Source: Thermodesulfovibrionales bacterium (GTDB taxonomy: Bacteria; Nitrospirota; Thermodesulfovibrionia; Thermodesulfovibrionales; SM23-35). Taken from it: 64,000 bases of DNA. The stretch covers positions 262,918-326,917 of the forward strand of contig CAVQRT010000031.1 in assembly GCA_963715195.1 (NCBI GenBank). Reading direction: 5' to 3'. How positions within the stretch are numbered: the first letter of the stretch is position 1; each line of letters starts with the position of its first letter. Below the pieces are notes generated by a model, which was not told the origin of the DNA, did no database searches, and saw only the letters and a program-made list of their open reading frames with translations. Below are positions 1-64,000 of this stretch, piece by piece. Both the position numbers and the translations under genes were made by a program.

Positions 1-459
1 CTGAAGGCAGGGATACCTGTGACATCAAGGTTTGGTGGAGTCCTCCAAATTAATTCCGACCCGGTTCGTTTTACCGCCCTGATCGCCTATGAAGGCTCTT
101 CACTCGACCCCCTTGAGGTATTCATCAAGAGCAAGATGACCGATATCATGGGTGCTGTCGGAAATCATTCGGGAAAGATACTCGCAAGTTTCAGGGAAAT
201 ACCAGTGGTGAGTATCGAGAAAGCCACACAATTGAGAGCAACACTCACGGACAAGGGCATTGGTGGTGTTCTGCTCATCGGGAACCCCAACCAGCCACTC
301 CTTGAGATGCCTGTCGGACTTGACAGGGCAGGTATGATCATCGTCGGTGGTCTTAATCCGATAGCAGCCCTTGAGGAAGCAGGTATACCAACAATAACCA
401 AGGCTATGTCCACGCTCTATAAATTTTCTGAACTTATTCCTTTTCAGGAACTCATCTAA
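1..459 (+). CDS. NrpR-type (DUF128) regulator, C-terminal part. The ORF runs off the left edge of the window.
   Basis: Frame 1 is open from base 1 (LKAGIPVTSRFGGVLQ...). By eye, roughly three quarters of residues are identical to the C-terminal domain of the ORF at 7784..8773. Shared blocks: YEGSSLDPLE, GKILASFREIPVVSIEKA, LLIGNPNQPLLEMPVGLDRAGM, VGGLNPIAALEEAGI. Confidence 0.7.
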   Translation: MKAGIPVTSRFGGVLQINSDPVRFTALIAYEGSSLDPLEVFIKSKMTDIMGAVGNHSGKILASFREIPVVSIEKATQLRATLTDKGIGGVLLIGNPNQPLLEMPVGLDRAGMIIVGGLNPIAALEEAGIPTITKAMSTLYKFSELIPFQELI

Positions 460-1055
460 TCCATATTCATAATTTAACCCCACGAAAATGCAGAGTCTAC
501 AGTATCTTATGCCCAGTCGATGAATGAAGAGGGCAAAAAGACATAAATTGATTTAGTCGGCAAACATTGCCGACCAGTTACCTCTCTGCAGTTTACTGTA
601 AAATCAAGCGGATCAAATCTAACAGGGTGATTACCGTTTAATTTATTTATATTTGTTAGGCAATAATTTTCATAATTCATCGATATGACAGGACTTGACA
701 TTTCTTTTTTTATTTGGTAGAAGTAAAGCAAAAGGTAACCGATTGCCTACGAAATGAACACTCTTTGGTCAGGCATAATTGTCCCGTGCAGTTTTTGTGA
801 AAAAATAACTGGCACACAAACGATCTCACGCCTTCTGATAATTCGATGAAAACTATATTGCTGCATGAAATCATTCGCTTTTCTCGTCAGATGATACATA
901 AAGGCTTCAAGGTCTTTTCTCTATCCAAAGCAATAATCCATCTCCATGGAAAAGAAGGAGGTGTTGAGATGTAAGGATTTTTTTGTCCATATGGTTCACC
1001 AATACTAAAGCAGGTCTAAAAAACATAATGAATACTGAAAAAGGAGGAGGAAAAG

Positions 1056-2621
1056 ATGAGTCTAAGCAAGCCAAATGCAAGTGCTGCAACAGTAACAACC
1101 ACCAGGGTGTCACCATCGCCGATGTCAGGATTGTGCGTCAACTGTGTCGATGGCTGCCCCGGATACTGCGAGGTTGGCAGGTCTGCACTTCGTGGGAGAG
1201 AAATTCTCTATCCGCAGCCTTTCGGGAAGGTCATTTCAGGGGCAGAGAAAGATTATCCGGTTGATTTCTCACATTTCAATATACATGGAACGTGTGTTGG
1301 AGCTGTGGGAAGTGAGGCAGATCCTGATAAGGCAACATTCCCTTCTGTCAGCGTAGAGACAGAAATAACCGGTCAAGGCACCAAAATCCCGATGAAAGTG
1401 CCATTTTTCACCGGTGCCCTTGGCTCGACCGAAATCGCCCGTGTCAACTGGGAGGGCACAGCTATTGGTGCAGCCATTAGCGGGTCTATTCTCGTATGCG
1501 GTGAAAATGTCTGTGGAATGGATTCAAAGGCTGAGATCAAGAATGGAAAAATCGCGAATTCGCCCGAGCTCGCGCGGCGAGTAAAGACCTACAAGGACTG
1601 GTATGACGGATACGGTACAATGCTTGTTCAGTTAAATGTTGAGGACACCCGCCTTGGGGTTGCCGAGTATGCTGTAGAAAAACTCGGCGTGGAGGGCATT
1701 GAGCTCAAATGGGGACAAGGAGCCAAATGTATTGGTGGTGAAGTGAAACTGCCGACATTGGATAGAGCGCTCCAATTGAAACAGAGAGGGTATATTGTTC
1801 TCCCTGATCCTGAAAATAAGTCAGTACAGGAAGCACATAAACTTGGAGGCGTTGCTGAATTCGAGAGACACTCACGTCTTGGAATGGTTGAAGAAGACTC
1901 ATTTATGAAAGAAGTCGAACGGGTGAGAAAGATTGGCGCAAAATATGTGACCCTTAAGACAGGGGCTTACAGGCCGGTGGATCTAGCCCGTGCAGTTAAG
2001 TATTCATCGATGGCGAAAATTGACCTCCTTACGGTGGATGGTGCCGGTGGAGGGACAGGAATGAGCCCGTGGAGAATGATGAACGAATGGGGCATCCCGA
2101 CCGTCTATCTTGAATGCCTTTTGTACAACTATCTGAAAAGGCTGAAGGAAAAGGGTGAGTTTGTCCCGTCCGTTGCCATCGCCGGTGGTATAGTTCTTGA
2201 AGACCAGATTTTCAAGGCACTGGCACTCGGCGCTCCTTTTGTGAAAGCGATCTGCATGGGGCGTTCAACCCTTACCGCGGGAATGGTCGGCAAGTCCCAG
2301 GGGAATAACATCGAAGAGGCTTTTGGAAAAGGCAAGGAATACGAAGAGGCCCTGATGAGGACGTTTAACGGTGCGGCAATGCTGAAAGACAAATTTGGGA
2401 AGGATCTCAAGAAGATTCCCCCGGCAGCGATAGGGATATACACTTACTACGACCGGCTTGCTGTGGGATTGAGACAGCTTATGGCAGGGGCACGTAAATT
2501 CGCCCTGAAGTATATTGAGAGAAGTGATCTCATGTCGATGACCCGCGAAGCAGCAGATGTGTCAGGTATCCCGTATTTGATGGATGTCGACATGAAAGAA
2601 GCAGAAAATATCTTAGGATAA
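1056..2621 (+). CDS. Glutamate synthase-related FMN-binding subunit (stand-alone GltB domain-2 type)
   Basis: 521 aa. A strong SD (AAAGGAGGAGG) precedes the ATG. N-terminal Cys cluster CVNCVDGCPGYC. Blocks FFTGALG, GIELKWGQGAK, TVDGAGGGTGMSP and IAGGI..ALALGA are typical of the Glu_synthase FMN barrel family. Confidence 0.8.
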   Translation: MSLSKPNASAATVTTTRVSPSPMSGLCVNCVDGCPGYCEVGRSALRGREILYPQPFGKVISGAEKDYPVDFSHFNIHGTCVGAVGSEADPDKATFPSVSVETEITGQGTKIPMKVPFFTGALGSTEIARVNWEGTAIGAAISGSILVCGENVCGMDSKAEIKNGKIANSPELARRVKTYKDWYDGYGTMLVQLNVEDTRLGVAEYAVEKLGVEGIELKWGQGAKCIGGEVKLPTLDRALQLKQRGYIVLPDPENKSVQEAHKLGGVAEFERHSRLGMVEEDSFMKEVERVRKIGAKYVTLKTGAYRPVDLARAVKYSSMAKIDLLTVDGAGGGTGMSPWRMMNEWGIPTVYLECLLYNYLKRLKEKGEFVPSVAIAGGIVLEDQIFKALALGAPFVKAICMGRSTLTAGMVGKSQGNNIEEAFGKGKEYEEALMRTFNGAAMLKDKFGKDLKKIPPAAIGIYTYYDRLAVGLRQLMAGARKFALKYIERSDLMSMTREAADVSGIPYLMDVDMKEAENILG

Positions 2622-2632
2622 GGAGGAAGATA

Positions 2633-2854
2633 ATGCTTAATTTAATTTGCTATAAGTTCTGTTCATCACCCTTCTGCATGGTTAGTTGTCCTGCAGGTGC
2701 AATAAGTATCTCAACAAAGGATAACAATGTTTATGCCGACACGAATAAATGCAACAGGTGTGGTATCTGTCGTGGCATGTGTTCTATTCTGAGTTTTGAT
2801 AAAAATCTGAGAAGGAGAAGGCCGTGGGTGCGTGAGGATTTCGGCAAAAAATAG
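2633..2854 (+). CDS. Small 4Fe-4S ferredoxin-domain protein
   Basis: 73 aa with SD AAGGAGG. Contains CNRCGICRGMC (CxxCxxCxxxC) and a second, irregular Cys cluster ending in CP (CYKFCSSPFCMVSCP). Confidence 0.6.
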   Translation: MLNLICYKFCSSPFCMVSCPAGAISISTKDNNVYADTNKCNRCGICRGMCSILSFDKNLRRRRPWVREDFGKK

Positions 2855-2928
2855 AAGGCATATAATCATTCTCCTCTCTTTCGTTGTACCCATCAGTCAA
2901 GGATGAGGAGTTAGAGGAAGTTACAGGT

Positions 2929-3408
2929 ATGGAAGAAGAACTTTTAGAACAAATCTTATCATCATACTGTGGTCAGAGAAATGAACTCGTTCCGATCCTT
3001 CAGGAGGTTCAGGAAAACCTTGGCTACCTTCCGGAGAAGGTGATGCTGGATATTGCGCGCTTTGTCGGCGCTCCCGAAAGTCATGTATATTCTGTCGCAT
3101 CTTTTTATGCGCAGTTCAGAACACTGCCACTCGGCAAGAGACGAGTTGCTGTCTGCAGAGGTACGGCATGTCATATCAGAGGAGCGCCTCAAGTCCTCCA
3201 TGCAATTGAGGACTCAATCCATCTGAAGGAAGGGGAAACGTCTGAGGACCTTGAGTACACGCTCGAGACGGTTGCATGTATTGGATGCTGTGCTCTGGCC
3301 CCCTGCGTAAGAGTCAATAAGGACGTTAGCGGAGATATGACGCCGGAAAAAGCCATGAAACTTTTCATGAGGAATGGCAAAAATGACGGAAGAAAAAGGA
3401 TTAAATAA
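2929..3408 (+). CDS. NuoE/HndA-type [2Fe-2S] thioredoxin-like subunit
   Basis: Cys ligand pattern CRGTAC...CIGCCALAPC and a conserved N-terminal helix region (ILQEVQENLGYLP). The ORF is open from a TTG at 2884. The ATG at 2929 is preferred. Confidence 0.8.
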   Translation: MEEELLEQILSSYCGQRNELVPILQEVQENLGYLPEKVMLDIARFVGAPESHVYSVASFYAQFRTLPLGKRRVAVCRGTACHIRGAPQVLHAIEDSIHLKEGETSEDLEYTLETVACIGCCALAPCVRVNKDVSGDMTPEKAMKLFMRNGKNDGRKRIK

Positions 3409-5020
3409 GCGGCATGTAATCCTGGTATGTCAGGGGACGGGCTGCGTTTCAGGAGGGTCAGAACATATCTTTTCAGCCCTGAAAGATGCTTTGGAAACAT
3501 CGGGGAATGGAAAAGACATCCTTGTAAAACGCACAGGCTGCCATGGTTTCTGCCAGCAAGGCCCTCTTGCTGTTGTCGAGCCACAAGGTATTTTTTACAC
3601 AAAAGTGACAAGAGAGGATATCCCTGAAATCTTGCAGTCTATTTCATTAGGAGGCAAACCGTTGGAGCGCCTCTTATATCGTGATACATTTACGGATAAA
3701 CCAATCCTCCATTACCATGATATTCCTTTCTACTGGAAACAGCAGAGAACCATATTGAAATACTGCGGCAGCATTGACCCTGAAGACATCGATGATTACA
3801 GCGAGGTCGGGGGATACAGAGCTCTGCAGAAGGCAATCTCTGCAATGTCTCCTGAAGACATTATTGGAGAAGTAAAGGAATCGGGACTGAGGGGACTTGG
3901 TGGCGCGGGTTTCCCCACCGGCCGCAAATGGGAATCCTGCCGAAATGTGCCCGGAGATATCAAGTACGTAATCTGTAATGCTGACGAAGGCGACCCGGGA
4001 GCGTTCCAGGACAGATCAGTTATGGAAGGCAACCCTCACTCGCTTATCGAAGGTATGATCATTGCAGCCTATGCAATAGGAGCTCAACGAGGTTTTGTTT
4101 ATGTGAGGGCAGAGTATCCCCTTGCTGTCAGCCGCCTAAAAATTGCTATCGACCAGGCACAGAAAGCAGGTTTTCTGGGTGACGACATTGTGGGCAGAGG
4201 TTTCAGTTTTCATATCGACATCTTTCAGGGAGCAGGGGCCTTCGTATGCGGTGAATCGACGGCTCTGGTGCGCTCAATCGAAGGAAAGAGGGGTATGCCC
4301 AAGCCAATGCCCCGTCCGAGGACTACCGAGGAAGGATTATGGAATAAACCGACCCTTCTTAATAATGTCAAAACATTTGCAAATATACCGTTGATCATCA
4401 TGAACGGTTCAGAATGGTTTTCGCAGAGAGGGACAGAGAAAAGCAAGGGCACAGCCGTATTTTCTCTCACGGGAAAGGTGATGAACTGCGGCCTTATAGA
4501 AGTGCCCATGGGAGAAACGTTGCGGAAAATCATATTCGATATCGGGGGAGGAGTTTTAGGCGGCAAGTCCCTGAAAGCAATTCAGACCGGAGGGCCATCG
4601 GGCGGGTGCCTGCCTGCACACATGATAGATATGCCTGTTGATTTCGACTCGCTCACAAAAGCAGGTTCGATCATGGGTTCCGGAGGGCTTGTCGTGATGG
4701 ATGAGGATACCTGCATGGTCGATGTTGCACGATACTTTCTTGATTTTAACCAGAGGGAATCCTGTGGCCAGTGCATCCCCTGCAGGATCGGTACCCGGCA
4801 GATGTTCGAGATCCTTGAAGAAATCACAAGAGGGAATGGACGGCCCGGGGATATCGACCTGCTCCTTGAATTAAGCAGCTCAATAAAACAGAGTTCGATA
4901 TGCGGACTCGGCAAGACAGCCCCAAATCCTGTTGTCACAACGATTCGGTATTTTCGGGATGAGTACGAGGCACACATTAAGGAGAAACGATGTCCTGCTG
5001 GTGTATGCAGGATGAATTGA
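3374..5020 (+). CDS. NuoF/HndC-type NADH-binding FMN/[4Fe-4S] subunit with an N-terminal thioredoxin-like [2Fe-2S] domain
   Basis: Motifs GLRGLGGAGFPTGRKW, CNADEGDPGAF and ESCGQCIPCR. N-terminal CQGTGC...CHGFCQQGP. The ATG at 3383 is an alternative start with better SD spacing. Confidence 0.9.
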   Translation: MAKMTEEKGLNKRHVILVCQGTGCVSGGSEHIFSALKDALETSGNGKDILVKRTGCHGFCQQGPLAVVEPQGIFYTKVTREDIPEILQSISLGGKPLERLLYRDTFTDKPILHYHDIPFYWKQQRTILKYCGSIDPEDIDDYSEVGGYRALQKAISAMSPEDIIGEVKESGLRGLGGAGFPTGRKWESCRNVPGDIKYVICNADEGDPGAFQDRSVMEGNPHSLIEGMIIAAYAIGAQRGFVYVRAEYPLAVSRLKIAIDQAQKAGFLGDDIVGRGFSFHIDIFQGAGAFVCGESTALVRSIEGKRGMPKPMPRPRTTEEGLWNKPTLLNNVKTFANIPLIIMNGSEWFSQRGTEKSKGTAVFSLTGKVMNCGLIEVPMGETLRKIIFDIGGGVLGGKSLKAIQTGGPSGGCLPAHMIDMPVDFDSLTKAGSIMGSGGLVVMDEDTCMVDVARYFLDFNQRESCGQCIPCRIGTRQMFEILEEITRGNGRPGDIDLLLELSSSIKQSSICGLGKTAPNPVVTTIRYFRDEYEAHIKEKRCPAGVCRMN

Positions 5021-5072
5021 ATGAGGCTAAGAAAGATGCTGTTGGCAGGAACAATAGAGAAAGGAGGTCGCA

Positions 5073-7760
5073 ATGGGTACGGTTACACTGAAGATTGATG
5101 ATCAGGAAATCCAAACCTGGCAAGGTGCCACTATCCTTGAAACGGCTCTGGAAAATAAAATCTATATACCACACCTCTGTTATCATCCGGACTTGAAACC
5201 TGCCGGAAGCTGCCGTATCTGCCTTGTGGAACTTGATAACGGCCGACTGGTGAATTCATGCAGGACCCCGGTAAAGGAAGGCATGGTCATAAGAACAAAG
5301 GGGTCTGAAGTCGATGCAGTGAGGCTGCCGGTTATTGAAATGATTATTGCCAATCATCATATGGACTGCAAGCATTGCCTAAAAAAAGGGCGGTGCCAAT
5401 TGCAGAAGATCATGGCATATATGAAGGTAGACAAAAAGAAAATTCAGGAGCGGATGAGACTGCCGAAAGCTGATATGCCACTTGATGAATCGAATCCTTT
5501 TTTTATCAGAGATCATAACAAATGTGTCATGTGCGGAATTTGTATACAGACCTGCAAAGAGATTGCAAAAGTTAATGCAATTGATTTTGCCGGCAGAGGG
5601 ATCCAGAGCAAAGTTGCTCCGTTTGCAGATAAGCCGATAACAGAATCCAGCTGCGTCTCATGCGGAGAGTGCGTAATCCGCTGCCCTGTTGGTGCGCTTG
5701 TTTTAAGGAATCCCAGGAAAGCTGTCACGTGGGTGAAATCTATCTGTCCATACTGCGGCGTCGGATGCGGCGTTCTTCTGGGCATCAAGGATAATGAAAT
5801 TGTTGAGGTGAGAGCTGATGCGTCGAGTGCGGTAAATTTCGGATGTCTTTGTGTAAAAGGTCGCTTCGGCATGGACTTTGTAAATTCACCGGACAGACTA
5901 AGCTACCCAATGGTAAGACAGGAGCGAGGAAAAGGAACAGACAAAGCAGCAGGTAAGGGGAGTAACAGCGGGTTTCTCGAGATTTCCTGGGACGAGGCAC
6001 TCGATCTTGTCGCAAAAAATTTGAAAAAATATAAGGGTGATGAATTTGCTCTCATAGCGTCAACTAAGTGCACTAATGAAGACAATTATGTGGCACAAAA
6101 GTTTGCAAGGGTCGTCATGGGGAGCAACAACATCGACACCTCAGCCAGACTCTACTATGGTCCGAACATCACTGCGTTGCGGAGTACGGGGAAATGTGTC
6201 GGGTTCAGTCCGCCAGACGACAGTGATGTCTTTCCGGTTCCGGCGAGACAAAATCCGGATCTGATCGAAAAGGCTGCCTGCATACTTGTTGCCGGGGCAA
6301 ATATTACCCAGTCACATCCGATATTAGGCCTGAAAATAAAGAAAGCGATTGATAACGGCGCGAAGCTTCTCGTCATAAGCCCGAATGAGACTGAACTCTG
6401 CCGAAGTGCTGAAAAATGCCTTAACCCCTATCCCGGTTCAGAACTGGCTCTTATTATGGGCATGTGCAATGTGATTGTCGAAGAGGAATTGTTTGACAGT
6501 GCATTCACAGGTATGTATTGCAATAATTTTGAAGAATTCAAAGAAGCACTCGGCGATTTTTCCCTTGGGAGGGTCGAAAGAATTACCGGGATTCCCCGTG
6601 ATATGGTCGAAGAGTCTGCCCGGACTTACGCGCTCAGCAAACCTGCTGCAATCTTCTGGGGTGCAGGAATCACCCAATATAGTCACGGGACAGACAGTGT
6701 TTATGCTCTCATAAATCTTGCAATTCTTACTGCAAATATCAAACATTCCTTTGCACTGAATCCCCTCTCAGAACAGAGCAATACCTTAGGGGCCTGCGAT
6801 ATGGGTTGCCTGCCTGACTATTATCCCTGCTATCAACCCGTTGGTTCGCCTGATATACAGGAACGATTTGAAGCTCTTTGGGAGTGTGCACTGAACCCGA
6901 AGCCCGGCCTTACCTTTACCGAAATAATAGATGCCACACTTGCAGGAAAAATCAAAGCACTCTATATTATTGGATCGAACCCGGCTGTGACAATCGCTCC
7001 ATCGAAAAAGGTAAAAGCTGCGTTGAAGAAAGCTAAATTTGTTGTTGTCCAGGACTTGTTCCTGAATGAGACAGCTCAATATGCCCACGTAGTCCTTCCG
7101 GCGGCAAGCTTTGCCGAAAAAACCGGTTCCTTTACGAATACAGGGGCTGAAACACAACCCATAGAAAAAGCACTTGAACCCTTTGGGAATTCAAGGCCGG
7201 ACTGGGAAATATTGTGCCGGCTTGCAGATAGAATGGACAGCAGAGGCTTTGCGTTTGCAAGCCCCGATGACATTCTGTCGGAGATGGTGGCGCTTATCCA
7301 GAACCTGCCTGAAACAATAGGAAAGTTTAGTTTGTTCCCGCTGCAATACAAAGCTCCGGCAGAGGCCGCAGACATGGATTATCCTCTTGTCCTGACGAGA
7401 GAGAGAGATTGTTACGCAGATGGCGTCATGTCTGAAAAAGCGCATGGCCTGAGAGAGCTTGGGTTGACAAACTATCTTCAGGTAAATCCAAAGGATGCCG
7501 CAGATTTTGGGATCGCTGACGGAGAAGCAGTTCGAATCGTTTCCCGGCACGGGTCTGCAGAGAGCAAGGCATTATTGACAGAATCAACTCCTGCAGGTCT
7601 CGCAGTCCTAAAAGAGGATCAAGAACACTTCAATTCGCTTTTGAATCCAGTTCTCGATGTAATATCAAGAACTCCTGAGATGAAAATGTGTTCAGTCAGA
7701 CTTGAAAAAGTTAAGGGGCACAAAAAGAGACAAAAGAATCTTGCAGTGAAATATGCATAG
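5073..7760 (+). CDS. FdhA/NuoG-like molybdopterin-oxidoreductase-fold subunit. It has an N-terminal 2Fe-2S site, a His/Cys cluster, two 4Fe-4S sites and an MopB-type domain, but lacks the canonical Sec/Cys-His active-site pair.
   Basis: 895 aa with SD GGAGG. Motifs CRICLVE, HHMDCKHCLKKGRCQLQ, CVMCGICIQTC, CVSCGECVIRCP and CPYCGVGCGV...CVKGRFG. The expected AR(V/L)[C/U]HGP block reads SARLYYGP. Confidence 0.85.
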   Translation: MGTVTLKIDDQEIQTWQGATILETALENKIYIPHLCYHPDLKPAGSCRICLVELDNGRLVNSCRTPVKEGMVIRTKGSEVDAVRLPVIEMIIANHHMDCKHCLKKGRCQLQKIMAYMKVDKKKIQERMRLPKADMPLDESNPFFIRDHNKCVMCGICIQTCKEIAKVNAIDFAGRGIQSKVAPFADKPITESSCVSCGECVIRCPVGALVLRNPRKAVTWVKSICPYCGVGCGVLLGIKDNEIVEVRADASSAVNFGCLCVKGRFGMDFVNSPDRLSYPMVRQERGKGTDKAAGKGSNSGFLEISWDEALDLVAKNLKKYKGDEFALIASTKCTNEDNYVAQKFARVVMGSNNIDTSARLYYGPNITALRSTGKCVGFSPPDDSDVFPVPARQNPDLIEKAACILVAGANITQSHPILGLKIKKAIDNGAKLLVISPNETELCRSAEKCLNPYPGSELALIMGMCNVIVEEELFDSAFTGMYCNNFEEFKEALGDFSLGRVERITGIPRDMVEESARTYALSKPAAIFWGAGITQYSHGTDSVYALINLAILTANIKHSFALNPLSEQSNTLGACDMGCLPDYYPCYQPVGSPDIQERFEALWECALNPKPGLTFTEIIDATLAGKIKALYIIGSNPAVTIAPSKKVKAALKKAKFVVVQDLFLNETAQYAHVVLPAASFAEKTGSFTNTGAETQPIEKALEPFGNSRPDWEILCRLADRMDSRGFAFASPDDILSEMVALIQNLPETIGKFSLFPLQYKAPAEAADMDYPLVLTRERDCYADGVMSEKAHGLRELGLTNYLQVNPKDAADFGIADGEAVRIVSRHGSAESKALLTESTPAGLAVLKEDQEHFNSLLNPVLDVISRTPEMKMCSVRLEKVKGHKKRQKNLAVKYA

Positions 7761-7783
7761 GAAAAGTCCCTTGAACAGGGTCC

Positions 7784-8773
7784 ATGTGTAGCTTTATGAA
7801 TAAAACCATGATTGCAATTCTGAAAATTCTGGAGCAGCATGAGGATACCATCCTTGGCTCAAGAGGGATTTCAAGACAATTGAAACAACATGGGATTGAA
7901 CTTACGGAGAGAACTGTGCGTTATCACCTGAGAATTCTCGATGAGCGGGGGTTTACCAAAGTATTTGGCAAGGAAGGAAGGATGATAACACAGAAAGGAA
8001 AAGTCGAGCTTTCGCATGCGTTAGTGTCTGACAGAATCGGTTTTGTTATCAGCAGGATCGAAAGTCTTTCGTATCTGACAAGCCTTGATCTCGAAAAAAA
8101 CGAAGGCGATATCATTCTCAATGTATCGTATTTTCCCGAAAAAAATCTGAAGGAAGCATTGCGGATAATGAGGCCGGTCTTTCTGTCGCCGTATGTTATG
8201 TCTGACAGGGTTATCATGAAAAGGGGAGGAGAGAAGATCGGAGATGTCCCGGTCCCGGATGAACAGGTTGGTTTTGGCACCGTCTGCAGTGTAACCATCA
8301 ACGGTATATTCCTCAAGTCAGGTATCCCTGTTATATCGAAGTTCGGTGGTGTCTTGCAGATAGAGGAAGCTGAACTGTCGAGATTTACTGCACTGATCAG
8401 TTACGAAGGTTCATCATTGGACCCGCTCGAAATATTTATCAAGAGCAGGATGACGGATGTCTTGGGTGCAGTTAGAAATCGCTCCGGGAAGATTCTCGCC
8501 AGTTTCAGAGAAATACCGGTGGTAAGCATCGAAAAAGCGGAAGAACTCTGGAACGAATTGAGAAAAAATGGCATACGGGGTATTTTGCTCATAGGCAATC
8601 CCAACCAGCCACTTCTCGAGATGCCTGTTGGACTTGACAGGGCAGGGATGGTGATCGTTGGCGGACTGAATCCAATTGCTGCACTTGAAGAAGCAGGGAT
8701 TGCGACGGTAACAAAAGCAATGTCCACCCTCCACAGGTTCTCTGACCTTGTGAAGTTTACGGAACTTCTCTAA
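7784..8773 (+). CDS. nrpR: NrpR-type transcriptional regulator (winged HTH plus one DUF128/NrpR domain)
   Basis: 329 aa. N-terminal TERTVRYHLRILDERGFT HTH block and C-terminal NrpR-domain blocks (GTVCSVTINGI, YEGSSLDPLE, ASFREIPV, GGLNPIAALEEAGI). Alternative starts lie at 7796 and 7808. Confidence 0.75.
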   Translation: MCSFMNKTMIAILKILEQHEDTILGSRGISRQLKQHGIELTERTVRYHLRILDERGFTKVFGKEGRMITQKGKVELSHALVSDRIGFVISRIESLSYLTSLDLEKNEGDIILNVSYFPEKNLKEALRIMRPVFLSPYVMSDRVIMKRGGEKIGDVPVPDEQVGFGTVCSVTINGIFLKSGIPVISKFGGVLQIEEAELSRFTALISYEGSSLDPLEIFIKSRMTDVLGAVRNRSGKILASFREIPVVSIEKAEELWNELRKNGIRGILLIGNPNQPLLEMPVGLDRAGMVIVGGLNPIAALEEAGIATVTKAMSTLHRFSDLVKFTELL

Positions 8774-9210
8774 GGCTCTTTGGACTTTTCCAGGAAGTCT
8801 AAAATATAATCACAGTACTCGTGATAATCTTTTAAACAATCTGTGATTGAAGAATAAATGCTGTTATAATCAACGACGTCATATTCATGAACCAGAATAT
8901 TCCTTGTTCCAACACTTCGGGCTATTCGCCGGGCAAATTCTTCCGGGCAAATACCGCAATCGGCAAGCCTCAGGAAAGTCTCAGCATAATCCAGCGGAGG
9001 ATTTGTATCTTTTGTTGATAGCTCTGAAATCAAATGATGATTTATATCAATAGCACGGTTGATAATTCTTTCCAGATACCGCTCAAGGGCTGCTTGTTTG
9101 ATGAAGTCACGTGTTATTTCTTGCAAAGAATATTTGGCTAAGTCAGCGAGATGAACGAGTTCATTCTGAATAAGGGTTATTTTCCTTAAAATAAAGTTTT
9201 CCCTTATCAT
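8770..9210 (-). CDS. hepT: HepT (DUF86) toxin of an MNT/HepT type VII toxin-antitoxin pair
   Basis: 146 aa with the Rx4HxY motif (RNILVHEY). It overlaps the upstream MNT gene by 4 nt. Confidence 0.8.
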   Translation of the reverse strand: MIRENFILRKITLIQNELVHLADLAKYSLQEITRDFIKQAALERYLERIINRAIDINHHLISELSTKDTNPPLDYAETFLRLADCGICPEEFARRIARSVGTRNILVHEYDVVDYNSIYSSITDCLKDYHEYCDYILDFLEKSKEP

Positions 9211-9656
9211 CTTGTCGCGGCTATCATTTCTTTTAATATCTTCTGCCGTTTTTTGATAAGAAATTTCTCAAGCGCAAAAAGAGGCTGAGAGTCGATATAT
9301 TCTTTGAAGGCAAAAGCTTTATGTGCAGCATATTCATCCTCGTCACCATAGAGTAAAATCCCTGATGAAATAACTTCGTATCTATGAAATGTATTAACCT
9401 TATTGAGATTTGTTAAATCTATTTTATTATCTGGGATACCGAACAGATCTGATAAAAAATGTAAGAGCTCAATATAATTGTTGAAATCAGCTATATTTCC
9501 TTTCTTTGTCGTTAATACTGCCACATCATAATCACTTTCTTCACGGACAGTTCCCATAGCCTGAGAGCCGAAAAGAACAAGAAATTTGATCCCATGTTCG
9601 ATTGCATATTGTTCAATATTTTCTTTATTGATTTCCATGAGTTTAATGTAGCACAT
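9207..9656 (-). CDS. mntA: MNT-type nucleotidyltransferase antitoxin
   Basis: GSxx...DxD nucleotidyltransferase signature (LVLFGSQAMGTVREESDYDVAVL). The ATG at 9638 (MEINKE...) is an alternative start. Confidence 0.8.
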   Translation of the reverse strand: MCYIKLMEINKENIEQYAIEHGIKFLVLFGSQAMGTVREESDYDVAVLTTKKGNIADFNNYIELLHFLSDLFGIPDNKIDLTNLNKVNTFHRYEVISSGILLYGDEDEYAAHKAFAFKEYIDSQPLFALEKFLIKKRQKILKEMIAATR

Positions 9657-9760
9657 AAGCGATGAAACAGCAAAACATACCCCGCAGCTTTACAACGGTT
9701 TGCATTTTTTATCAATAATTTACTATGCTTAATTATTAAACATTGGGAGGTAAGAAAGGC

Positions 9761-10108
9761 ATGACGATTACTGATAAGGCTGCTGAAAAGGCTCTGGCCA
9801 TCCTGACCGGCGAAGGCAAAGCGAACTGGGGGTTGCGGATATTTGTAGCAGGAGAAAGCTGCTGCGGCCCGTCATTCGGTCTCGATATGCAGGAAGAGCA
9901 GAGGCCTGATGATGAAGTTTTAGAGAAGAACGGTTTGAAGGTTTTCTTGGACAAACACACCATGTCAACGCTCACCGGAAGAGAGCTTGATTATTATGTC
10001 GGGGAAGAGGGTGAAGGGTTCGTCTTCACCGGGGGCGTCTCTACGTGCGGCACCGGAAGCTCTGCATGCGGCACCGGCGGTTCGGGCTGCAGCTCCTGCG
10101 GCGAGTAA
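9761..10108 (+). CDS. HesB/IscA-like Fe-S assembly accessory protein with a Cys/Gly-rich tail
   Basis: MTITDKAAEKA...RIFVAGESCCGPSFGL...F.F is the A-type-carrier fold pattern. The C-terminus is CGTGSSACGTGGSGCSSCGE. SD GGGAGG lies 10 nt upstream of the ATG at 9761. Confidence 0.65.
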   Translation: MTITDKAAEKALAILTGEGKANWGLRIFVAGESCCGPSFGLDMQEEQRPDDEVLEKNGLKVFLDKHTMSTLTGRELDYYVGEEGEGFVFTGGVSTCGTGSSACGTGGSGCSSCGE

Positions 10109-10117
10109 GACAGAGCG

Positions 10118-11089
10118 GTGTTCCCCGTTCATCGTCCGCGAAGACTCAGGAAAAATGATACGATCAGGAGAATGGTGAGGGAAACCTCACTGTCTCCTGA
10201 TCATTTTGTATATCCTCTTTTTGTTACCTCCGGCAAAGGCACACGGAAAGAGATATCCTCTATGCCCGGGTGTTATCAAGAGTCTATCGATACCGTAGCC
10301 AGGCATGCTAAGGAAGTCTTTGCGCTCGGCATTCCAGCGGTGATACTCTTCGGCATTCCCGAACACAAGGACGAGACCGGCTCGGGTGCATATGATGATC
10401 AGGGCGTCGTTCAGAAGGCTATCAGGTCAATAAAGAATAAGGTACCTGAATTGTTTGTCGCCACCGATGTTTGTTTGTGCGAATATACAAGCCACGGCCA
10501 CTGCGGAGTCATAAAAAATGGTGATGTGCAGAACGATCTAACCCTTGAATTGCTGGTGAAGGAAGCGGTTTCCCACGCGAAGGCCGGTGCTGATATGGTC
10601 GCTCCATCGGATATGATGGACGGAAGGGTCGGCACAATCCGCGCCGCCCTGGATGAAGAGGGATATGAAGAACTCCCGATTATGTCCTATGCCGCGAAAT
10701 ATGCATCGGCGTTTTACGGCCCGTTCAGAGATGCTGCCGAATCAACTCCCCAGTTCGGCGACAGGCGCTCATACCAGATGGATCCTGCCAACAGGAGAGA
10801 GGCCTTGAAGGAGGTGGCGCTTGATGTTCAGGAAGGTGCCGATATTGTTATGGTGAAACCCGCACTTGCATATCTTGACGTTATCTCAGATGTTAAGGAC
10901 GCTTTTGATGTCCCCGTGGCAGCCTACAATGTGAGCGGAGAATATTCACTCGTAAAAGCTGCCGGAAAACTCGGGTGGATAGATGAGCAGCGTGTCATGA
11001 TGGAGATACTTACCTCGATTAGGCGTGCAGGGGCTGATCTCATACTTACCTATTTTGCAAAAGAAGCCTCAAAAATTCTCAATAAATAA
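10118..11089 (+). CDS. hemB: Porphobilinogen synthase (delta-aminolevulinic acid dehydratase)
   Basis: The N-terminus [29 protein letters not shown], the zinc site [14 protein letters not shown], and MVKPA..YLD are all classic HemB blocks. GTG start. Confidence 0.95.
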
Positions 11090-11237
11090 TTATCTGCATC
11101 AAAGTTTTCCTTGACGCTTCTTTCCCCAGGACTTAGCCCAGATTATTCATATACTGTGGTACCTTGACAGGACACAATATTGTCGCTCATTCTCGGTCTT
11201 CGACCTCCGAGGAATTTTGCCTCATTATTATTGAATA

Positions 11238-11282
11238 CATAGTGTTTGAATATCTGCAAAATAAATCCGCTCAAACACTATG
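11238..11282. promoter_or_regulatory. Perfect 12-bp inverted repeat (CATAGTGTTTGA-N21-TCAAACACTATG) about 95 nt upstream of the octaheme cytochrome gene
   Basis: Read directly from the sequence. It lies in an intergenic region. Confidence 0.35.
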
Positions 11283-11377
11283 TCCTGTTAGTATCCAAGG
11301 AAATTTGTGAATTATATAGGTTAGAATGTAAGGGAAAATTTCATGCAATCATATTTATCATAGGAGGGAGGATTAAG

Positions 11378-12433
11378 ATGAAGAAGACGTCCATTATCCT
11401 GCTGTCAATGTTCGTTCTTATCGTGTCAGGGTTTCTTGCGCAGGGGTATTCTGAAGATGTCAAGAAGGAGGATTGTTTCTTCCTGTCGAGTCTTCATCAT
11501 ACGTCGAGGGGGATGGCTTACTGGTATGATAAAGCGAATGGCGGTCTTGAAACACTTACCGGCATACCGTATGCAAGTCCGAAACTCGATTGCACTAACT
11601 GTCACGTAAAGTCATGTGACGTCTGTCATAAGACGGTAACCGAAGATAAGTTGTCTTACTCTGTTAAAGCAGCGCAGAATCAGGATGTCTGTCTGAATTG
11701 CCATAAACGGGAAAAGACTCTCATGAAGATTGATAAAGATGCCAATCAGGTTGATGTCCACGTGGACAAGCAGATGCGATGCATGAATTGTCATAGAACG
11801 AGAGAAGTCCACGGTGACGGAAAGGAATATAATTCCATGAAGCAGCCTGGAGCGATCGATGCGAAATGCAAGAAGTGTCATCCGTCGGTTCCCGAAAGTA
11901 TCTCACATGAGATTCACGGGGATAGGTTGGAATGTAACGCATGTCACGTCCGTCATGTTGTAAGCTGTCAGAACTGTCATATTGAGACCATTATCAATGA
12001 GCGGAAGCGCGTAGATATCAAAGTCTCCGGATGGTTGTTTCTGATGAATTACGAAGGTAAGGTAACATCAGCAAATACCCAGACATTTGTGGTGCCGGGG
12101 AATAAGACCTTCATCTTATTTGCTCCACAGAACAGTCATTCGATCATGAGGGAGGGACGTAAGTGTGGTGACTGCCATGGTACTGATATCGTCAAACAGG
12201 CTCAGAATGGTAAGGTGAAGCTGACTTGGCTTGAAAACAATGAATTGAAGAATCTTAAGGGTGTAATCCCTGTCGTTGAGGGAGTGGAATATGATTGTGT
12301 ATATCAGGATTATAAAAACGGGAAATGGCTTCCCATCCAGAATCCACCATCACCTATGGTCCAATATAGCGGCTATGGCAAGCCCTTGACAAAGGATCAG
12401 TTGAAGAAACTGGCGCACCCGATGGGCAGGTAG
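11378..12433 (+). CDS. Exported octaheme c-type cytochrome
   Basis: Eight CxxCH motifs (CTNCH, CDVCH, CLNCH, CMNCH, CKKCH, CNACH, CQNCH, CGDCH). Signal peptide MKKTSIILLSMFVLIVSGFLAQG. SD GGAGGGAGG. Confidence 0.85.
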   Translation: MKKTSIILLSMFVLIVSGFLAQGYSEDVKKEDCFFLSSLHHTSRGMAYWYDKANGGLETLTGIPYASPKLDCTNCHVKSCDVCHKTVTEDKLSYSVKAAQNQDVCLNCHKREKTLMKIDKDANQVDVHVDKQMRCMNCHRTREVHGDGKEYNSMKQPGAIDAKCKKCHPSVPESISHEIHGDRLECNACHVRHVVSCQNCHIETIINERKRVDIKVSGWLFLMNYEGKVTSANTQTFVVPGNKTFILFAPQNSHSIMREGRKCGDCHGTDIVKQAQNGKVKLTWLENNELKNLKGVIPVVEGVEYDCVYQDYKNGKWLPIQNPPSPMVQYSGYGKPLTKDQLKKLAHPMGR

Positions 12434-12487
12434 GTAACGGCTACTTCACAAACAATTATATAGAACGACTTAATACCAATGCAGCTT

Positions 12488-12567
12488 GTCATTCCGGCTT
12501 GACCGGAATCTTTCTGAAGAAGAGGGATTCCCGACCTCCCGAAAGCATTCGGGATTGCGGGAATGAC
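12488..12567 (+). repeat. Dispersed palindromic (REP/MITE-like) element, copy A
   Basis: GTCATTCCGGCTTGACCGGAATC...GGATTCCCGA...TCGGGATTGCGGGAATGAC. The terminal GTCATTCC/GGAATGAC arms and inner hairpins are shared with copies at 31151, 33487, 47947 and 59190. Confidence 0.6.
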
Positions 12568-12593
12568 ATATGAGTAATGTCGTAATGTGAAAA

Positions 12594-13484
12594 CTATGCC
12601 CCATAAAATTTAGACGGGCCTTGCAGAACGTGCCATTCAGCTTCTTCAAAGACTTTTATGCACTCCTTGACTGTCATCCCCCGTTTGCCTTCTGTCTCTT
12701 TCTCGGTGTCGCGGGGGTTGGCCCCGGCTTCCGCCCACAGGAGGTTGGCCCCTGCAGCGGCACCAATGACATTCGGCTCGTGAGTGCAGTTGCCTGGTAC
12801 GTCATACCCCAGCGCCAATCTCACTACCGCAAGAATGTGTGCCATCTTTGCCTCGCTGACGATACCATATTGAGCCATATTGGTTCCGGGTATCGGGATT
12901 CGCCGTGCTGCCCCACTATACACCGGTTTGGCGTCACGGGTAATTATTGTCTTTTCTACTAATTCTTCAATAGAATGTTCATTACCAACCGGCTCGACAC
13001 AAGTACCCAATGATAGTCCGGCTTCTCTCGCATTTTTAAAAGTCATGAGTCTTTTATTGACAGGAATTGTTGTATCTCGACCTTCACCTAATCTCACAGC
13101 ATGGTATATTCCCACAAAACCGGTATCTTTCAGCTTTTTTGCCTGTTCTCTGGTAAAATCTCCGATGTTTGCAACAAGGACAGTTTCCGGGCGGAGGGAT
13201 TTCCTGATTTCCCGGGAGATGTTGACGAATTTTTCGAACGAATAATCAGCCGTACTCATGATATAAACGGCATTCGCTCCGTCAGCTTCGAGCTGTTTTG
13301 CTTTTGCAACAGCTTCCTCCGCTGAAATTTCAACCCTTTCAGTAAAAACTTTGTTTTTGGCCGCAAACGAACAAAATGAACAGTTCCTAGGGCACGGAGC
13401 AATATTTAAACCCACTTGCGCATGAACTTCCGCCAGGCCATTGCCTGCATGCTCACTCTTTCTTCGAGAAGCTGCGAGCATCAT
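12594..13484 (-). CDS. Radical SAM protein, BioB/HydE-like
   Basis: CPRNCSFC (Cx3Cx2C) cluster motif and overall BioB-like layout. The reading frame stays open upstream to 13624 without any ATG (see findings). Confidence 0.7.
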   Translation of the reverse strand: MMLAASRRKSEHAGNGLAEVHAQVGLNIAPCPRNCSFCSFAAKNKVFTERVEISAEEAVAKAKQLEADGANAVYIMSTADYSFEKFVNISREIRKSLRPETVLVANIGDFTREQAKKLKDTGFVGIYHAVRLGEGRDTTIPVNKRLMTFKNAREAGLSLGTCVEPVGNEHSIEELVEKTIITRDAKPVYSGAARRIPIPGTNMAQYGIVSEAKMAHILAVVRLALGYDVPGNCTHEPNVIGAAAGANLLWAEAGANPRDTEKETEGKRGMTVKECIKVFEEAEWHVLQGPSKFYGA

Positions 13485-13685
13485 TGCAGATTCTTCGGAA
13501 AAGAGGGGAACCCGGAATAATGAGGTAATTTCCTCTCTGCTGAGCGATGCTCCGTCTAATGCCTTTTGCAGTATTTCCCTAATCAGAATACTATACCCCC
13601 AGCAAAGTTCTCGCGATCGTGCGAATTAATAATTATACCATTGATTCTATGGTAAGCGCGGTCATATGTTGCCGTTAAATTCCAC

Positions 13686-13714
13686 TTGACAGGAAATTCT
13701 CATAGGTATAAAAT
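13686..13714 (+). promoter_or_regulatory. Sigma-70-type promoter (TTGACA-17 nt-TAAAAT) for the fur gene
   Basis: TTGACA at 13686..13691 and TAAAAT at 13709..13714, with exact 17-nt spacing. Confidence 0.5.
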
Positions 13715-13733
13715 GATATTGACAATCATTATC
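13715..13733. promoter_or_regulatory. Fur box
   Basis: GATATTGACAATCATTATC matches the classical 19-bp consensus GATAATGATAATCATTATC at 17 of 19 positions. It lies immediately downstream of the -10 element and upstream of a Fur-family gene. Confidence 0.65.
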
Positions 13734-13752
13734 AATAAGGAGATTAGTCGTT

Positions 13753-14226
13753 ATGCCGTGGAGAGATGGATCCGGACCCCCATGGTTGCAGGGGAAATTA
13801 AAGGGTTGTGGTTACAGGCTGACAGTACCGAGAGAAGCCATTCTGGATGTTTTGAGTAACACAAATGAACATCTGTCTGCTGAAGATATTTATCTAAAGG
13901 TACACAAGGTGCATCCTGCAATCGGATTGACGACTGTGTACCGAACTTTAGAACTGCTGGTGCAAACGGGGATGGTGTTCAAATTCGACTTTGGCGATGG
14001 CAGAGCCAGATATGAATTATCTGAAAGTCCAAAGGGTATTGGGCACCATCACCATCTCGTGTGCACCAAATGCCGCAGGATCGTTGATTATCAGGATTTT
14101 ATTGATGAAGAAAAAGAGCTCTTGAAAAAGACCGAACGGGGGCTTTCTAAGAAATATAATTTTCAGATTACGAACCATCTCATCCAGTTTTACGGGTTAT
14201 GTTCGCGCTGTCTGAAGAGCGGTTAA
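13753..14226 (+). CDS. fur: Fur-family transcriptional regulator
   Basis: 157 aa with a DNA-binding helix region (LSAEDIY..V......IGLTTVYRTLELL), HHHHLVCTKC and CSRC metal sites. Confidence 0.9.
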   Translation: MPWRDGSGPPWLQGKLKGCGYRLTVPREAILDVLSNTNEHLSAEDIYLKVHKVHPAIGLTTVYRTLELLVQTGMVFKFDFGDGRARYELSESPKGIGHHHHLVCTKCRRIVDYQDFIDEEKELLKKTERGLSKKYNFQITNHLIQFYGLCSRCLKSG

Positions 14227-14244
14227 AAAAATTTGTCATATAAT

Positions 14245-14263
14245 GAAAATGATTATCATTGGC
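14245..14263. promoter_or_regulatory. Second Fur-box-like site with a perfect AATGAT-T-ATCATT core
   Basis: GAAAATGATTATCATTGGC matches the Fur consensus at 15 of 19 positions. It lies upstream of the M50/DUF5320/NifX-like gene string. Confidence 0.55.
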
Positions 14264-14355
14264 ACCAATGGACACGAGACTTTTTGATGACCTGTATAGG
14301 AATTTTCTGATCGATGTTTCGATCAGAATCATAAGGAAGCAGATTTTTCAATACC

Positions 14356-15120
14356 ATGAAAACATTACAATTTAGAAATTGCAAAGTATGCATAAACCCT
14401 TTCTGCTCAATTATTGCGGTGATGATCATTTTCTCTTGCGTGAAAGTCATGACACCTATTGACGGTTACCGTTTGCACGCTTTTGACTATCTGATTATTT
14501 CCTTTCTGATTCTCGTTGGTTCGATGGGTTGTCTCTTCTTACACGAGTATGCACATGTTCTGGCATCGAGGAGGATAGGCTTACCGGTTAAGGAAATTAC
14601 GGTGTCATTGTTTGGAGCTTACACGTCACTTCATGGTAGCCCTTTGCAACCACGAGAGGCACTCGTTGTATCTATAGCCGGGCCTGTCGCAAATGTCTTT
14701 ATAGGAATCATTTTCTATGCAGGTTACCTTGTTTTCCTGCAATCAGATATTGTCGGTACTATATTCTTTTACCTGAGCGTTTTCAATGGTGTTCTGAGTG
14801 CTTACAATTTAATGCCAGTTATGCCTTTAGATGGAGGATTGATTGTGCGTTCCACATTGTGGTTGGTGAGCGGTAACTGGACATGGGCAACGCGAAGAGC
14901 ACTCCTCATTGGCAATGGATATGCTGTACTTTGCATTATCGCAGGAATCATGCTTGTCACCATGCAGCATAGTCTCATCGGTGCCGTTTTATGCGTTCTG
15001 GGGTTATCTCTTTGGCAAAGTGAAAAATTAGCATATCAACGAATGTTGGCAGCAAAAATATTGAACATAGTAAACCCTAAGGGCTATCGAAAGGAGGTGA
15101 TGAGAGATGCCATTCGGTGA
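14356..15120 (+). CDS. Site-2 protease family (M50) membrane zinc metalloprotease
   Basis: HEYAHV (HExxH) in a TM helix, NLMPVMPLDGG, and multiple hydrophobic segments. The start is uncertain, with alternative ATGs up to 14449. Confidence 0.75.
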   Translation: MKTLQFRNCKVCINPFCSIIAVMIIFSCVKVMTPIDGYRLHAFDYLIISFLILVGSMGCLFLHEYAHVLASRRIGLPVKEITVSLFGAYTSLHGSPLQPREALVVSIAGPVANVFIGIIFYAGYLVFLQSDIVGTIFFYLSVFNGVLSAYNLMPVMPLDGGLIVRSTLWLVSGNWTWATRRALLIGNGYAVLCIIAGIMLVTMQHSLIGAVLCVLGLSLWQSEKLAYQRMLAAKILNIVNPKGYRKEVMRDAIR

Positions 15121-15478
15121 CGGAACAGGACCTCAGGGCTTCGGGCCAAGGACAGGAAGAGGGTCAGGATATTGCGCTGGCTTTGGAATGCCTGGTTCCA
15201 TGAATTCTGTGCCTGGAGGAGCGGGCTTTGGCTTCGGCCGCGGCAGGGCAATGGGCTGCCAGTGGTTTGGAGGTGGTCGCGGATGGCGGAACTGGTATCG
15301 TGCAACTGGATTACCCCACTGGGCACGAGCAGGGTATGGATATCCTTATGCACCATCATGTACCGCCAAAGAGGAAACAAACTTTCTTAGGGAAGAGGCA
15401 GAATTTCTGAGAAAGCAGCTCGAAGACATTCAAAACCGGATCAGTACTTTAGAAAAGGCAGAAACGCAGGAAAGCTGA
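15107..15478 (+). CDS. DUF5320 family protein
   Basis: MPFGDGTGPQGFGPRTGRGSGYCAGFGMPG..., a Gly/Arg-rich middle and a C-terminal coiled coil (EEAEFLRKQLEDIQNRISTLEK). SD AAGGAGG. Confidence 0.8.
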   Translation: MPFGDGTGPQGFGPRTGRGSGYCAGFGMPGSMNSVPGGAGFGFGRGRAMGCQWFGGGRGWRNWYRATGLPHWARAGYGYPYAPSCTAKEETNFLREEAEFLRKQLEDIQNRISTLEKAETQES

Positions 15479-15610
15479 TATGTCCAATATCAGGTTGCCA
15501 TTGCGATCTCGCTCCCCCCTTCCTGTATCAAGAGCAGATGTTTTGAGTATTCTGCCTTGAGAGTGGATCGCAATGGCTTTTTTAAGAAAAGATAAGGGAG
15601 GTAACATCAC

Positions 15611-16015
15611 GTGAGAGTTGCAATATCTACAGACGGTGAATTTGTATCGGAACATTTCGGAAGATGTCCGTCTTTTACGGTAGTCGATATTGAAGAGGGC
15701 ATAGTCAGGAGTACCATGGCCTTGGAAAATCCCGGACATCAGCCAGGGGTTATCCCCCAATTTTTACATCAGAAGGGAGTCAACTGTATTGTGGCAGGCG
15801 GCATGGGAATGCGTGCAAGAGGTTTTTTTGATGAGGTCGGTATGCAAGCGATTCTGGGTATTACAGGAAGGATCGACGATGTAATCCGGAAACTTCAGAA
15901 CGGAATACTGCAGGGAGGTGAGAGTCTCTGCAAGCCAGGTGCAGGAAAAGGATATGGTCTTGACAAGGAAGTGTGTGACCATCCAGATGAAGCGCATAAA
16001 AAGTGTAAACACTAA
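15611..16015 (+). CDS. NifB/NifX-family (dinitrogenase FeMo-cofactor-binding fold) protein
   Basis: MRVAISTDG..VSEHFGRCPSFTVVD...VNCIVAGGMG. GTG start with SD GGGAGG. Confidence 0.85.
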   Translation: MRVAISTDGEFVSEHFGRCPSFTVVDIEEGIVRSTMALENPGHQPGVIPQFLHQKGVNCIVAGGMGMRARGFFDEVGMQAILGITGRIDDVIRKLQNGILQGGESLCKPGAGKGYGLDKEVCDHPDEAHKKCKH

Positions 16016-16030
16016 AGAGAGGTGATAGAC

Positions 16031-16399
16031 ATGAAAATTTGTATAACGTCACAGGAAGACAATCTCGATGCACAGGTCGATCCCCGCTTTGGCAGATGCC
16101 GATATTTTGTTATTGCTGATCCGGAAACCCTTCAGTATGAGGCGATTGTGAATCCTAATATTGATGCGAGGGGTGGTGCAGGCATACAATCAGGGCAGAT
16201 TATGGCCGAAAAGCAGGTCAAAGCAGTTGTCACGGGAAATGTAGGTCCGAATGCTTTTCAGACGCTCAATGCAGCCGGAATTACGGTAGTAACAGGTGCG
16301 TCGGGCACTGTCAGGCACGCGATAGAAAAATACAAGAACGGGGAATTAGAAACAGCCCAGGGACCAACAACCGGCGCCATGATGGCGCACGGGAAATAG
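16031..16399 (+). CDS. NifB/NifX-family protein (second copy)
   Basis: MKICITSQ...VDPRFGRCRYFVI...GAGIQSGQ...VKAVVTGNVGPNAF..L.AAGI. Confidence 0.85.
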   Translation: MKICITSQEDNLDAQVDPRFGRCRYFVIADPETLQYEAIVNPNIDARGGAGIQSGQIMAEKQVKAVVTGNVGPNAFQTLNAAGITVVTGASGTVRHAIEKYKNGELETAQGPTTGAMMAHGK

Positions 16400-16412
16400 G
16401 GAGGTGATTGGA

Positions 16413-16628
16413 ATGCCAAGAGGACAGGGTCAAGGTTCTGGTTCGGGCGGCGGGATGGGAAGAGGTGCTGGCAGCGCTGGTAGAAGAGGAATGGGAGGTA
16501 AAAAAGCTGGAGGCCCGGGAGGTAATTGCATCTGCCCCAATTGTGGAGAAAAAGTTGTCCATCAGCAGGGTGTCCCCTGTTACTCAGTCAACTGCTCCAA
16601 ATGCGGTGCAAAAATGGTGAGGGAATAG
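16413..16628 (+). CDS. Small Gly/Arg-rich zinc-ribbon protein
   Basis: MPRGQGQGSGSGGGMGRG... followed by CPNCG...CSKCG. SD GGGAGG. It lies in the same operon string. Confidence 0.55.
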   Translation: MPRGQGQGSGSGGGMGRGAGSAGRRGMGGKKAGGPGGNCICPNCGEKVVHQQGVPCYSVNCSKCGAKMVRE

Positions 16629-16667
16629 AGGTGTTAGAAATGCAATCTCCTTGGAGAGAGGTGGAAT

Positions 16668-17567
16668 ATGCGTAAGGAACAGGAATGTAAAACGAATGAA
16701 AGCAGTTCAAAGCGGAATCTCCCGACAAGGGAGGAGATTGAAGAGATGCGGGAAAAGCTTGCGCTGCAGGATAATATCGGGCGTATCAGCCACAAAGTTG
16801 TTGTACTGTCAGGTAAAGGGGGTGTCGGCAAGAGTACGGTTGCTACCAATATAGCAGTCGCCCTGTCTGTAAAGGGACAGAAGGTCGGACTGATGGATGT
16901 TGATATCCATGGTCCGAGTATTCCTAAAATGCTGGGACTTGAAGGAAACGTACTGAGAGGAACAGAAACAGGGCTTACGCCGATAGTTTATAGTGATAAT
17001 TTACGGGTGATGTCAATCGGGTTTATCCTGAGGAGTCAGAACGATGCAGTTATTTGGAGGGCACCACTGAAACACAAGCTCATAAGAGATTTTCTTACCG
17101 ATGTGAAATGGGGTGAGATTGATTATCTTATTATTGACTCTCCTCCAGGAACCGGAGACGAACCTCTTTCTGTTGCTCAGTTGATTGAAGATGCAGACGG
17201 AGCTGTCATTGTGACAACCCCTCAGGATGTAGCCCTTATAGATGTACGCAAGGCTATAACGTTTTGTCGTCAGGTAAACCTTCCGGTTTTGGGGGTTGTT
17301 GAGAATATGAGTGGCTTTGTTTGCCCTCATTGTGGTAAGACGGTGAATATATTTAAAACTGGTGGTGGTGAATCAATGGCATCAGATATGGGCGTGCCTT
17401 TTCTCGGACGTATACCACTGGAACCGAAGATTGTCGATGCAGGCGACAGCGGAAAACCGTATTTTGAGTACTACCGGGAGTCGGAAACCGCAAAGGCTTT
17501 CAATAGGGTAATAGAAACCCTGCTCTTGTTGAACTCTCAAAGGAAAACTGCTTCTTCAGGAGAGTGA
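16668..17567 (+). CDS. Mrp/NBP35 (ApbC) family Fe-S cluster carrier ATPase
   Basis: Deviant Walker A VLSGKGGVGKSTVATN, the CPHCG cluster-bridging motif and GRIPLEP. Confidence 0.9.
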   Translation: MRKEQECKTNESSSKRNLPTREEIEEMREKLALQDNIGRISHKVVVLSGKGGVGKSTVATNIAVALSVKGQKVGLMDVDIHGPSIPKMLGLEGNVLRGTETGLTPIVYSDNLRVMSIGFILRSQNDAVIWRAPLKHKLIRDFLTDVKWGEIDYLIIDSPPGTGDEPLSVAQLIEDADGAVIVTTPQDVALIDVRKAITFCRQVNLPVLGVVENMSGFVCPHCGKTVNIFKTGGGESMASDMGVPFLGRIPLEPKIVDAGDSGKPYFEYYRESETAKAFNRVIETLLLLNSQRKTASSGE

Positions 17568-17571
17568 ATCC

Positions 17572-17814
17572 ATGCCTGTTTATGAATATAAATGTGAAAC
17601 ATGCGAATATGTATTTGAAGTGAACCATGCAATGAACGAAAATCCGGCTGTGTTCTGTCCGGAGTGCAATGCAAACGCCATGAAGATTATTACCGGAGGA
17701 ACGGGGTTTATTATGAAAGGCTCTCATCATAAGGGTACCGGCATCCAGTGCGGAAGGGAACAGACATGCTGCGGAAAAAGCACCCCGTGTGAAACACGAC
17801 CGTGTGACAAATAA
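17572..17814 (+). CDS. FmdB-family zinc-ribbon protein
   Basis: MPVYEYKCETCEYVFE......CPEC is the typical CxxC...CxxC FmdB N-terminus. Confidence 0.8.
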   Translation: MPVYEYKCETCEYVFEVNHAMNENPAVFCPECNANAMKIITGGTGFIMKGSHHKGTGIQCGREQTCCGKSTPCETRPCDK

Positions 17815-17838
17815 GATGACAAGAGGAGGAATAATCCA

Positions 17839-18708
17839 TTGATCATATCGATTGCAAGCGGGAAAGGCGGCACCGGAAAGACCACTGTTGCGGTGAATCT
17901 TGCCTTATCGCTTCAGAATGTCCAGTTTCTGGACTGTGACGTGGAAGAACCGAATGCGCATCTTTTTCTGAAGCCAAAAATGCACTCGAAGAAAATTGCT
18001 ACTATCCCGGTACCCCAGGTTGATGAAACGCGATGTGATTTCTGTGGGAAATGCAGTGAGGTGTGCGCTTACAATGCGATTGCTGTTTTTCCGGGCAACG
18101 AAAACAGAATCGGGAGCGGTGTTCTGATTTTTCCCCATCTCTGCCATGGTTGCGGAGGCTGTACGCTCCTGTGTCCGCGTGGTGCCATCCATGAAGTGGA
18201 CAAGGAAATAGGCGTGATTGAAAAAGGCACATGCGGGGCTATGCATTTTGTTCACGGCAAATTACATATCGGGGAAATTATGTCACCGCCTTTAATCAGA
18301 CAGGTGAAGCTTTCTATTGACCGGTCACGCACAGTCATCATTGATGCTCCTCCTGGGACTTCCTGTCCTGTTATCGGCTCGGTAAAAGGGAGCGATTTCT
18401 GCATCCTCGTCACCGAGCCGACTCCTTTTGGATTGCATGACCTCATTCTGGCGGTTGAAGTGCTTGAGAAAATGGAGATTCCCTTCGGGGTTGTGATAAA
18501 CCGCTCTGATATCGGGGATAGCGGGGTGGACAATTTTTGCCGGGGCAGGAATATTCCTATCCTTATGCAGATTCCTTTCGACAAGGAGATTGCATTTCTC
18601 TATTCGAACGGCATCCCATTCGTCACGGAAAAGGAAGAGTACATTCAGAAATTTGAGAATATGTTTGAAGCTATTGAAGCAGGCATCAGCGGGAAGGCTG
18701 CACGATGA
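17839..18708 (+). CDS. MinD/ParA-superfamily P-loop ATPase with an inserted 2x[4Fe-4S] ferredoxin domain
   Basis: IASGKGGTGKTT, CDFCGKCSEVC and CHGCGGCTLLCP. TTG start with SD GAGGAGG. Confidence 0.85.
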   Translation: MIISIASGKGGTGKTTVAVNLALSLQNVQFLDCDVEEPNAHLFLKPKMHSKKIATIPVPQVDETRCDFCGKCSEVCAYNAIAVFPGNENRIGSGVLIFPHLCHGCGGCTLLCPRGAIHEVDKEIGVIEKGTCGAMHFVHGKLHIGEIMSPPLIRQVKLSIDRSRTVIIDAPPGTSCPVIGSVKGSDFCILVTEPTPFGLHDLILAVEVLEKMEIPFGVVINRSDIGDSGVDNFCRGRNIPILMQIPFDKEIAFLYSNGIPFVTEKEEYIQKFENMFEAIEAGISGKAAR

Positions 18709-18812
18709 ACGTTATCGACAGAATGCGCTTGCTTGATATTAAACCATATGTGCCGGATTTTGAACCGAGACAAGAAGTCGGAACCGGCTGGCTTGAGGGG
18801 ACATTACCATGA
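18705..18812 (+). CDS. 35-codon micro-ORF resembling the C-terminal TrmO/TsaA motif
   Basis: MNVIDRMRLLDIKPYVPDFEPRQEVGTGWLEGTLP. ATGA overlaps both flanking genes. Compare NRTPILDIKPL in the TrmO-like ORF at 26613..27020. Confidence 0.4.
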   Translation: MNVIDRMRLLDIKPYVPDFEPRQEVGTGWLEGTLP

Positions 18813-19657
18813 AACAGATAGTTGTTATAAGCGGAAAGGGAGGTACAGGGAAAACCGTCTTAACCGCATCTTTTGCCTCACTGGCCGGTAACAAAGTCAT
18901 GGTCGACTGTGATGTGGATGCGGCAGATTTGCATCTTTTGTTGAAGCCGGACATAAAGGAACGGCATGAGTTCAGAAGTGGTGTAACCGCCAGGATAGAC
19001 AGAGACATTTGTCAGGAATGCGGTGAATGTATTTCAGCCTGCCGATTCGAGGCAATAAGTGAAGATTTCAGGGTAGATCCAGTCTCATGTGAGGGATGTA
19101 CTGTCTGCAGCCATGTTTGTCCCGCAGGTGCGGTCATAATGGAAGAAAATATTTCAGGAGAGTGGTACATTTCAGAGACAAAATACGGTGCTCTTGTGCA
19201 TGCGAAATTGGGCATCGCCGAAGAAAACTCGGGCAAGCTCGTTGCGAAGGTGCGTCAAATTGCAAAAGATATAGCCGAGAAAACAGAGAGAGATTACGTG
19301 ATAATTGACGGCCCCCCCGGCATCGGCTGTCCTGTCATTGCAGCAATCACCGGTGTTGACCTCGCACTCATTGTAACAGAGCCAACCCTGTCAGGCATGC
19401 ATGACATGGAAAGGGTGGCACAGGTGTCGAAACATTTCGGGATTCCAACGAAAGTGGTTATCAATAAATACGACTTGAATCTGAAAAACAGCGAAACTAT
19501 CAGAAAGATGTGTGACCAGGCAGATATGGAAGTGGCAGCACTTCTGCCGTTTTCCCGGCAGGTTAGTGAATCAATCGTTCAGGGAATTCCTCTCGTCGAA
19601 TTCAGCAAGAACGGAATATCCGGGGACATCGCTCTGCTCTGGGAGAGGATCAGATAA
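18809..19657 (+). CDS. MinD/ParA-superfamily P-loop ATPase with an inserted ferredoxin domain (second copy)
   Basis: ISGKGGTGKT, CQECGECISAC and CEGCTVCSHVCP. Confidence 0.85.
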   Translation: MKQIVVISGKGGTGKTVLTASFASLAGNKVMVDCDVDAADLHLLLKPDIKERHEFRSGVTARIDRDICQECGECISACRFEAISEDFRVDPVSCEGCTVCSHVCPAGAVIMEENISGEWYISETKYGALVHAKLGIAEENSGKLVAKVRQIAKDIAEKTERDYVIIDGPPGIGCPVIAAITGVDLALIVTEPTLSGMHDMERVAQVSKHFGIPTKVVINKYDLNLKNSETIRKMCDQADMEVAALLPFSRQVSESIVQGIPLVEFSKNGISGDIALLWERIR

Positions 19658-19660
19658 TTT

Positions 19661-20593
19661 ATGAAACATGTATATGGCCCCGTGCCCTCACGGAGGTTGG
19701 GCTTTTCCCTTGGGATAGATGTAGTTCCTTATAAGACCTGTACGCTTGACTGCATATATTGTCAACTCGGAAGGACAACCCAGAAAATGACAGAGAGAAA
19801 ACACTATTCGGAAAAAGATGCTGTTTGCAGAGAAGTGCAGGAAACCTTGGACAAACAACAGCGTGTCGATTATATAACCTTCTCCGGTTCCGGTGAGCCA
19901 ACCCTGAATGCTGAAATAGGTGCTCTCATCAGAGAGGTAAAAACGATAACGCCGGTGCCGGTGGTCGTTCTTACCAACGGAACCTTGCTTTTTCGGAAAG
20001 ATGTTCAGGAAGATCTTGCAGGTGCTGATATTGTAATGCCTTCTCTTGATGCCGCTTCTCAGAAGGTGTTTGAACGTATCAACAGACCTCACAAGTCTCT
20101 CGATATACAGACAATTATTCATGGGCTCACAGCATTCAGGAAACGGTACACCGGACAGGTATGGCTGGAGATTATGTTTGTGGACGGTTTCAATAATGAT
20201 CACAACGAATTGCTTTTCTTAAAGGAGGCAGCATCAGAAATCGACCCTGATAAAATCTATCTTAATACCGTCGTAAGACCGCCGGCTGAAACATATGCAA
20301 AACCGCTCAACAAGGACGAGATGTTAACGCTAAGAAGTTACCTGGACCAACGCTGTGAAGTTATTGCAGAATTTCATGGGCAAAAAATCGAGGAAACTCA
20401 GAATGTTGATGAAGCAATTATCGAGATGACCAGAAGACGTCCCTTAACCATTACCGATATAGCAAATGTCCTTGGCATCTCGGGGGTGAACGCTGAAAAA
20501 TGGGTAAATGGTCTCGAAGAGTCGGGCAAGCTCAAAGAGCGGCAATATAAGGGAGAAAAATATTACTCGTATACAGTGGAACCGCAGAGATAA
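19661..20593 (+). CDS. Radical SAM protein with a C-terminal winged-helix-like tail
   Basis: VYGPVPSRRLGFSLGID..P.KTCTLDCIYCQLG (Cx3Cx2C). C-terminal LTITDIANVLGIS... Confidence 0.8.
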   Translation: MKHVYGPVPSRRLGFSLGIDVVPYKTCTLDCIYCQLGRTTQKMTERKHYSEKDAVCREVQETLDKQQRVDYITFSGSGEPTLNAEIGALIREVKTITPVPVVVLTNGTLLFRKDVQEDLAGADIVMPSLDAASQKVFERINRPHKSLDIQTIIHGLTAFRKRYTGQVWLEIMFVDGFNNDHNELLFLKEAASEIDPDKIYLNTVVRPPAETYAKPLNKDEMLTLRSYLDQRCEVIAEFHGQKIEETQNVDEAIIEMTRRRPLTITDIANVLGISGVNAEKWVNGLEESGKLKERQYKGEKYYSYTVEPQR

Positions 20594-20917
20594 CTGACAA
20601 GAACCGGGGGATGAAGCTTTCCGAACTTGAGCGTTGGTTTGAAGTTTTCGACTGATCTTTCTCATTTCGGCAGTATTCGGAAAATAGTGTTTTAAAAATC
20701 ATCAACCCGAAAAGCGCAGACATTGTTTTCGCCCCGGCGAATCCGCTGAGGCGGACAAAATTTATTTACCCCGATGATGTTTGCCTCACCGAATCCCCGA
20801 AGTGAAAAATAAAGTCAGCAAAACCAATTATTGAAAAACGACTTTTTCAGCGTCCCGTTAAAAATGTGCTTCTGCAGGACACAGGTTGACAAAGAGTCAT
20901 TGTTTATAATAAAGTAT

Positions 20918-20936
20918 ATTGAGACTCAATCTCAAT
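20918..20936. promoter_or_regulatory. Perfect 6-1-6 palindrome ATTGAG-A-CTCAAT (then CTCAAT again) abutting the start codon of the second Fur paralog
   Basis: Read directly from the sequence. A TTGACA lies at 20886..20891 upstream. Confidence 0.4.
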
Positions 20937-21396
20937 GGAAGAAGAAATATTCAGACAATATCTTGAGAAGAACGGGCAGCGGTTAACGAGGGAGAGGAAT
21001 GCTGTTTTGGAGAAGGCTTTGTCGTGCAGGGGACACTTTGATCCTGAAACCCTTTACGTAGACATGAGGAAGAGGGGCATGAAGGCATCAAGGGCCTCCG
21101 TATACAGAACCCTCAATTTGCTGTGTGAATGCGGACTTGTGGAAAAAGTCAACAAAACAGAACACGGCACCATTTACGAACAGGCACTCGGCCGCCCTCA
21201 TCACGATCATATGGTCTGTATTCATTGCGGAAAAATTATAGAATTTTTTTCTGAAAGCCTCGAAAAACTGCAGGAAGAGATATGCAGTGAACGGGGATTC
21301 AGAGGGAAAAATCATACGCTTGAAATTCGCGGATATTGCAAAGACTGTGAAAGAGGGAAAGACGTTGCGGAAGGAGAGAAAACATATGGGCGGTGA
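20935..21396 (+). CDS. Fur-family transcriptional regulator (second paralog)
   Basis: 153 aa with ASVYRTLNLL, HHDHMVCIHCG and CKDC. Confidence 0.85.
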   Translation: MEEEIFRQYLEKNGQRLTRERNAVLEKALSCRGHFDPETLYVDMRKRGMKASRASVYRTLNLLCECGLVEKVNKTEHGTIYEQALGRPHHDHMVCIHCGKIIEFFSESLEKLQEEICSERGFRGKNHTLEIRGYCKDCERGKDVAEGEKTYGR

Positions 21397-21649
21397 TCTC
21401 ATGCCACTGATCTTGCTGAAGGAAGGCCAAGAAGGGATCGTGCATATGGTCTCTGGAGGATTGGGACTGATTGGCAGGCTTGCTTCTCTGGGGATAACTT
21501 CTGGTATGAGGGTCAAGGTGGTCAGGAATATTGGTGGACCTTTAATAATTACGACGAATGGTACAAGGATTGCCATAGGAAGGGGGCAGGCCCAGAAAAT
21601 ACTTATCCGGCGTTTGGCCGCCGGAATGGTGCAAGCAGAGATTGCATGA
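21386..21649 (+). CDS. feoA: Ferrous iron transport protein A
   Basis: The FeoA SH3-like pattern LKEGQEGIV......G....RLASLGI..G..V.V. SD GGAGAG. Overlaps the end of the fur paralog. Confidence 0.8.
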
Positions 21650-23633
21650 CAGCAGGGAAAGACCTGCTGGTTGCCCTTGCCGGACAGCCAAATGTCGGCA
21701 AATCAACAGTTTTCAATCTGTTGACCGGCCTGTCTCAGCATGTCGGTAACTGGCCGGGCAAGACGGTCGAAAAAAAAGAAGGTTTTTGTTCCACGAATGG
21801 CACAAGGATAAAAATCGTAGACCTTCCCGGCAGCTACAGCCTGACTGCCTATTCTGAAGAAGAGAAGAATAGCGAGAGACTTTATCATTAATGAACGGCC
21901 GGACGCGGTTGTTCTCATGGCTAACGCCTCGGCACTCGAAAGAAGTCTATATCTCCTCGCGGAGTTTCTGCTTTTAAAAGCTCCGGTCATTTTTGCCCTC
22001 AATATGACGGATGTGGCGGAGCAGCAGGGGATCCGGATTGATGTCGGCCTTCTCGAAAAATACCTCGGGGTTCCTGTTATCCCCATGATCGCTTCAAAAA
22101 ACCGGGGTACCAAAGCATTGATCTCCGAGATCCTTCTCCTTACAGAAGGAAAAAAGGAAAACAGGCCTTCTCTGGCCGAAGTTTCTGATGACCATAAAGA
22201 GATCTTTCTTGAGCTGGCCGATATTCTCGAACAATATATTACCCCGCCGTATCTGACAAAATGGACTATTACGAAAATTATGGAGGGTGATCCTGATATA
22301 ACTGAGAAGATGAGCCGAACTGTCCGGCCCGATTCGTGGAACAAGGTTCAGGCCCTCTTGAGGAAACACGAAGATTCACTTCTTGCTGTCGTCAAGGGGC
22401 GATATGACTGGATTGAGGGCGCTGTTCGCGCTTCTCTTTCCGAGTTCAAGAGGGGGCAGATCCTTCTGACGGATCGACTGGATCATGTTCTCACGCGTCC
22501 TGTGTTTGGGATCCCGATTCTTCTGGGTGTTCTTGCCCTTGTTTTTTCGCTAACCTATGGCTTGGGGTTGCCGTTACAACAACTGCTCGAATCCCTCATG
22601 AACTCTCTTGCGGGCTGGGTCGAACCGTTTCTCGGGAAATCATTCTGGCTGAGGGGAATCATCGTCGACGGTTTACTTGGTGGAGCGGGAACAGTTATGA
22701 CATTTCTCCCGGTGCTTTTCTTTTTTTTTGCGGCCATGGCATTTCTCGAAGACGTGGGATATATGGCAAGAGCTGCTTTCGTCATGGACAGATTTATGCA
22801 TGTGATCGGACTTCACGGGAAAAGTTTTCTTCCTTTCTGTTTGGGCTTCGGCTGCAATGTTCCGGCTGTCATGGGTGCGAGAATCCTGGAATCAGGCAGG
22901 ATACGGTTCCTCACAATCTTCCTTACGCCCTTTGTTCCCTGCACTGCTAAGCTGGCTGTCGTCACGCTTATTGCAGCTGCCATATTTGGGAAGACTGCGC
23001 TCATCATGTCGTGGGCGCTCGTCGCCGGAAACATTTTGATCCTCGGTTTTGCGGGCTTCATAGCGAGCAAGTTCCTTTTCAAAAAACAGCACATGCCTTT
23101 TATCATGGAACTTCCTTTTTATCACAAACCGAACCCGAGAACGATAGGAATGGTTGTCTGGAAAAGGATTACAGCCTTTATCAGGAAGGCCGGAACGATT
23201 ATTGTGATATTTTCCGTGCTTCTTTGGTTATTGTCTCATATTCCAGGCGGACATATCGAAGGCAGCATTCTCGGTTTGATAGGGCAGTCGATTGAGCCTG
23301 TCGGGCGGCCCAATAGGGCTTGACTGGAAGATGATCGTCGCGCTCCTGGCGAGTGTCACGGCGAAGGAAAACTCGATAGCAGCACTGGGGGTACTCTATG
23401 GTGTTGGAGAAGAGGGTATTAGGGGAATTCTGCCGACTGTGATGAGTCACGCATCAGCACTCTCTTTCCTCGTGATACTTATGCTGTTTGTACCCTGTGT
23501 TGCCACGCTCGTGGTCATGAAACAGGAGATGGGTGGATGGCGTTGGTTCTTGTCTTCTTTCCTCTTCATGCTTGTTCTGTCTTATGTATCCGGTATGGCT
23601 GTCTATCAGTTTGCTCTCATGGTCGGACTATGA
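21646..23633 (+). pseudogene. feoB: Ferrous iron transporter FeoB, split by two single-base frame disruptions
   Basis: The G-domain ([20 protein letters not shown]) sits in frame [29 protein letters not shown] continues in another frame after about 21860. GPIGLDWKMIVALLASVTAKEN continues in a third frame after about 23305. The three ORFs are 21646..21891, 21917..23323 and 23292..23633. Confidence 0.85.
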
Positions 23634-23718
23634 CTTGTGATGTGTATGCTAATTTTTCTTAACCCCCGGATTGCTGTCTTCCATTGGATTGCCTTGCTGC
23701 GTAAGATTTTGAGAGGAA

Positions 23719-24858
23719 ATGATTACATTCAAACAATTAAGAAGGCAGATTGAAAAGATCGGGAGAAAGAAGAGACCTTTCATCGCCTTGCAGATCGAAC
23801 CTACTTCGAGATGCCAACTCAGATGTGTCATGTGTCCGAGGACTATTTTTTCAAGAGAATGGGATAACGGGGACATGCCTCTCTCTCTCTATGACAAGAT
23901 AAGCACGTCTTTCCATCTTGTTGACAATATTCATCTTCAAGGGTGGGGTGAACCGCTTCTTCATCCCGAAATTTCTCTCATGATTCAGAAAGCAAAAGCA
24001 GTGCCTTGCAGGACAAGTCTCACAACAAACGGGGTCCTTCTTAGCGAGCCCGTATCACATGATTTTATCGAAAAGGGTCTCGATACTATCGTGATCTCTA
24101 TTGCTGGAGCAGTGAGCGAAACGCATGAGGCTATCCGCTGCGGTTCTCACTTCGGGCAGATTATCGATAATGTAAAAGTGCTGGCACATTTGAAATTGAG
24201 TATGAAATCCAAGACCCCCAAAATCGTGCTTTCTTTTCTGATGACAAAGAAAAATATCGAAGAGCTGCCTGAGGCAGTGCTGCTCGCGAAGGATACAGGA
24301 TCGGATGAAATGGTCGCAACAAATGTGGATTACATAGCGGGACAATATCAGGATGATATGAAGATATTTTCCTGTAAAGAAGCAGACAGTGAATACAAGA
24401 AAATCGTAGAAAAAGCCTTGCGGACGGCAAAAAAGGCAAAAATTACTTTTCGTGTTTATCCTCTGGAGATGGAAGAACTTATCATGTGCGAGATGAATCC
24501 GCTGAAAATCGTGTTCTTGTCACACGATGGATGTGTCTCTCCTTGTGTTTATTTGAATCTGTCTAAAAAAGGATGGATTCCGCGGATATTTTGTGGAAAT
24601 TATCAAGGGATACAGAAACAGTGCTTTGGATATGTCGGAGAGGATGACTTTGTCGAGATTTGGGAACGCAAAGAATACAAGAACTTCAGGGAACCCTATG
24701 TTAGGAGAATGGCTTTCAACAAGAGAGCATTCGATGTTATCGCTGACGTGCAATCTTCAAAGGCTGCTATGGATGAACTGGAAAAACTGGAAGCGGTGCT
24801 GAGAGATAATCCCTTGCCAGCGGTATGCAGCACCTGCTATAAGGCTTACAATATTTAA
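23719..24858 (+). CDS. Radical SAM protein with a Cys-rich (SPASM-like) C-terminal region
   Basis: EPTSRCQLRCVMCP (Cx3Cx2C), GWGEPLL, and C-terminal CVSPCVY...C....C..C. Confidence 0.75.
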   Translation: MITFKQLRRQIEKIGRKKRPFIALQIEPTSRCQLRCVMCPRTIFSREWDNGDMPLSLYDKISTSFHLVDNIHLQGWGEPLLHPEISLMIQKAKAVPCRTSLTTNGVLLSEPVSHDFIEKGLDTIVISIAGAVSETHEAIRCGSHFGQIIDNVKVLAHLKLSMKSKTPKIVLSFLMTKKNIEELPEAVLLAKDTGSDEMVATNVDYIAGQYQDDMKIFSCKEADSEYKKIVEKALRTAKKAKITFRVYPLEMEELIMCEMNPLKIVFLSHDGCVSPCVYLNLSKKGWIPRIFCGNYQGIQKQCFGYVGEDDFVEIWERKEYKNFREPYVRRMAFNKRAFDVIADVQSSKAAMDELEKLEAVLRDNPLPAVCSTCYKAYNI

Positions 24859-24952
24859 GATTTTTCGATAATTTTTTAAAAATGTTTTACAATGGACCGT
24901 ACTACTTTTTTAAAGTGATACCGGTAAGTCTTTCTGAAAGGTGAGAAAACAT

Positions 24953-25741
24953 ATGGAACTGGATGAAGTTGTCATAACGAAGGCGATTGTCGATCAATTC
25001 TGCAAAAAGCTGACCAATCATCTTGAAACTGATGTCGCTATTGTAGGGGGTGGACCTTCAGGTCTTGTCGCCGGTTATTTTTTGGCAAAAGCGGGCAGGA
25101 AAACCGTTCTGTTCGAACGCAAGCTGAGTGTGGGTGGCGGTATGTGGGGTGGCGGCATGTTATTCAACGAAATTGTAGTTCAGAAAGCCGCAGTTCGGAT
25201 TCTTAAAGAATTTGGAATAACGTACTGCGAATTTCAGAAAAATTACTATACTGCGGATTCCGTTGAGTCGATTTCCACGCTTATTTCCAGGGCGGTGCAG
25301 GCCGGTGTGACGATCTTTAACTGCATCACTGCCGAAGATGTGCTGATGCGCACGTCACGCGTTACCGGTCTGGTGCTGAATTGGTCGGCAGTCGAAATGG
25401 CACGCCTTCATGTCGACCCACTGGCTGTTCGTTCCCGCTTTGTCGTCGATGCCACGGGCCACGAAACTGCGGTGGTCAGACTGGTTCAGAATAAAGTGCC
25501 CGGGACGCTGAAAACTCTAAGCGGGAAAGTAGAGGGAGAGAAATCGATGTGGTCGGATAAGGCCGAGAGCCTGACGCTCAAAAATACGAGAGAAGTTTTC
25601 CCCGGTTTATATGTGGCCGGCATGGCTGCAAATGCGACATTTGGAGGACCCCGCATGGGGCCGATATTCGGGGGGATGCTCCTTTCAGGCGAAAAAGTTG
25701 CAAAGCTGCTTTTGCAAGCACTTTCACAGAAATCCAAATAA
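24953..25741 (+). CDS. thi4: Thi4-family thiazole synthase
   Basis: [48 protein letters not shown] and [16 protein letters not shown]. The ORF is open from a GTG at 24941. Confidence 0.85.
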
Positions 25742-25767
25742 CCCGTTTCGTTGCAGAGGTGCTTTTC

Positions 25768-26616
25768 TTATATCTGAAGAACTGTTCCGGTCTGCAGATG
25801 CTGCAACTTTTCTCCAAGCACACTCTTGAGAACAGCATATGCTTTCTGACATGTGCAATGCCCCGTATACATTGACTGAATCGGATAGCGAAGAGTCTCT
25901 TTAGCGATGTTCTGTATATCAGTTTTACTGTCTGCCAGAGAGTTGCGCTTCGGCAGGCATATCAAATGAAAACCCCCTATGACTGCCTTGATAGGCAGTC
26001 CGGGGAATTTCTCTGCGACAGTATCGACCATGTTCAGCACGCCGTTATGGGAGCAGCCTGTAAAGATTACCAGATTACCGTTTTCTCTGACAGCCATGAT
26101 AAGCTCATGGTCAAAATTATCTAAACTCCAGCGGGTGCCTTTCCTGGTATATAAGGATCTGTTCCCTTTTGGTTTCGGGTATGCCGTGCCGATAGTCGGA
26201 AAGATGTATACACCGGTAAGAATTTCGGTAAATTTCTCTATATACCCAAACCTCGCAGCATATGTTTTAAATAAATCCCTGTCCAGTCCTATATATCTCC
26301 TGGGCAACAGCGATGCCTTAAAGTAACACTCTCCGACCGGTGGCCTTTTAAGATAGACCTTTGCGCTCTGGTTCAACGCAAAAAACCGCTGCAATCCACC
26401 GCCATGATCGTAATGGTGGTGGGACAATACAGCTGCGTCAGCAGCGCCCAGGTCAATTCCGAGTTTATCCGCATTCTGAGAAAAAGAATCTGATGCTCCT
26501 GTGTCAAAGAGAATCGCTTTATTATCGAATGATATATGCAATGATAATCCGTGCTCTGCAGACAAACCAGTGTTGTTATCTGCCTGCGTATTTTCGATCA
26601 GGGTGGTAATGATCAT
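25768..26616 (-). CDS. MBL-fold metallo-hydrolase (COG1237-like)
   Basis: AEHGLS..I......ILFDTG and LSHHHYDHGGGL (HxHxDH). Confidence 0.8.
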   Translation of the reverse strand: MIITTLIENTQADNNTGLSAEHGLSLHISFDNKAILFDTGASDSFSQNADKLGIDLGAADAAVLSHHHYDHGGGLQRFFALNQSAKVYLKRPPVGECYFKASLLPRRYIGLDRDLFKTYAARFGYIEKFTEILTGVYIFPTIGTAYPKPKGNRSLYTRKGTRWSLDNFDHELIMAVRENGNLVIFTGCSHNGVLNMVDTVAEKFPGLPIKAVIGGFHLICLPKRNSLADSKTDIQNIAKETLRYPIQSMYTGHCTCQKAYAVLKSVLGEKLQHLQTGTVLQI

Positions 26617-27020
26617 AAATCACACTGTCTTTTTAATCCGGTAAGAGGCTTAATATCCAAGATAGGTGTTCTGTTTACCATATCCAGGCCTTTTACATAA
26701 ACAACATTTTCTTCAATACCAGTGACTCTGAGAACTGACATGCCTATGGGATTAGGCCTTATGGGTGAACAGGTACTGAAAACACCGAGTTGTTCCATTC
26801 GATGCGGAGGTTTCTGGACGAGATGATCTGCGGTAAACTCCCGGCTCTGATGAAAATTGAAAAGAACAAGGATATCCTGCCCTTTCTGAATATCCTTTAA
26901 ACCTTTTTTGTACGCTTCCTCAATGACGATTTTCCCTGGAACATCGGAAAGTGTCCAATGGCGGGGTATTGCGACGGCATCTGTTTGTACAAAACCGATA
27001 GGCTTGAATTCGATGGCCAT
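26613..27020 (-). CDS. TrmO/TsaA-family (YaeB-like) SAM-dependent methyltransferase
   Basis: FKPIGFV, FSTCSPIRPNPIG.SV and TPILDIKP. The ORF is open to 27098. The ATG at 27020 (MAIEF) is preferred. Confidence 0.8.
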   Translation of the reverse strand: MAIEFKPIGFVQTDAVAIPRHWTLSDVPGKIVIEEAYKKGLKDIQKGQDILVLFNFHQSREFTADHLVQKPPHRMEQLGVFSTCSPIRPNPIGMSVLRVTGIEENVVYVKGLDMVNRTPILDIKPLTGLKRQCDL

Positions 27021-27148
27021 ATTTTCCTCAAGCGAAGAAAAGATATTTGCCATAACTATACACAATCTTATTGGGTTTGCACAAAAAAAGCAGCACATAG
27101 GGAAAAGAACACCTTGCTATTGTTATGGGCATATGCTTATAATTAAAT

Positions 27149-27481
27149 ATGTCGAGACCGAGAAAATGCAGAGTCATTCAATGCAAACCCGATGCAACAT
27201 ATTTTAAGCCACGGGGGATACCGTTAGTGGATCTCGATGAGATCAGCATTTCGATTGATGAGCTTGAATCAATAAGGCTTGCGGATTTCGAGGGCCTTTA
27301 TCATGAAGACGCCGCTCTGAAAATGAAGATCTCGAGGCAGACATTCGGGAGAATCCTCAATGAAGCGCGCAGAAAAGTTGCCGAGTGCCTCTTGAAAAGT
27401 AAAGCCTTGAAAATAGAATTACCAAAAAAGGAGGAGCTGTATGAAAGCATGTTTTCCGGTAGCAGAAGTCAAAGGAATTGA
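27149..27481 (+). CDS. DUF134 (UPF0251) putative DNA-binding protein
   Basis: MSRPRKCR.....P....FKPRGIP......I....DE.E.IRL.D.EGL..E.AA..M.ISR.TF.R.L..AR.KVA. Confidence 0.8.
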   Translation: MSRPRKCRVIQCKPDATYFKPRGIPLVDLDEISISIDELESIRLADFEGLYHEDAALKMKISRQTFGRILNEARRKVAECLLKSKALKIELPKKEELYESMFSGSRSQRN

Positions 27482-27821
27482 CAGTGAAATTTATGGTCAT
27501 TTCGGTTCGGCCCCAGCGTTTATTATAGTTGAGACTGACGATAATACAGTGACCACGATTAAGAACAACGATCAGCATCATGCCCACGGTGCATGCAACC
27601 CGCTGAAGAAATTTAACAACAATCAGGTTGACGCGCTCGTTGTTGGGGGAATTGGAATGGGAGCATTAAATGTATTAAATCAATCCGGCATCCGCGTATT
27701 CCAGGCCCAGGCTCCAACAGTGCAGGAGAATATCGTTTTCCTGAAGGCGGGAAACCTGCCGGAGTTTTCTCCACAGCATACCTGCGCAGGTCATGGTCAT
27801 GGGGGTGGCTGCGGACATTAA
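27441..27821 (+). CDS. NifB/NifX-family protein (third copy)
   Basis: HFGSAPAFIIVE, HHAHGAC and VDALVVGGIGMGALN.LN..GI.V. Confidence 0.8.
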   Translation: MKACFPVAEVKGIDSEIYGHFGSAPAFIIVETDDNTVTTIKNNDQHHAHGACNPLKKFNNNQVDALVVGGIGMGALNVLNQSGIRVFQAQAPTVQENIVFLKAGNLPEFSPQHTCAGHGHGGGCGH

Positions 27822-27986
27822 GAACAGTCTCATGATAGTCTGCGTTTTTAATGCGTCATCCTGAACGAAGGCAAGGAATCTCCAATTCATAAGAGAATGG
27901 ATACCCGACAAGAACCTCGGGCTGACGTATAAGCGAGAAATCATTCAATATCATTGAATGTCGGACATAACTATATTTAGAAGTTA

Positions 27987-28382
27987 ATGAAAACAAGGAG
28001 GTTATTATGGCAAAGGGAAAGAAGAGAATTGCGATCATTGGCGTGCAAAAATATCAAAGGGGTCTCTTGTGTCGGTGGTTGCCTGAAATGTTTTAAGGGA
28101 ATCGCTGAGAGGGCCGGTGAGTATGAGCGCTGGAAAGATTATGATGTTGAAGTCATAGGAATGGACGATTGTGGCGGCTGCCCCGGTGTTATTATGCCCA
28201 AACTCCTTCTCATGAAAGATATGGGGAAGCTTTATGACAGAGATTTTGATGCAGTGCATCTCGGCACGTGTATTATGAAAGCGACTCAGACAGCAAAATG
28301 CCCGATCGATGTTGAAAAACTAAAAGGGCTGATTGAAACGAAGATGGGGAAAGAGGTTATTCTGGGCACACACGCTTATTAA
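27987..28382 (+). CDS. CGGC-domain protein. The N-terminus is probably frame-disrupted.
   Basis: CVGGCLKCF...DDCGGCPG...HLGTC. A better start (SD AAGGAGG, ATG at 28007, MAKGKKRIAIIG) sits in a frame one base off the main ORF and joins it at about 28043. Confidence 0.7.
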   Translation: MKTRRLLWQRERRELRSLACKNIKGVSCVGGCLKCFKGIAERAGEYERWKDYDVEVIGMDDCGGCPGVIMPKLLLMKDMGKLYDRDFDAVHLGTCIMKATQTAKCPIDVEKLKGLIETKMGKEVILGTHAY

Positions 28383-28453
28383 ATCCATCATACGCTTTCA
28401 TCGCATTTAATCAGGGCGGTCGGCGTTTTAATCTGTTTCTAATTGATGCTTCT

Positions 28454-28783
28454 ATGCAAAGGTTCAAGAAATATATAGGCAAAGACTTTATTCTCGGAAA
28501 TGTAAAAGACACTGAAGCACTGAGGTCAACAGGTTTCCTCTGCGATAATATCCCTGATTCAATAGGAGATTTTGACGAACTCGAATTCTTATCGGAATGG
28601 GATGGAAAGCAACTTCTCATGTGTCTCGCAGTATTAACGGGAAAAGTCAAAAGAATCATGTTCGTTATGAGAAACAGTGAAGACCCTGATGATGTGAGAC
28701 CACTGAGTGAAGGCGAACTGAGGGATTTTCTGAATCAGAAAGGCGACCAGTTAGTCAGTTTTTTTGAAAGTATCACTCAGTGA
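28454..28783 (+). CDS. Hypothetical protein
   Basis: A 109-aa ORF with no motif I recognise. It fills an otherwise empty gap on the operon strand. Confidence 0.4.
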   Translation: MQRFKKYIGKDFILGNVKDTEALRSTGFLCDNIPDSIGDFDELEFLSEWDGKQLLMCLAVLTGKVKRIMFVMRNSEDPDDVRPLSEGELRDFLNQKGDQLVSFFESITQ

Positions 28784-28792
28784 GGATACTGT

Positions 28793-29110
28793 ATGATCTA
28801 TCGATTATCCAAAGGTCTCAGCAGGATTTGTGACATGAGGGTGAAAAATGTTATGAAAAACCTCATACGGGGACTTTTTTGCTGCATGGTTATTTTGATG
28901 GGTTACTCGGCCCATGCCGGAAGCTGGGATCAATGCAAAGGTTGCCATGATGGGGCATTTGCTCCTGACGCGAAAGCTCTCAAACAAAAATACAAGACAG
29001 TGGACGATTTGATAAAGGCTGCGAAAAAGTCAGATGAGCCTCTGATGAATCGCTATAAACAGGATGAAGAGTTTCTGAGAAAGGCTGCAAAGGATATCGG
29101 CCTGCAATAG
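28793..29110 (+). CDS. Small exported monoheme c-type cytochrome
   Basis: A single CKGCH and a hydrophobic leader LFCCMVILMGYSAHA. The start is probably at an internal ATG (28835 or 28853). Confidence 0.6.
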   Translation: MIYRLSKGLSRICDMRVKNVMKNLIRGLFCCMVILMGYSAHAGSWDQCKGCHDGAFAPDAKALKQKYKTVDDLIKAAKKSDEPLMNRYKQDEEFLRKAAKDIGLQ

Positions 29111-29129
29111 TAAACACCGGGGGAAAATG

Positions 29130-31139
29130 TCACACCTGCATTTTCTGCAGTTCAGTCAGCAAATCATTCAGGACAGGATATTTATTCTTTGCCAAAGCTG
29201 CATCTTCTCCGAGTAATCTCAAGCCTTCCGGAACGTATTTCAGGAAATACTTCTTCCCCTTTGTGAAAGTTAAATATGCATATGCGCCAAGGGCCTGCAT
29301 ATGGCGCTGAAGGCGGCAAGGAAGCAGGGTTTCCCTGAATTCATTTTTCGTAATCCCCCCTAATCCTTTTTTATGAAATGGGGAATTTTTTTGGGGGATT
29401 ACTTTATAGACATAATAATCAAGCAATTTTTCCCTTAAGGCATCTTCGAGCCGGTAATACGGATCCCATAATAGTGAGACAACATCGTAGGCAGGGGGTC
29501 CGATTCTTGCTCCCTGATAATCCAGAATTCTTGGAATGCCGCCTTTGGTGATCATGATATTTTGTGACTGGAAATCACGATGAACAATTGTCTTTGGAAA
29601 AGAATCTACGGTCAAGGCGAGTTGGTGGAATTCCCCTTCAAGATATGCGAGAACCTTGCTATGAACTTCCATGAAGCTATGAACAAATCTTTCCAGAAAA
29701 TAATTCGTTTCCCATCGGAGATGTTCATAATCAAAAACCCTATTATTAAGAAGCGGGCAATCATGCACATACGAGGATGCGGTTAAGTGAATTGAAATAA
29801 GGATGTCGAGAACCCTCCTGTATATCTCTTCAACCTGCACTTCTGAACGCGGGCATCTCAGCCAACTGAAAAGAGACACGTCGCCGAGGTCCTCAAAGAG
29901 TGCTGTTTTCTTGTTAATGTCCGCATCTATTAATTCAGGAACAGGAACGGAATATCTTCTCAAAAAGGTTGTATATTCTAAATGCCGCCGAAAGTCAGGA
30001 TCGTTTTGATTACAGCGCATGTGTACCACGGAATAACCGTTTTTTCTGATCCTGTAATATTTTCTATCGGATCCGCCGGCACCGATCAAGTACAAGTGAT
30101 GATCTGCACTCTCATAGAGGTCTGATTCCGCGAGTTGTACCTTGAATTGCCGACCGACTATGCAGTTTTCGAAAGGCCGGTTCTTGACAGGGAAAAGGCC
30201 GGGGTTTCCGGTAAGAACAATACAATTTCTCAGTTGAACAGGTTTTGTTTTTGACCCTGAACCGCGGCCTTGTTCGATCTTTTTTGGGGGGCGATTACGT
30301 TGCCCTGAAAGATAACCTCTATCTTCAATAACAATAAAACCATCGAAATCAATATCACTGCACTCTTTTACTGACGGATGTATATACACTGTCTCACCTG
30401 TGTTTCTCAGCTTGTCAACAACAGCCTTCGCATAAGAAGCCGGTGTGCCGATGTCTGTCCAGTAGCAGCCGGTTACATCCACAGTCCCGATTCTGTGTCC
30501 GGCTGACATGGCATTGAACCATGCATCAACGACGCTTGAATTGCCATTCGGGAGAAATTGCAGGAATTCAGGCTGGTAAAAAGCTATTCCGGTGAAGGCA
30601 ACTGGGTTAGTTGGTTCTTTTCTCTTCCCCCTAAATCCCCTTACCCTCGAGGGGGGAGGAAAAGGGTGGGGATGTTTAATGATGTCTTTCAGAAAACCGT
30701 CTTTATCAATAATGAGTCTATTGAATTCAGGATAATCATGAATTGCAAGGGTTGCGATGTTCCCCGATGAAAGATGGAACTCACAAAGTCTCTTCAAATC
30801 CATATCACAAATGATGTCTGCATTATAGACAAGGAAAGGACCATTTTTGAGAAAATCCTCTGCGTTTTTTAAAGCACCCCCGGTGCCCAGAATAGGATCT
30901 TCGGGAAAGATGGAAATATTTTTCCCGTATGCGGAGTGTTCCAGCCAGTCCTTGATTGCCTGTTTCTTATGATGGAGATTAATCCCTATATCATGAACGG
31001 GTAAGGCGGCTATTCTTTCGAGGACGGATTCCAAAACCGGTTTACCAAGAATCGGTAATAGTGGTTTGGGAATATATTGAGTGATGGGAAGAAGCCTCTC
31101 GCCGAGTCCTGCAGCAAGGATGAATGCTGAGATGTTCAC
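29130..31139 (-). CDS. Fusion of a MurU-like sugar-1-phosphate nucleotidyltransferase and an AmgK-like anomeric sugar kinase
   Basis: N-terminus ILAAGLGERLLPIT...PKPLLPILGKP. C-terminus GGSDRKYYRI and HRDFQSQNIMI (APH-type kinase fold). Confidence 0.75.
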   Translation of the reverse strand: MNISAFILAAGLGERLLPITQYIPKPLLPILGKPVLESVLERIAALPVHDIGINLHHKKQAIKDWLEHSAYGKNISIFPEDPILGTGGALKNAEDFLKNGPFLVYNADIICDMDLKRLCEFHLSSGNIATLAIHDYPEFNRLIIDKDGFLKDIIKHPHPFPPPSRVRGFRGKRKEPTNPVAFTGIAFYQPEFLQFLPNGNSSVVDAWFNAMSAGHRIGTVDVTGCYWTDIGTPASYAKAVVDKLRNTGETVYIHPSVKECSDIDFDGFIVIEDRGYLSGQRNRPPKKIEQGRGSGSKTKPVQLRNCIVLTGNPGLFPVKNRPFENCIVGRQFKVQLAESDLYESADHHLYLIGAGGSDRKYYRIRKNGYSVVHMRCNQNDPDFRRHLEYTTFLRRYSVPVPELIDADINKKTALFEDLGDVSLFSWLRCPRSEVQVEEIYRRVLDILISIHLTASSYVHDCPLLNNRVFDYEHLRWETNYFLERFVHSFMEVHSKVLAYLEGEFHQLALTVDSFPKTIVHRDFQSQNIMITKGGIPRILDYQGARIGPPAYDVVSLLWDPYYRLEDALREKLLDYYVYKVIPQKNSPFHKKGLGGITKNEFRETLLPCRLQRHMQALGAYAYLTFTKGKKYFLKYVPEGLRLLGEDAALAKNKYPVLNDLLTELQKMQV

Positions 31140-31150
31140 GGTATTTTTAT

Positions 31151-31235
31151 GTCATTTCGACTTGATCGGAATCTTTCTTGGATTGCTTTATCATAGAGGA
31201 TTCATGAAGAAGGATTCCAGACAAGCTGGAATGAA
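31151..31235 (+). repeat. Dispersed palindromic element, copy B
   Basis: GTCATTTCGACTTGATCGGAATCTTTCT...GGATTCCAGACAAGCTGGAATGAA is collinear with copy A. Confidence 0.5.
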
Positions 31236-31328
31236 AGATTGTATACATTATCATTATAAGAGCATACTCTTCTTATTAAAATCCCACTTTTATAAAGGAG
31301 ATATTAGGGGGATTACTGAATGAATTAC

Positions 31329-32513
31329 TCAATCATATAGTAAATACTTTTTTCTCATATTCTTATTAAACTGAATACATTCCTTCTGCCACCATGCTTC
31401 CATGCGATCTAATGACACACTGTTTTCGATATCCCGCCGCAACCTGTCTGTGCCGGCAAGGATATCAACAGGCATTTTCTCATATTCATACTCATAAGGA
31501 GGTTGTTTCCATGCAAATTGGTCCGGATATAAATCGTGTATTGCTTTTATCACAGCAGCTCCTGTTTTCAGCGGTCTGAATTTTTCCCTGTCGGTGACAT
31601 GGATCTGGGCTCCTCCACATAATCTGCCGGCATATTTTTGAAAAGTGGGCTGAAAATACACCGGCCTGAAAATTACCCCGGATATTTGATGTTTCTTGAG
31701 ACGTCCGACAAGCAGATCAGGGTCAATAAACGGCGCGCCAAATAATTCGAAAGGTCTTGTTGTGCCTCTGCCTTCGCTTATATTGGTTCCTTCAAGAAGA
31801 CACATGCCGGGATACACCATCGCGGTATCCTGCGTCGGCATATTCGGAGATGGCATAACCCAGGGGCATCCGGTTTGATCAAACCACATCCTTCTCTCCC
31901 AGCCTTGCATAGAAATGACATGAAAATCGAGCGATGGATAGTATTCACCGTGGAGATAGTTTCCTATTTCACCGATTGTCATCCCGTGACGCACAGGAAT
32001 GGGATGCCGGCCAACAAACGAGGCAAATGTTTTGTTCAAAACAGGACCTTCGGTGAGATGTCCGCCTATCGGATTCGGCCTGTCAAGTACGACAACCGAT
32101 TTATTCATTTCTGTACAAGCCTGCATGCAGAGGTCCATCGTCCATATAAACGTATAGTAACGGGAACCAATATCCTGCAGATCTATGAGCATTCCATCCA
32201 AATTTTTCAGCATGGAAGTATCAGGTTTGCGGTTTCTCCCATAGAGGCTGAAGACGGGCAGGTCTGTTTTTCTGTCATGAAATCCTTCCCATTCAACCAT
32301 ATTGTCTTGTGTCTCACCACGAATTCCATGTTGCGGGCCGAAAAGGGCTTTGAGTTCAAATTGTTTGGATTTGTGTATCAAGCAGGCGGTATGCTCCAGA
32401 TTCCTGTTTACTGATGCAGGATGTACCAGGAGGCCTACCCTGGCTTTCCTCAGGCTGCGCGGCCATTTTTCCCCGAAGAGATCAATCCCTGATTTTACAG
32501 GAAGAAGAGGCAT
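31329..32513 (-). CDS. namZ: DUF1343 family exo-beta-N-acetylmuramidase (NamZ-like)
   Basis: VGLLVHPASV, LFGPQHGIRGE, DLQDIGSRYYT and ISEGRGTT.PFE are typical DUF1343 blocks. Confidence 0.85.
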   Translation of the reverse strand: MPLLPVKSGIDLFGEKWPRSLRKARVGLLVHPASVNRNLEHTACLIHKSKQFELKALFGPQHGIRGETQDNMVEWEGFHDRKTDLPVFSLYGRNRKPDTSMLKNLDGMLIDLQDIGSRYYTFIWTMDLCMQACTEMNKSVVVLDRPNPIGGHLTEGPVLNKTFASFVGRHPIPVRHGMTIGEIGNYLHGEYYPSLDFHVISMQGWERRMWFDQTGCPWVMPSPNMPTQDTAMVYPGMCLLEGTNISEGRGTTRPFELFGAPFIDPDLLVGRLKKHQISGVIFRPVYFQPTFQKYAGRLCGGAQIHVTDREKFRPLKTGAAVIKAIHDLYPDQFAWKQPPYEYEYEKMPVDILAGTDRLRRDIENSVSLDRMEAWWQKECIQFNKNMRKKYLLYD

Positions 32514-32519
32514 AGGATA

Positions 32520-33287
32520 TTACGGAATCGTGTCAATTGAGGCGAAAGCCGGTTCATGCAGAGGCAGTATAATGTCTGCCATATCCCGAACTTTCAGGAC
32601 GATATCGTAGGCTTCATAGACATTGACGACTGTCCCCGGAGGGATGACTTCCATTTCCATAGCACGTATCTTCGGGGGAGGATTGAAATTTTCCATGATG
32701 AGGCAGAAACCTGTAATTGCTGCTTTCCCCTTTTCAGTATTGATCAAAACAGTCATGCCACCCTCGGTATGTGCTGGCGTATGTACCATGGTAATCCCCG
32801 GCAGGATTTCCGTATCATCTGAGAGGAGCTTAATCTGACCATTCTTTTCGGTATCAATGATAAAATCCTCATTATATCGGATGTCGAGGGGATGCACATT
32901 GTGTATTCGCTCAATTTCTTTTTGATGAACATAGAAAGTAGCATTTTTACATTTGTCATCATTCTCGCAATGATCATTATGCAGGTGAGTGTGTATGACA
33001 ATATCGATATCTTCCGGCTTTAACCCCCAACGGCTTAACCCTTCCTCAAATGTGTAGATTTTTCCGCCGATCGCCTCTTCCCGCTCTCTTGATTTAAAGG
33101 GTGCCATTTCTCCGGTATCAACCAATATTTTCCGATCGCCCCCCTCGATATACCAGCAGTAGATGGGTATGGTGTATAGCTTTCCATAGTCGTGTTGGTA
33201 AGTCATCATCCCTTTATCAAAAACCTTTGTACCCATTACGATGGGATGAATGCGGTAATTGTATGGTCTACTCATTTGTCCATCCAT
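32520..33287 (-). CDS. MBL-fold hydrolase (lactonase-like)
   Basis: ILVDTG and HTHLHNDHCEN (HxHxDH). Confidence 0.75.
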   Translation of the reverse strand: MDGQMSRPYNYRIHPIVMGTKVFDKGMMTYQHDYGKLYTIPIYCWYIEGGDRKILVDTGEMAPFKSREREEAIGGKIYTFEEGLSRWGLKPEDIDIVIHTHLHNDHCENDDKCKNATFYVHQKEIERIHNVHPLDIRYNEDFIIDTEKNGQIKLLSDDTEILPGITMVHTPAHTEGGMTVLINTEKGKAAITGFCLIMENFNPPPKIRAMEMEVIPPGTVVNVYEAYDIVLKVRDMADIILPLHEPAFASIDTIP

Positions 33288-33486
33288 ATAAGCAAAGGCT
33301 ATATAATTTTTGTTTGTTAATCAAAAATTTGCATCGTGTAGCGTATTATTCATGCTGCCATAATTTGGATTTTCCCGACCATAATGATATACAAGTTACA
33401 TGGTGTGCATACCTTGACAATACCACATATTGCTGTTAAATTTAACTAGAGCCTATATCAGAGCAGTAATATCGGCTGGAATCCGT

Positions 33487-33576
33487 CACCCCCGCGAAGG
33501 CGGGGGGGCCACTTAAAGCCTTTAACACATGGATTCCCGCCGGAGTTTACCCTCGTGAAGACGGTGGCGGGAATGG
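33487..33576 (+). repeat. Dispersed palindromic element, copy E (divergent)
   Basis: GTCACCCCCGCGAAGGCGGGGG...GGATTCCCGCC...GGCGGGAATGGC has the same two-hairpin architecture as copy A. Confidence 0.5.
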
Positions 33577-33694
33577 CAACCGCTTGAGGATCTATAATAA
33601 AAAAGGAATTTTGATATGGGTTCACGTAATAACGGTGAGATGGCTTAAGAAAAATCATATGAGCAGATCTCTACAGTAGAATTGGAGGATAAAT

Positions 33695-34135
33695 ATGTCA
33701 GAGGATATCAAAGCAAACGTTTTGTTAGTTGATGATGAGGAACAGTTTCTGAAGGTATTTTCCCAGAGACTGGAAAGCAGAGGCATGAAAGTTGACACCT
33801 CTGCAAGCGGTGAAGATGCCCTTAAGAAGGTTCACGGCAAGGACTTTGATGCAATTATTCTTGATATGGTTATGCCCGGCATGAGCGGTATAGAAACACT
33901 AAAGCGAATTCAGGCTGAAAACCCTGACATGCAAATTATCATCCTTACCGGTCATGGAACGATAGAAAAAGGTGTAGAGGCAATGAAATCAGGAGCAGTT
34001 GATTTTCTGGAAAAGCCTGCCGACCTCAAAAAGATTATGGAAAAAATTTCTGAAGCCAAGCACAACAGAATTGTTCTCGTTGAGAAAAAGCACGAGGAAA
34101 ATGTGAAGGAGATATTACAGAGTAAGGGCTGGTAA
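33695..34135 (+). CDS. Response regulator, receiver domain only
   Basis: VLLVDDEE, DAIILDMVMPGMSG and IILTGHG. Confidence 0.85.
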   Translation: MSEDIKANVLLVDDEEQFLKVFSQRLESRGMKVDTSASGEDALKKVHGKDFDAIILDMVMPGMSGIETLKRIQAENPDMQIIILTGHGTIEKGVEAMKSGAVDFLEKPADLKKIMEKISEAKHNRIVLVEKKHEENVKEILQSKGW

Positions 34136-34147
34136 GTGTTGTAATGC

Positions 34148-34177
34148 CGGTCAAGAAGATATCTTGACCGTATTCTT
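34148..34177 (+). terminator. Candidate intrinsic terminator
   Basis: A 9-bp stem (CGGTCAAGA/TCTTGACCG) with loop AGATA, followed by TATTCTT. Confidence 0.45.
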
Positions 34178-34483
34178 CAGGCTGATCTTTAATTCGAGAC
34201 CATTTTTTCTGAATTTTTTGAATGTGTGAAGGGTGCGCGAGGCACCAGTGCGAATAGATTTCGTCTTTGTATAGACGTATTGATCATCATTTTCCTTTGT
34301 CATCTAAAGAGAAAGGAGTTGTTGTTTTCTCTTCAAAACTCTTTGTGAAGGACTCTTCTGAAAATGATTTATCTAAAAAGTATGGTCTGTGTTATGGCTT
34401 TAATTCAATGAAATCTACAAAAAACAGAGACAAAAATATTGCGGTAGATACGAAAAAGAAAAAAATGAAATGCTGGGAAATCT

Positions 34484-36706
34484 TTGCAATGCGAAAAGCA
34501 GGATTGCCCGGTGTTTCAGTCAAAAATTAAAAATTGCTGGTTAATTTCAGGAACTCTTTGCCGGGATTCAATTCAGGGTAAATTTTTGGAAAAAATGGAG
34601 ATGTGCCTTTCCTGCGAGGCATTTCAAGAAAATCATGACCTTTCCACATTGAAGGCTACACTTGATACTGTCAATAAACAGTTTACAGAATTCCGGAGGA
34701 TTATTGACGACAGGGATAACGAACTGGAACTTATGAGCATGGAATTGGCCATAAGTCTTTCTGAAGTCTTCGAGGCACTCAAGCGGATTTCTTCCGGAGA
34801 CCCCTCGGTCAGATTATTTGAGGAATCATCAATAGAGCTCATCAGCAAATTAAAACATCTTGTCAATTTAACTGCCGAGGAAATCGGAGAAATTGTAGAT
34901 CAATCCCATGAATTTGCTATAGTTCTTGCCGAACATTTCGATGTGCTCCATAAGGTTTCGAAGGGAGATTTGGATGCACGGGTGGCAGGAAAATCACAGA
35001 TCGAGCTTCTGGAATCCTTGCAGAAAGTAACAAATGAAATGATTGAGAGCATTCAAGGTGAAATCGCAAAACGCAAGCAGGCGGACTCAGAGTTAAAGCT
35101 AGCCTATGATGAACTTGAGAATAAAGTACATGAACGCACCGCAGCGTTGAGATTAATAAATGAGAAACTCCTGCAAGAGATAGCGGAACGAAAAAGGATT
35201 GAAAGTAATCTCCGGGAGGCAGAGGTGCGCTATCAGACGGTTGCAGATTTTACTTTTGCATGGGAATATTGGGAAATGCCCGAGGGTAAAATAAGTTATA
35301 TGTCTCCTTCAGGTGAACGAATCTCCGGATATAAAGTGGAGCAATTTGTTGACAATCCAAACTTCCTCTCAGAGATTATCGTACCTGCAGACAAAGATAT
35401 CTGGGTGCAACATCGCCACGATGCTCGTTCAGATATGCGTCCAAGAGATATTATGTTCCGGATCAGGAAAAAAGATGGCACGGTATGCTGGATTGAACAT
35501 ATCTGTCAACCGGTAATCGATGGCGAGGGCACGTTTTTAGGCATCCGTGCTAGTAACCGTGACATAACCTTGCGAAAGGAAACCGAGGAAAAACTGAGAG
35601 ATACTCTTTCATTGCTTAGTGCTACGATTGAATCAACTGCCGATGGTATCCTTGTTGTGGATATGGAAGGGAGCATAGTCATTTATAATCAAAAATTTTT
35701 GGAGATGTGGCATATCCCGTATTCAGTCATAAAGGAACGGGATGATAAGAAAACACTCTCATTCGTCCTTGATCAATTGAGGAATCCTGAAGAATTTTTT
35801 AAAAGAGTCAGGGAATTATATGAGCACCCTGAAGCAGTGAGCTTCGATGTGCTTGCCTTCGAGGATGGGAGGGTTTTTGAGCGTTATTCTCACCCACAGA
35901 AAATCGGAGACGAGATTATTGGAAGGGTATGGAGTTTCCGAGATGTTACGGAACGGAAACAAGCAGAAAAGGCATTACGGGAATCCGAGCAGTTATTACT
36001 GCAGGCACATAAAATGGAAGCGATCGGACGACTTGCAGCCGGTGTCGCACATGAAATCAATAATCCTCTTGCTGTCATCAATGAGAAGGCAGGTCTGATG
36101 AAAGATTTTCTTGAGTTATCCGGGGATTTTCAACAGCATAAAGAAAAATTTATTTCGTTAATCCAGGGGATTTTCGACAGTGTAGGGCGCTGTCGGACAA
36201 TCACTCATCGTCTTCTTGGTTTTTCAAGGCGTGTTGATGCATTGCTCGAAACATTTGATTTGAACCTCATCGTCAGAGAGGTTATCGATTTTGTTGAAAA
36301 GGAGCTTTTATACAAGAATGTTCAGGTGAAAATGACCTTTGCTGAGGATCTGACCCATATCGAAAGCGACAAAGGCAAGCTTCAGCAGGTAATTCTCAAC
36401 ATCCTGAATAATGCTGTTGATGCAGTTGAAAAGGGAGGTACCATCGAAGTTCAGACCGGCATAAAAGACGAACATACAGCGACTGTATCGATTATCGATA
36501 ATGGCCACGGGATACCCGAAAGCATACTGAACCATATTTTTGAACCTTTTTTTACGACCAAAGAAAAGGATAAAGGTACCGGGCTCGGGCTTTCGATATC
36601 CTATGGGATTATGAAAAAATTAGGAGGTACTATTTCTGTCCGGAGCAAGGTCAATGAGGGAACTACTTTTCTAATCGAGGTACCCCGCAGAGCAAAAACT
36701 GAGTGA
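34484..36706 (+). CDS. PAS-domain sensor histidine kinase with a Cys/Trp-rich N-terminal module
   Basis: H-box AAGVAHEINNPL, N-box ILNNAVDA, G-boxes DNGHGIP and GTGLGLS, and two PAS-like segments. An upstream ATG at 34465 (MKCWEIF) is one base out of frame. Confidence 0.9.
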   Translation: MQCEKQDCPVFQSKIKNCWLISGTLCRDSIQGKFLEKMEMCLSCEAFQENHDLSTLKATLDTVNKQFTEFRRIIDDRDNELELMSMELAISLSEVFEALKRISSGDPSVRLFEESSIELISKLKHLVNLTAEEIGEIVDQSHEFAIVLAEHFDVLHKVSKGDLDARVAGKSQIELLESLQKVTNEMIESIQGEIAKRKQADSELKLAYDELENKVHERTAALRLINEKLLQEIAERKRIESNLREAEVRYQTVADFTFAWEYWEMPEGKISYMSPSGERISGYKVEQFVDNPNFLSEIIVPADKDIWVQHRHDARSDMRPRDIMFRIRKKDGTVCWIEHICQPVIDGEGTFLGIRASNRDITLRKETEEKLRDTLSLLSATIESTADGILVVDMEGSIVIYNQKFLEMWHIPYSVIKERDDKKTLSFVLDQLRNPEEFFKRVRELYEHPEAVSFDVLAFEDGRVFERYSHPQKIGDEIIGRVWSFRDVTERKQAEKALRESEQLLLQAHKMEAIGRLAAGVAHEINNPLAVINEKAGLMKDFLELSGDFQQHKEKFISLIQGIFDSVGRCRTITHRLLGFSRRVDALLETFDLNLIVREVIDFVEKELLYKNVQVKMTFAEDLTHIESDKGKLQQVILNILNNAVDAVEKGGTIEVQTGIKDEHTATVSIIDNGHGIPESILNHIFEPFFTTKEKDKGTGLGLSISYGIMKKLGGTISVRSKVNEGTTFLIEVPRRAKTE

Positions 36707-36717
36707 GGAGGTCGCCA

Positions 36718-37092
36718 TTGTCTCAAATAAGAGTGCTCCTCGTTGACGATGAAGTTGAATTTGCGTTAGCCTTAGCGGAACGATTAAAGTTACGCAATTT
36801 CGATACACAAGCTGTTTCCAATGCTGAAGATGCAATAACGGAAGTTCGAAATAATCCTCCTGATATTGTGCTGCTTGATTACAGGATGCCTGGTACGGAT
36901 GGTATAGGAACCCTGAAGATCATTAAAGAAATAAATCCCTCCATCGAGGTTATTATGTTGACAGGCCTCCAGGATAATCTCAGCATGGAAGAGGGAATAA
37001 AGAGCGGTGTTTTTGAATATTTGGTGAAGCCCGTAGATATTGAGGAATTGATGATAAAGATCAAGCTTGCTCAGAAGAAAAGGCAGGGTTGA
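36718..37092 (+). CDS. Response regulator, receiver domain only
   Basis: VLLVDDE, DIVLLDYRMPGTDG and IMLTG. TTG start 6 nt after SD GAGGAGG. The ORF is open from a GTG at 36703. Confidence 0.85.
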   Translation: MSQIRVLLVDDEVEFALALAERLKLRNFDTQAVSNAEDAITEVRNNPPDIVLLDYRMPGTDGIGTLKIIKEINPSIEVIMLTGLQDNLSMEEGIKSGVFEYLVKPVDIEELMIKIKLAQKKRQG

Positions 37093-37317
37093 AGTCAGCA
37101 TATGCCTGCAAACTCTTGATTTCTTGTTTCTTGTCCGGAAGCCAGACCCTTCAATATAACATTCCAGAAAGCTTGTCCCATCGTTCGTTCGGTTCCAAAT
37201 AAACTCAAAAGAACCCCGATAACAAAGTTATTGACTTTTTTGAAAGAACTATGATATTTTTGCACCTATCCAACAGGTAGTACCAGTTCTCATTAGAATT
37301 CAGGAAGGGGAACATTT

Positions 37318-38576
37318 ATGAGTGATTCAACAGGTTGGGATTGGGACACAAAAGAAAAATTAGTAGCAAACATTGATGAGTGGAGAAAAAAATATTATGC
37401 CATCCGTGATCTTGTCCCCAGTGATGACGGCGAAAAAATGGCCACGATCGTTAAGAACGAAGACCGCAGATTTACCACCTGCGTCAATGGCGACGTATGG
37501 GAAGAAACCTTCGAGAGGGTCTATTCATTAAAATTCACCCCGGACGGTCAGCTCGTTTCGCTTACGTACAGAGACTATGAATGGGCCGTCGCAGTCGATC
37601 ACGAGATGTGGGAGGAAAAGTTCGATTACCTGTGGAATCTTACCATAAGTCCTGATGGCAAAAGCATTGCAGTCAATATACGAACAGGTGAGATGACAAG
37701 CGGGGTTTGTCTGAACGGGAAGACGTGGGAAAACAATTTCCCCGAGGCGAGAGATCTCATGTTAAGTCCTGACGGAAAAAGGACTGCATCTCATGTTCAG
37801 GTAACCCCGCGTGCCGAACTAGATATCCACGGTTTTTTAAAGAAAAATTGGACAGTTGCCGTGGATGGGACTACCTGGGACACCACCTTCTTGACAGCTT
37901 GGGGGTCTGCTTTCAGTGACGACAGCAATCATGTGGCTGCTATAGGAATGACAGACTTGTCTCAGTACACGATCGTTGTTGACGGCAACCCTTGGGAGCA
38001 GGTTTATTCGGCGCTGTATGGGAGCCAATTTTCAAGCCCAAGAGTACTGATGTTATTGCCCCTGTGCAGACACCCAAGGGCTGGACTCTTGCAATGAACG
38101 GAAAACCGATATGGAGTAATTTTTCGCAGGTATGGAAGCAAACATATAGTCCTGATGGTAAATTGGCAGCTGTTGTTGCGGTTGATGTCGGGAAATGGAC
38201 GGTAGCAGTTGATGGTATACCATGGAATGCTGTGTACAACCAGATGGTGTTATCCCCGATATTCAGTCCTGACGGGAAAAAGGTTGCGGCTGTAGTTAAA
38301 AATAATAATCGATGGACAGTTTCTGTGGATGGCGCTGTATGGTCAGAAACCTTCGATAACATATGGGATCCGGTTTTTAGTCCGGGTAGCGATATCCTGA
38401 TAGCAAAGGCTGAGAAAAACGGAAGATATTTTGTTACGGTGAATGGAAAAATCGGGAAGAAGGATTATGAGTGGCTCTGGAACCCCGTTTTTAATTCCGA
38501 TGGGACAAAAATCCTGATCAGAGCTATGGATAAAGGTAAGTATTACCGCAGAATAGTGTCTGTAAACGAAATCTAA
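37318..38576 (+). pseudogene. Cytoplasmic beta-propeller-like repeat protein (SPDGK/W-x-W repeats), split by one frame disruption
   Basis: About nine roughly 45-aa repeats of the form W..F..(V/L)W.(P/L).(F/I)SPDGK..A.......W.V.VDG..W. The ORFs 37318..38097 and 37992..38576 join at about 38012 (...PWEQVYSA / VWEPIFKPKS...). Confidence 0.55.
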
Positions 38577-38597
38577 ATTACATAGGTAGGGGAAATT

Positions 38598-39269
38598 ATG
38601 GAATTTTTAGGAAGCACGGCACTATACAACATCCTCAGAGGTCCTCTTGTGTGGGTTGCTTTTCTTGTTTTTATCGGGGGGAGCAGTTACAGGATTTATA
38701 CCCTGCTTGATCTCGCAAAAAAAGAGAAAGTCATTTTTCCATTCATCAGCCTGAAAGCCACCCTGAAGTCTCTTTTCCACTGGGTTATCCCCTTTGCTTC
38801 AAGAAACTGGAGACTCAGGCCTGTGATGACGGTGGTAACGTTTTTATTCCATATAGGTCTTGTTTTTACCCCTATCTTTCTGCTCTCCCATAATATCCTC
38901 TGGCGTGAATCCTGGGGAATAACATGGTGGAGCCTGCCTGAAAATATCGCTGATATCATGACCCTTATTGTTATTTTCACCTGTATTTTTTTCTTTCTCA
39001 GGAGGATTTTCACGCCGGAGGTCAGATTTGTTACATTTACGTCGGATTATGTTTTGCTCGCTGTTTCCTTTCTCCCTTTTTTCACCGGATTTCTTGCGTA
39101 TCACCAGTGGGCTCTTCCGCATACAGCGATGGTAAATCTCCATATCCTTTTTGGTGAAGTCATGTTGATTGCAATTCCTTTCACGAGACTGGGCCATATG
39201 TTTTATTTCTTCTTGACGAGGTCATGGATGGGTTCCAATTTTGCCCTTTGGCACACAAGAGACTGGTAA
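38598..39269 (+). CDS. hmcE: NarI/DsrM/HmcE-type integral-membrane di-heme cytochrome b subunit
   Basis: 223 aa with about five hydrophobic helices and conserved His in helices (FHWVIP, LFHIGLVF, NLHILFGE). It lies directly upstream of the HdrD-like gene. Confidence 0.7.
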   Translation: MEFLGSTALYNILRGPLVWVAFLVFIGGSSYRIYTLLDLAKKEKVIFPFISLKATLKSLFHWVIPFASRNWRLRPVMTVVTFLFHIGLVFTPIFLLSHNILWRESWGITWWSLPENIADIMTLIVIFTCIFFFLRRIFTPEVRFVTFTSDYVLLAVSFLPFFTGFLAYHQWALPHTAMVNLHILFGEVMLIAIPFTRLGHMFYFFLTRSWMGSNFALWHTRDW

Positions 39270-39295
39270 CGAGTTCGGTATAGAGGAGGACAAGA

Positions 39296-40691
39296 ATGGC
39301 GGTAAAGAATACAGCGAAAGAAGCCGTAAAAGAAAAAGTGATAAGCAGGGAATTCAAGGAATATGTGCGGGATGTCAATCCCGATAAGGGTCTTGATGAA
39401 ACGATAGCGAACCTTACGCCGGAAAAGATAGAAAAGACTATTAAGGCGGTTATCGGCGGGCGTTCTTCAAGGATTAAAGCGGTTATGAATACCTGTATCC
39501 ATTGCGGCCTCTGCGCTGAGGCTTGCCAGTGGTATCATTTCCAATGACAAAGATCCAACCTATGCACCGGTAGCAAAGATGAGGATGACGATATGGGAGA
39601 TGCTAAAACGGGACGGTAAGGTTGATGCCGAATTCATAAAGCAATGCGCACGGATAGTGTTCACAGAATGTAACATCTGCCACCGCTGCAGCATGTATTG
39701 CCCGTATGGGTTGGATATTACCTTTATCATCGGTATGGTCCGCCGCATCTGTTTTTTACTCGGGGTCATTCCCCAGCGCCAGTTCGACCAGGCTGAAGCC
39801 CATATCGCTACGTTGAATCAGGTCTGGCTTTCGCAGAATGACTGGCTTGATGCCGTGCAGTGGCATAGAAGAAGAGTCAGGGGCGGATTATATAGACCTG
39901 CGTATTCCTATTGATAATGAGGGAGCAGAGGTTATGTTCTTGCCTCTCGGCGCAGAGCCGAAGACGGGGACGTACCACATAGAGCGTACAGCGAAGATTA
40001 TGCTTGCTGCAGGAGTGAACTGGACGGTACCCGGGTAAGGGTGACTGGGACTGCAGCAGCATGTCCATGTTCGTCCGTGACATGGTGACCATGCAGAGGA
40101 TCGTGAGGGGGCTTTATGAGAATGCAGCCAGATTGCGAATTAAAACAATGATGTTGACTGAGTGAGGGCACCCTCGCTTTGCCACAAGTTTTGTGGCACC
40201 GCCGATGCTGGGATACAAAGAACTCCCCTTTGAAGTGAAGCAGACGGGTGAAGTGTTACTATGACCTTCTCAAGAGCGGGAGGATAAAGATTGACCCAAG
40301 CAAAAAGATTAAAGTACCTGTTACGCTTCAGGACCCGTGCAACATTATCGGACGGGCAGGGGCAGCGGAGAAATTCAGGTATATTGTCAATGCAACCTGT
40401 GAGGATTTCCGGGAAATGACGCCGAACCGTGAGCATAACTATTGCTGTAATGCAGGTGGCGGACTGGCAGCGTTGTCGAACTGGGCAGCGCATAAAGCGA
40501 AGGGAAACAGGGTGAAGGCCGAGCAGATTAAGGCAACGGGTGCGAAGATTGTCATTACACCATGCCATAACTGCAGTACCGGTATAAAAGATGTAATCAA
40601 AATCTGGGACCTCGGTGTAAAGAATATGTTTTTTGATGAATTACTCGTAAATACCATGGTAATGCCTGATGAATTTAAAGTACAGAAATAA
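39296..40691 (+). pseudogene. hmcF: HdrD/DsrK/HmcF-type cytoplasmic Fe-S protein (2x[4Fe-4S] plus two CCG-type domains). It has four single-base frame disruptions and one in-frame TGA.
   Basis: CIHCGLCAEAC and CNICHRCSMYCP. The second CCG domain is DPC...YCCNAGGG...PCHNC. Conserved sequence can be followed through five frames, with junctions at about 39539, 39864, 40033 and 40247. A TGA sits at 40163..40165. Confidence 0.75.
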
Positions 40692-40712
40692 AGCGGGAAG
40701 GATGAGAATATT

Positions 40713-42389
40713 ATGAAAAAAGGGTTAATTGTTTTTGCCGTCGGATTTTGTTATCTCATCTTGATCATTTACGGTATCGGTGTAATCTATTCTGTGGAAA
40801 CTCCCACTGAGAAAACAGAAGTTGTTCAAAAGGTCCCGGTTGAACAGCTCAAGGATAAAATTTCCATTGCCCATGCCGATATCTTTGGTTCGCTTGAACG
40901 CCCTCAGGTGATTTTTGATCACAAGAAGCATATTGAAGCACTGGTCAAGGATGGCAAAAAGGATTGGGAAACCTGCGACTCCTGCCATCCCTGGAATGAA
41001 GACAAGACGCATATGTCCTTTATTTTTCCCCAAAAGGTCGCAAAAAAAGATAAAGACTCCTACATGCATGCTTACCACGATGAGTGCATGGATTGTCACA
41101 AGGAGATGAGTTCCGAGAAAAAGAAAAGCGGCCCTGTCGTCTGCGGCGAGTGTCATGTTGAAAAGCTTGCAGCGTTACAATATATATATCCGGCCGCAGA
41201 ATTTAGTTACGAACATCATGATAACCATGACAAGAAATTAAAAGAAAAGAATATACAAGACAACTGTGCTTATTGCCATCATATTTATAATGAAGAACTC
41301 GTCTATGAAAAGGGCAAGGAGTGGTCATGTTATTACTGCCACGAGATCGGCAGAAAGACAGGTCCGGTTCTTGCCGAGGAGACAAGAATAATCGGCAAGA
41401 AAGGCCTCGGTCTGGACAGGGTCTCCCATACGCGATGCCTCAATTGCCATCTCTACTATAAAAAGCAGGATGAAGGAAAGAAGAAAGCCAAGGACGAAAA
41501 AGAGATTCCGATTGAATGTGCGCAATGTCATACGGGTAAATACAAGACGATAGCGGAACTGGAAAAGGTTCCCCGGCCGGATAGCGGACAGGCAGAAAAA
41601 GCTTTTATAGACGTTGACAAGGCAAAAATGAAGGGGGTTCCCTTTGACCATAAGAGCCATCAAACCCAATCCAAGACATGCCGGGGATGCCACCACGAAA
41701 CCCTGAATGCATGCAAAGAATGTCACACGCTCACCGGGAATCCGGATGGAGGGAACGTAAATATTGCTGGGGCGTACCACGAAATTTCTTCTGAACAGAG
41801 CTGCTCTGGATGTCATACGGTCAAGAAAGCTGAGAAAAATTGTAACGGATGCCACCATGCAATCATGCCTGTCGATGCCCAGACAAAGGGTCCTAAGAAG
41901 GCAATTTGTGCAATCTGCCATTCCGGAAAGCGGGAACTCCTTCCCGCAACAAAACTTTCCATCGCCGGACTTGATACAGAGAAGGTCAAGAAGGAGGTGG
42001 AAGTAAAGATCCTTGAGAAGGAATATGAACCTTCTAAGTTCCCGCATATAAAGATTATTGAGAAGATGGTAAAAATTTCGAATGATGACAAGTTAGGATC
42101 CTATTTCCACAGGGATCTCCAAACACTCTGTGAGGGATGTCATCATCAGAGCCGGGCAGAGGCAGAGGCAAAGAAAGACGAGCCGCCTTATTGCAGGAAC
42201 TGTCATTCCATAGCATTTGATCCCCAGCGAATCAACAGGCCAAGATTACTTGCCGCCTACCACCGTCAGTGCATACAGTGTCATCAAAAGATGGAACTTG
42301 AGAAACCGAAAGAATGCAAGGAATGTCATAAGGAAAAAGAACTGCGTCCGGAATTCGTTCTTTCAAAGCCCAGTGAAGTAAGCCGGTAG
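40713..42389 (+). CDS. hmcA: Sixteen-heme high-molecular-weight cytochrome c (HmcA-type)
   Basis: Sixteen CxxCH motifs counted in 558 aa, with an N-terminal signal/anchor helix. Confidence 0.9.
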   Translation: MKKGLIVFAVGFCYLILIIYGIGVIYSVETPTEKTEVVQKVPVEQLKDKISIAHADIFGSLERPQVIFDHKKHIEALVKDGKKDWETCDSCHPWNEDKTHMSFIFPQKVAKKDKDSYMHAYHDECMDCHKEMSSEKKKSGPVVCGECHVEKLAALQYIYPAAEFSYEHHDNHDKKLKEKNIQDNCAYCHHIYNEELVYEKGKEWSCYYCHEIGRKTGPVLAEETRIIGKKGLGLDRVSHTRCLNCHLYYKKQDEGKKKAKDEKEIPIECAQCHTGKYKTIAELEKVPRPDSGQAEKAFIDVDKAKMKGVPFDHKSHQTQSKTCRGCHHETLNACKECHTLTGNPDGGNVNIAGAYHEISSEQSCSGCHTVKKAEKNCNGCHHAIMPVDAQTKGPKKAICAICHSGKRELLPATKLSIAGLDTEKVKKEVEVKILEKEYEPSKFPHIKIIEKMVKISNDDKLGSYFHRDLQTLCEGCHHQSRAEAEAKKDEPPYCRNCHSIAFDPQRINRPRLLAAYHRQCIQCHQKMELEKPKECKECHKEKELRPEFVLSKPSEVSR

Positions 42390-42404
42390 CAAGAGGAGGA
42401 CTGA

Positions 42405-42518
42405 ATGTATATATTCGAACAACTGTTTTCCCATCACGGATACGAATATGCGGTTGCCGTGCTGGCGATGTTTGTTTTTATCGCGTTTTATATGATTATT
42501 ACATCGGAGAGAAAATAA
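42405..42518 (+). CDS. 37-codon single-TM micro-protein (possible HmcD equivalent)
   Basis: MYIFEQLFSHHGYEYAVAVLAMFVFIAFYMIITSERK. Excellent SD (AAGAGGAGGA) 4 nt upstream. It is below the ORF-track size cutoff. Confidence 0.45.
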   Translation: MYIFEQLFSHHGYEYAVAVLAMFVFIAFYMIITSERK

Positions 42519-42537
42519 ACGGCATGGAGGCGAACGT

Positions 42538-43566
42538 ATGAGTATAGACAGAAGGAAATTCCTGAAGCACTCCTTAACCATGGCTGGAGCAACGTTGCTC
42601 AGCGGTGGATCCATTGCCCATGCTTTAGATAAACGCGATCCTTCTATTCTTTCGACCGGAAACACCGCAAATGCAAGAAACTGGAAGCTATGGGTCGAGA
42701 AGTCTGAAAGCCTTACCCCGGAAAAATATGGCGTTCTCGTTGATACAACTGTCTGTATCGGATGCCGCAGATGCGAGTGGGCATGCAATGAATGGAATAA
42801 AAACCCAAACAGGCCGATAAAGGAGTTTGAAGCGTCGGTATCACAACAAAAATCTGTTTTCGACACGGTCCGGAGAATGCATGCCGGCAACTTTACGGTG
42901 GTTAATCGCTTCATAAGCTCTAAAGACGGCAAGCCGATATACGTGAAGAGGCAATGCATGCACTGCGACGATCCCGGCTGTTTATCCTCATGTTTTGTCG
43001 ATGCATACAGAAAAGCCAAAAATGGCCCGGTTGTCCATAACGCATCGGTATGTATCGGGTGCCGCTATTGCATGGTTGCCTGCCCCTTTGACGTGCCCGC
43101 ATATGAATACTATGCTCCGTTAAACCCGCAAATCACAAAATGTACGTTTTGCTTTGACAGAATATCGCAGGGCGGGGTCCCGGCCTGTGTCGAGATTTGT
43201 CCTGCGGGAGTACTGACCTATGGGAAAAGAAGCGATCTTATGAAACTTGCACGCGAAAAGATAGGAAACAACCCTGATAAATATATTGATCATGTTTACG
43301 GAGAATATGAGGTGGGAGGTACAAGCTGGCTTTATTTGTCGTCAGTTCCTTTTCATGAAATAGGTCTGAGAACAGATGTTGGAACAACCCCTACACCAAA
43401 ACTCACTAAGGGATTTCTTATTGGTGTCAAGATGTTCGAAATAGTCGCCGCATGGCCTCTTGTTTTCGGGGCCTATTATACAATCTCAAAGGCTCGGGAA
43501 AAAACAAGAGCGGGCCATGAAGCATCCGCTGCTGGAAAGGAAGAAGGTCATGGCGAAAAACACTAA
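42538..43566 (+). CDS. hmcB: Tat-exported 4x[4Fe-4S] ferredoxin-type subunit (HmcB/NrfC/PsrB-like) with a C-terminal TM anchor
   Basis: Twin-arginine leader DRRKFLK...AHA. Clusters CIGCRRCEWAC, CMHCDDPGC, CIGCRYCMVACP and CTFC...C.EICP. Confidence 0.85.
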   Translation: MSIDRRKFLKHSLTMAGATLLSGGSIAHALDKRDPSILSTGNTANARNWKLWVEKSESLTPEKYGVLVDTTVCIGCRRCEWACNEWNKNPNRPIKEFEASVSQQKSVFDTVRRMHAGNFTVVNRFISSKDGKPIYVKRQCMHCDDPGCLSSCFVDAYRKAKNGPVVHNASVCIGCRYCMVACPFDVPAYEYYAPLNPQITKCTFCFDRISQGGVPACVEICPAGVLTYGKRSDLMKLAREKIGNNPDKYIDHVYGEYEVGGTSWLYLSSVPFHEIGLRTDVGTTPTPKLTKGFLIGVKMFEIVAAWPLVFGAYYTISKAREKTRAGHEASAAGKEEGHGEKH

Positions 43567-44764
43567 TTCTTGGTTTCGGGAAAAGATACTTCTTGGCAAG
43601 TCTAATAGAGATTACATTATCAGCAGTGCTACTCCGGGGAATTTTATCGCAGGTCTTATCATCGTCTATGGGGTTATCGTCATGGTTTACCGTCTTTTCT
43701 TCGGTCTCGGACCCTCGACGAATCTCTCTGATAACTATCCCTGGGGCTTCTGGATAGGGTTCGATATCCTTATCGGGATTGCTTTGGCAGCTCCGGGCTT
43801 AACCCTTGGAACAGCAGTCCATCTCTTCGGGATGAAGAAATATCACCATTTCGTCCGCCCTGCTATTCTCTCAAGTCTTCTCGGATATATTTTTGCGGTA
43901 TTTGCGCTTCTTTTCGACCTTGGCCGTTACTATCGGATCCCCTATCTCCTGGGATGGTCATGGGGTTTTTCTTCAGTGCTGTTTTTGATCGGCTGGCATT
44001 TCTTCCTGTATATCAACATCTGCCTCATTGAGTGGAGTCCTGCGCTTTTTGAATGGTTGAATCTCAAGAAACTCCGCGAATTTTTTCAGAGGGCGGCAAT
44101 ATGGGCAACTATTTTCGGAGTCATTATCGCCGGAGGCCATCAGTCTGCGCTTGGTGGGTTGTATCTGATTGCCCCTGCAAAACTTCACCCCCTCTGGTAT
44201 TCAATGTTCTTGCCGGTTTTTTTCCTTTTATCCGCAATATTTGTAGGCATTGCGATGGTGATCGTGGAAAGCACGATTACTCACAAGGTGTTTAAACATC
44301 AGCTGAAGGATTTTAACCAGGCTGAATTTGACAAGCGGACCATGGGTCTTGGCACGGCCGCTGCAGCGGGTTTATTCATCTACTTTATTCTCAAAATATT
44401 TGATCTGGCTCATTCAGACAACTGGGCATATTTGAACACATTTTATGGTTACTGGTACTTGCTTGAGGTCCTGGGCTTTGTTCTCCTGCCGGCAATGCTT
44501 TTCGCATCGGGCGTTAGAAACGGGAATGCAAAGCTTATTCGCCTGACGGCAGTTTTGACGGTGGCCGGTGTGATATTAAACCGATTGAATGTCTCTATCT
44601 TTGCCTATAACTGGCAATTCCCTGCATCAATGAAGTATTACCCGAAATGGATGGAAATTTCACTGTCTTTCGGGGTTGTAGCAATGTTGATTGTCGCGTA
44701 CCGCTTTATTGCCAACAGAATGGCAATCATGTACGATCACCCTGATTACGGTTCAGGTCACTAA
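43550..44764 (+). CDS. hmcC: NrfD/PsrC-family integral membrane subunit (HmcC-like)
   Basis: About 400 aa with 8-10 hydrophobic helices. The ATG at 43550 is preceded by GGAAAGGAAGAAGG. The ORF is open from 43460. Confidence 0.85.
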   Translation: MAKNTNSWFREKILLGKSNRDYIISSATPGNFIAGLIIVYGVIVMVYRLFFGLGPSTNLSDNYPWGFWIGFDILIGIALAAPGLTLGTAVHLFGMKKYHHFVRPAILSSLLGYIFAVFALLFDLGRYYRIPYLLGWSWGFSSVLFLIGWHFFLYINICLIEWSPALFEWLNLKKLREFFQRAAIWATIFGVIIAGGHQSALGGLYLIAPAKLHPLWYSMFLPVFFLLSAIFVGIAMVIVESTITHKVFKHQLKDFNQAEFDKRTMGLGTAAAAGLFIYFILKIFDLAHSDNWAYLNTFYGYWYLLEVLGFVLLPAMLFASGVRNGNAKLIRLTAVLTVAGVILNRLNVSIFAYNWQFPASMKYYPKWMEISLSFGVVAMLIVAYRFIANRMAIMYDHPDYGSGH

Positions 44765-44775
44765 TATGATGATGG

Positions 44776-44801
44776 GTTTTCGGAAAAAAGCGAAAACTTT
44801 T
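44776..44801 (+). terminator. Intrinsic terminator after the hmc genes
   Basis: GTTTTCG-GAAAAAAG-CGAAAAC followed by TTTT. Confidence 0.55.
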
Positions 44802-44833
44802 ATATAGGAACCCTGATAAATATTGAGCTGTTT

Positions 44834-45346
44834 TCAGGTTGCAGACTTTCTATTTGCTGTATTTAATAATTTATCGATATGCTTTTGGAGATAAGTCAGA
44901 GCTTCTGCGAGTTTGTCCTGGGAAATCCTCGGTACCGTGTTTAGTAAACTTCTGATTTCAGGTTCATCCTTTCCCAGTGCTTTACTGATATAAAACGAAT
45001 CAATTTTGCTATCCATTATTAAACAGCCGCACCCGCCTGCTGAACCTAAAAACTCCCCGTTTATAAAAATAGGCACGAGAAATTTTGAAAATCCCGCTTC
45101 ACATTCATCAATAACTGGAGTCCTGCTCTGAAAAACTTTTTTTGAAAAATTTTGCTGGGAAGTAGCACATATTACACGGGAATCGCCGGCCTTAATCAAA
45201 GGACACACCTCATTTGCCCATCCAACAGGAGAATGAATAAGGAGATTGTCCTTATTATAAATACAACTGTTAAAGCCAAAATTTTTATACATATCCTCAG
45301 CCAACTGCCTCCAGGATTCAACAGGAATTAGATCAGTGAGTTCCAT
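44834..45346 (-). CDS. PocR-type sensory domain protein
   Basis: C..I......G...C...D.C.AG...F..PI...GEF.G..GGCG pattern (CPLIKAG...CATSQQ...DECEAGFSKFLVPIFINGEFLGSAGGCG). SD AGGAGGAGG. Confidence 0.65.
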   Translation of the reverse strand: MELTDLIPVESWRQLAEDMYKNFGFNSCIYNKDNLLIHSPVGWANEVCPLIKAGDSRVICATSQQNFSKKVFQSRTPVIDECEAGFSKFLVPIFINGEFLGSAGGCGCLIMDSKIDSFYISKALGKDEPEIRSLLNTVPRISQDKLAEALTYLQKHIDKLLNTANRKSAT

Positions 45347-45460
45347 CCTCAACCTCCTCCTATTTATTTATATTACACTAATATTATCATGAGCAAGGAA
45401 AAAAGATAACAGTTATTTCTTATAACAGCTTTATGAATTAGTAGCATTACTGCTGTATAA

Positions 45461-45499
45461 ACACAAAACTGCGCAAAGGGTCATTTGCCCTCTGCGCAG
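45461..45499 (-). terminator. Intrinsic terminator for the minus-strand exported-protein gene
   Basis: The minus strand reads CTGCGCAGAGGG-CAAATGA-CCCTTTGCGCAG followed by TTTTGTGTTT. Confidence 0.55.
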
Positions 45500-45522
45500 C
45501 CATTTTATGCTACAGGTGGACA

Positions 45523-45891
45523 TTATTGAAAAGTAATACTCCTTGCGAGATTCACTTCGCCCTTCTTGGTATATACAACAACAATCTTGTCGCCGGCTTT
45601 GATGTCAGAGAGGCCCCTTTTTTCATTCCCTTTCATTATTTTTGTTTCCTGGTCTGTAACAGCAGTAACTGCTATGGTCTTATCCTTAAATTTTTTTGTT
45701 ACGGTAATGGTACCAGCGCCTTCATTTACTGATTGGACAGCCCCACTGATCTGTAAAGATTTCGATGCAGGCAGGAGTTTAAAATCATGTGACTGATCCT
45801 TTTGATTTTCGGACGCATATGAAGTTGTTGCGATACAAAAAGCAAAGAAAAAAGACAAGAGAATAAAGATACATTTCTTCACAGAAATCAC
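45523..45891 (-). CDS. Small exported protein of unknown function
   Basis: Signal peptide KCIFILLSFFFAFCIATTSYA followed by a beta-rich mature part. SD AGGAGG. Confidence 0.5.
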   Translation of the reverse strand: MISVKKCIFILLSFFFAFCIATTSYASENQKDQSHDFKLLPASKSLQISGAVQSVNEGAGTITVTKKFKDKTIAVTAVTDQETKIMKGNEKRGLSDIKAGDKIVVVYTKKGEVNLARSITFQ

Positions 45892-46143
45892 CTCCTTTCG
45901 TGAATATTTTCATGAACACTTTATGTAGATGATCTTTCTTGTGACTTATCATTATACTAAAAAATTGCGCATAACGGGAAAGATTTTTCTTAACGAGACA
46001 AATAAACAGTATCTCGCTTAAGCCTTATATATCTTCTGGTAACAATAAGAGCACGGGTGGCTATTTTAGGATGAAAAAGTCCGGACATTTTCAGCAATTT
46101 TTATGGTAAAATTACTTACTTTACAAAGGAGCAGAGAGGCATT

Positions 46144-47874
46144 ATGAAGATGACCGGAGCTGAAATATTTATTGAGAGTCTGAAAAGAGAAGGGGTCAAG
46201 CACATCTTCGGATACCCCGGAGGAGTGATACTGAACATATTTGATCTCCTCTATGAAGATAAGGACATACAACTCATTCTCACAAGACACGAGCAAGGAG
46301 CTGTGCATGCGGCAGATGGATATGCACGGTCAACAGGCAAGCCTGGGGTGGTCCTTGTTACCTCAGGGCCAGGGGCTACCAATACCGTAACGGGGATTGC
46401 AACCGCCTCTATGGATTCCATACCCCTTGTTGTTTTTTCCGGCCAGGTGCCGACCATGCTTATTGGGAATGATGCGTTTCAGGAAGCAGATATCGTCGGG
46501 ATTTCGAGGCCGTGCACGAAATATAATTTTCTTGCAAAAGACGTCAATGACCTATCGATGATTGTCAGAGAGGCATTCTACATCGCAATGGCAGGACGTC
46601 CGGGACCGGTCCTTATTGATCTTCCTAAAGATGTTACGTCATCAAGGGCAGAGTTCACGTGGCCTGAAGTAAAAATCAGAAGCTACAATCCGACATACGA
46701 AGGCAATAAGTGGAGAATCAGCCAGGCTGCTCAGATGATTGCGAAATCGAAGAAAGCCCTTATCATTGCCGGCGGCGGCGTGATTCTTTCGGGAGCCCAT
46801 AAGGAATTAAAAGAGCTTGCTGAAATAACCAATACCCCGGTTACGATGACACTTATGGGACTTGGGGGCTTTCCGGGCACACATCCGCTTTCCCTCGGGA
46901 TGCCGGGAATGCACGGCACGTATTACGCCAACAAGTCAATTCAGGAGTCTGATCTTCTGATTGCAATAGGTATGCGGTTTGATGACAGGGTGACCGGAAA
47001 GCTCGATGAATTTGCTCCCCATGCAAAAATCATTCATATTGATATCGATCCGACTTCCATAAAGAAAAACGTTCGGGTGGATGTTCCGATCGTGGGTGAT
47101 GTCAGGAGAGTTCTCACTGTTTTGAACAGGATATTGAAGGAGGATACGAAAGAGCAGTGGGAGGAAGTGCGCAAGGCCTGGTTAAGACAGATCGATGCCT
47201 GGAAACAGGAAAGACCGATGACGTACACGTACAGTGAGGAAGTGATAAAACCTCAGTTTGTTGTGGAAAAAATCTACGAATTAACAAAAGGGGATGCGAT
47301 CATCTCGACTGAAGTTGGCCAGAACCAGATGTGGGCTGCTCAGTTCTATAAGTATGACAAACCCCGGATGTGGCTGACTTCGGGTGGACTCGGTACAATG
47401 GGCTATGGCTTCCCTGCTGCAATCGGTGCCCAGATAGCCCATCCGAACAAGCTGGTAATCGATATCGCCGGAGATGGAAGTATACAGATGAATATCCAGG
47501 AGCTTGCTACAGCAGTTATTAATAAACTGCCGGTAAAGGTTGCGATACTCAATAACCGCTATCTCGGAATGGTACGGCAATGGCAGGAACTTTTCTACAA
47601 CGAAAGGTATTCATATACCCATCTCGAGGTTGTGCCGGATTTTGTGAAATTAGCCGAGGCATATGGTGCAGTTGGTCTCAGAGCAACAAAACCAAACGAA
47701 GTCGAACCTGTCTTGAAAGAAGCATTTAAGATCAAAAAGACCGTATTCATGGATTTTGTTGTTCACTGGAAGGAGAAAGTCTTTCCCATGGTGCCTGCAG
47801 GTGCACCGATCGACCATATGCTTTTTGAAGAGAAGGAACAAAAGGAAGAGAAAAAATTAAAAGCAGTCAAGTAA
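46144..47874 (+). CDS. ilvB: Acetolactate synthase large subunit (biosynthetic type)
   Basis: [46 protein letters not shown] and [15 protein letters not shown]...GDGS.QMN.QEL. Confidence 0.95.
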
Positions 47875-47946
47875 AGATAGGAGACAGGAAATAACAACTG
47901 AATTACTAAGGAGTTCATAAATAAGATTACATATAATAAAAATACT

Positions 47947-48012
47947 GTCATTGTCCGGCTCGACCGGACAATCCAGTGTTTTCTGGATTCCCCGATCAAG
48001 TCGGGGAATGAC
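47947..48012 (+). repeat. Dispersed palindromic element, copy C, between ilvB and ilvN
   Basis: GTCATTGTCCGGCTCGACCGGACAATC...GGATTCCCCGATCAAGTCGGGGAATGAC. Confidence 0.55.
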
Positions 48013-48073
48013 GATTATGAAACTATGCTTATGTACTTCTTAGTAAGAAACTGAGATACAGAAGAGGGCTATC

Positions 48074-48562
48074 ATGCGACATACCATTTCATTACTTGTT
48101 GAAAACAAATTCGGGGTACTTTCAAGAATATCAGGCCTTTTCAGCGGCAGGGGGTACAATATCGAGAGCCTGTCCGTTGGTGAAACGATCGACCCGCAAA
48201 TATCGACCATGACGATTGTCACAAGCGGTGATGATAAGATCATAGAGCAGATCAACAAACAACTCAATAAGCTCATTGATGTGGTAAAGGTTATCGATAT
48301 GACGGAGCTTGACCATGTTGAACGAGAGATGGTTCTTATTAAGGTTACCCCGAAACACGAAGACAAAGCTGAAGTCCTGAGGCTTGCGGAAATCTTCCGG
48401 GGGAGAATTGTTGATTCCAGCAAGAGCACCTACACGATCGAGATAACTGGCGACGAAAAGAAGATTGAAGCGATTATTGAGCTCCTCAAACCGGTCGGCA
48501 TCAGAGAATTTGTGAGGACCGGAAAGATAGCCATAGCCCGTGAGGGCATCAGGAAAGCCTGA
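48074..48562 (+). CDS. ilvN: Acetolactate synthase small (regulatory) subunit
   Basis: [34 protein letters not shown] (ACT domain). Confidence 0.95.
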
Positions 48563-48666
48563 TTCCTCTCTGTGCTCACGCCCTTTTGAGGACATTGTCT
48601 CTCAATTGTGTGTGACGGGTCCAATCCTCTCTTCATAAGAAGAGATCGTGCTTTGCTGAAATTATT

Positions 48667-49668
48667 TCAAAGACCTCTATCCGCAGAAAGGCTATTCACG
48701 CACTTAATGTCTTCACATGATTTTTTGAAACAGGGCGCGCAAGGGGTATTTGATCTGATAACGGTATGCCCTTCACCATAAGGCCCCGTTTTCCGGGGAT
48801 CGGTTGGACCGAATATCGCAAAGACAGGTGTTCCGAGAGCGGCAGCAATATGCATGGGCCCTGAATCGTTACTCACGACGAACTGTGCCTGTTTCATAAT
48901 GTCCACCAAATCCTTCAGATCTGTTTTTCCTGCAAGAGATATGGACTTGCCTTTTGACAGAGAGACGATTTCATCAGCGATAGTGCTATCGCCTTTGCTT
49001 CCCACGATACAAGTTTTTGTGGGCAGTAAGGATGCAAGTTTCCCAAAGTGTTCAGCGGGCCATCGTTTGGTTTTCCATCTGGCACCTGGCACAAGAACTG
49101 CGTATCCATCAGGGGTAGGCAAGGATGAAGGATGAGGGATGAAGGATGAAGCTCTCTCGACTGGCGGGAACGGAAAGGAGATGTCAGATATATCGCAGCC
49201 CAGATATTCGGCAATTTTCAGATATCTATCGACAGCATGGATATCTTTTCCACCCGTAACGGTATGTGTATAAAAAACCCTGCTCCCTTCTCTCGCCTCC
49301 TGAAATCCGATTCTTACCGGAGAACCGGTTGCAGAAGTAATAATTCCGCTCCTCAGAAGTCCCTGCAGGTCAATTACCAGATCGTATTTTTCCTGCTTCA
49401 GCTCTCTGAACAAGAGCCTGACTTCTTGCACGGTCTGCCTTGCATTCCGGATGTTTTTCCAGGAGTCTTTTTTGATGATCCATAATCTGTGGATCATCGG
49501 GTGGCCTTGAAGAAGTCCTTCGAATCCATGTGCGATAACCCAGTGAATCTCGGCTCCAGGGAAACGTTGTTTCAGTGCATACAGAAAGGGGAGGCTGTGC
49601 ACGATATCACCGAGCGAACTCGGTTTAACAATGAGAATTTTCCGTGGAACTTTCATTTTAAGCTTCAA
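48667..49668 (-). CDS. Glycosyltransferase family 9 LPS heptosyltransferase (WaaC-like)
   Basis: KILIVKPSSLGDIVHSLP, K.WP...F and NDSGPMHIAAALGTP. Confidence 0.85.
   Translation of the reverse strand: MKLKMKVPRKILIVKPSSLGDIVHSLPFLYALKQRFPGAEIHWVIAHGFEGLLQGHPMIHRLWIIKKDSWKNIRNARQTVQEVRLLFRELKQEKYDLVIDLQGLLRSGIITSATGSPVRIGFQEAREGSRVFYTHTVTGGKDIHAVDRYLKIAEYLGCDISDISFPFPPVERASSFIPHPSSLPTPDGYAVLVPGARWKTKRWPAEHFGKLASLLPTKTCIVGSKGDSTIADEIVSLSKGKSISLAGKTDLKDLVDIMKQAQFVVSNDSGPMHIAAALGTPVFAIFGPTDPRKTGPYGEGHTVIRSNTPCAPCFKKSCEDIKCVNSLSADRGL
49122..49149. repeat. Four tandem heptanucleotide units (RGGATGA) inside the GT9 gene
   Basis: AGGATGA AGGATGA GGGATGA AGGATGA, read directly. On the minus strand it encodes ...SSFIPHPSSLP... 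Confidence 0.7.
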
Positions 49669-49673
49669 ACTTT

Positions 49674-51263
49674 TTATTTTTTATCCCCTCTAATAAGAGG
49701 GGAATCTTGGGTGTTTTTTAGTATCCATTTCACCGCATCTGTTAAGTTGGCAGCGGTGTAATCTGCGTGCTCGGATTCCTGTAACTTACCCGTTTGAACC
49801 AATACTGCTTTAGCACCAACAGATTTTGCAAGAAGCATATCCGTTTCCTTATCCCCAACCACAAAAGATTTTTTGAGATTAATCCGATGGCTGCTTCTGG
49901 CCCTCAGCAGCATTTCCGGTTCAGGCTTCCTGCAAACGCAGTGTTCGTCAGGATGATGGGGGCAGTAATAAAAATCATGAAAGCCATACTGATTGGTGAA
50001 CAAACTGTTTGCCTCCTGAACGAACTTTTCATCAATCAGACCTCGAGCGATTCCGGATTGATTGCTTGCCCCTATGAGTTTGAATCCTTGTTCTTTCAGC
50101 AATTTCAGGCTATCTATGTCTGTGAAGATATTCAGATCTTTCATGTTGTTTATATACCCAGTGTCCTGACAGATGGTGCCGTCCCGGTCAAAAAAAACCG
50201 CCGGGACATCAGGAAGTATTTTTTTTATCCCGTAATAAACCTCATCCGATGCAACAGCATACATGCATTGCATATCATTCCGTTTGCAGGAGCGATGAAA
50301 ACAGGGGCTGCAAGGTATGTCAGGGGCAATTACTACGGTGTTGCTGCTTTTGTCATCGGGAGGAGGGCCGGTCAATTCGGGATCCGTTGATCCGAATATC
50401 GCGACCATCGGGGTCCTTGTAGCATATGCAATGTGCAGGGGCCCTGAATCATTCGTAAGAAAAACATCACATTCCGAAATGAGCGATATGAGCTCTCTGA
50501 CGGTTGTCTGCCCGGCTGCATTGAGCAGTGTATCCGGCTTCCTGAACTCCGGAATAATAAGTTTATATATCTCATCTGCAATATCGACTTCTGCGTTTCC
50601 TCCGAAGATAATTACGCTTCCGCCGGTATCTGCCATAAACCAGGTAGCGACCTCGGCAAATCTTTCGGGGAACCACCTCTTCGCAGAGCCATATGTTGCA
50701 CCGGGATTGATTCCGAGGATTGGTTTTTTCATCCCCTCAAGGCGTTTTCTTGCCTGTAGCCGCTCGTCAAGCAAAAGGTATATATACGGGTAGGAATATT
50801 CAGCCTTCATCCCGATCTTTCTGAGAAGGTTCAGGTAGTAATAAATTTGATGCGTTTTTTCGTGCGGGACTGAGACCGCACTTGTCAGAAGAAAGCCTCT
50901 GCCGTCCCGGTTGTAACCGACGCGATCCTTAATGCCGGAGAGAAAAGTCAGCATAGCTGCATCAAAGGCATTCTGAAAAAGAATTGCACCGCAGAAATGT
51001 TCCCTGCGTAATGTCCCTGATAGTTTAACCTTGCCGGTGAGGCCTTTATGGGTATCAGCGTACAGGATTATCGAGTCGATATCCGGATTATTCTCAAAAA
51101 CGCCCGATACCCAGGGTTTTACGAGGAGAGAGATGTTTGTTCTGCTCAGTTCGTTCCTCAACGCTTTCAGTGCAGGAAGGGTCATGACACCGTCTCCTAT
51201 CCAGTTCACCCCTCTGACGAGCAGCCTTTCACACGAAGTATCAATCATCAAATATTGTAGCAT
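49674..51263 (-). CDS. Fusion of a GT9 heptosyltransferase (WaaF-like) and D,D-heptose 1,7-bisphosphate phosphatase (GmhB)
   Basis: N-terminus VRGVNWIGDGVMTLPAL, KRW and NDSGPLHIA. C-terminus FFDRDGTI and CYCPHHPDEHCVCRKPEPEM (GmhB HAD and zinc motifs). Confidence 0.85.
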   Translation of the reverse strand: MLQYLMIDTSCERLLVRGVNWIGDGVMTLPALKALRNELSRTNISLLVKPWVSGVFENNPDIDSIILYADTHKGLTGKVKLSGTLRREHFCGAILFQNAFDAAMLTFLSGIKDRVGYNRDGRGFLLTSAVSVPHEKTHQIYYYLNLLRKIGMKAEYSYPYIYLLLDERLQARKRLEGMKKPILGINPGATYGSAKRWFPERFAEVATWFMADTGGSVIIFGGNAEVDIADEIYKLIIPEFRKPDTLLNAAGQTTVRELISLISECDVFLTNDSGPLHIAYATRTPMVAIFGSTDPELTGPPPDDKSSNTVVIAPDIPCSPCFHRSCKRNDMQCMYAVASDEVYYGIKKILPDVPAVFFDRDGTICQDTGYINNMKDLNIFTDIDSLKLLKEQGFKLIGASNQSGIARGLIDEKFVQEANSLFTNQYGFHDFYYCPHHPDEHCVCRKPEPEMLLRARSSHRINLKKSFVVGDKETDMLLAKSVGAKAVLVQTGKLQESEHADYTAANLTDAVKWILKNTQDSPLIRGDKK

Positions 51264-51300
51264 TTCGAAGGCCTGCGGAACTGCTCTCTTCGGCCTGGAT

Positions 51301-52008
51301 TTATGGCTGGTTCACCGTTCCCTGATCGCTCGCCTGATTTCTCCGGTAAGCCCTCGGCGACATCTTGTATGCCGCCTTGAATGCTCTGATAAAGTGGCCG
51401 CAGTTATTATAGCCTACTGAAAAAGCGATTTCGGTAATACTGGTGCTGGAATTTTTCAGGAGATCCCCGGCATTCTTCAGCCTTACACTGTTCAGATACG
51501 ATATAAAGCATTGATTGAATTTCTCCTTGAATGCCCTGGAGAAACTGAACCTGCTCATGCAGGCCATACGGGAAAGTTTCTCAAGAGTGATTTCCTCCAT
51601 GTAGTTCAACTGGATATATCGTGCGATATTGTCCATGTGACGCTCTTTGTTGAATGGTGCCGGATTATCTCCCTGTCCCTTTTTATCCCTGAGTATGTCT
51701 GAAACCCTCTTCCTGAGGTACCCGAGATTGAGAGGTTTTTTTATGTAGTCTGTTACATTCTTTCTGAGCGCCTGAATGATCAGTTCTTCATCACCATATC
51801 CCGTTATCATGATGACCGGCAGGAACGGGTTTTTCTCCCTGAGTGACTCCAGCACATCAAATCCATCCCGGTCCGGCAGGAAATAGTCGATAATTGCAAG
51901 GTCAACAGACCGAGAGAGGAATTGCATGCTATCGAGATATGTTGACGCTTCGAATATATGATAATCAGTAGCGAGAGCCTTCGAATAACATCCCGAATAA
52001 CGCATCAT
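51301..52008 (-). CDS. Response regulator with an AraC-type HTH output domain. The N-terminus is frame-disrupted.
   Basis: DLAIIDYFLPDRDG, IMITGYG, and the AraC signature ITEIAFSVGYNNCGHFIRAFK. The upstream MIYPIDQ / KSLLIVDDDALF segments lie in two other frames, up to an ATG at 52052. Confidence 0.8.
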   Translation of the reverse strand: MMRYSGCYSKALATDYHIFEASTYLDSMQFLSRSVDLAIIDYFLPDRDGFDVLESLREKNPFLPVIMITGYGDEELIIQALRKNVTDYIKKPLNLGYLRKRVSDILRDKKGQGDNPAPFNKERHMDNIARYIQLNYMEEITLEKLSRMACMSRFSFSRAFKEKFNQCFISYLNSVRLKNAGDLLKNSSTSITEIAFSVGYNNCGHFIRAFKAAYKMSPRAYRRNQASDQGTVNQP

Positions 52009-52371
52009 CGTCTACAATGAGAAGAGACTTCCTGATCGATTGGGTATATCATCTATTTAGCAAATGCTTATAAAAATAATTATAAACAATGTGATGCAGG
52101 TCGTAAAGGATAAAAAAATCAGCTTATTGCACTCTTCACAATTTTTGCTTGGCAATAAATAAGAGAATTGTAATAATGATATTGTTTTAGTAAAATAATA
52201 CGTTTTGCAGCAGGCGACAGATCAGTAGACTCAAAGCGCCAGCATGATAGTATTCTTCTGTGATTTTTAAGGAACAAGCAAGAACTCCCTGTGCTCTTGG
52301 CGCAGGGTTCTTAACAAAAATTGTCGACTATAATTACACATAAATAATTGAGCTGATAAAGGAGAAAGATT

Positions 52372-54495
52372 ATGTTGTCACGCATTTTCCCTTTTCTGGA
52401 ATGGCTGAAAGGCTACAACTTTGTCAAATTAAAGGCTGATGGAATCGCCGGATTGACGGTGGCATTGGTTCTCATCCCCCAATCAATGGCATACGCACAA
52501 TTGGCCGGTCTTCCCGCATATTACGGATTGTACGCATCTTTCTTGCCGCCAATGATCGCTGCATTATTCGGTTCGAGCAGGCAGCTTGCAACAGGGCCTG
52601 TGGCTGTCGTTTCGCTGATGACTGCAGCGTCGTTGAGTCCACTCGCAACTGCCGGCAGTAGTAGCTTTATCGCGTATGCCATTTTACTTGCGCTCATCGT
52701 TGGGGTTTTTCAGTTCCTTTTGGGTATTTTACGACTCGGTCTCGTCGTCAATTTCCTCTCACATCCTGTTGTGAATGGATTCACCAATGGCGCAGCTATC
52801 ATTATTGCTACATCACAACTGTCAAAGATGTTCGGAGTATATGTTGATGGAGCTGATCATCACTACGAAACAATAATGCGGGTCATTCAGGCAGCCATTC
52901 ATTACACTCACTGGCCTACACTGATCATGGGTATCGGTGCTTTCGCAATTATGTACGCATTGAAGAAGATAAATCCAAGAATACCGAATGTTCTCGTAGC
53001 CGTTGCCATAACAACTGTTATTTCATGGGCGATCGGATTCGAAAAAGATATGAAGGTTGATGAGTCGAAGATTGATTCTCTGAGAACACAGCAACTCATA
53101 ACAAATTTCAATCAAACACTGCATGAAAAATCGTTGCTTGTCAAAGAACGCACAGATAATACCTTATTAGTAGAAGAAGCCCAAAAGAATCATGATAAGA
53201 TCAGGTTACTTGACCTAAAACGGAATGAAGCAGTTTTAAACACGAAGTTGGAAGATTTGAAAACAAAAGAGGGATCTTTAAGAAACGAAATAAGGGAATT
53301 GTTTTTTACTGCTGTAAAGCAACCTGACGGCTCTTCGAAATTTTATCTCAAAGGGGAAGTACCGGGGAATCAAAATCCTGACGGAACGATATGGCGGATT
53401 AAAGTCGGGAATGACCCGATCAAAGAAGATTCAATCCGCTTTACAGGTGGCGGTGCTGTCGTGGGTGTTGTGCCGAAAGGGTTGCCATCGTTTACTGTTC
53501 CCCCGATAGACTTCAAGGCAATTATGCATCTGCTGCCATACGCGGTTATCATCTCCCTCCTCGGTTTTATGGAAGCAATTTCTATAGCCAAAGCTCTTGC
53601 GGGAAAAACCGGTCAGCGACTCGACCCAAATCAGGAATTGATCGGCCAGGGGCTGGCAAATATACTTGGTGCTGTTGGGAAGAGTTATCCGGTTTCCGGT
53701 TCTTTTTCACGCTCAGCGGTAAACTTTCAGGCAGGCGGGCTTACTGGCTTCTCAAGCGCTTTTACGAGCATTGCGGTATTGATTATGCTTTTATTCTTAA
53801 CACCACTTCTCTACCATTTACCGCAGTCTGTCCTGGCTGCAGTCATCATGATGGCGGTTATCGGCCTGCTGAATGTTTCCGGATTTATTCATGCGTGGAA
53901 GGCCCAGAAATATGACGGTGTCATCTCTGTTATTTCGTTCATAGCGACATTGGCTTTTGCCCCTCATCTGGATAAGGGCATTATGATCGGTGTGGTGCTC
54001 TCGATTGCGGTCTTCTTGTACAAGAGCATGAAGCCATCAATATCCATCCTTGCCCGGCATGAGGACAAATCGCTCCGCAGTGTTGAAGCACACGGACTGT
54101 TGGAATGCGAGCACATTGCCATGGTGCAGTTTGAAGGGTCGCTGTTTTTTGCGAATGCAAGTTACCTTGAAGACAGCATGCGAACTATTATCGAGAGGAA
54201 GAAGCATTTAAGACATATCATTCTTGTGTGTAACGGGATCAATGAAATGGATGCGTCGGGGGAAGAAACACTGTCCCTTCTTATAGACCGCATCAGAAGC
54301 GCAGGGCTTGATATATCATTTAGCGGGGTGAATGAGGCACTTATGAAGGTTTTCAGAAGAACTCATTTGCTCGAGAAGATTGGACGCGACCATGTCTTCC
54401 CGACAAAGGAAGAGGCTATTTGTACGATTTATCCGGTCGCGCATAAAGAATCGATTGAGAAAGAGTGTCCGCTTATGTCTGTGTGCAAAATTTAG
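52372..54495 (+). CDS. SulP-family anion transporter with a C-terminal STAS domain and a large internal insertion
   Basis: GLTVALVLIPQSMAYAQLAGLP, GLYASF and QELIGQGLANI. The STAS domain shows FEGSLFFANA. Confidence 0.9.
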   Translation: MLSRIFPFLEWLKGYNFVKLKADGIAGLTVALVLIPQSMAYAQLAGLPAYYGLYASFLPPMIAALFGSSRQLATGPVAVVSLMTAASLSPLATAGSSSFIAYAILLALIVGVFQFLLGILRLGLVVNFLSHPVVNGFTNGAAIIIATSQLSKMFGVYVDGADHHYETIMRVIQAAIHYTHWPTLIMGIGAFAIMYALKKINPRIPNVLVAVAITTVISWAIGFEKDMKVDESKIDSLRTQQLITNFNQTLHEKSLLVKERTDNTLLVEEAQKNHDKIRLLDLKRNEAVLNTKLEDLKTKEGSLRNEIRELFFTAVKQPDGSSKFYLKGEVPGNQNPDGTIWRIKVGNDPIKEDSIRFTGGGAVVGVVPKGLPSFTVPPIDFKAIMHLLPYAVIISLLGFMEAISIAKALAGKTGQRLDPNQELIGQGLANILGAVGKSYPVSGSFSRSAVNFQAGGLTGFSSAFTSIAVLIMLLFLTPLLYHLPQSVLAAVIMMAVIGLLNVSGFIHAWKAQKYDGVISVISFIATLAFAPHLDKGIMIGVVLSIAVFLYKSMKPSISILARHEDKSLRSVEAHGLLECEHIAMVQFEGSLFFANASYLEDSMRTIIERKKHLRHIILVCNGINEMDASGEETLSLLIDRIRSAGLDISFSGVNEALMKVFRRTHLLEKIGRDHVFPTKEEAICTIYPVAHKESIEKECPLMSVCKI

Positions 54496-54514
54496 ATATT
54501 ATGGAGGGAATACC

Positions 54515-55030
54515 ATGTCAATAATTACAATATTTGCAGGGTCGTATTGCAATGAAGAATCAGCAATACAGGAAATTCTCAAAAGGACAGACTACACCTA
54601 TATAAGAGATTCTGATATTGTTGCAAAAGCCAGCAGGTTGTCTGATTTTTCTGAAGAGAAAATTATGAAGGCTTTTTCGGCAAAGACATCTGCTTTCAAT
54701 CAGTTTACGCATGAAAAAGAACGGTCCATCGCATATCTTAAGCTTGCTGTGGCTGAATCGCTTGCTGTGGACAATATCCTTCTCCATGGATTCACGAGCC
54801 TTCTGATACCAATGAGTATTACTCATGTTCTTCGGGTATGCATCATCGCTGATATGAAATACAGAATTGCCAACGCCTCTTCCAATGGAATGTCTGAGAG
54901 TGACGCACTGAAAACGATTCATAAGAACGACGAGGACAGGATTCTTTGCCTTCTTCATCGTGATTTTTCTTCAATCGCTGAAGGACTTCACATCGTCACC
55001 GGCGGGAGGAATTGTTTTGTGATGCTATGA
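54515..55030 (+). CDS. Hypothetical protein, possibly a cytidylate-kinase-like fold without a P-loop
   Basis: MSIITIFAGSYC... with SD GGAGGG. The family assignment comes only from recollected similarity to P-loop-less CMP-kinase-like proteins. Confidence 0.35.
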   Translation: MSIITIFAGSYCNEESAIQEILKRTDYTYIRDSDIVAKASRLSDFSEEKIMKAFSAKTSAFNQFTHEKERSIAYLKLAVAESLAVDNILLHGFTSLLIPMSITHVLRVCIIADMKYRIANASSNGMSESDALKTIHKNDEDRILCLLHRDFSSIAEGLHIVTGGRNCFVML

Positions 55031-56777
55031 GACTCCCTTTTTCACTTCCCTGACATTGATTGGTATTTCGACGATAAAGGTTGTTCCCTGATTTTGTTTA
55101 CTCTCCACCAGAATAGTGCCCCCTAACTTTTGGACGATGCCGTAGGAAATTGAAAGACCCAGGCCTGTTCCCTTTCCTTTTTCCTTTGTCGAATAAAACG
55201 GCTCAAAAATGTGCTTCAGGTTTTCCTTTGGAATCCCACTTCCATTGTCTTTTATCGCAACCCGGACAAACTGATCGTCTTTCAGATAGGTCGATACTTT
55301 GATATGTCCATTTTCCTTCACTGCATCAATCGCATTATTGATGATGTTCAGGAATACCTGTTGTACTTGTCCTCTGTCAGTAATCATTTTCGGAAGATCC
55401 TTCTGCAGATCGAGTTCCAACTGAATATCCCTGTAGAGGATCTCTTTTTCCAGAAATCCAATAACTTCCTGAATGGCATCATTGATGTCTGTGGTATCCT
55501 GACTGAGTTCCATTCTCCGTGAAAAACCCAACAGTCGATGGGTAATCGTCCGGCACCGGGTTACGCTGTCTGATATTCCGTTGATAAGTGTCAGGAATTT
55601 TTCTTTGTGTTGTCCCATATTATCTGATCGCTCAATGATATCTTTCATAAGTCCTGCCTTTTCATTAATGATGGCGAGCGGGTTATTGATTTCATGGGCG
55701 ACACCGGCTGCAAGCCTTCCTATGGAAGCCATTTTGCCTGCGTGTTCAGATTGCGTCATGGCTTCTTCCCGTTCAAGGTCGGATAGTTTTATGCGATTTA
55801 CGACCATATTTGCCATGAGAATGGTAAAAATTGTTCCGAGCAGGATACTGAAAATGGTGATAAAAAATATTTCATTTCTGAAGATGCTCGGGATCTTGGT
55901 ATAAGGAGCCGATCGGATATCGGTAATTAAAATCCATGATGTATGCTGTATCGGGGCTAACCCGCATATTTTAGAAGTACCGTCTTTTGCCTGGATTTCC
56001 TCTATCGATATTCCCTGCCGGGGCATCTTGAGTTGATATATATATTGCTGCAAGACATCTCCATTGAATTTGGAAGGGGTTTGCAGTGTCCCTTCACGGT
56101 TTATGATGAAAATATCATCATTCGGCCTCTGATTAACAGCGGTTACGTATTTTTGCAAGGTATCGATGTTGATGGTGGCTCTGAGAATCCAGAATGGCTG
56201 ATTCCCCCTGGCTTCGCTTTTGACAGCGATAGCAAAATGAGGAATTTTTCGGTATCCCAAAAAGACATCGCTGACATAAAATGAACGGATTATGACCTCC
56301 TGGAACCACTCCTGTTTCGAATAATCTTTGCCCGTGAGGCTATAGGGCCCTGAATACGATTTCTGGATTCCTTCCGGGTCAATGACGCCGAAATCGACGA
56401 GTCCCCCAAATTCTCTCTTAAACTTGTTGAATACGTCGGTCAAGGTTTCTGGTATCTGATAATTGCTCGTAGCTGTAACTTGAAACGATGAACCGGAGTG
56501 CAGATATCCTGCTATCCATGAAGAACTCAATTGTTTGCCTGGTATTCTGGATCTCCCAATTCACTTGTTTATAAAAATCGTCTTTCAGAATCTTCTGAAA
56601 CCAGAAGTAACTTATCGTGATGACAATAAAGAGGGGAACCATCGAGAGAAATATATCAAGTAAAACAATCCGTATTTTCAGGCTTGAGTAGCGGTCTTTG
56701 CCGAGAATCCGAAAAATTTCATGGGGGTGAAAGATGTCTCTGAGAAGGTCGGCAAGTTGTTGCTTCAGATTGCTCAT
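55025..56777 (-). pseudogene. Membrane sensor histidine kinase (Cache-like periplasmic domain) split by one frame disruption
   Basis: H-box AAGVAHEINNPL, N-box IINNAIDA, and DNGSGIP, GTGLGLS. The N-terminal TM and sensor part (56418..56777) joins the main ORF (55025..56530) at about 56453 (...SYEQLSD / PETLTDVFNKF...). Confidence 0.8.
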
Positions 56778-56800
56778 AGATCCTTTACCGAATTACGATT

Positions 56801-57865
56801 TCACTTCAGTTCTTTAATCTTCTCCGCCTGATCATAGGTAATGAGAGCGTCAAGGATTTCATCGATATCGCCCTCAAGCACCTGGTCAAGCTTATGGAGC
56901 GTAAATCCGATTCGGTGATCGGTCACGCGGTTTTGGGGGAAATTGTACGTCCTGATTTTCTCACTCCTGTCACCGCTTCCTACCTGCGATCTCCTCTCTG
57001 AAGCACGCTCCTTTTCCTGGCGTTCCATCTCGATCTCATACAGTCTAGCACGCAGAACCTTCATCGCTTTATCTTTATTTTTGATCTGGGACCGCTCATC
57101 CTGACACTGGACAATCAGTCCCGTGGGAATGTGGACGATTCTTACCGCAGAATAGGTAGTATTTACTCCCTGACCTCCGGGGCCTGATGAACAGAATGTG
57201 TCTATCCTGAGGTCTTTTTCATCCACCCTGATGTCAACGTCTTCAGCCTCGGGAAGCACCGCAACGGTGGAGGCAGAGGTGTGGATTCTTCCTGAACCCT
57301 CGGTAACGGGGACCCGCTGGACCCTGTGCACGCCGCTTTCATATTTCAGACGGCTGTAAGCATTTTTCCCCTGTATGGAAACGATGACTTCCTTGATACC
57401 GCCAAGACCTGTAGGGTTCAGCGCTATTGTCTCCACTTTCCAGCGCCTGTGCTCTGCGTATTTCAAATACATGCGAAGGAGTTCAGACGCAAAGAGCGCG
57501 GCCTCCTCTCCGCCTGTGCCCGCCCGGATTTCAAGGATGACGTTTTTCTTATCACGCGGGTCTCCGGGGATAAGCATGATCGTCAGGTCTTCCTCTATCC
57601 TCGGCTTTTTCTCCCTCAATGCATCGAGTTCTACCTGTGCGAGTTCGCGCATATCGCCATCACCGCTGTGAAGGAGCTCTGCTGCACCTTCGATGTCGGA
57701 AAGCAGTTTACGGTATTCCCTGATTTTTTCCACCAGAGGGAGAAGTTCTGCCTGCTCTTTCGAATACTTCTGCAGTTCCGTCGGTTTTGAAAGGACCTCC
57801 GGATCCATCAGAAGCCTTGTCAGTTCTTCGTATTTGTGTTCTACTGCTGTGAGTTTCTCAAGCAT
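56801..57865 (-). CDS. prfA: Peptide chain release factor 1
   Basis: PVT tripeptide (VQRVPVTE) and the GGQ motif ([11 protein letters not shown]). Confidence 0.95.
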
Positions 57866-58736
57866 GCGCTTCTTCTGTTATAAGAACTTCCCGGAGTGCC
57901 CTGACCGCTACCTCGATCTGTGCTTCATCAGGTTCCCTGGTTGTCAGTCGCTGGAGCAACAAGCCGGGCTGGATCAGGAAATGCATCAGGAGGTTGTGTT
58001 CCATCTTTGCAGAAAGTTTCAGGATCTCATATGAAATTCCGGCAATGAGGGGGATAAGAATAAGGCGGGATAAAAATTTATAGATGAACTGCCATTCCTG
58101 AGGGATAAAGGAAAACACGAATATGCTGATAATCATTACGATGAGCAGAAAGCTTGTCCCGCAACGGGGGTGAAGAGGGCTGTGGATTTTAATATTGTTT
58201 ACGGTCAGGTCCTTACCGTTTTCGTATGCATGGATGACCTTATGTTCAGCTCCGTGATATTCAAAAATCCGCCTCATCTCCTTCCACATCCCGACTGAGA
58301 TGATATACACGAGGAAGATAAGGACTCTGATGACACCATCGACGAGGTTAAAGACGAGGGAGCTTCCGGAGACAGATTCAAAAAACAGACCAAGCAGTTT
58401 GGTAGCATACAACGGAAGGAGAATAAAAAGCCCGATACCGATAAGTACAGCCATGGAAATGGTTAACACGATTGAAGCGGGACTTAATGGTTTCCCCTCC
58501 TCTTCTTCATATGCCTTGCTCGCAGAGAATTCTATTGCCTTAATGCCGATAAAGAGGGCATAAAAGAGTGCTAGGAACCCCCGAAGGATGGGAAGCCTGA
58601 AGAGTTTCGGGAGTTCGGATAGTTCCTCTGTTTTTACATGGATTTCCCCCTTCGGGCTCCTGACTGCAACTGTCCAGCTTTTCCTGCCCTTCATCATGAC
58701 GCCTTCTATGACTGCCTGTCCGCCGATATTCTTCAT
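57858..58736 (-). CDS. DUF1385 (YqhQ-like) membrane protein
   Basis: [11 protein letters not shown] and HGAEHK. It sits in the conserved position between rpmE and prfA. Confidence 0.85.
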
Positions 58737-58832
58737 GACAGTTGTGTACCTTTCCTCCCCCTGCCCGGTTCCATTGTGTAGGGGTATCCCCGGATCTCAG
58801 GTGGAACGGTGGAGAGGGGAGCAGGCGTATTC

Positions 58833-58870
58833 ACACAAAAGCCGTTAGTCTGGATCGATTGACTAACGGC
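58833..58870 (-). terminator. Intrinsic terminator after rpmE
   Basis: The minus strand reads GCCGTTAGTC-N10-GACTAACGGC followed by TTTTGTGTG. Confidence 0.6.
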
Positions 58871-58888
58871 TTTTTCATCTTACGGTAT

Positions 58889-59089
58889 CTATTTTTTTGC
58901 GTATTTCTTCTTGAACTTCTCTACCCGTCCTTCTGCATCGACAATTTTCTGTTTGCCGGTGAAGAACGGATGGCACTTTGAACAGATATCCACATGAATT
59001 TTCTGTTTTGTTGAACGTGTTGTAAAAACCTCACCACAGGCACATTCGATTTTTGTTTCATTGTATGTGGGATGAATTCCTTCTTTCAA
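58889..59089 (-). CDS. rpmE: 50S ribosomal protein L31 (zinc-ribbon type)
   Basis: MKEGIHP.Y....I.C.CG......ST.....VDICS.CHPFFTG. Confidence 0.95.
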
Positions 59090-59189
59090 TCTGTTCCTCC
59101 TGAAAATTTAATCATTAATAATAATAGATTCTTACAATTTTTAGCAAGCCGGGGATGGCAATGTCAAATTCTTTCAGTTTTTCAGGGCT

Positions 59190-59213
59190 GTCATTCTGGC
59201 CAAGCCAGAATGA
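59190..59213 (+). repeat. Minimal copy (D) of the GTCATTC...GAATGAC palindromic element
   Basis: GTCATTCTGGCCAAGCCAGAATGAC. Confidence 0.45.
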
Positions 59214-59343
59214 CACAATAGGATATGAACTGTCGGAACAGAGTTTGCTTTGATGTAACCACAACAATATACAAAAATAGGCAGAAATATTGTTCACTGA
59301 TAATATATAGTATCAATCGAACATTACCAAGGAGGGGGCAAGA

Positions 59344-59889
59344 ATGGATGAGATCATCGACATAATCCTGAACAAAATGCCTGTGGGTGTTGTTGTCTAT
59401 AACAGGAAATTGCATATGGTCTATACAAACAGAATGGCAGAGAATTTTTTGAAACGGTATTTTCTTCCGGACGAAATATCCCAGCTGACCAGGAGGATAT
59501 TCGATGCGATGGATGCCTCCAGTCTGCAAGAATCCTTCCCCGGCGAAGTGTATATTTTCAAGAGGCTTGACGGCTCCTCGAGCAATTGGATATTCAGGTT
59601 TTTTCTGTCCGAGGGACCCAAAAAGCTTGTAGGCATTTTTATCATCGAGGAAAGGATTTCGCAAAAGCTTGACATGAATGAGATACGGAAGCAATTCAGG
59701 CTGACCCGACGGGAAACCGACATACTCAGGCGCGTGCTCGATGGCTTGAAAAATGTCGAAATTGCAGAAGAGCTCGAGATCTCCGAGCAGACCGTGAAGG
59801 ATCACCTGAGCAATATTTATATGAAATCAGGGGTTGAAAACCGGTTTGATCTCGCACGGTTGCTTATGCATGCGGAGAACAGTTCATGA
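59344..59889 (+). CDS. LuxR-family transcriptional regulator with a PAS-like N-terminal domain
   Basis: LTRRETDILRRVLDGLKNVEIAEELEISEQTVKDHLSNIYMK. Confidence 0.8.
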   Translation: MDEIIDIILNKMPVGVVVYNRKLHMVYTNRMAENFLKRYFLPDEISQLTRRIFDAMDASSLQESFPGEVYIFKRLDGSSSNWIFRFFLSEGPKKLVGIFIIEERISQKLDMNEIRKQFRLTRRETDILRRVLDGLKNVEIAEELEISEQTVKDHLSNIYMKSGVENRFDLARLLMHAENSS

Positions 59890-60828
59890 TCCCGGTTTGT
59901 TTCTGCAGAGGAGCTGCCTGGCATATGCAATATCTTCCCTGATCTGTTTTTCAAGACTTGCTGCGTCCGGAAATGTGCGTTCTCCCCTTATTCTGTCGAT
60001 AAAATATATCCTGATATTTTCTCCCAGCAGGTTACCGGAAAAACTGAAGAGGTGCACTTCATAACTGATCTTGTCATTGCCGAATGTCGGATTTTTTCCG
60101 ATGTTTGCGACTCCGTTATGCACTGTGCCTCTTACACTGACCCTTACTGCATATACTCCTTCCCTGGGGGCGATCTCTACCGGTGTTGTGATATTTGCCG
60201 TCGGAATGCGGAGGAGTTGCTGTCCTCTTCCCTTTCCTTTTATAACACTTCCTTCAATTGAATATGGCCTTGCGAGAAATTTCGAAGCCTCGGAGACCGA
60301 TCCCTTCTGGAGCAGTGACCTGACGGCGCTGCTGCTCACGATATTGCCGTGAACCATGACGTTTTTGATCGCCTGCACACCGAACCCGAGGAGTTTTCCC
60401 TGTTTTTTCAGCAGTTCAATGGTCCCTTTCTTATGCTTCCCAAAGGTATAGTGGTCCCCGACGATAATTTCCCTGACGCGCAGTTTTTTGATCAAGACCT
60501 CATTGATAAAATCATCGGGCAGTAAGCCGGAGAATTCCTTATTGAAATTTATCAAGAGCAGGACATGGATCCCCATTGCCTCGATAAGCCGCGCCTTTTC
60601 CTCTGTTGTCGTGAGCAGTTTAATATTTCTTTCCGGTGCGATGACCTTTACCGGATGAGGCTCAAACGTCATCACCATGGACGTGCCTTTTGTCTCCGCA
60701 GCTTTCTTGACCACTGCTGACAGGATTTTCTGATGGCCAAGATGCACCCCGTCATAATTGCCTATGGTGAGGACAGTATCAGGATACGGCCTCTCCAGAG
60801 CTTCAAGGCCGACAACAATCTCCATCAT
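59884..60828 (-). CDS. ribF: Bifunctional riboflavin kinase / FMN adenylyltransferase
   Basis: IGNYDGVHLGHQ, with RGQQLLRIPTAN and the C-terminal kinase block. Confidence 0.9.
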   Translation of the reverse strand: MMEIVVGLEALERPYPDTVLTIGNYDGVHLGHQKILSAVVKKAAETKGTSMVMTFEPHPVKVIAPERNIKLLTTTEEKARLIEAMGIHVLLLINFNKEFSGLLPDDFINEVLIKKLRVREIIVGDHYTFGKHKKGTIELLKKQGKLLGFGVQAIKNVMVHGNIVSSSAVRSLLQKGSVSEASKFLARPYSIEGSVIKGKGRGQQLLRIPTANITTPVEIAPREGVYAVRVSVRGTVHNGVANIGKNPTFGNDKISYEVHLFSFSGNLLGENIRIYFIDRIRGERTFPDAASLEKQIREDIAYARQLLCRNKPGS

Positions 60829-61417
60829 GACCCTTAGACATGAGCTTTTTATAGATATCTCTCACTTGCTGCTCCGTCTCTTCCATTGTTCCATTATTAT
60901 TTATTGTAAAGTCAGACCTGCTGGCCTTTTCCTCTAAAGGGAGCTGCGACCGGATTCTTTCAATGGCCTCTCCCCGCTTTACGCCTTTTTTTTCAAGCCG
61001 TTCAAGTGCTTCTTCCTGCGCTGTTTGTACCGTAATGATTTTTTGAAATCCGCCTTCATAGTTCCGTTCAAAAAGGAGTGGCGTCTCGACAACAACGATG
61101 TTGCTTTTTCTTTCTTCACGCTCAAGGAGATGGTTTATCTTCTCGAATACCTGAGGATGAAGAATGTCCTCGAGAGAGTGCCTCAAAACAGCATGTGCAA
61201 AGATTAAGGAGGCAACTTTTTTTTTATCAAGGCCGCCATCCGGGCGAAACACCCTGTCACCGAGAAGATTTTTGATTTTTTTTATCACTGTTTCTTCCCG
61301 GAGCAGGGATGCAACGATTTCATCTGCATCATAAGCAATCGCTCCGAGATTCCGGAACATCTTCAGCACCGTGCTTTTCCCCGTACCATAATTGCCGGTC
61401 AACCCCACCAGAAGCAT
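60803..61417 (-). CDS. coaE: Dephospho-CoA kinase
   Basis: VGLTGNYGTGKSTV and DADEIV. Confidence 0.9.
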   Translation of the reverse strand: MLLVGLTGNYGTGKSTVLKMFRNLGAIAYDADEIVASLLREETVIKKIKNLLGDRVFRPDGGLDKKKVASLIFAHAVLRHSLEDILHPQVFEKINHLLEREERKSNIVVVETPLLFERNYEGGFQKIITVQTAQEEALERLEKKGVKRGEAIERIRSQLPLEEKASRSDFTINNNGTMEETEQQVRDIYKKLMSKGHDGDCCRP

Positions 61418-61523
61418 AGCCAGTATTATACCAGTTCGGACGTAGCGTGTAGCGGAAAGAATAGTCCCAGTCTTGCAGTGATAAATCTTCTGTCTAAAAT
61501 CACCTGTCAGGATTATGAAAGGA

Positions 61524-62435
61524 TTATGCTGCCCTGATGCCCCCGATTATATCCCTGACGGTATGAATATTTTTTCTTTGGAGATACGCAGCCAGTCCCT
61601 CGATAATCTCAGAAGTTGCCCGTGGATTCAGGAAGTTGCCTGTGCCTACCTGAACGGCAGAAGCACCTGCAAGCAAAAATTCTATGGCATCCGAAGCATT
61701 GAGGATGCCGCCTATTCCTATGACAGGGATGCTTACCGCCTGAGATGCCTCCCAGACCATTCTCAATGCGATTGGTTTGATTGCCGGGCCTGACAATCCG
61801 CCTGTTACATTGGCAAGTTTTGACTTTCGCGTCTCAATGTCAATCGACAGGGCCGGGATGGTATTAATCAGCGATATGGCATTGCTTCCTGCATCCTCGG
61901 CTGCCCTCGCAAAAACAGGTATGCTCGATACATTCGGAGAAAGCTTTGTTATGACTACCGTAGCACCTGAAGCTTGTTTAACGGCACCGACAAGCTTTGC
62001 GAGTGAACGCTGATCGGTGCCAAAGGCCATCCCGCCTTTTTTTACATTCGGGCATGACACATTCAACTCAATTCCGTCAACGCCTGTTTCATCGAGTGCT
62101 CTCGCAAGCCTGACGTATTCCTGAACGCTCTTTCCGAGGATGTTGACGATAACCTTTGTGTCAAAATTCCTGAGGTAGGGCAGTTTTTCTTTGAGAAACT
62201 TCTTCAGGCCCACATTCTGAAGGCCGATTGCGTTCAGCATCCCACAGGGCGTCTCGCATATCCTCGGGGCAGGATTCCCCTCCATGGGTTTCAGGGAAAT
62301 TCCCTTCACCACGATGCCACCGAGCAGATTCAGATCGACAAACTCATTGTATTCCTCACCGTATCCGAACGTACCGGACGCGGTCAAGACCGGGTTCTTG
62401 AGGTTCAGTTTCCCTATGTTGACAGATAAATCCAC
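61524..62435 (-). CDS. pyrD: Dihydroorotate dehydrogenase, class 1B catalytic subunit
   Basis: L.NPV..ASGTFGYG, ELN.SCPN and GG.SG.AIKPIALR. Confidence 0.95.
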   Translation of the reverse strand: MDLSVNIGKLNLKNPVLTASGTFGYGEEYNEFVDLNLLGGIVVKGISLKPMEGNPAPRICETPCGMLNAIGLQNVGLKKFLKEKLPYLRNFDTKVIVNILGKSVQEYVRLARALDETGVDGIELNVSCPNVKKGGMAFGTDQRSLAKLVGAVKQASGATVVITKLSPNVSSIPVFARAAEDAGSNAISLINTIPALSIDIETRKSKLANVTGGLSGPAIKPIALRMVWEASQAVSIPVIGIGGILNASDAIEFLLAGASAVQVGTGNFLNPRATSEIIEGLAAYLQRKNIHTVRDIIGGIRAA

Positions 62436-62479
62436 GGGATTTTAATCTTGTGAGTTGATGGGATTGTCCAATCTATCGA

Positions 62480-63250
62480 TTACCATACGATTTCGTCTAT
62501 CGAAAATACCGGCCCTTCCTTACAAACTCTTTTATACCCCGCTACTGTCTGCACAGCACACCCGAGACATGCACCGAACCCGCATGCCATGTTTTCCTCG
62601 AGAGATACAAATCCCTTCAGCTGATTTTCCAGAGCTATTTTAGCCACAGCAGCGAGCATGGGTTTTGGTCCGCAGGCGTAGATCATATATGAAGCGCCTT
62701 TGGACGAAGGAGACGCCAGAAAACTGGTCAAAATGTCAGTTGCCTTCCCATCCCCGCCAAAAGAGCAGTCATCAGTACAGGTCATGAGATCGCTTTCTAA
62801 CCGCTCTAATTCTTTCAGCAGCAGAAGATCACTTTTGCACCTGGCGCCGTATATGAGGCATATTTTATTCGTGAGGCGTTCTGCGAGGGGAAAAAGGGAG
62901 GCGATACCTACTCCACCAGCAATAAGCAATGGAGTAAATCCTCTCTTGGGGTTCGGATATCCGGTACCGAGAGGACCGATTACCTGTATTTCACTGCCTG
63001 GTTTCAATGCCTTCATCTTCGCTGTCCCTTTTCCCCTCACTGTGTAGAGGAATTGAAGGGTGGCAGGAGTTTTTCTGAAATAACTGAAAGGCCTTTTCAG
63101 CAGGGGGTCGAGTGAATTGCCTGTCTCCACCATGTAGAACTGGCCTGGGGCTGGTTCGATGGTCGGCCCAAGAGGCTCTATGGTAAGGAGATAATTCTTT
63201 CTGTTTAACGGAAGGTTATCGGTTACTTTTGCGGTGAAGATCCTATGCAA
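62480..63250 (-). CDS. pyrK: Dihydroorotate dehydrogenase electron-transfer subunit
   Basis: RPFS, CGP.PM and the C-terminal MACGFGACLGCAV 2Fe-2S motif. Confidence 0.9.
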   Translation of the reverse strand: MHRIFTAKVTDNLPLNRKNYLLTIEPLGPTIEPAPGQFYMVETGNSLDPLLKRPFSYFRKTPATLQFLYTVRGKGTAKMKALKPGSEIQVIGPLGTGYPNPKRGFTPLLIAGGVGIASLFPLAERLTNKICLIYGARCKSDLLLLKELERLESDLMTCTDDCSFGGDGKATDILTSFLASPSSKGASYMIYACGPKPMLAAVAKIALENQLKGFVSLEENMACGFGACLGCAVQTVAGYKRVCKEGPVFSIDEIVW

Positions 63251-63719
63251 AGCTGATCTCTAAGATCTCGTACTCCACGGTTTTTGCGGGAACCTTGATG
63301 GTGACAACGTCGCCTACTTCCTTGTTCAGTAAGGCCTTGCCGACAGGCGAGCTGATGGATATTTTCCCGTTTTTCACGTCCGCTTCTTCAGGGCCGACAA
63401 GCATGAAGCTTTTCTCTTCGTCGGACGAGAGGTCGATGACTTTCACGGTGGCTCCGAAGGCAATTTTTTCCTGTGAGATCTTGGAGGGGTTGATGACATC
63501 TGCAAGGGCAAGTTTAGTCTTCAGTTCCTGGATCTTTCCTTCGATAAATGACTGTCTTTCTTTTGCAGCATGGTATTCGGCATTCTCTGAAAGATCCCCG
63601 TGCGCCCTTGCCTCGGAGATATCCTTGATGTTCCTGGGCCTGTCGACTTTCAGCAGCCGGGCCAGTTCTTCCTGAAGTTTCTGGAATCCGTCCGGTGTTA
63701 TTGGCATCCTTCTGAGCAC
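63243..63719 (-). CDS. greA: Transcription elongation factor GreA
   Basis: ITPDGFQKLQEEL......R.....I.EARAHGDLSENAEYHAAKE. Confidence 0.95.
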   Translation of the reverse strand: MLRRMPITPDGFQKLQEELARLLKVDRPRNIKDISEARAHGDLSENAEYHAAKERQSFIEGKIQELKTKLALADVINPSKISQEKIAFGATVKVIDLSSDEEKSFMLVGPEEADVKNGKISISSPVGKALLNKEVGDVVTIKVPAKTVEYEILEISFA

Positions 63720-63750
63720 GATATCCCCCTTTTTGAATAAATTAATGTAA

Positions 63751-64000
<250 letters not shown>

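Follow-up and report, generated by a model that had tools for sequence, protein, structure and literature searches.

A gene for a cytoplasmic iron-sulfur protein, located in a stretch of 64,000 nucleotides of DNA (the window), contains an in-frame TGA at 40163..40165 on the forward strand. As given, the gene is also broken into five frame segments by four insertions of 1 nt each. The locus raises the question of whether the TGA ends a protein, belongs to a gene that is being lost, or encodes selenocysteine (Sec).

The gene and its operon

The gene occupies positions 39296..40691 (+ strand) and was assigned to the TmcB/HmcF/DsrK-like cytoplasmic Fe-S proteins by NCBIfam, Pfam and a three-frame translation. 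The encoded protein contains two [4Fe-4S] ferredoxin motifs (Pfam Fer4_8/Fer4_17) and one CCG domain (Pfam CCG). The best matching family is NCBIfam TmcB (NF045724) with 492 bits, under the equivalog cut-off of 735, and the scores for HmcF (NF045711, 365 bits) and DsrK (166 bits) also lie under their cut-offs of 750 and 400, respectively. The protein is called 'TmcB-like' because its best score is to TmcB, yet this score is below the cut-off of that family. The Pfam CCG match corresponds to a single complete CCG motif (C...CC...CxxC, 40338..40574, + strand), the motif of a noncubane [4Fe-4S] cluster. The motif has its Cys codons at 40338, 40443, 40446, 40563 and 40572, and the residues C347, C382, C383, C422 and C425 are invariant in an alignment of 15 full-length homologues (alignment A1). 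Searched by profile, the PDB yielded a single distant match (9ojn_A) and no solved TmcB or DsrK.

DsrK, TmcB and HmcF have a degenerate first CCG motif, of which only the Cys of a T/GECGH sequence is still conserved (PMC10861901). This Cys is strictly conserved and has been proposed to be the redox-active catalytic Cys of the three proteins (PMC10861901). The window gene has the composition that defines the single-CCG disulfide reductases, with one complete CCG motif and the lone conserved T/GECGH position.

The operon starts with a TmcD-family gene (37318..38576, + strand), which matches NCBIfam TmcD_fam over profile positions 2-236 and 225-412 on two pieces. It is followed by a gene for a TmcC-family membrane anchor, a cytochrome b-like protein (38598..39269, + strand; NCBIfam TmcC 276 bits, above the cut-off of 240). 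TmcC acts as the partner of TmcB in electron transfer, in one direction or the other. A block of hmcA/B/C-like genes (40713..44764, + strand) lies immediately 3' of the TmcB-like gene. It encodes an HmcA-like 16-haem cytochrome c (40713-42389, + strand; NCBIfam HmcA 463 bits, above the cut-off of 400), an HmcB-like Fe-S protein (42538-43566, + strand; NCBIfam HmcB 362 bits, below the cut-off) and an HmcC-like NrfD membrane protein (43460-44764, + strand; NCBIfam HmcC 471 bits, below the cut-off). Two related loci (L003 and L004) share this gene order. The operon context of a TmcB is thus supplied by tmcC and tmcD, and the cytochrome is HmcA-like with its 16 haems, not TmcA. The order tmcD-tmcC-tmcB-hmcA-hmcB-hmcC is a hybrid of the Tmc and Hmc complexes.

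The TGA codon and the hairpin downstream

The candidate Sec codon falls on the Cys column of the T/GECGH motif, at residue 289 of the protein after correction of the reading frame. The columns E288, C289, G290 and H291 are all invariant in alignment A1, and TE-TGA-GGG-CAC in the window reads as E-U-G-H in translation. A TGA is found in this column in 27 related loci besides the window, always in the context TE-TGA-GHP. The hosts of these loci are Thermodesulfovibrionia, Thermodesulfatator and Thermodesulfobacterium, and the loci range down to 56% protein identity and belong to two phyla. The same column is TGC or TGT in 58 other homologues whose loci were fetched as DNA (54 genome loci, L086-L088 and L016). 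The Cys forms are nested among the TGA forms in the tree.

These 27 TGA and 58 TGC/TGT orthologues support the selenocysteine reading put forward in an earlier note on this DNA. The note had placed the codon exactly, at 40163-40165, and the flanks that it quoted, RLRIKTMMLTE-TGA-GHPRFATS for the first CCG-type domain and AKIVITP-C-HNCSTG for the second, match the three-frame translation. Its placement of the TGA at a conserved Cys is upheld, but its assignment of this Cys to a working cluster-binding CxxC is not, as the first CCG motif is degenerate (PMC10861901). The CxxC alignment itself rests on the literature, because the internal similarity is undetectable by BLASTP, which gave no significant internal-repeat alignment between the N-terminal pseudo-CCG half and the C-terminal CCG domain. 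The proposed catalytic role of the T/GECGH Cys suits Sec better than the role of a cluster ligand would. Sec typically stands in for redox-active Cys.

Dozens of close homologues (72-98% identical) are annotated as proteins of 280-288 aa, the C-terminus of which, ...LTE, is at the TGA. The relatives are free of frameshifts, and in their complete loci another 172-185 codons follow the TGA before the reading frame closes. The codons that separate the TGA from the following in-frame ATG (codons +1 to +13, GHPRFATSFVAPP, 40166..40204, + strand) are conserved at the protein level. Synonymous variation is found at codons +2, +3, +4 and +12, and at codons +1 to +4 the protein is invariant or nearly so, yet synonymous changes are present. 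This combination of protein conservation and synonymous variation over codons +1 to +13 indicates that the TGA is read through. Of the 34 long ORFs of the window, 11 end in TGA as an ordinary stop, so the codon has not been reassigned across the genome. A scan of the 64-kb window for other cases of two ORFs linked by a TGA gave nothing convincing. An in-frame TGA at 28781 was considered as a recoding site and rejected, because it ends its ORF in the ordinary way and the small cytochrome c gene behind it is a separate one.

The TGA is followed by a candidate bacterial SECIS hairpin, UGCCACAA-GUU-UUGUGGCA (40180..40198, + strand), identified by its fold, conservation and covariation. The core of the hairpin, GCCACAA-GTT-TTGTGGC, occupies positions 40181-40197, and an extra U-A pair widens it to an 8-bp stem. 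The earlier note had given the core coordinates exactly, together with the distances from the T of the TGA, which are 18 nt to the stem (40181) and 25 nt to the loop. The widened hairpin (40180) is 15 nt downstream of the UGA. The apical loop, GUU, is at 40188-40190, and G40188 is invariant. Bacterial SECIS elements are defined by a loop of 3-9 nt with a G in its first two positions, an upper stem of 4-16 bp, a spacing of 16-37 nt between the UGA and the loop and a minimum folding energy (MFE) of -7.5 kcal/mol or lower. The 19-nt hairpin has a loop of 3 nt, a stem of 8 bp, a spacing of 22 nt and a folding energy of -9.7 kcal/mol, so that all four values are inside the published limits and the hairpin fits a bacterial SECIS, as had been suggested. 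Rfam detects no SECIS or other family in the whole window at gathering thresholds, or in 40100-40300 at E values up to 10. There are few bacterial SECIS models in Rfam, and this null result is uninformative.

Taken alone, the hairpin is weak evidence, because the published limits are loose and 2.5% of all TGA triplets of the window precede an equally good one (8 bp or more in the stem, a G within the first two positions of the loop and a spacing of 16-37 nt). Its conservation among the orthologues is what raises it above chance. The TGA and the hairpin are present together in 25 of 25 aligned orthologue sequences (23 distinct), and 94% of the stem cells across the aligned TGA sequences are paired. 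Compensatory swaps from A:U to U:A have occurred at two pairs, 24-30 (in L017) and 25-29 (in L022-L026), the second of which alters the protein from SF to CY. Synonymous (third-position) sites have an entropy of about 0 in codons +5 to +10, against mostly 0.6-1.9 bits in degenerate codons on the 5' side of the TGA. The four closest Cys-type relatives, which have a similar low GC content and up to 38 of 48 bases of the segment identical, are without the hairpin (-0.9, -2.7, -1.5 and 0 kcal/mol). The MFE of the segment after the codon does not discriminate between loci with TGA and the 54 distant loci with Cys (mean -11.6 versus -12.0), because the latter are GC-rich.

None of the ORFs scanned in the 64-kb window is selA, selB, selC, selD or another selenoprotein gene, and ARAGORN finds no tRNA genes in the window or in two related loci (L093 and L086). 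As Rfam detects a tRNA-Sec in L086, ARAGORN misses such tRNAs. In the MAG RBG_13_39_12 the TGA form of the gene (L022) occurs together with selA and selB (L093). Thermodesulfovibrio and Thermodesulfobacterium have been catalogued with 3-5 selenoproteins, and a complete selABCD set has been reported for them. Judging from these relatives, the genome from which the window comes would also be able to decode Sec.

The TGA at 40163 most probably represents a Sec codon in the gene for a TmcB-like Fe-S protein, a cytoplasmic subunit of a transmembrane redox complex of the hybrid Tmc/Hmc type. The probability of this reading, which is based on sequence comparison, is estimated to be about 0.85. It is directly supported by the pairing of Sec and Cys in one column, the conservation and covariation of the hairpin, the protein conservation past the TGA and the presence of sel genes alongside the TGA form in one MAG. 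The hairpin at 40180-40198, with its GUU loop, would act as a bacterial SECIS element and recruit the SelB-GTP-Sec-tRNASec complex to the ribosome at the UGA. Selenium would be incorporated at this point, and translation would then run on past the UGA into the CCG domain, producing one protein of about 463 residues. In this protein, Sec would take the place of the lone conserved Cys of T/GECGH beside the single noncubane [4Fe-4S] cluster. The Sec or Cys residue might be the redox-active nucleophile in the reduction of a disulfide or trisulfide, with DsrC as one possible substrate.

Inserted bases and alternative readings

The four insertions in the gene are all specific to the window and are all on the + strand. 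The first is a T at 39535..39535 (GGTA[T]CATTTCC), the second is a G or C in CAGTGGCATAG (39862..39863), the third is one G of CCCGGGTAA (40033..40035) and the fourth is one T of GTGTTACT (40255..40256). All four are missing in L001 and L002, which are 97% identical to the window, and in L003 and L004. Their removal results in an ORF of 463 codons, in which the in-frame TGA is the only stop. This bears out the earlier note, in which the other lesions were described as indels and the TGA as the sole stop left without them. The corrected ORF differs from that of L002 at 47 codons synonymously and at 8 non-synonymously, which points to purifying selection. The tmcD gene is split in two by a 2-nt insertion (GG, compared with L001) near 38001-38002. 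Programmed frameshifting was rejected as an explanation, as the inserted bases are absent from all relatives. A suspected frameshift in MrpORP near 17550 was also rejected, the downstream ORF being a separate zinc-ribbon protein.

Seven indels were found in the window, two of them in feoB, near 21860 and 23290, and all seven are insertions, which makes assembly error the likelier cause. The four 1-nt insertions in the TmcB-like gene are thus likely to be errors of assembly or sequencing. If they are artefacts, the gene of the organism is probably intact, with the TGA as its sole internal stop; expression of the window copy hinges on whether they are real. An exact 38-mer search of metagenome contigs for sequence of the same strain gave no match, nor did an exact-protein look-up of TmcC for contigs of the same strain. 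Look-ups of HmcA and HmcB gave only short contigs that start past the last insertion site, or entries without DNA.

The insertions might instead be genuine. The gene would then be a real, recently inactivated pseudogene, and the TGA and the hairpin would be left over from a Sec gene that is functional in the relatives alone. Four frameshifts in 720 nt and one in the adjacent tmcD, next to intact tmcC, hmcA, hmcB and hmcC genes, are what such an event might leave behind. The clustering of four of the seven indels in the 1.4-kb TmcB-like gene, and of a fifth in tmcD, is denser than would be expected if about 7 errors per 64 kb were spread uniformly. Inactivation is nevertheless considered unlikely. 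Nonsense mutations and deletions are absent from the gene and non-synonymous changes are few (8, against 47 synonymous), a substitution pattern that does not fit neutral decay lasting long enough for four indels to accumulate. Bacterial mutation favours deletions, and the indels of the window, those in feoB included, are insertions without exception. Furthermore, the intact relatives have exactly the same hairpin and TGA context.

The TGA could also be a true stop separating two subunits, a 288-aa ferredoxin-like protein and a CCG protein of about 160 aa, as methanogen HdrC and HdrB are separate proteins (PMC10861901), and public gene calls split the gene in this way in dozens of assemblies. 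The second protein could start at the GTG at codon +10, which is invariant, or at the ATG at +14 (it is common for an ATG to be present at +14 or +15). The GTG, however, is fixed by its position within the stem, and the in-frame ATG is absent from L009, L023, L025 and L026. Codons +1 to +9, which would then be untranslated, are conserved at the protein level with synonymous variation and are apparently translated. A plain stop needs no hairpin, yet the hairpin is strictly tied to the TGA and is lost in the closest Cys forms. The nesting of the Cys forms among the TGA forms and the exact coincidence of the stop with an invariant, probably catalytic Cys also make two subunits highly improbable. 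It is very unlikely as well that the UGA is read at least partly as cysteine by a selC* tRNACys, giving Sec or Cys according to the selenium supply. Genes for selC* tRNACys with GCA or UCA anticodons have been reported in both lineages that have the TGA form, and in E. coli the form with the UCA anticodon inserts Cys at opal codons (PMC5389517). The link of the opal-anticodon selC* with selB* and cysS*, however, is confined to Desulfobacterales and Syntrophobacterales (PMC5389517), and no selC* gene is seen in any locus examined. Finally, a nonsense mutation could have arisen by coincidence in front of a chance hairpin, for which the frequency of equally good hairpins in the window might speak. 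This explanation is effectively refuted by the recurrence of TGA and hairpin in 27 other loci of two phyla, down to 56% identity, by the compensatory changes and by the suppressed synonymous variation.

Implications and relation to known systems

The reduction of disulfides or trisulfides by DsrK, TmcB and HmcF with one noncubane [4Fe-4S] cluster is a mechanistic question in sulfate respiration. The conservation of Sec at T/GECGH in a clade that spans two phyla supports the catalytic role proposed for the Cys. It is conceivable, although doubtful, that the whole TmcB-like clade of hybrid Tmc/Hmc complexes uses Sec at this position. The clade would range over Thermodesulfovibrionia and extend to Thermodesulfobacterium and Thermodesulfatator, and Sec would be ancestral, with several reversions to Cys. 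If so, evolution would have supplied, in the form of this natural Sec/Cys pair, independent evidence for a redox-active nucleophile at this position in DsrK-type enzymes, not a cluster ligand, and such pairs would provide a ready-made system for testing the mechanism of the single noncubane cluster. More speculatively, Sec or Cys might be inserted depending on the selenium supply, since both lineages carry selC* tRNACys. The splitting of such genes into ORFs of 288 aa and about 160 aa in public MAG annotations hides the clade, undercounts the selenoproteins of Nitrospirota and misdescribes the Tmc/Hmc complex. The window is a case in which a biological signal, the TGA with its SECIS, is parted from probable assembly noise, the insertions.

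The window gene adds to a kind of selenoprotein that is already catalogued. The selenoprotein family 'Fe-S oxidoreductase (GlpC)-like' has the Sec motif UGH (PMC1794560, PMC13188914), and the window gene has TE-U-GH. The family and the window gene share the 4Fe-4S ferredoxin-like part and the CCG domain, widespread Cys homologues and hosts that are anaerobic sulfur or sulfate metabolisers. This likeness was judged by motif and domains, not by sequence against WP_174406253.1 / PTHR43551. The window gene differs in that its product is the TmcB-like subunit of a Tmc/Hmc complex of the membrane, found in Nitrospirota (Thermodesulfovibrionia) and Thermodesulfobacteria.

TmcB of TmcABCD and HmcF of HmcABCDEF from Desulfovibrio vulgaris likewise have one CCG motif and the T/GECGH Cys. 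The characterised proteins carry Cys where the window gene has a candidate Sec (PMC10861901), and the gene order of the window, tmcD-C-B and then hmcA-B-C, mixes the two complexes. DsrK of DsrMKJOP, the menaquinol:DsrC-trisulfide oxidoreductase, has in common with the window gene the architecture with a single noncubane-cluster CCG motif. The TGA of the window aligns with the conserved GECGH Cys of DsrK (Cys329 in A. fulgidus), which has been proposed to be catalytic (PMC10861901). DsrK is only a distant homologue (166 bits), and the window has no dsrMJOP context. The literature searched gave no match for 'selenocysteine' together with 'DsrK'.

HdrD4 and HdrF2 from Desulfobacterium autotrophicum HRM2 are annotated selenoproteins of the HdrD type, a fusion of HdrC and HdrB, and contain CCG domains. 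They come from another phylum and from another context (glpAB, etfAB or hdrA loci) than the window gene. The SECIS of the E. coli fdhF type is, like the candidate hairpin of the window, a stem-loop in the coding sequence 3' of the UGA, with a G and then a U in the loop and a spacing of 16-37 nt. The two have no sequence similarity, and the candidate hairpin of the window is a short, perfect 8-bp helix without a bulged U.

The TGA column of the TmcB-like gene

The TmcB/HmcF/DsrK-like gene lies on the plus strand at 39296-40691, in five frame segments in the window as given. The reconstructed protein has one CCG (Cys-rich) domain and two [4Fe-4S] ferredoxin motifs (Pfam), and its top NCBIfam matches, TmcB (492 bits), HmcF (365) and DsrK (166), each fall below the equivalog cut-off. 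The in-frame TGA is found at 40163-40165, exactly where the earlier note had placed a candidate selenocysteine (Sec) codon. Sec/Cys pairing, a conserved hairpin and conserved codons past the TGA support this reading, and from these sequence comparisons the TGA probably encodes Sec in the gene family (probability about 0.85-0.9); confidence that the window copy is intact is lower. As TGA terminates 11 of the 34 long ORFs in the window, the codon is not reassigned genome-wide.

The comparison covered 80 loci from species-representative genomes, plus metagenome contigs. TGA occupies the column in 27 loci (Nitrospirota/Thermodesulfovibrionia MAGs, one Thermodesulfatator sp. and one Thermodesulfobacterium geofontis), and TGC or TGT in 58 further loci fetched as DNA, so that orthologues carry either Cys or TGA here. 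An alignment with 15 full-length homologues shows an invariant Cys at this column, within E-C-G-H. [quoted passage not shown] The TGA had been aligned with the first Cys of a cluster-binding CxxC; the position holds, but a lone putative redox-active Cys describes the residue better than membership of a functional CxxC. BLASTP detected no internal repeat that would back the CxxC alignment directly.

The gene belongs to a hybrid operon (37318-44764), in which a TmcD family gene (37318-38576), tmcC (38598-39269, scoring above its cut-off) and tmcB(Sec) are directly followed by the gene for an HmcA-like 16-haem cytochrome (40713-42389, also above its cut-off) and those for an HmcB-like Fe-S protein and an HmcC-like NrfD protein. 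This tmcD-tmcC-tmcB-hmcA-hmcB-hmcC order is kept in the related contigs L003 and L004, and differs from both tmcABCD and hmcABCDEF of Desulfovibrio. In the window, small genes of the DUF5320, DUF134, NifX-like (Nitro_FeMo-Co) and CGGC-domain types recur in clusters (15104-16399 and 27143-28382) that adjoin an MrpORP Fe-S carrier gene (16668-17567); L003 and L004 have the same set close to their Tmc operon.

The candidate SECIS hairpin and probable translation across the TGA

The hairpin 3' of the TGA, UGCCACAA-GUU-UUGUGGCA, spans 40180-40198 with its loop at 40188-40190; the coordinates claimed earlier, 40181-40197, are exact, and a further U-A pair lengthens the stem. It agrees with the published bacterial SECIS (bSECIS) model on all four criteria: the loop is 3 nt long and opens with G and then U, the stem has 8 bp, and the UGA-to-loop distance is 22 nt; its fold of -9.7 kcal/mol compares with the model threshold of MFE <= -7.5. 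Of all TGA triplets in the window, 2.5% have a bSECIS-like hairpin of equal quality behind them, and the case for Sec therefore rests on comparative evidence. Each of the 25 TGA sequences in the alignment (23 of which are distinct) keeps the hairpin, with 94% of stem cells paired. Compensatory A:U to U:A swaps occur at two stem pairs, one in L017 and the other in L022-L026 (all TGA-type loci), the latter replacing SF by CY in the protein. Over codons +5 to +10 after the TGA, three of them four-fold degenerate, third-codon-position entropy is about 0; at degenerate codons 5' of the TGA it is mostly 0.6-1.9 bits. No hairpin forms in L016, L086, L087 and L088, the Cys-type relatives nearest to the window copy (-0.9, -2.7, -1.5 and 0 kcal/mol); their GC content is 32-43%, and at most 38 of 48 bases are identical to the window segment. 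The same MFE comparison with distant GC-rich Cys loci is cruder and uninformative.

Dozens of close homologues from the protein search (72-98% identical) are all called as proteins of 280-288 aa ending ...MMLTE or ...MVLTE, meaning that gene callers stop at the same TGA. The next called ORF on their contigs is in the same frame, about 160 aa long, and encodes a CCG domain. That the TGA is a true stop between two separate subunits is unlikely, although start codons alone would allow such a reading, as an in-frame GTG at +10 is invariant. This GTG belongs to the hairpin stem, and ATG at +14 or +15 is absent from four loci. The amino acids at codons +1 to +4 (G-H-P-R/L) and +10 to +13 are conserved with variable third positions, and the frame is open for 172-185 codons past the TGA in every complete locus. 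The homologues P0006-P0066, as well as the gene in L003 and L004 (10001-10867 plus 10907-11392), are called as two ORFs, and across dozens of MAGs and metagenomes a '(Fe-S)-binding protein' of 280-288 aa precedes the CCG-domain ORF of about 160 aa. Given such splitting, the putative selenoprotein would be systematically mis-annotated.

Insertions in the window copy

Compared with L001 and L002 (97% identical to the window) and with L003 and L004, the gene has four extra single bases (39535, 39862/3, 40033-35 and 40255/6) and no missing ones. Their deletion gives a 463-codon ORF in which the TGA is the only internal stop, as the earlier note expected, and which has 47 synonymous and 8 non-synonymous codon differences from L002. 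The TmcD-family gene is cut by a 2-nt (GG) insertion at about 38001-38002 that is absent from L001. The feoB gene (21650-23633) is in three frame segments because of two +1 frame shifts, one close to 21860, where GAAAAGAATAGC has an extra A, and one close to 23290; being of the same insertion type as those in tmcB, these shifts suggest insertion-biased errors across the assembly. The copy may instead be a real pseudogene, as five of the seven window indels fall inside 2.3 kb. Against this, all seven are insertions, other inactivating changes are absent and the signature of purifying selection is strong, so that an assembly or sequencing artefact is the likely origin of the tmcB insertions.

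Several independent short-read contigs from close strains start or stop inside the 3' part of tmcB or shortly beyond it (40262-40690): L001 and L002 end at about 40262 and 40519, L089 begins at about 40473, and the start of a Logan contig is about 30 nt ahead of hmcA. Heterogeneity among strains, or a region that is hard to assemble, may be the reason.

Selenium machinery, possible mechanism and known selenoproteins

No tRNA, Rfam match or second candidate selenoprotein gene was found in the window, nor any sel gene among the approximately 50 ORFs scanned. A TGA at 28781-28783, between two same-frame ORFs (28337-29110), was rejected as a Sec site; it is an ordinary stop, and the following ORF, which begins at a Met of its own with a signal-peptide-like segment and carries a CxxCH haem motif, is a small cytochrome c gene. 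A cluster of NuoE-like, NuoF-like and NuoG/FdhA-like (895 aa) genes at 2884-7760 resembles an NAD-linked formate dehydrogenase or hydrogenase module, whose FdhA-like ORF has no in-frame TGA and is thus not a Sec-type FDH.

SelB is common across Thermodesulfovibrionales MAGs. The MAG 'Nitrospirae bacterium RBG_13_39_12' (GCA_001805125.1) carries both a TGA-type gene (L022, on MHEF01000029) and selA and selB (L093, on MHEF01000142). In L086 (1826-6187; JGI Ga0209270_1003860) the gene for P0001, which at 72% identity is the nearest homologue of the Cys type, lies outside any Tmc operon, immediately upstream of tRNA-Sec and selB and flanked by TusA-like and YedE-like (Sulf_transp) genes. This tRNA-Sec (Rfam RF01852, 60 bits, 3195-3343), missed by ARAGORN, covers 149 nt against the 91 positions of the model, and its end overlaps with the beginning of selB. 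L004 (DCVG01000066.1, a UBA2194 relative) has Se_S_carrier (PF11823), TusA and two YedE-like Sulf_transp genes (1738-3610) some 7 kb upstream of its Tmc operon, families tied to selenium and sulfur trafficking; no counterpart was found among the ORFs scanned at the syntenic place in the window. Thermodesulfovibrio yellowstonii, T. thiophilus, Thermodesulfobacterium geofontis and Thermodesulfatator species are credited with 3-10 selenoproteins each (supplement, PMC5029168), and a full selABCD set has been reported in these groups (PMC5389517).

When the ribosome arrives at the UGA, SelB and Sec-tRNASec would bind the hairpin, Sec would enter as residue 289, and translation would run on into the CCG domain. 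In the enzyme, Sec would adjoin the noncubane [4Fe-4S] cluster and may act as a nucleophile that attacks a disulfide or trisulfide of a protein, for which DsrC is the obvious candidate. Electrons could come to this site either from the quinone pool or, by way of HmcBC/TmcC, from the periplasmic cytochrome HmcA.

In a neighbour-joining tree (without support values) several Cys forms fall inside the Sec clade. Taken with a SECIS that is identical throughout the clade, this suggests that Sec arose once and was later changed back to Cys more than once. Among the papers searched, none linked selenocysteine with DsrK, nor specifically with TmcB. Sec-containing Hdr-related proteins are, as the earlier note stated, already known, with HdrD-type ones annotated in Desulfobacterium autotrophicum. 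A 'Fe-S oxidoreductase (GlpC)-like' selenoprotein family with the Sec motif UGH has also been catalogued (PMC1794560, PMC13188914). As the window gene shares its motif and domain types, the predicted product is of an already known kind of selenoprotein; unlike the catalogued kind, it is a TmcB-like subunit of a membrane Tmc/Hmc complex, from Nitrospirota and Thermodesulfobacteria.
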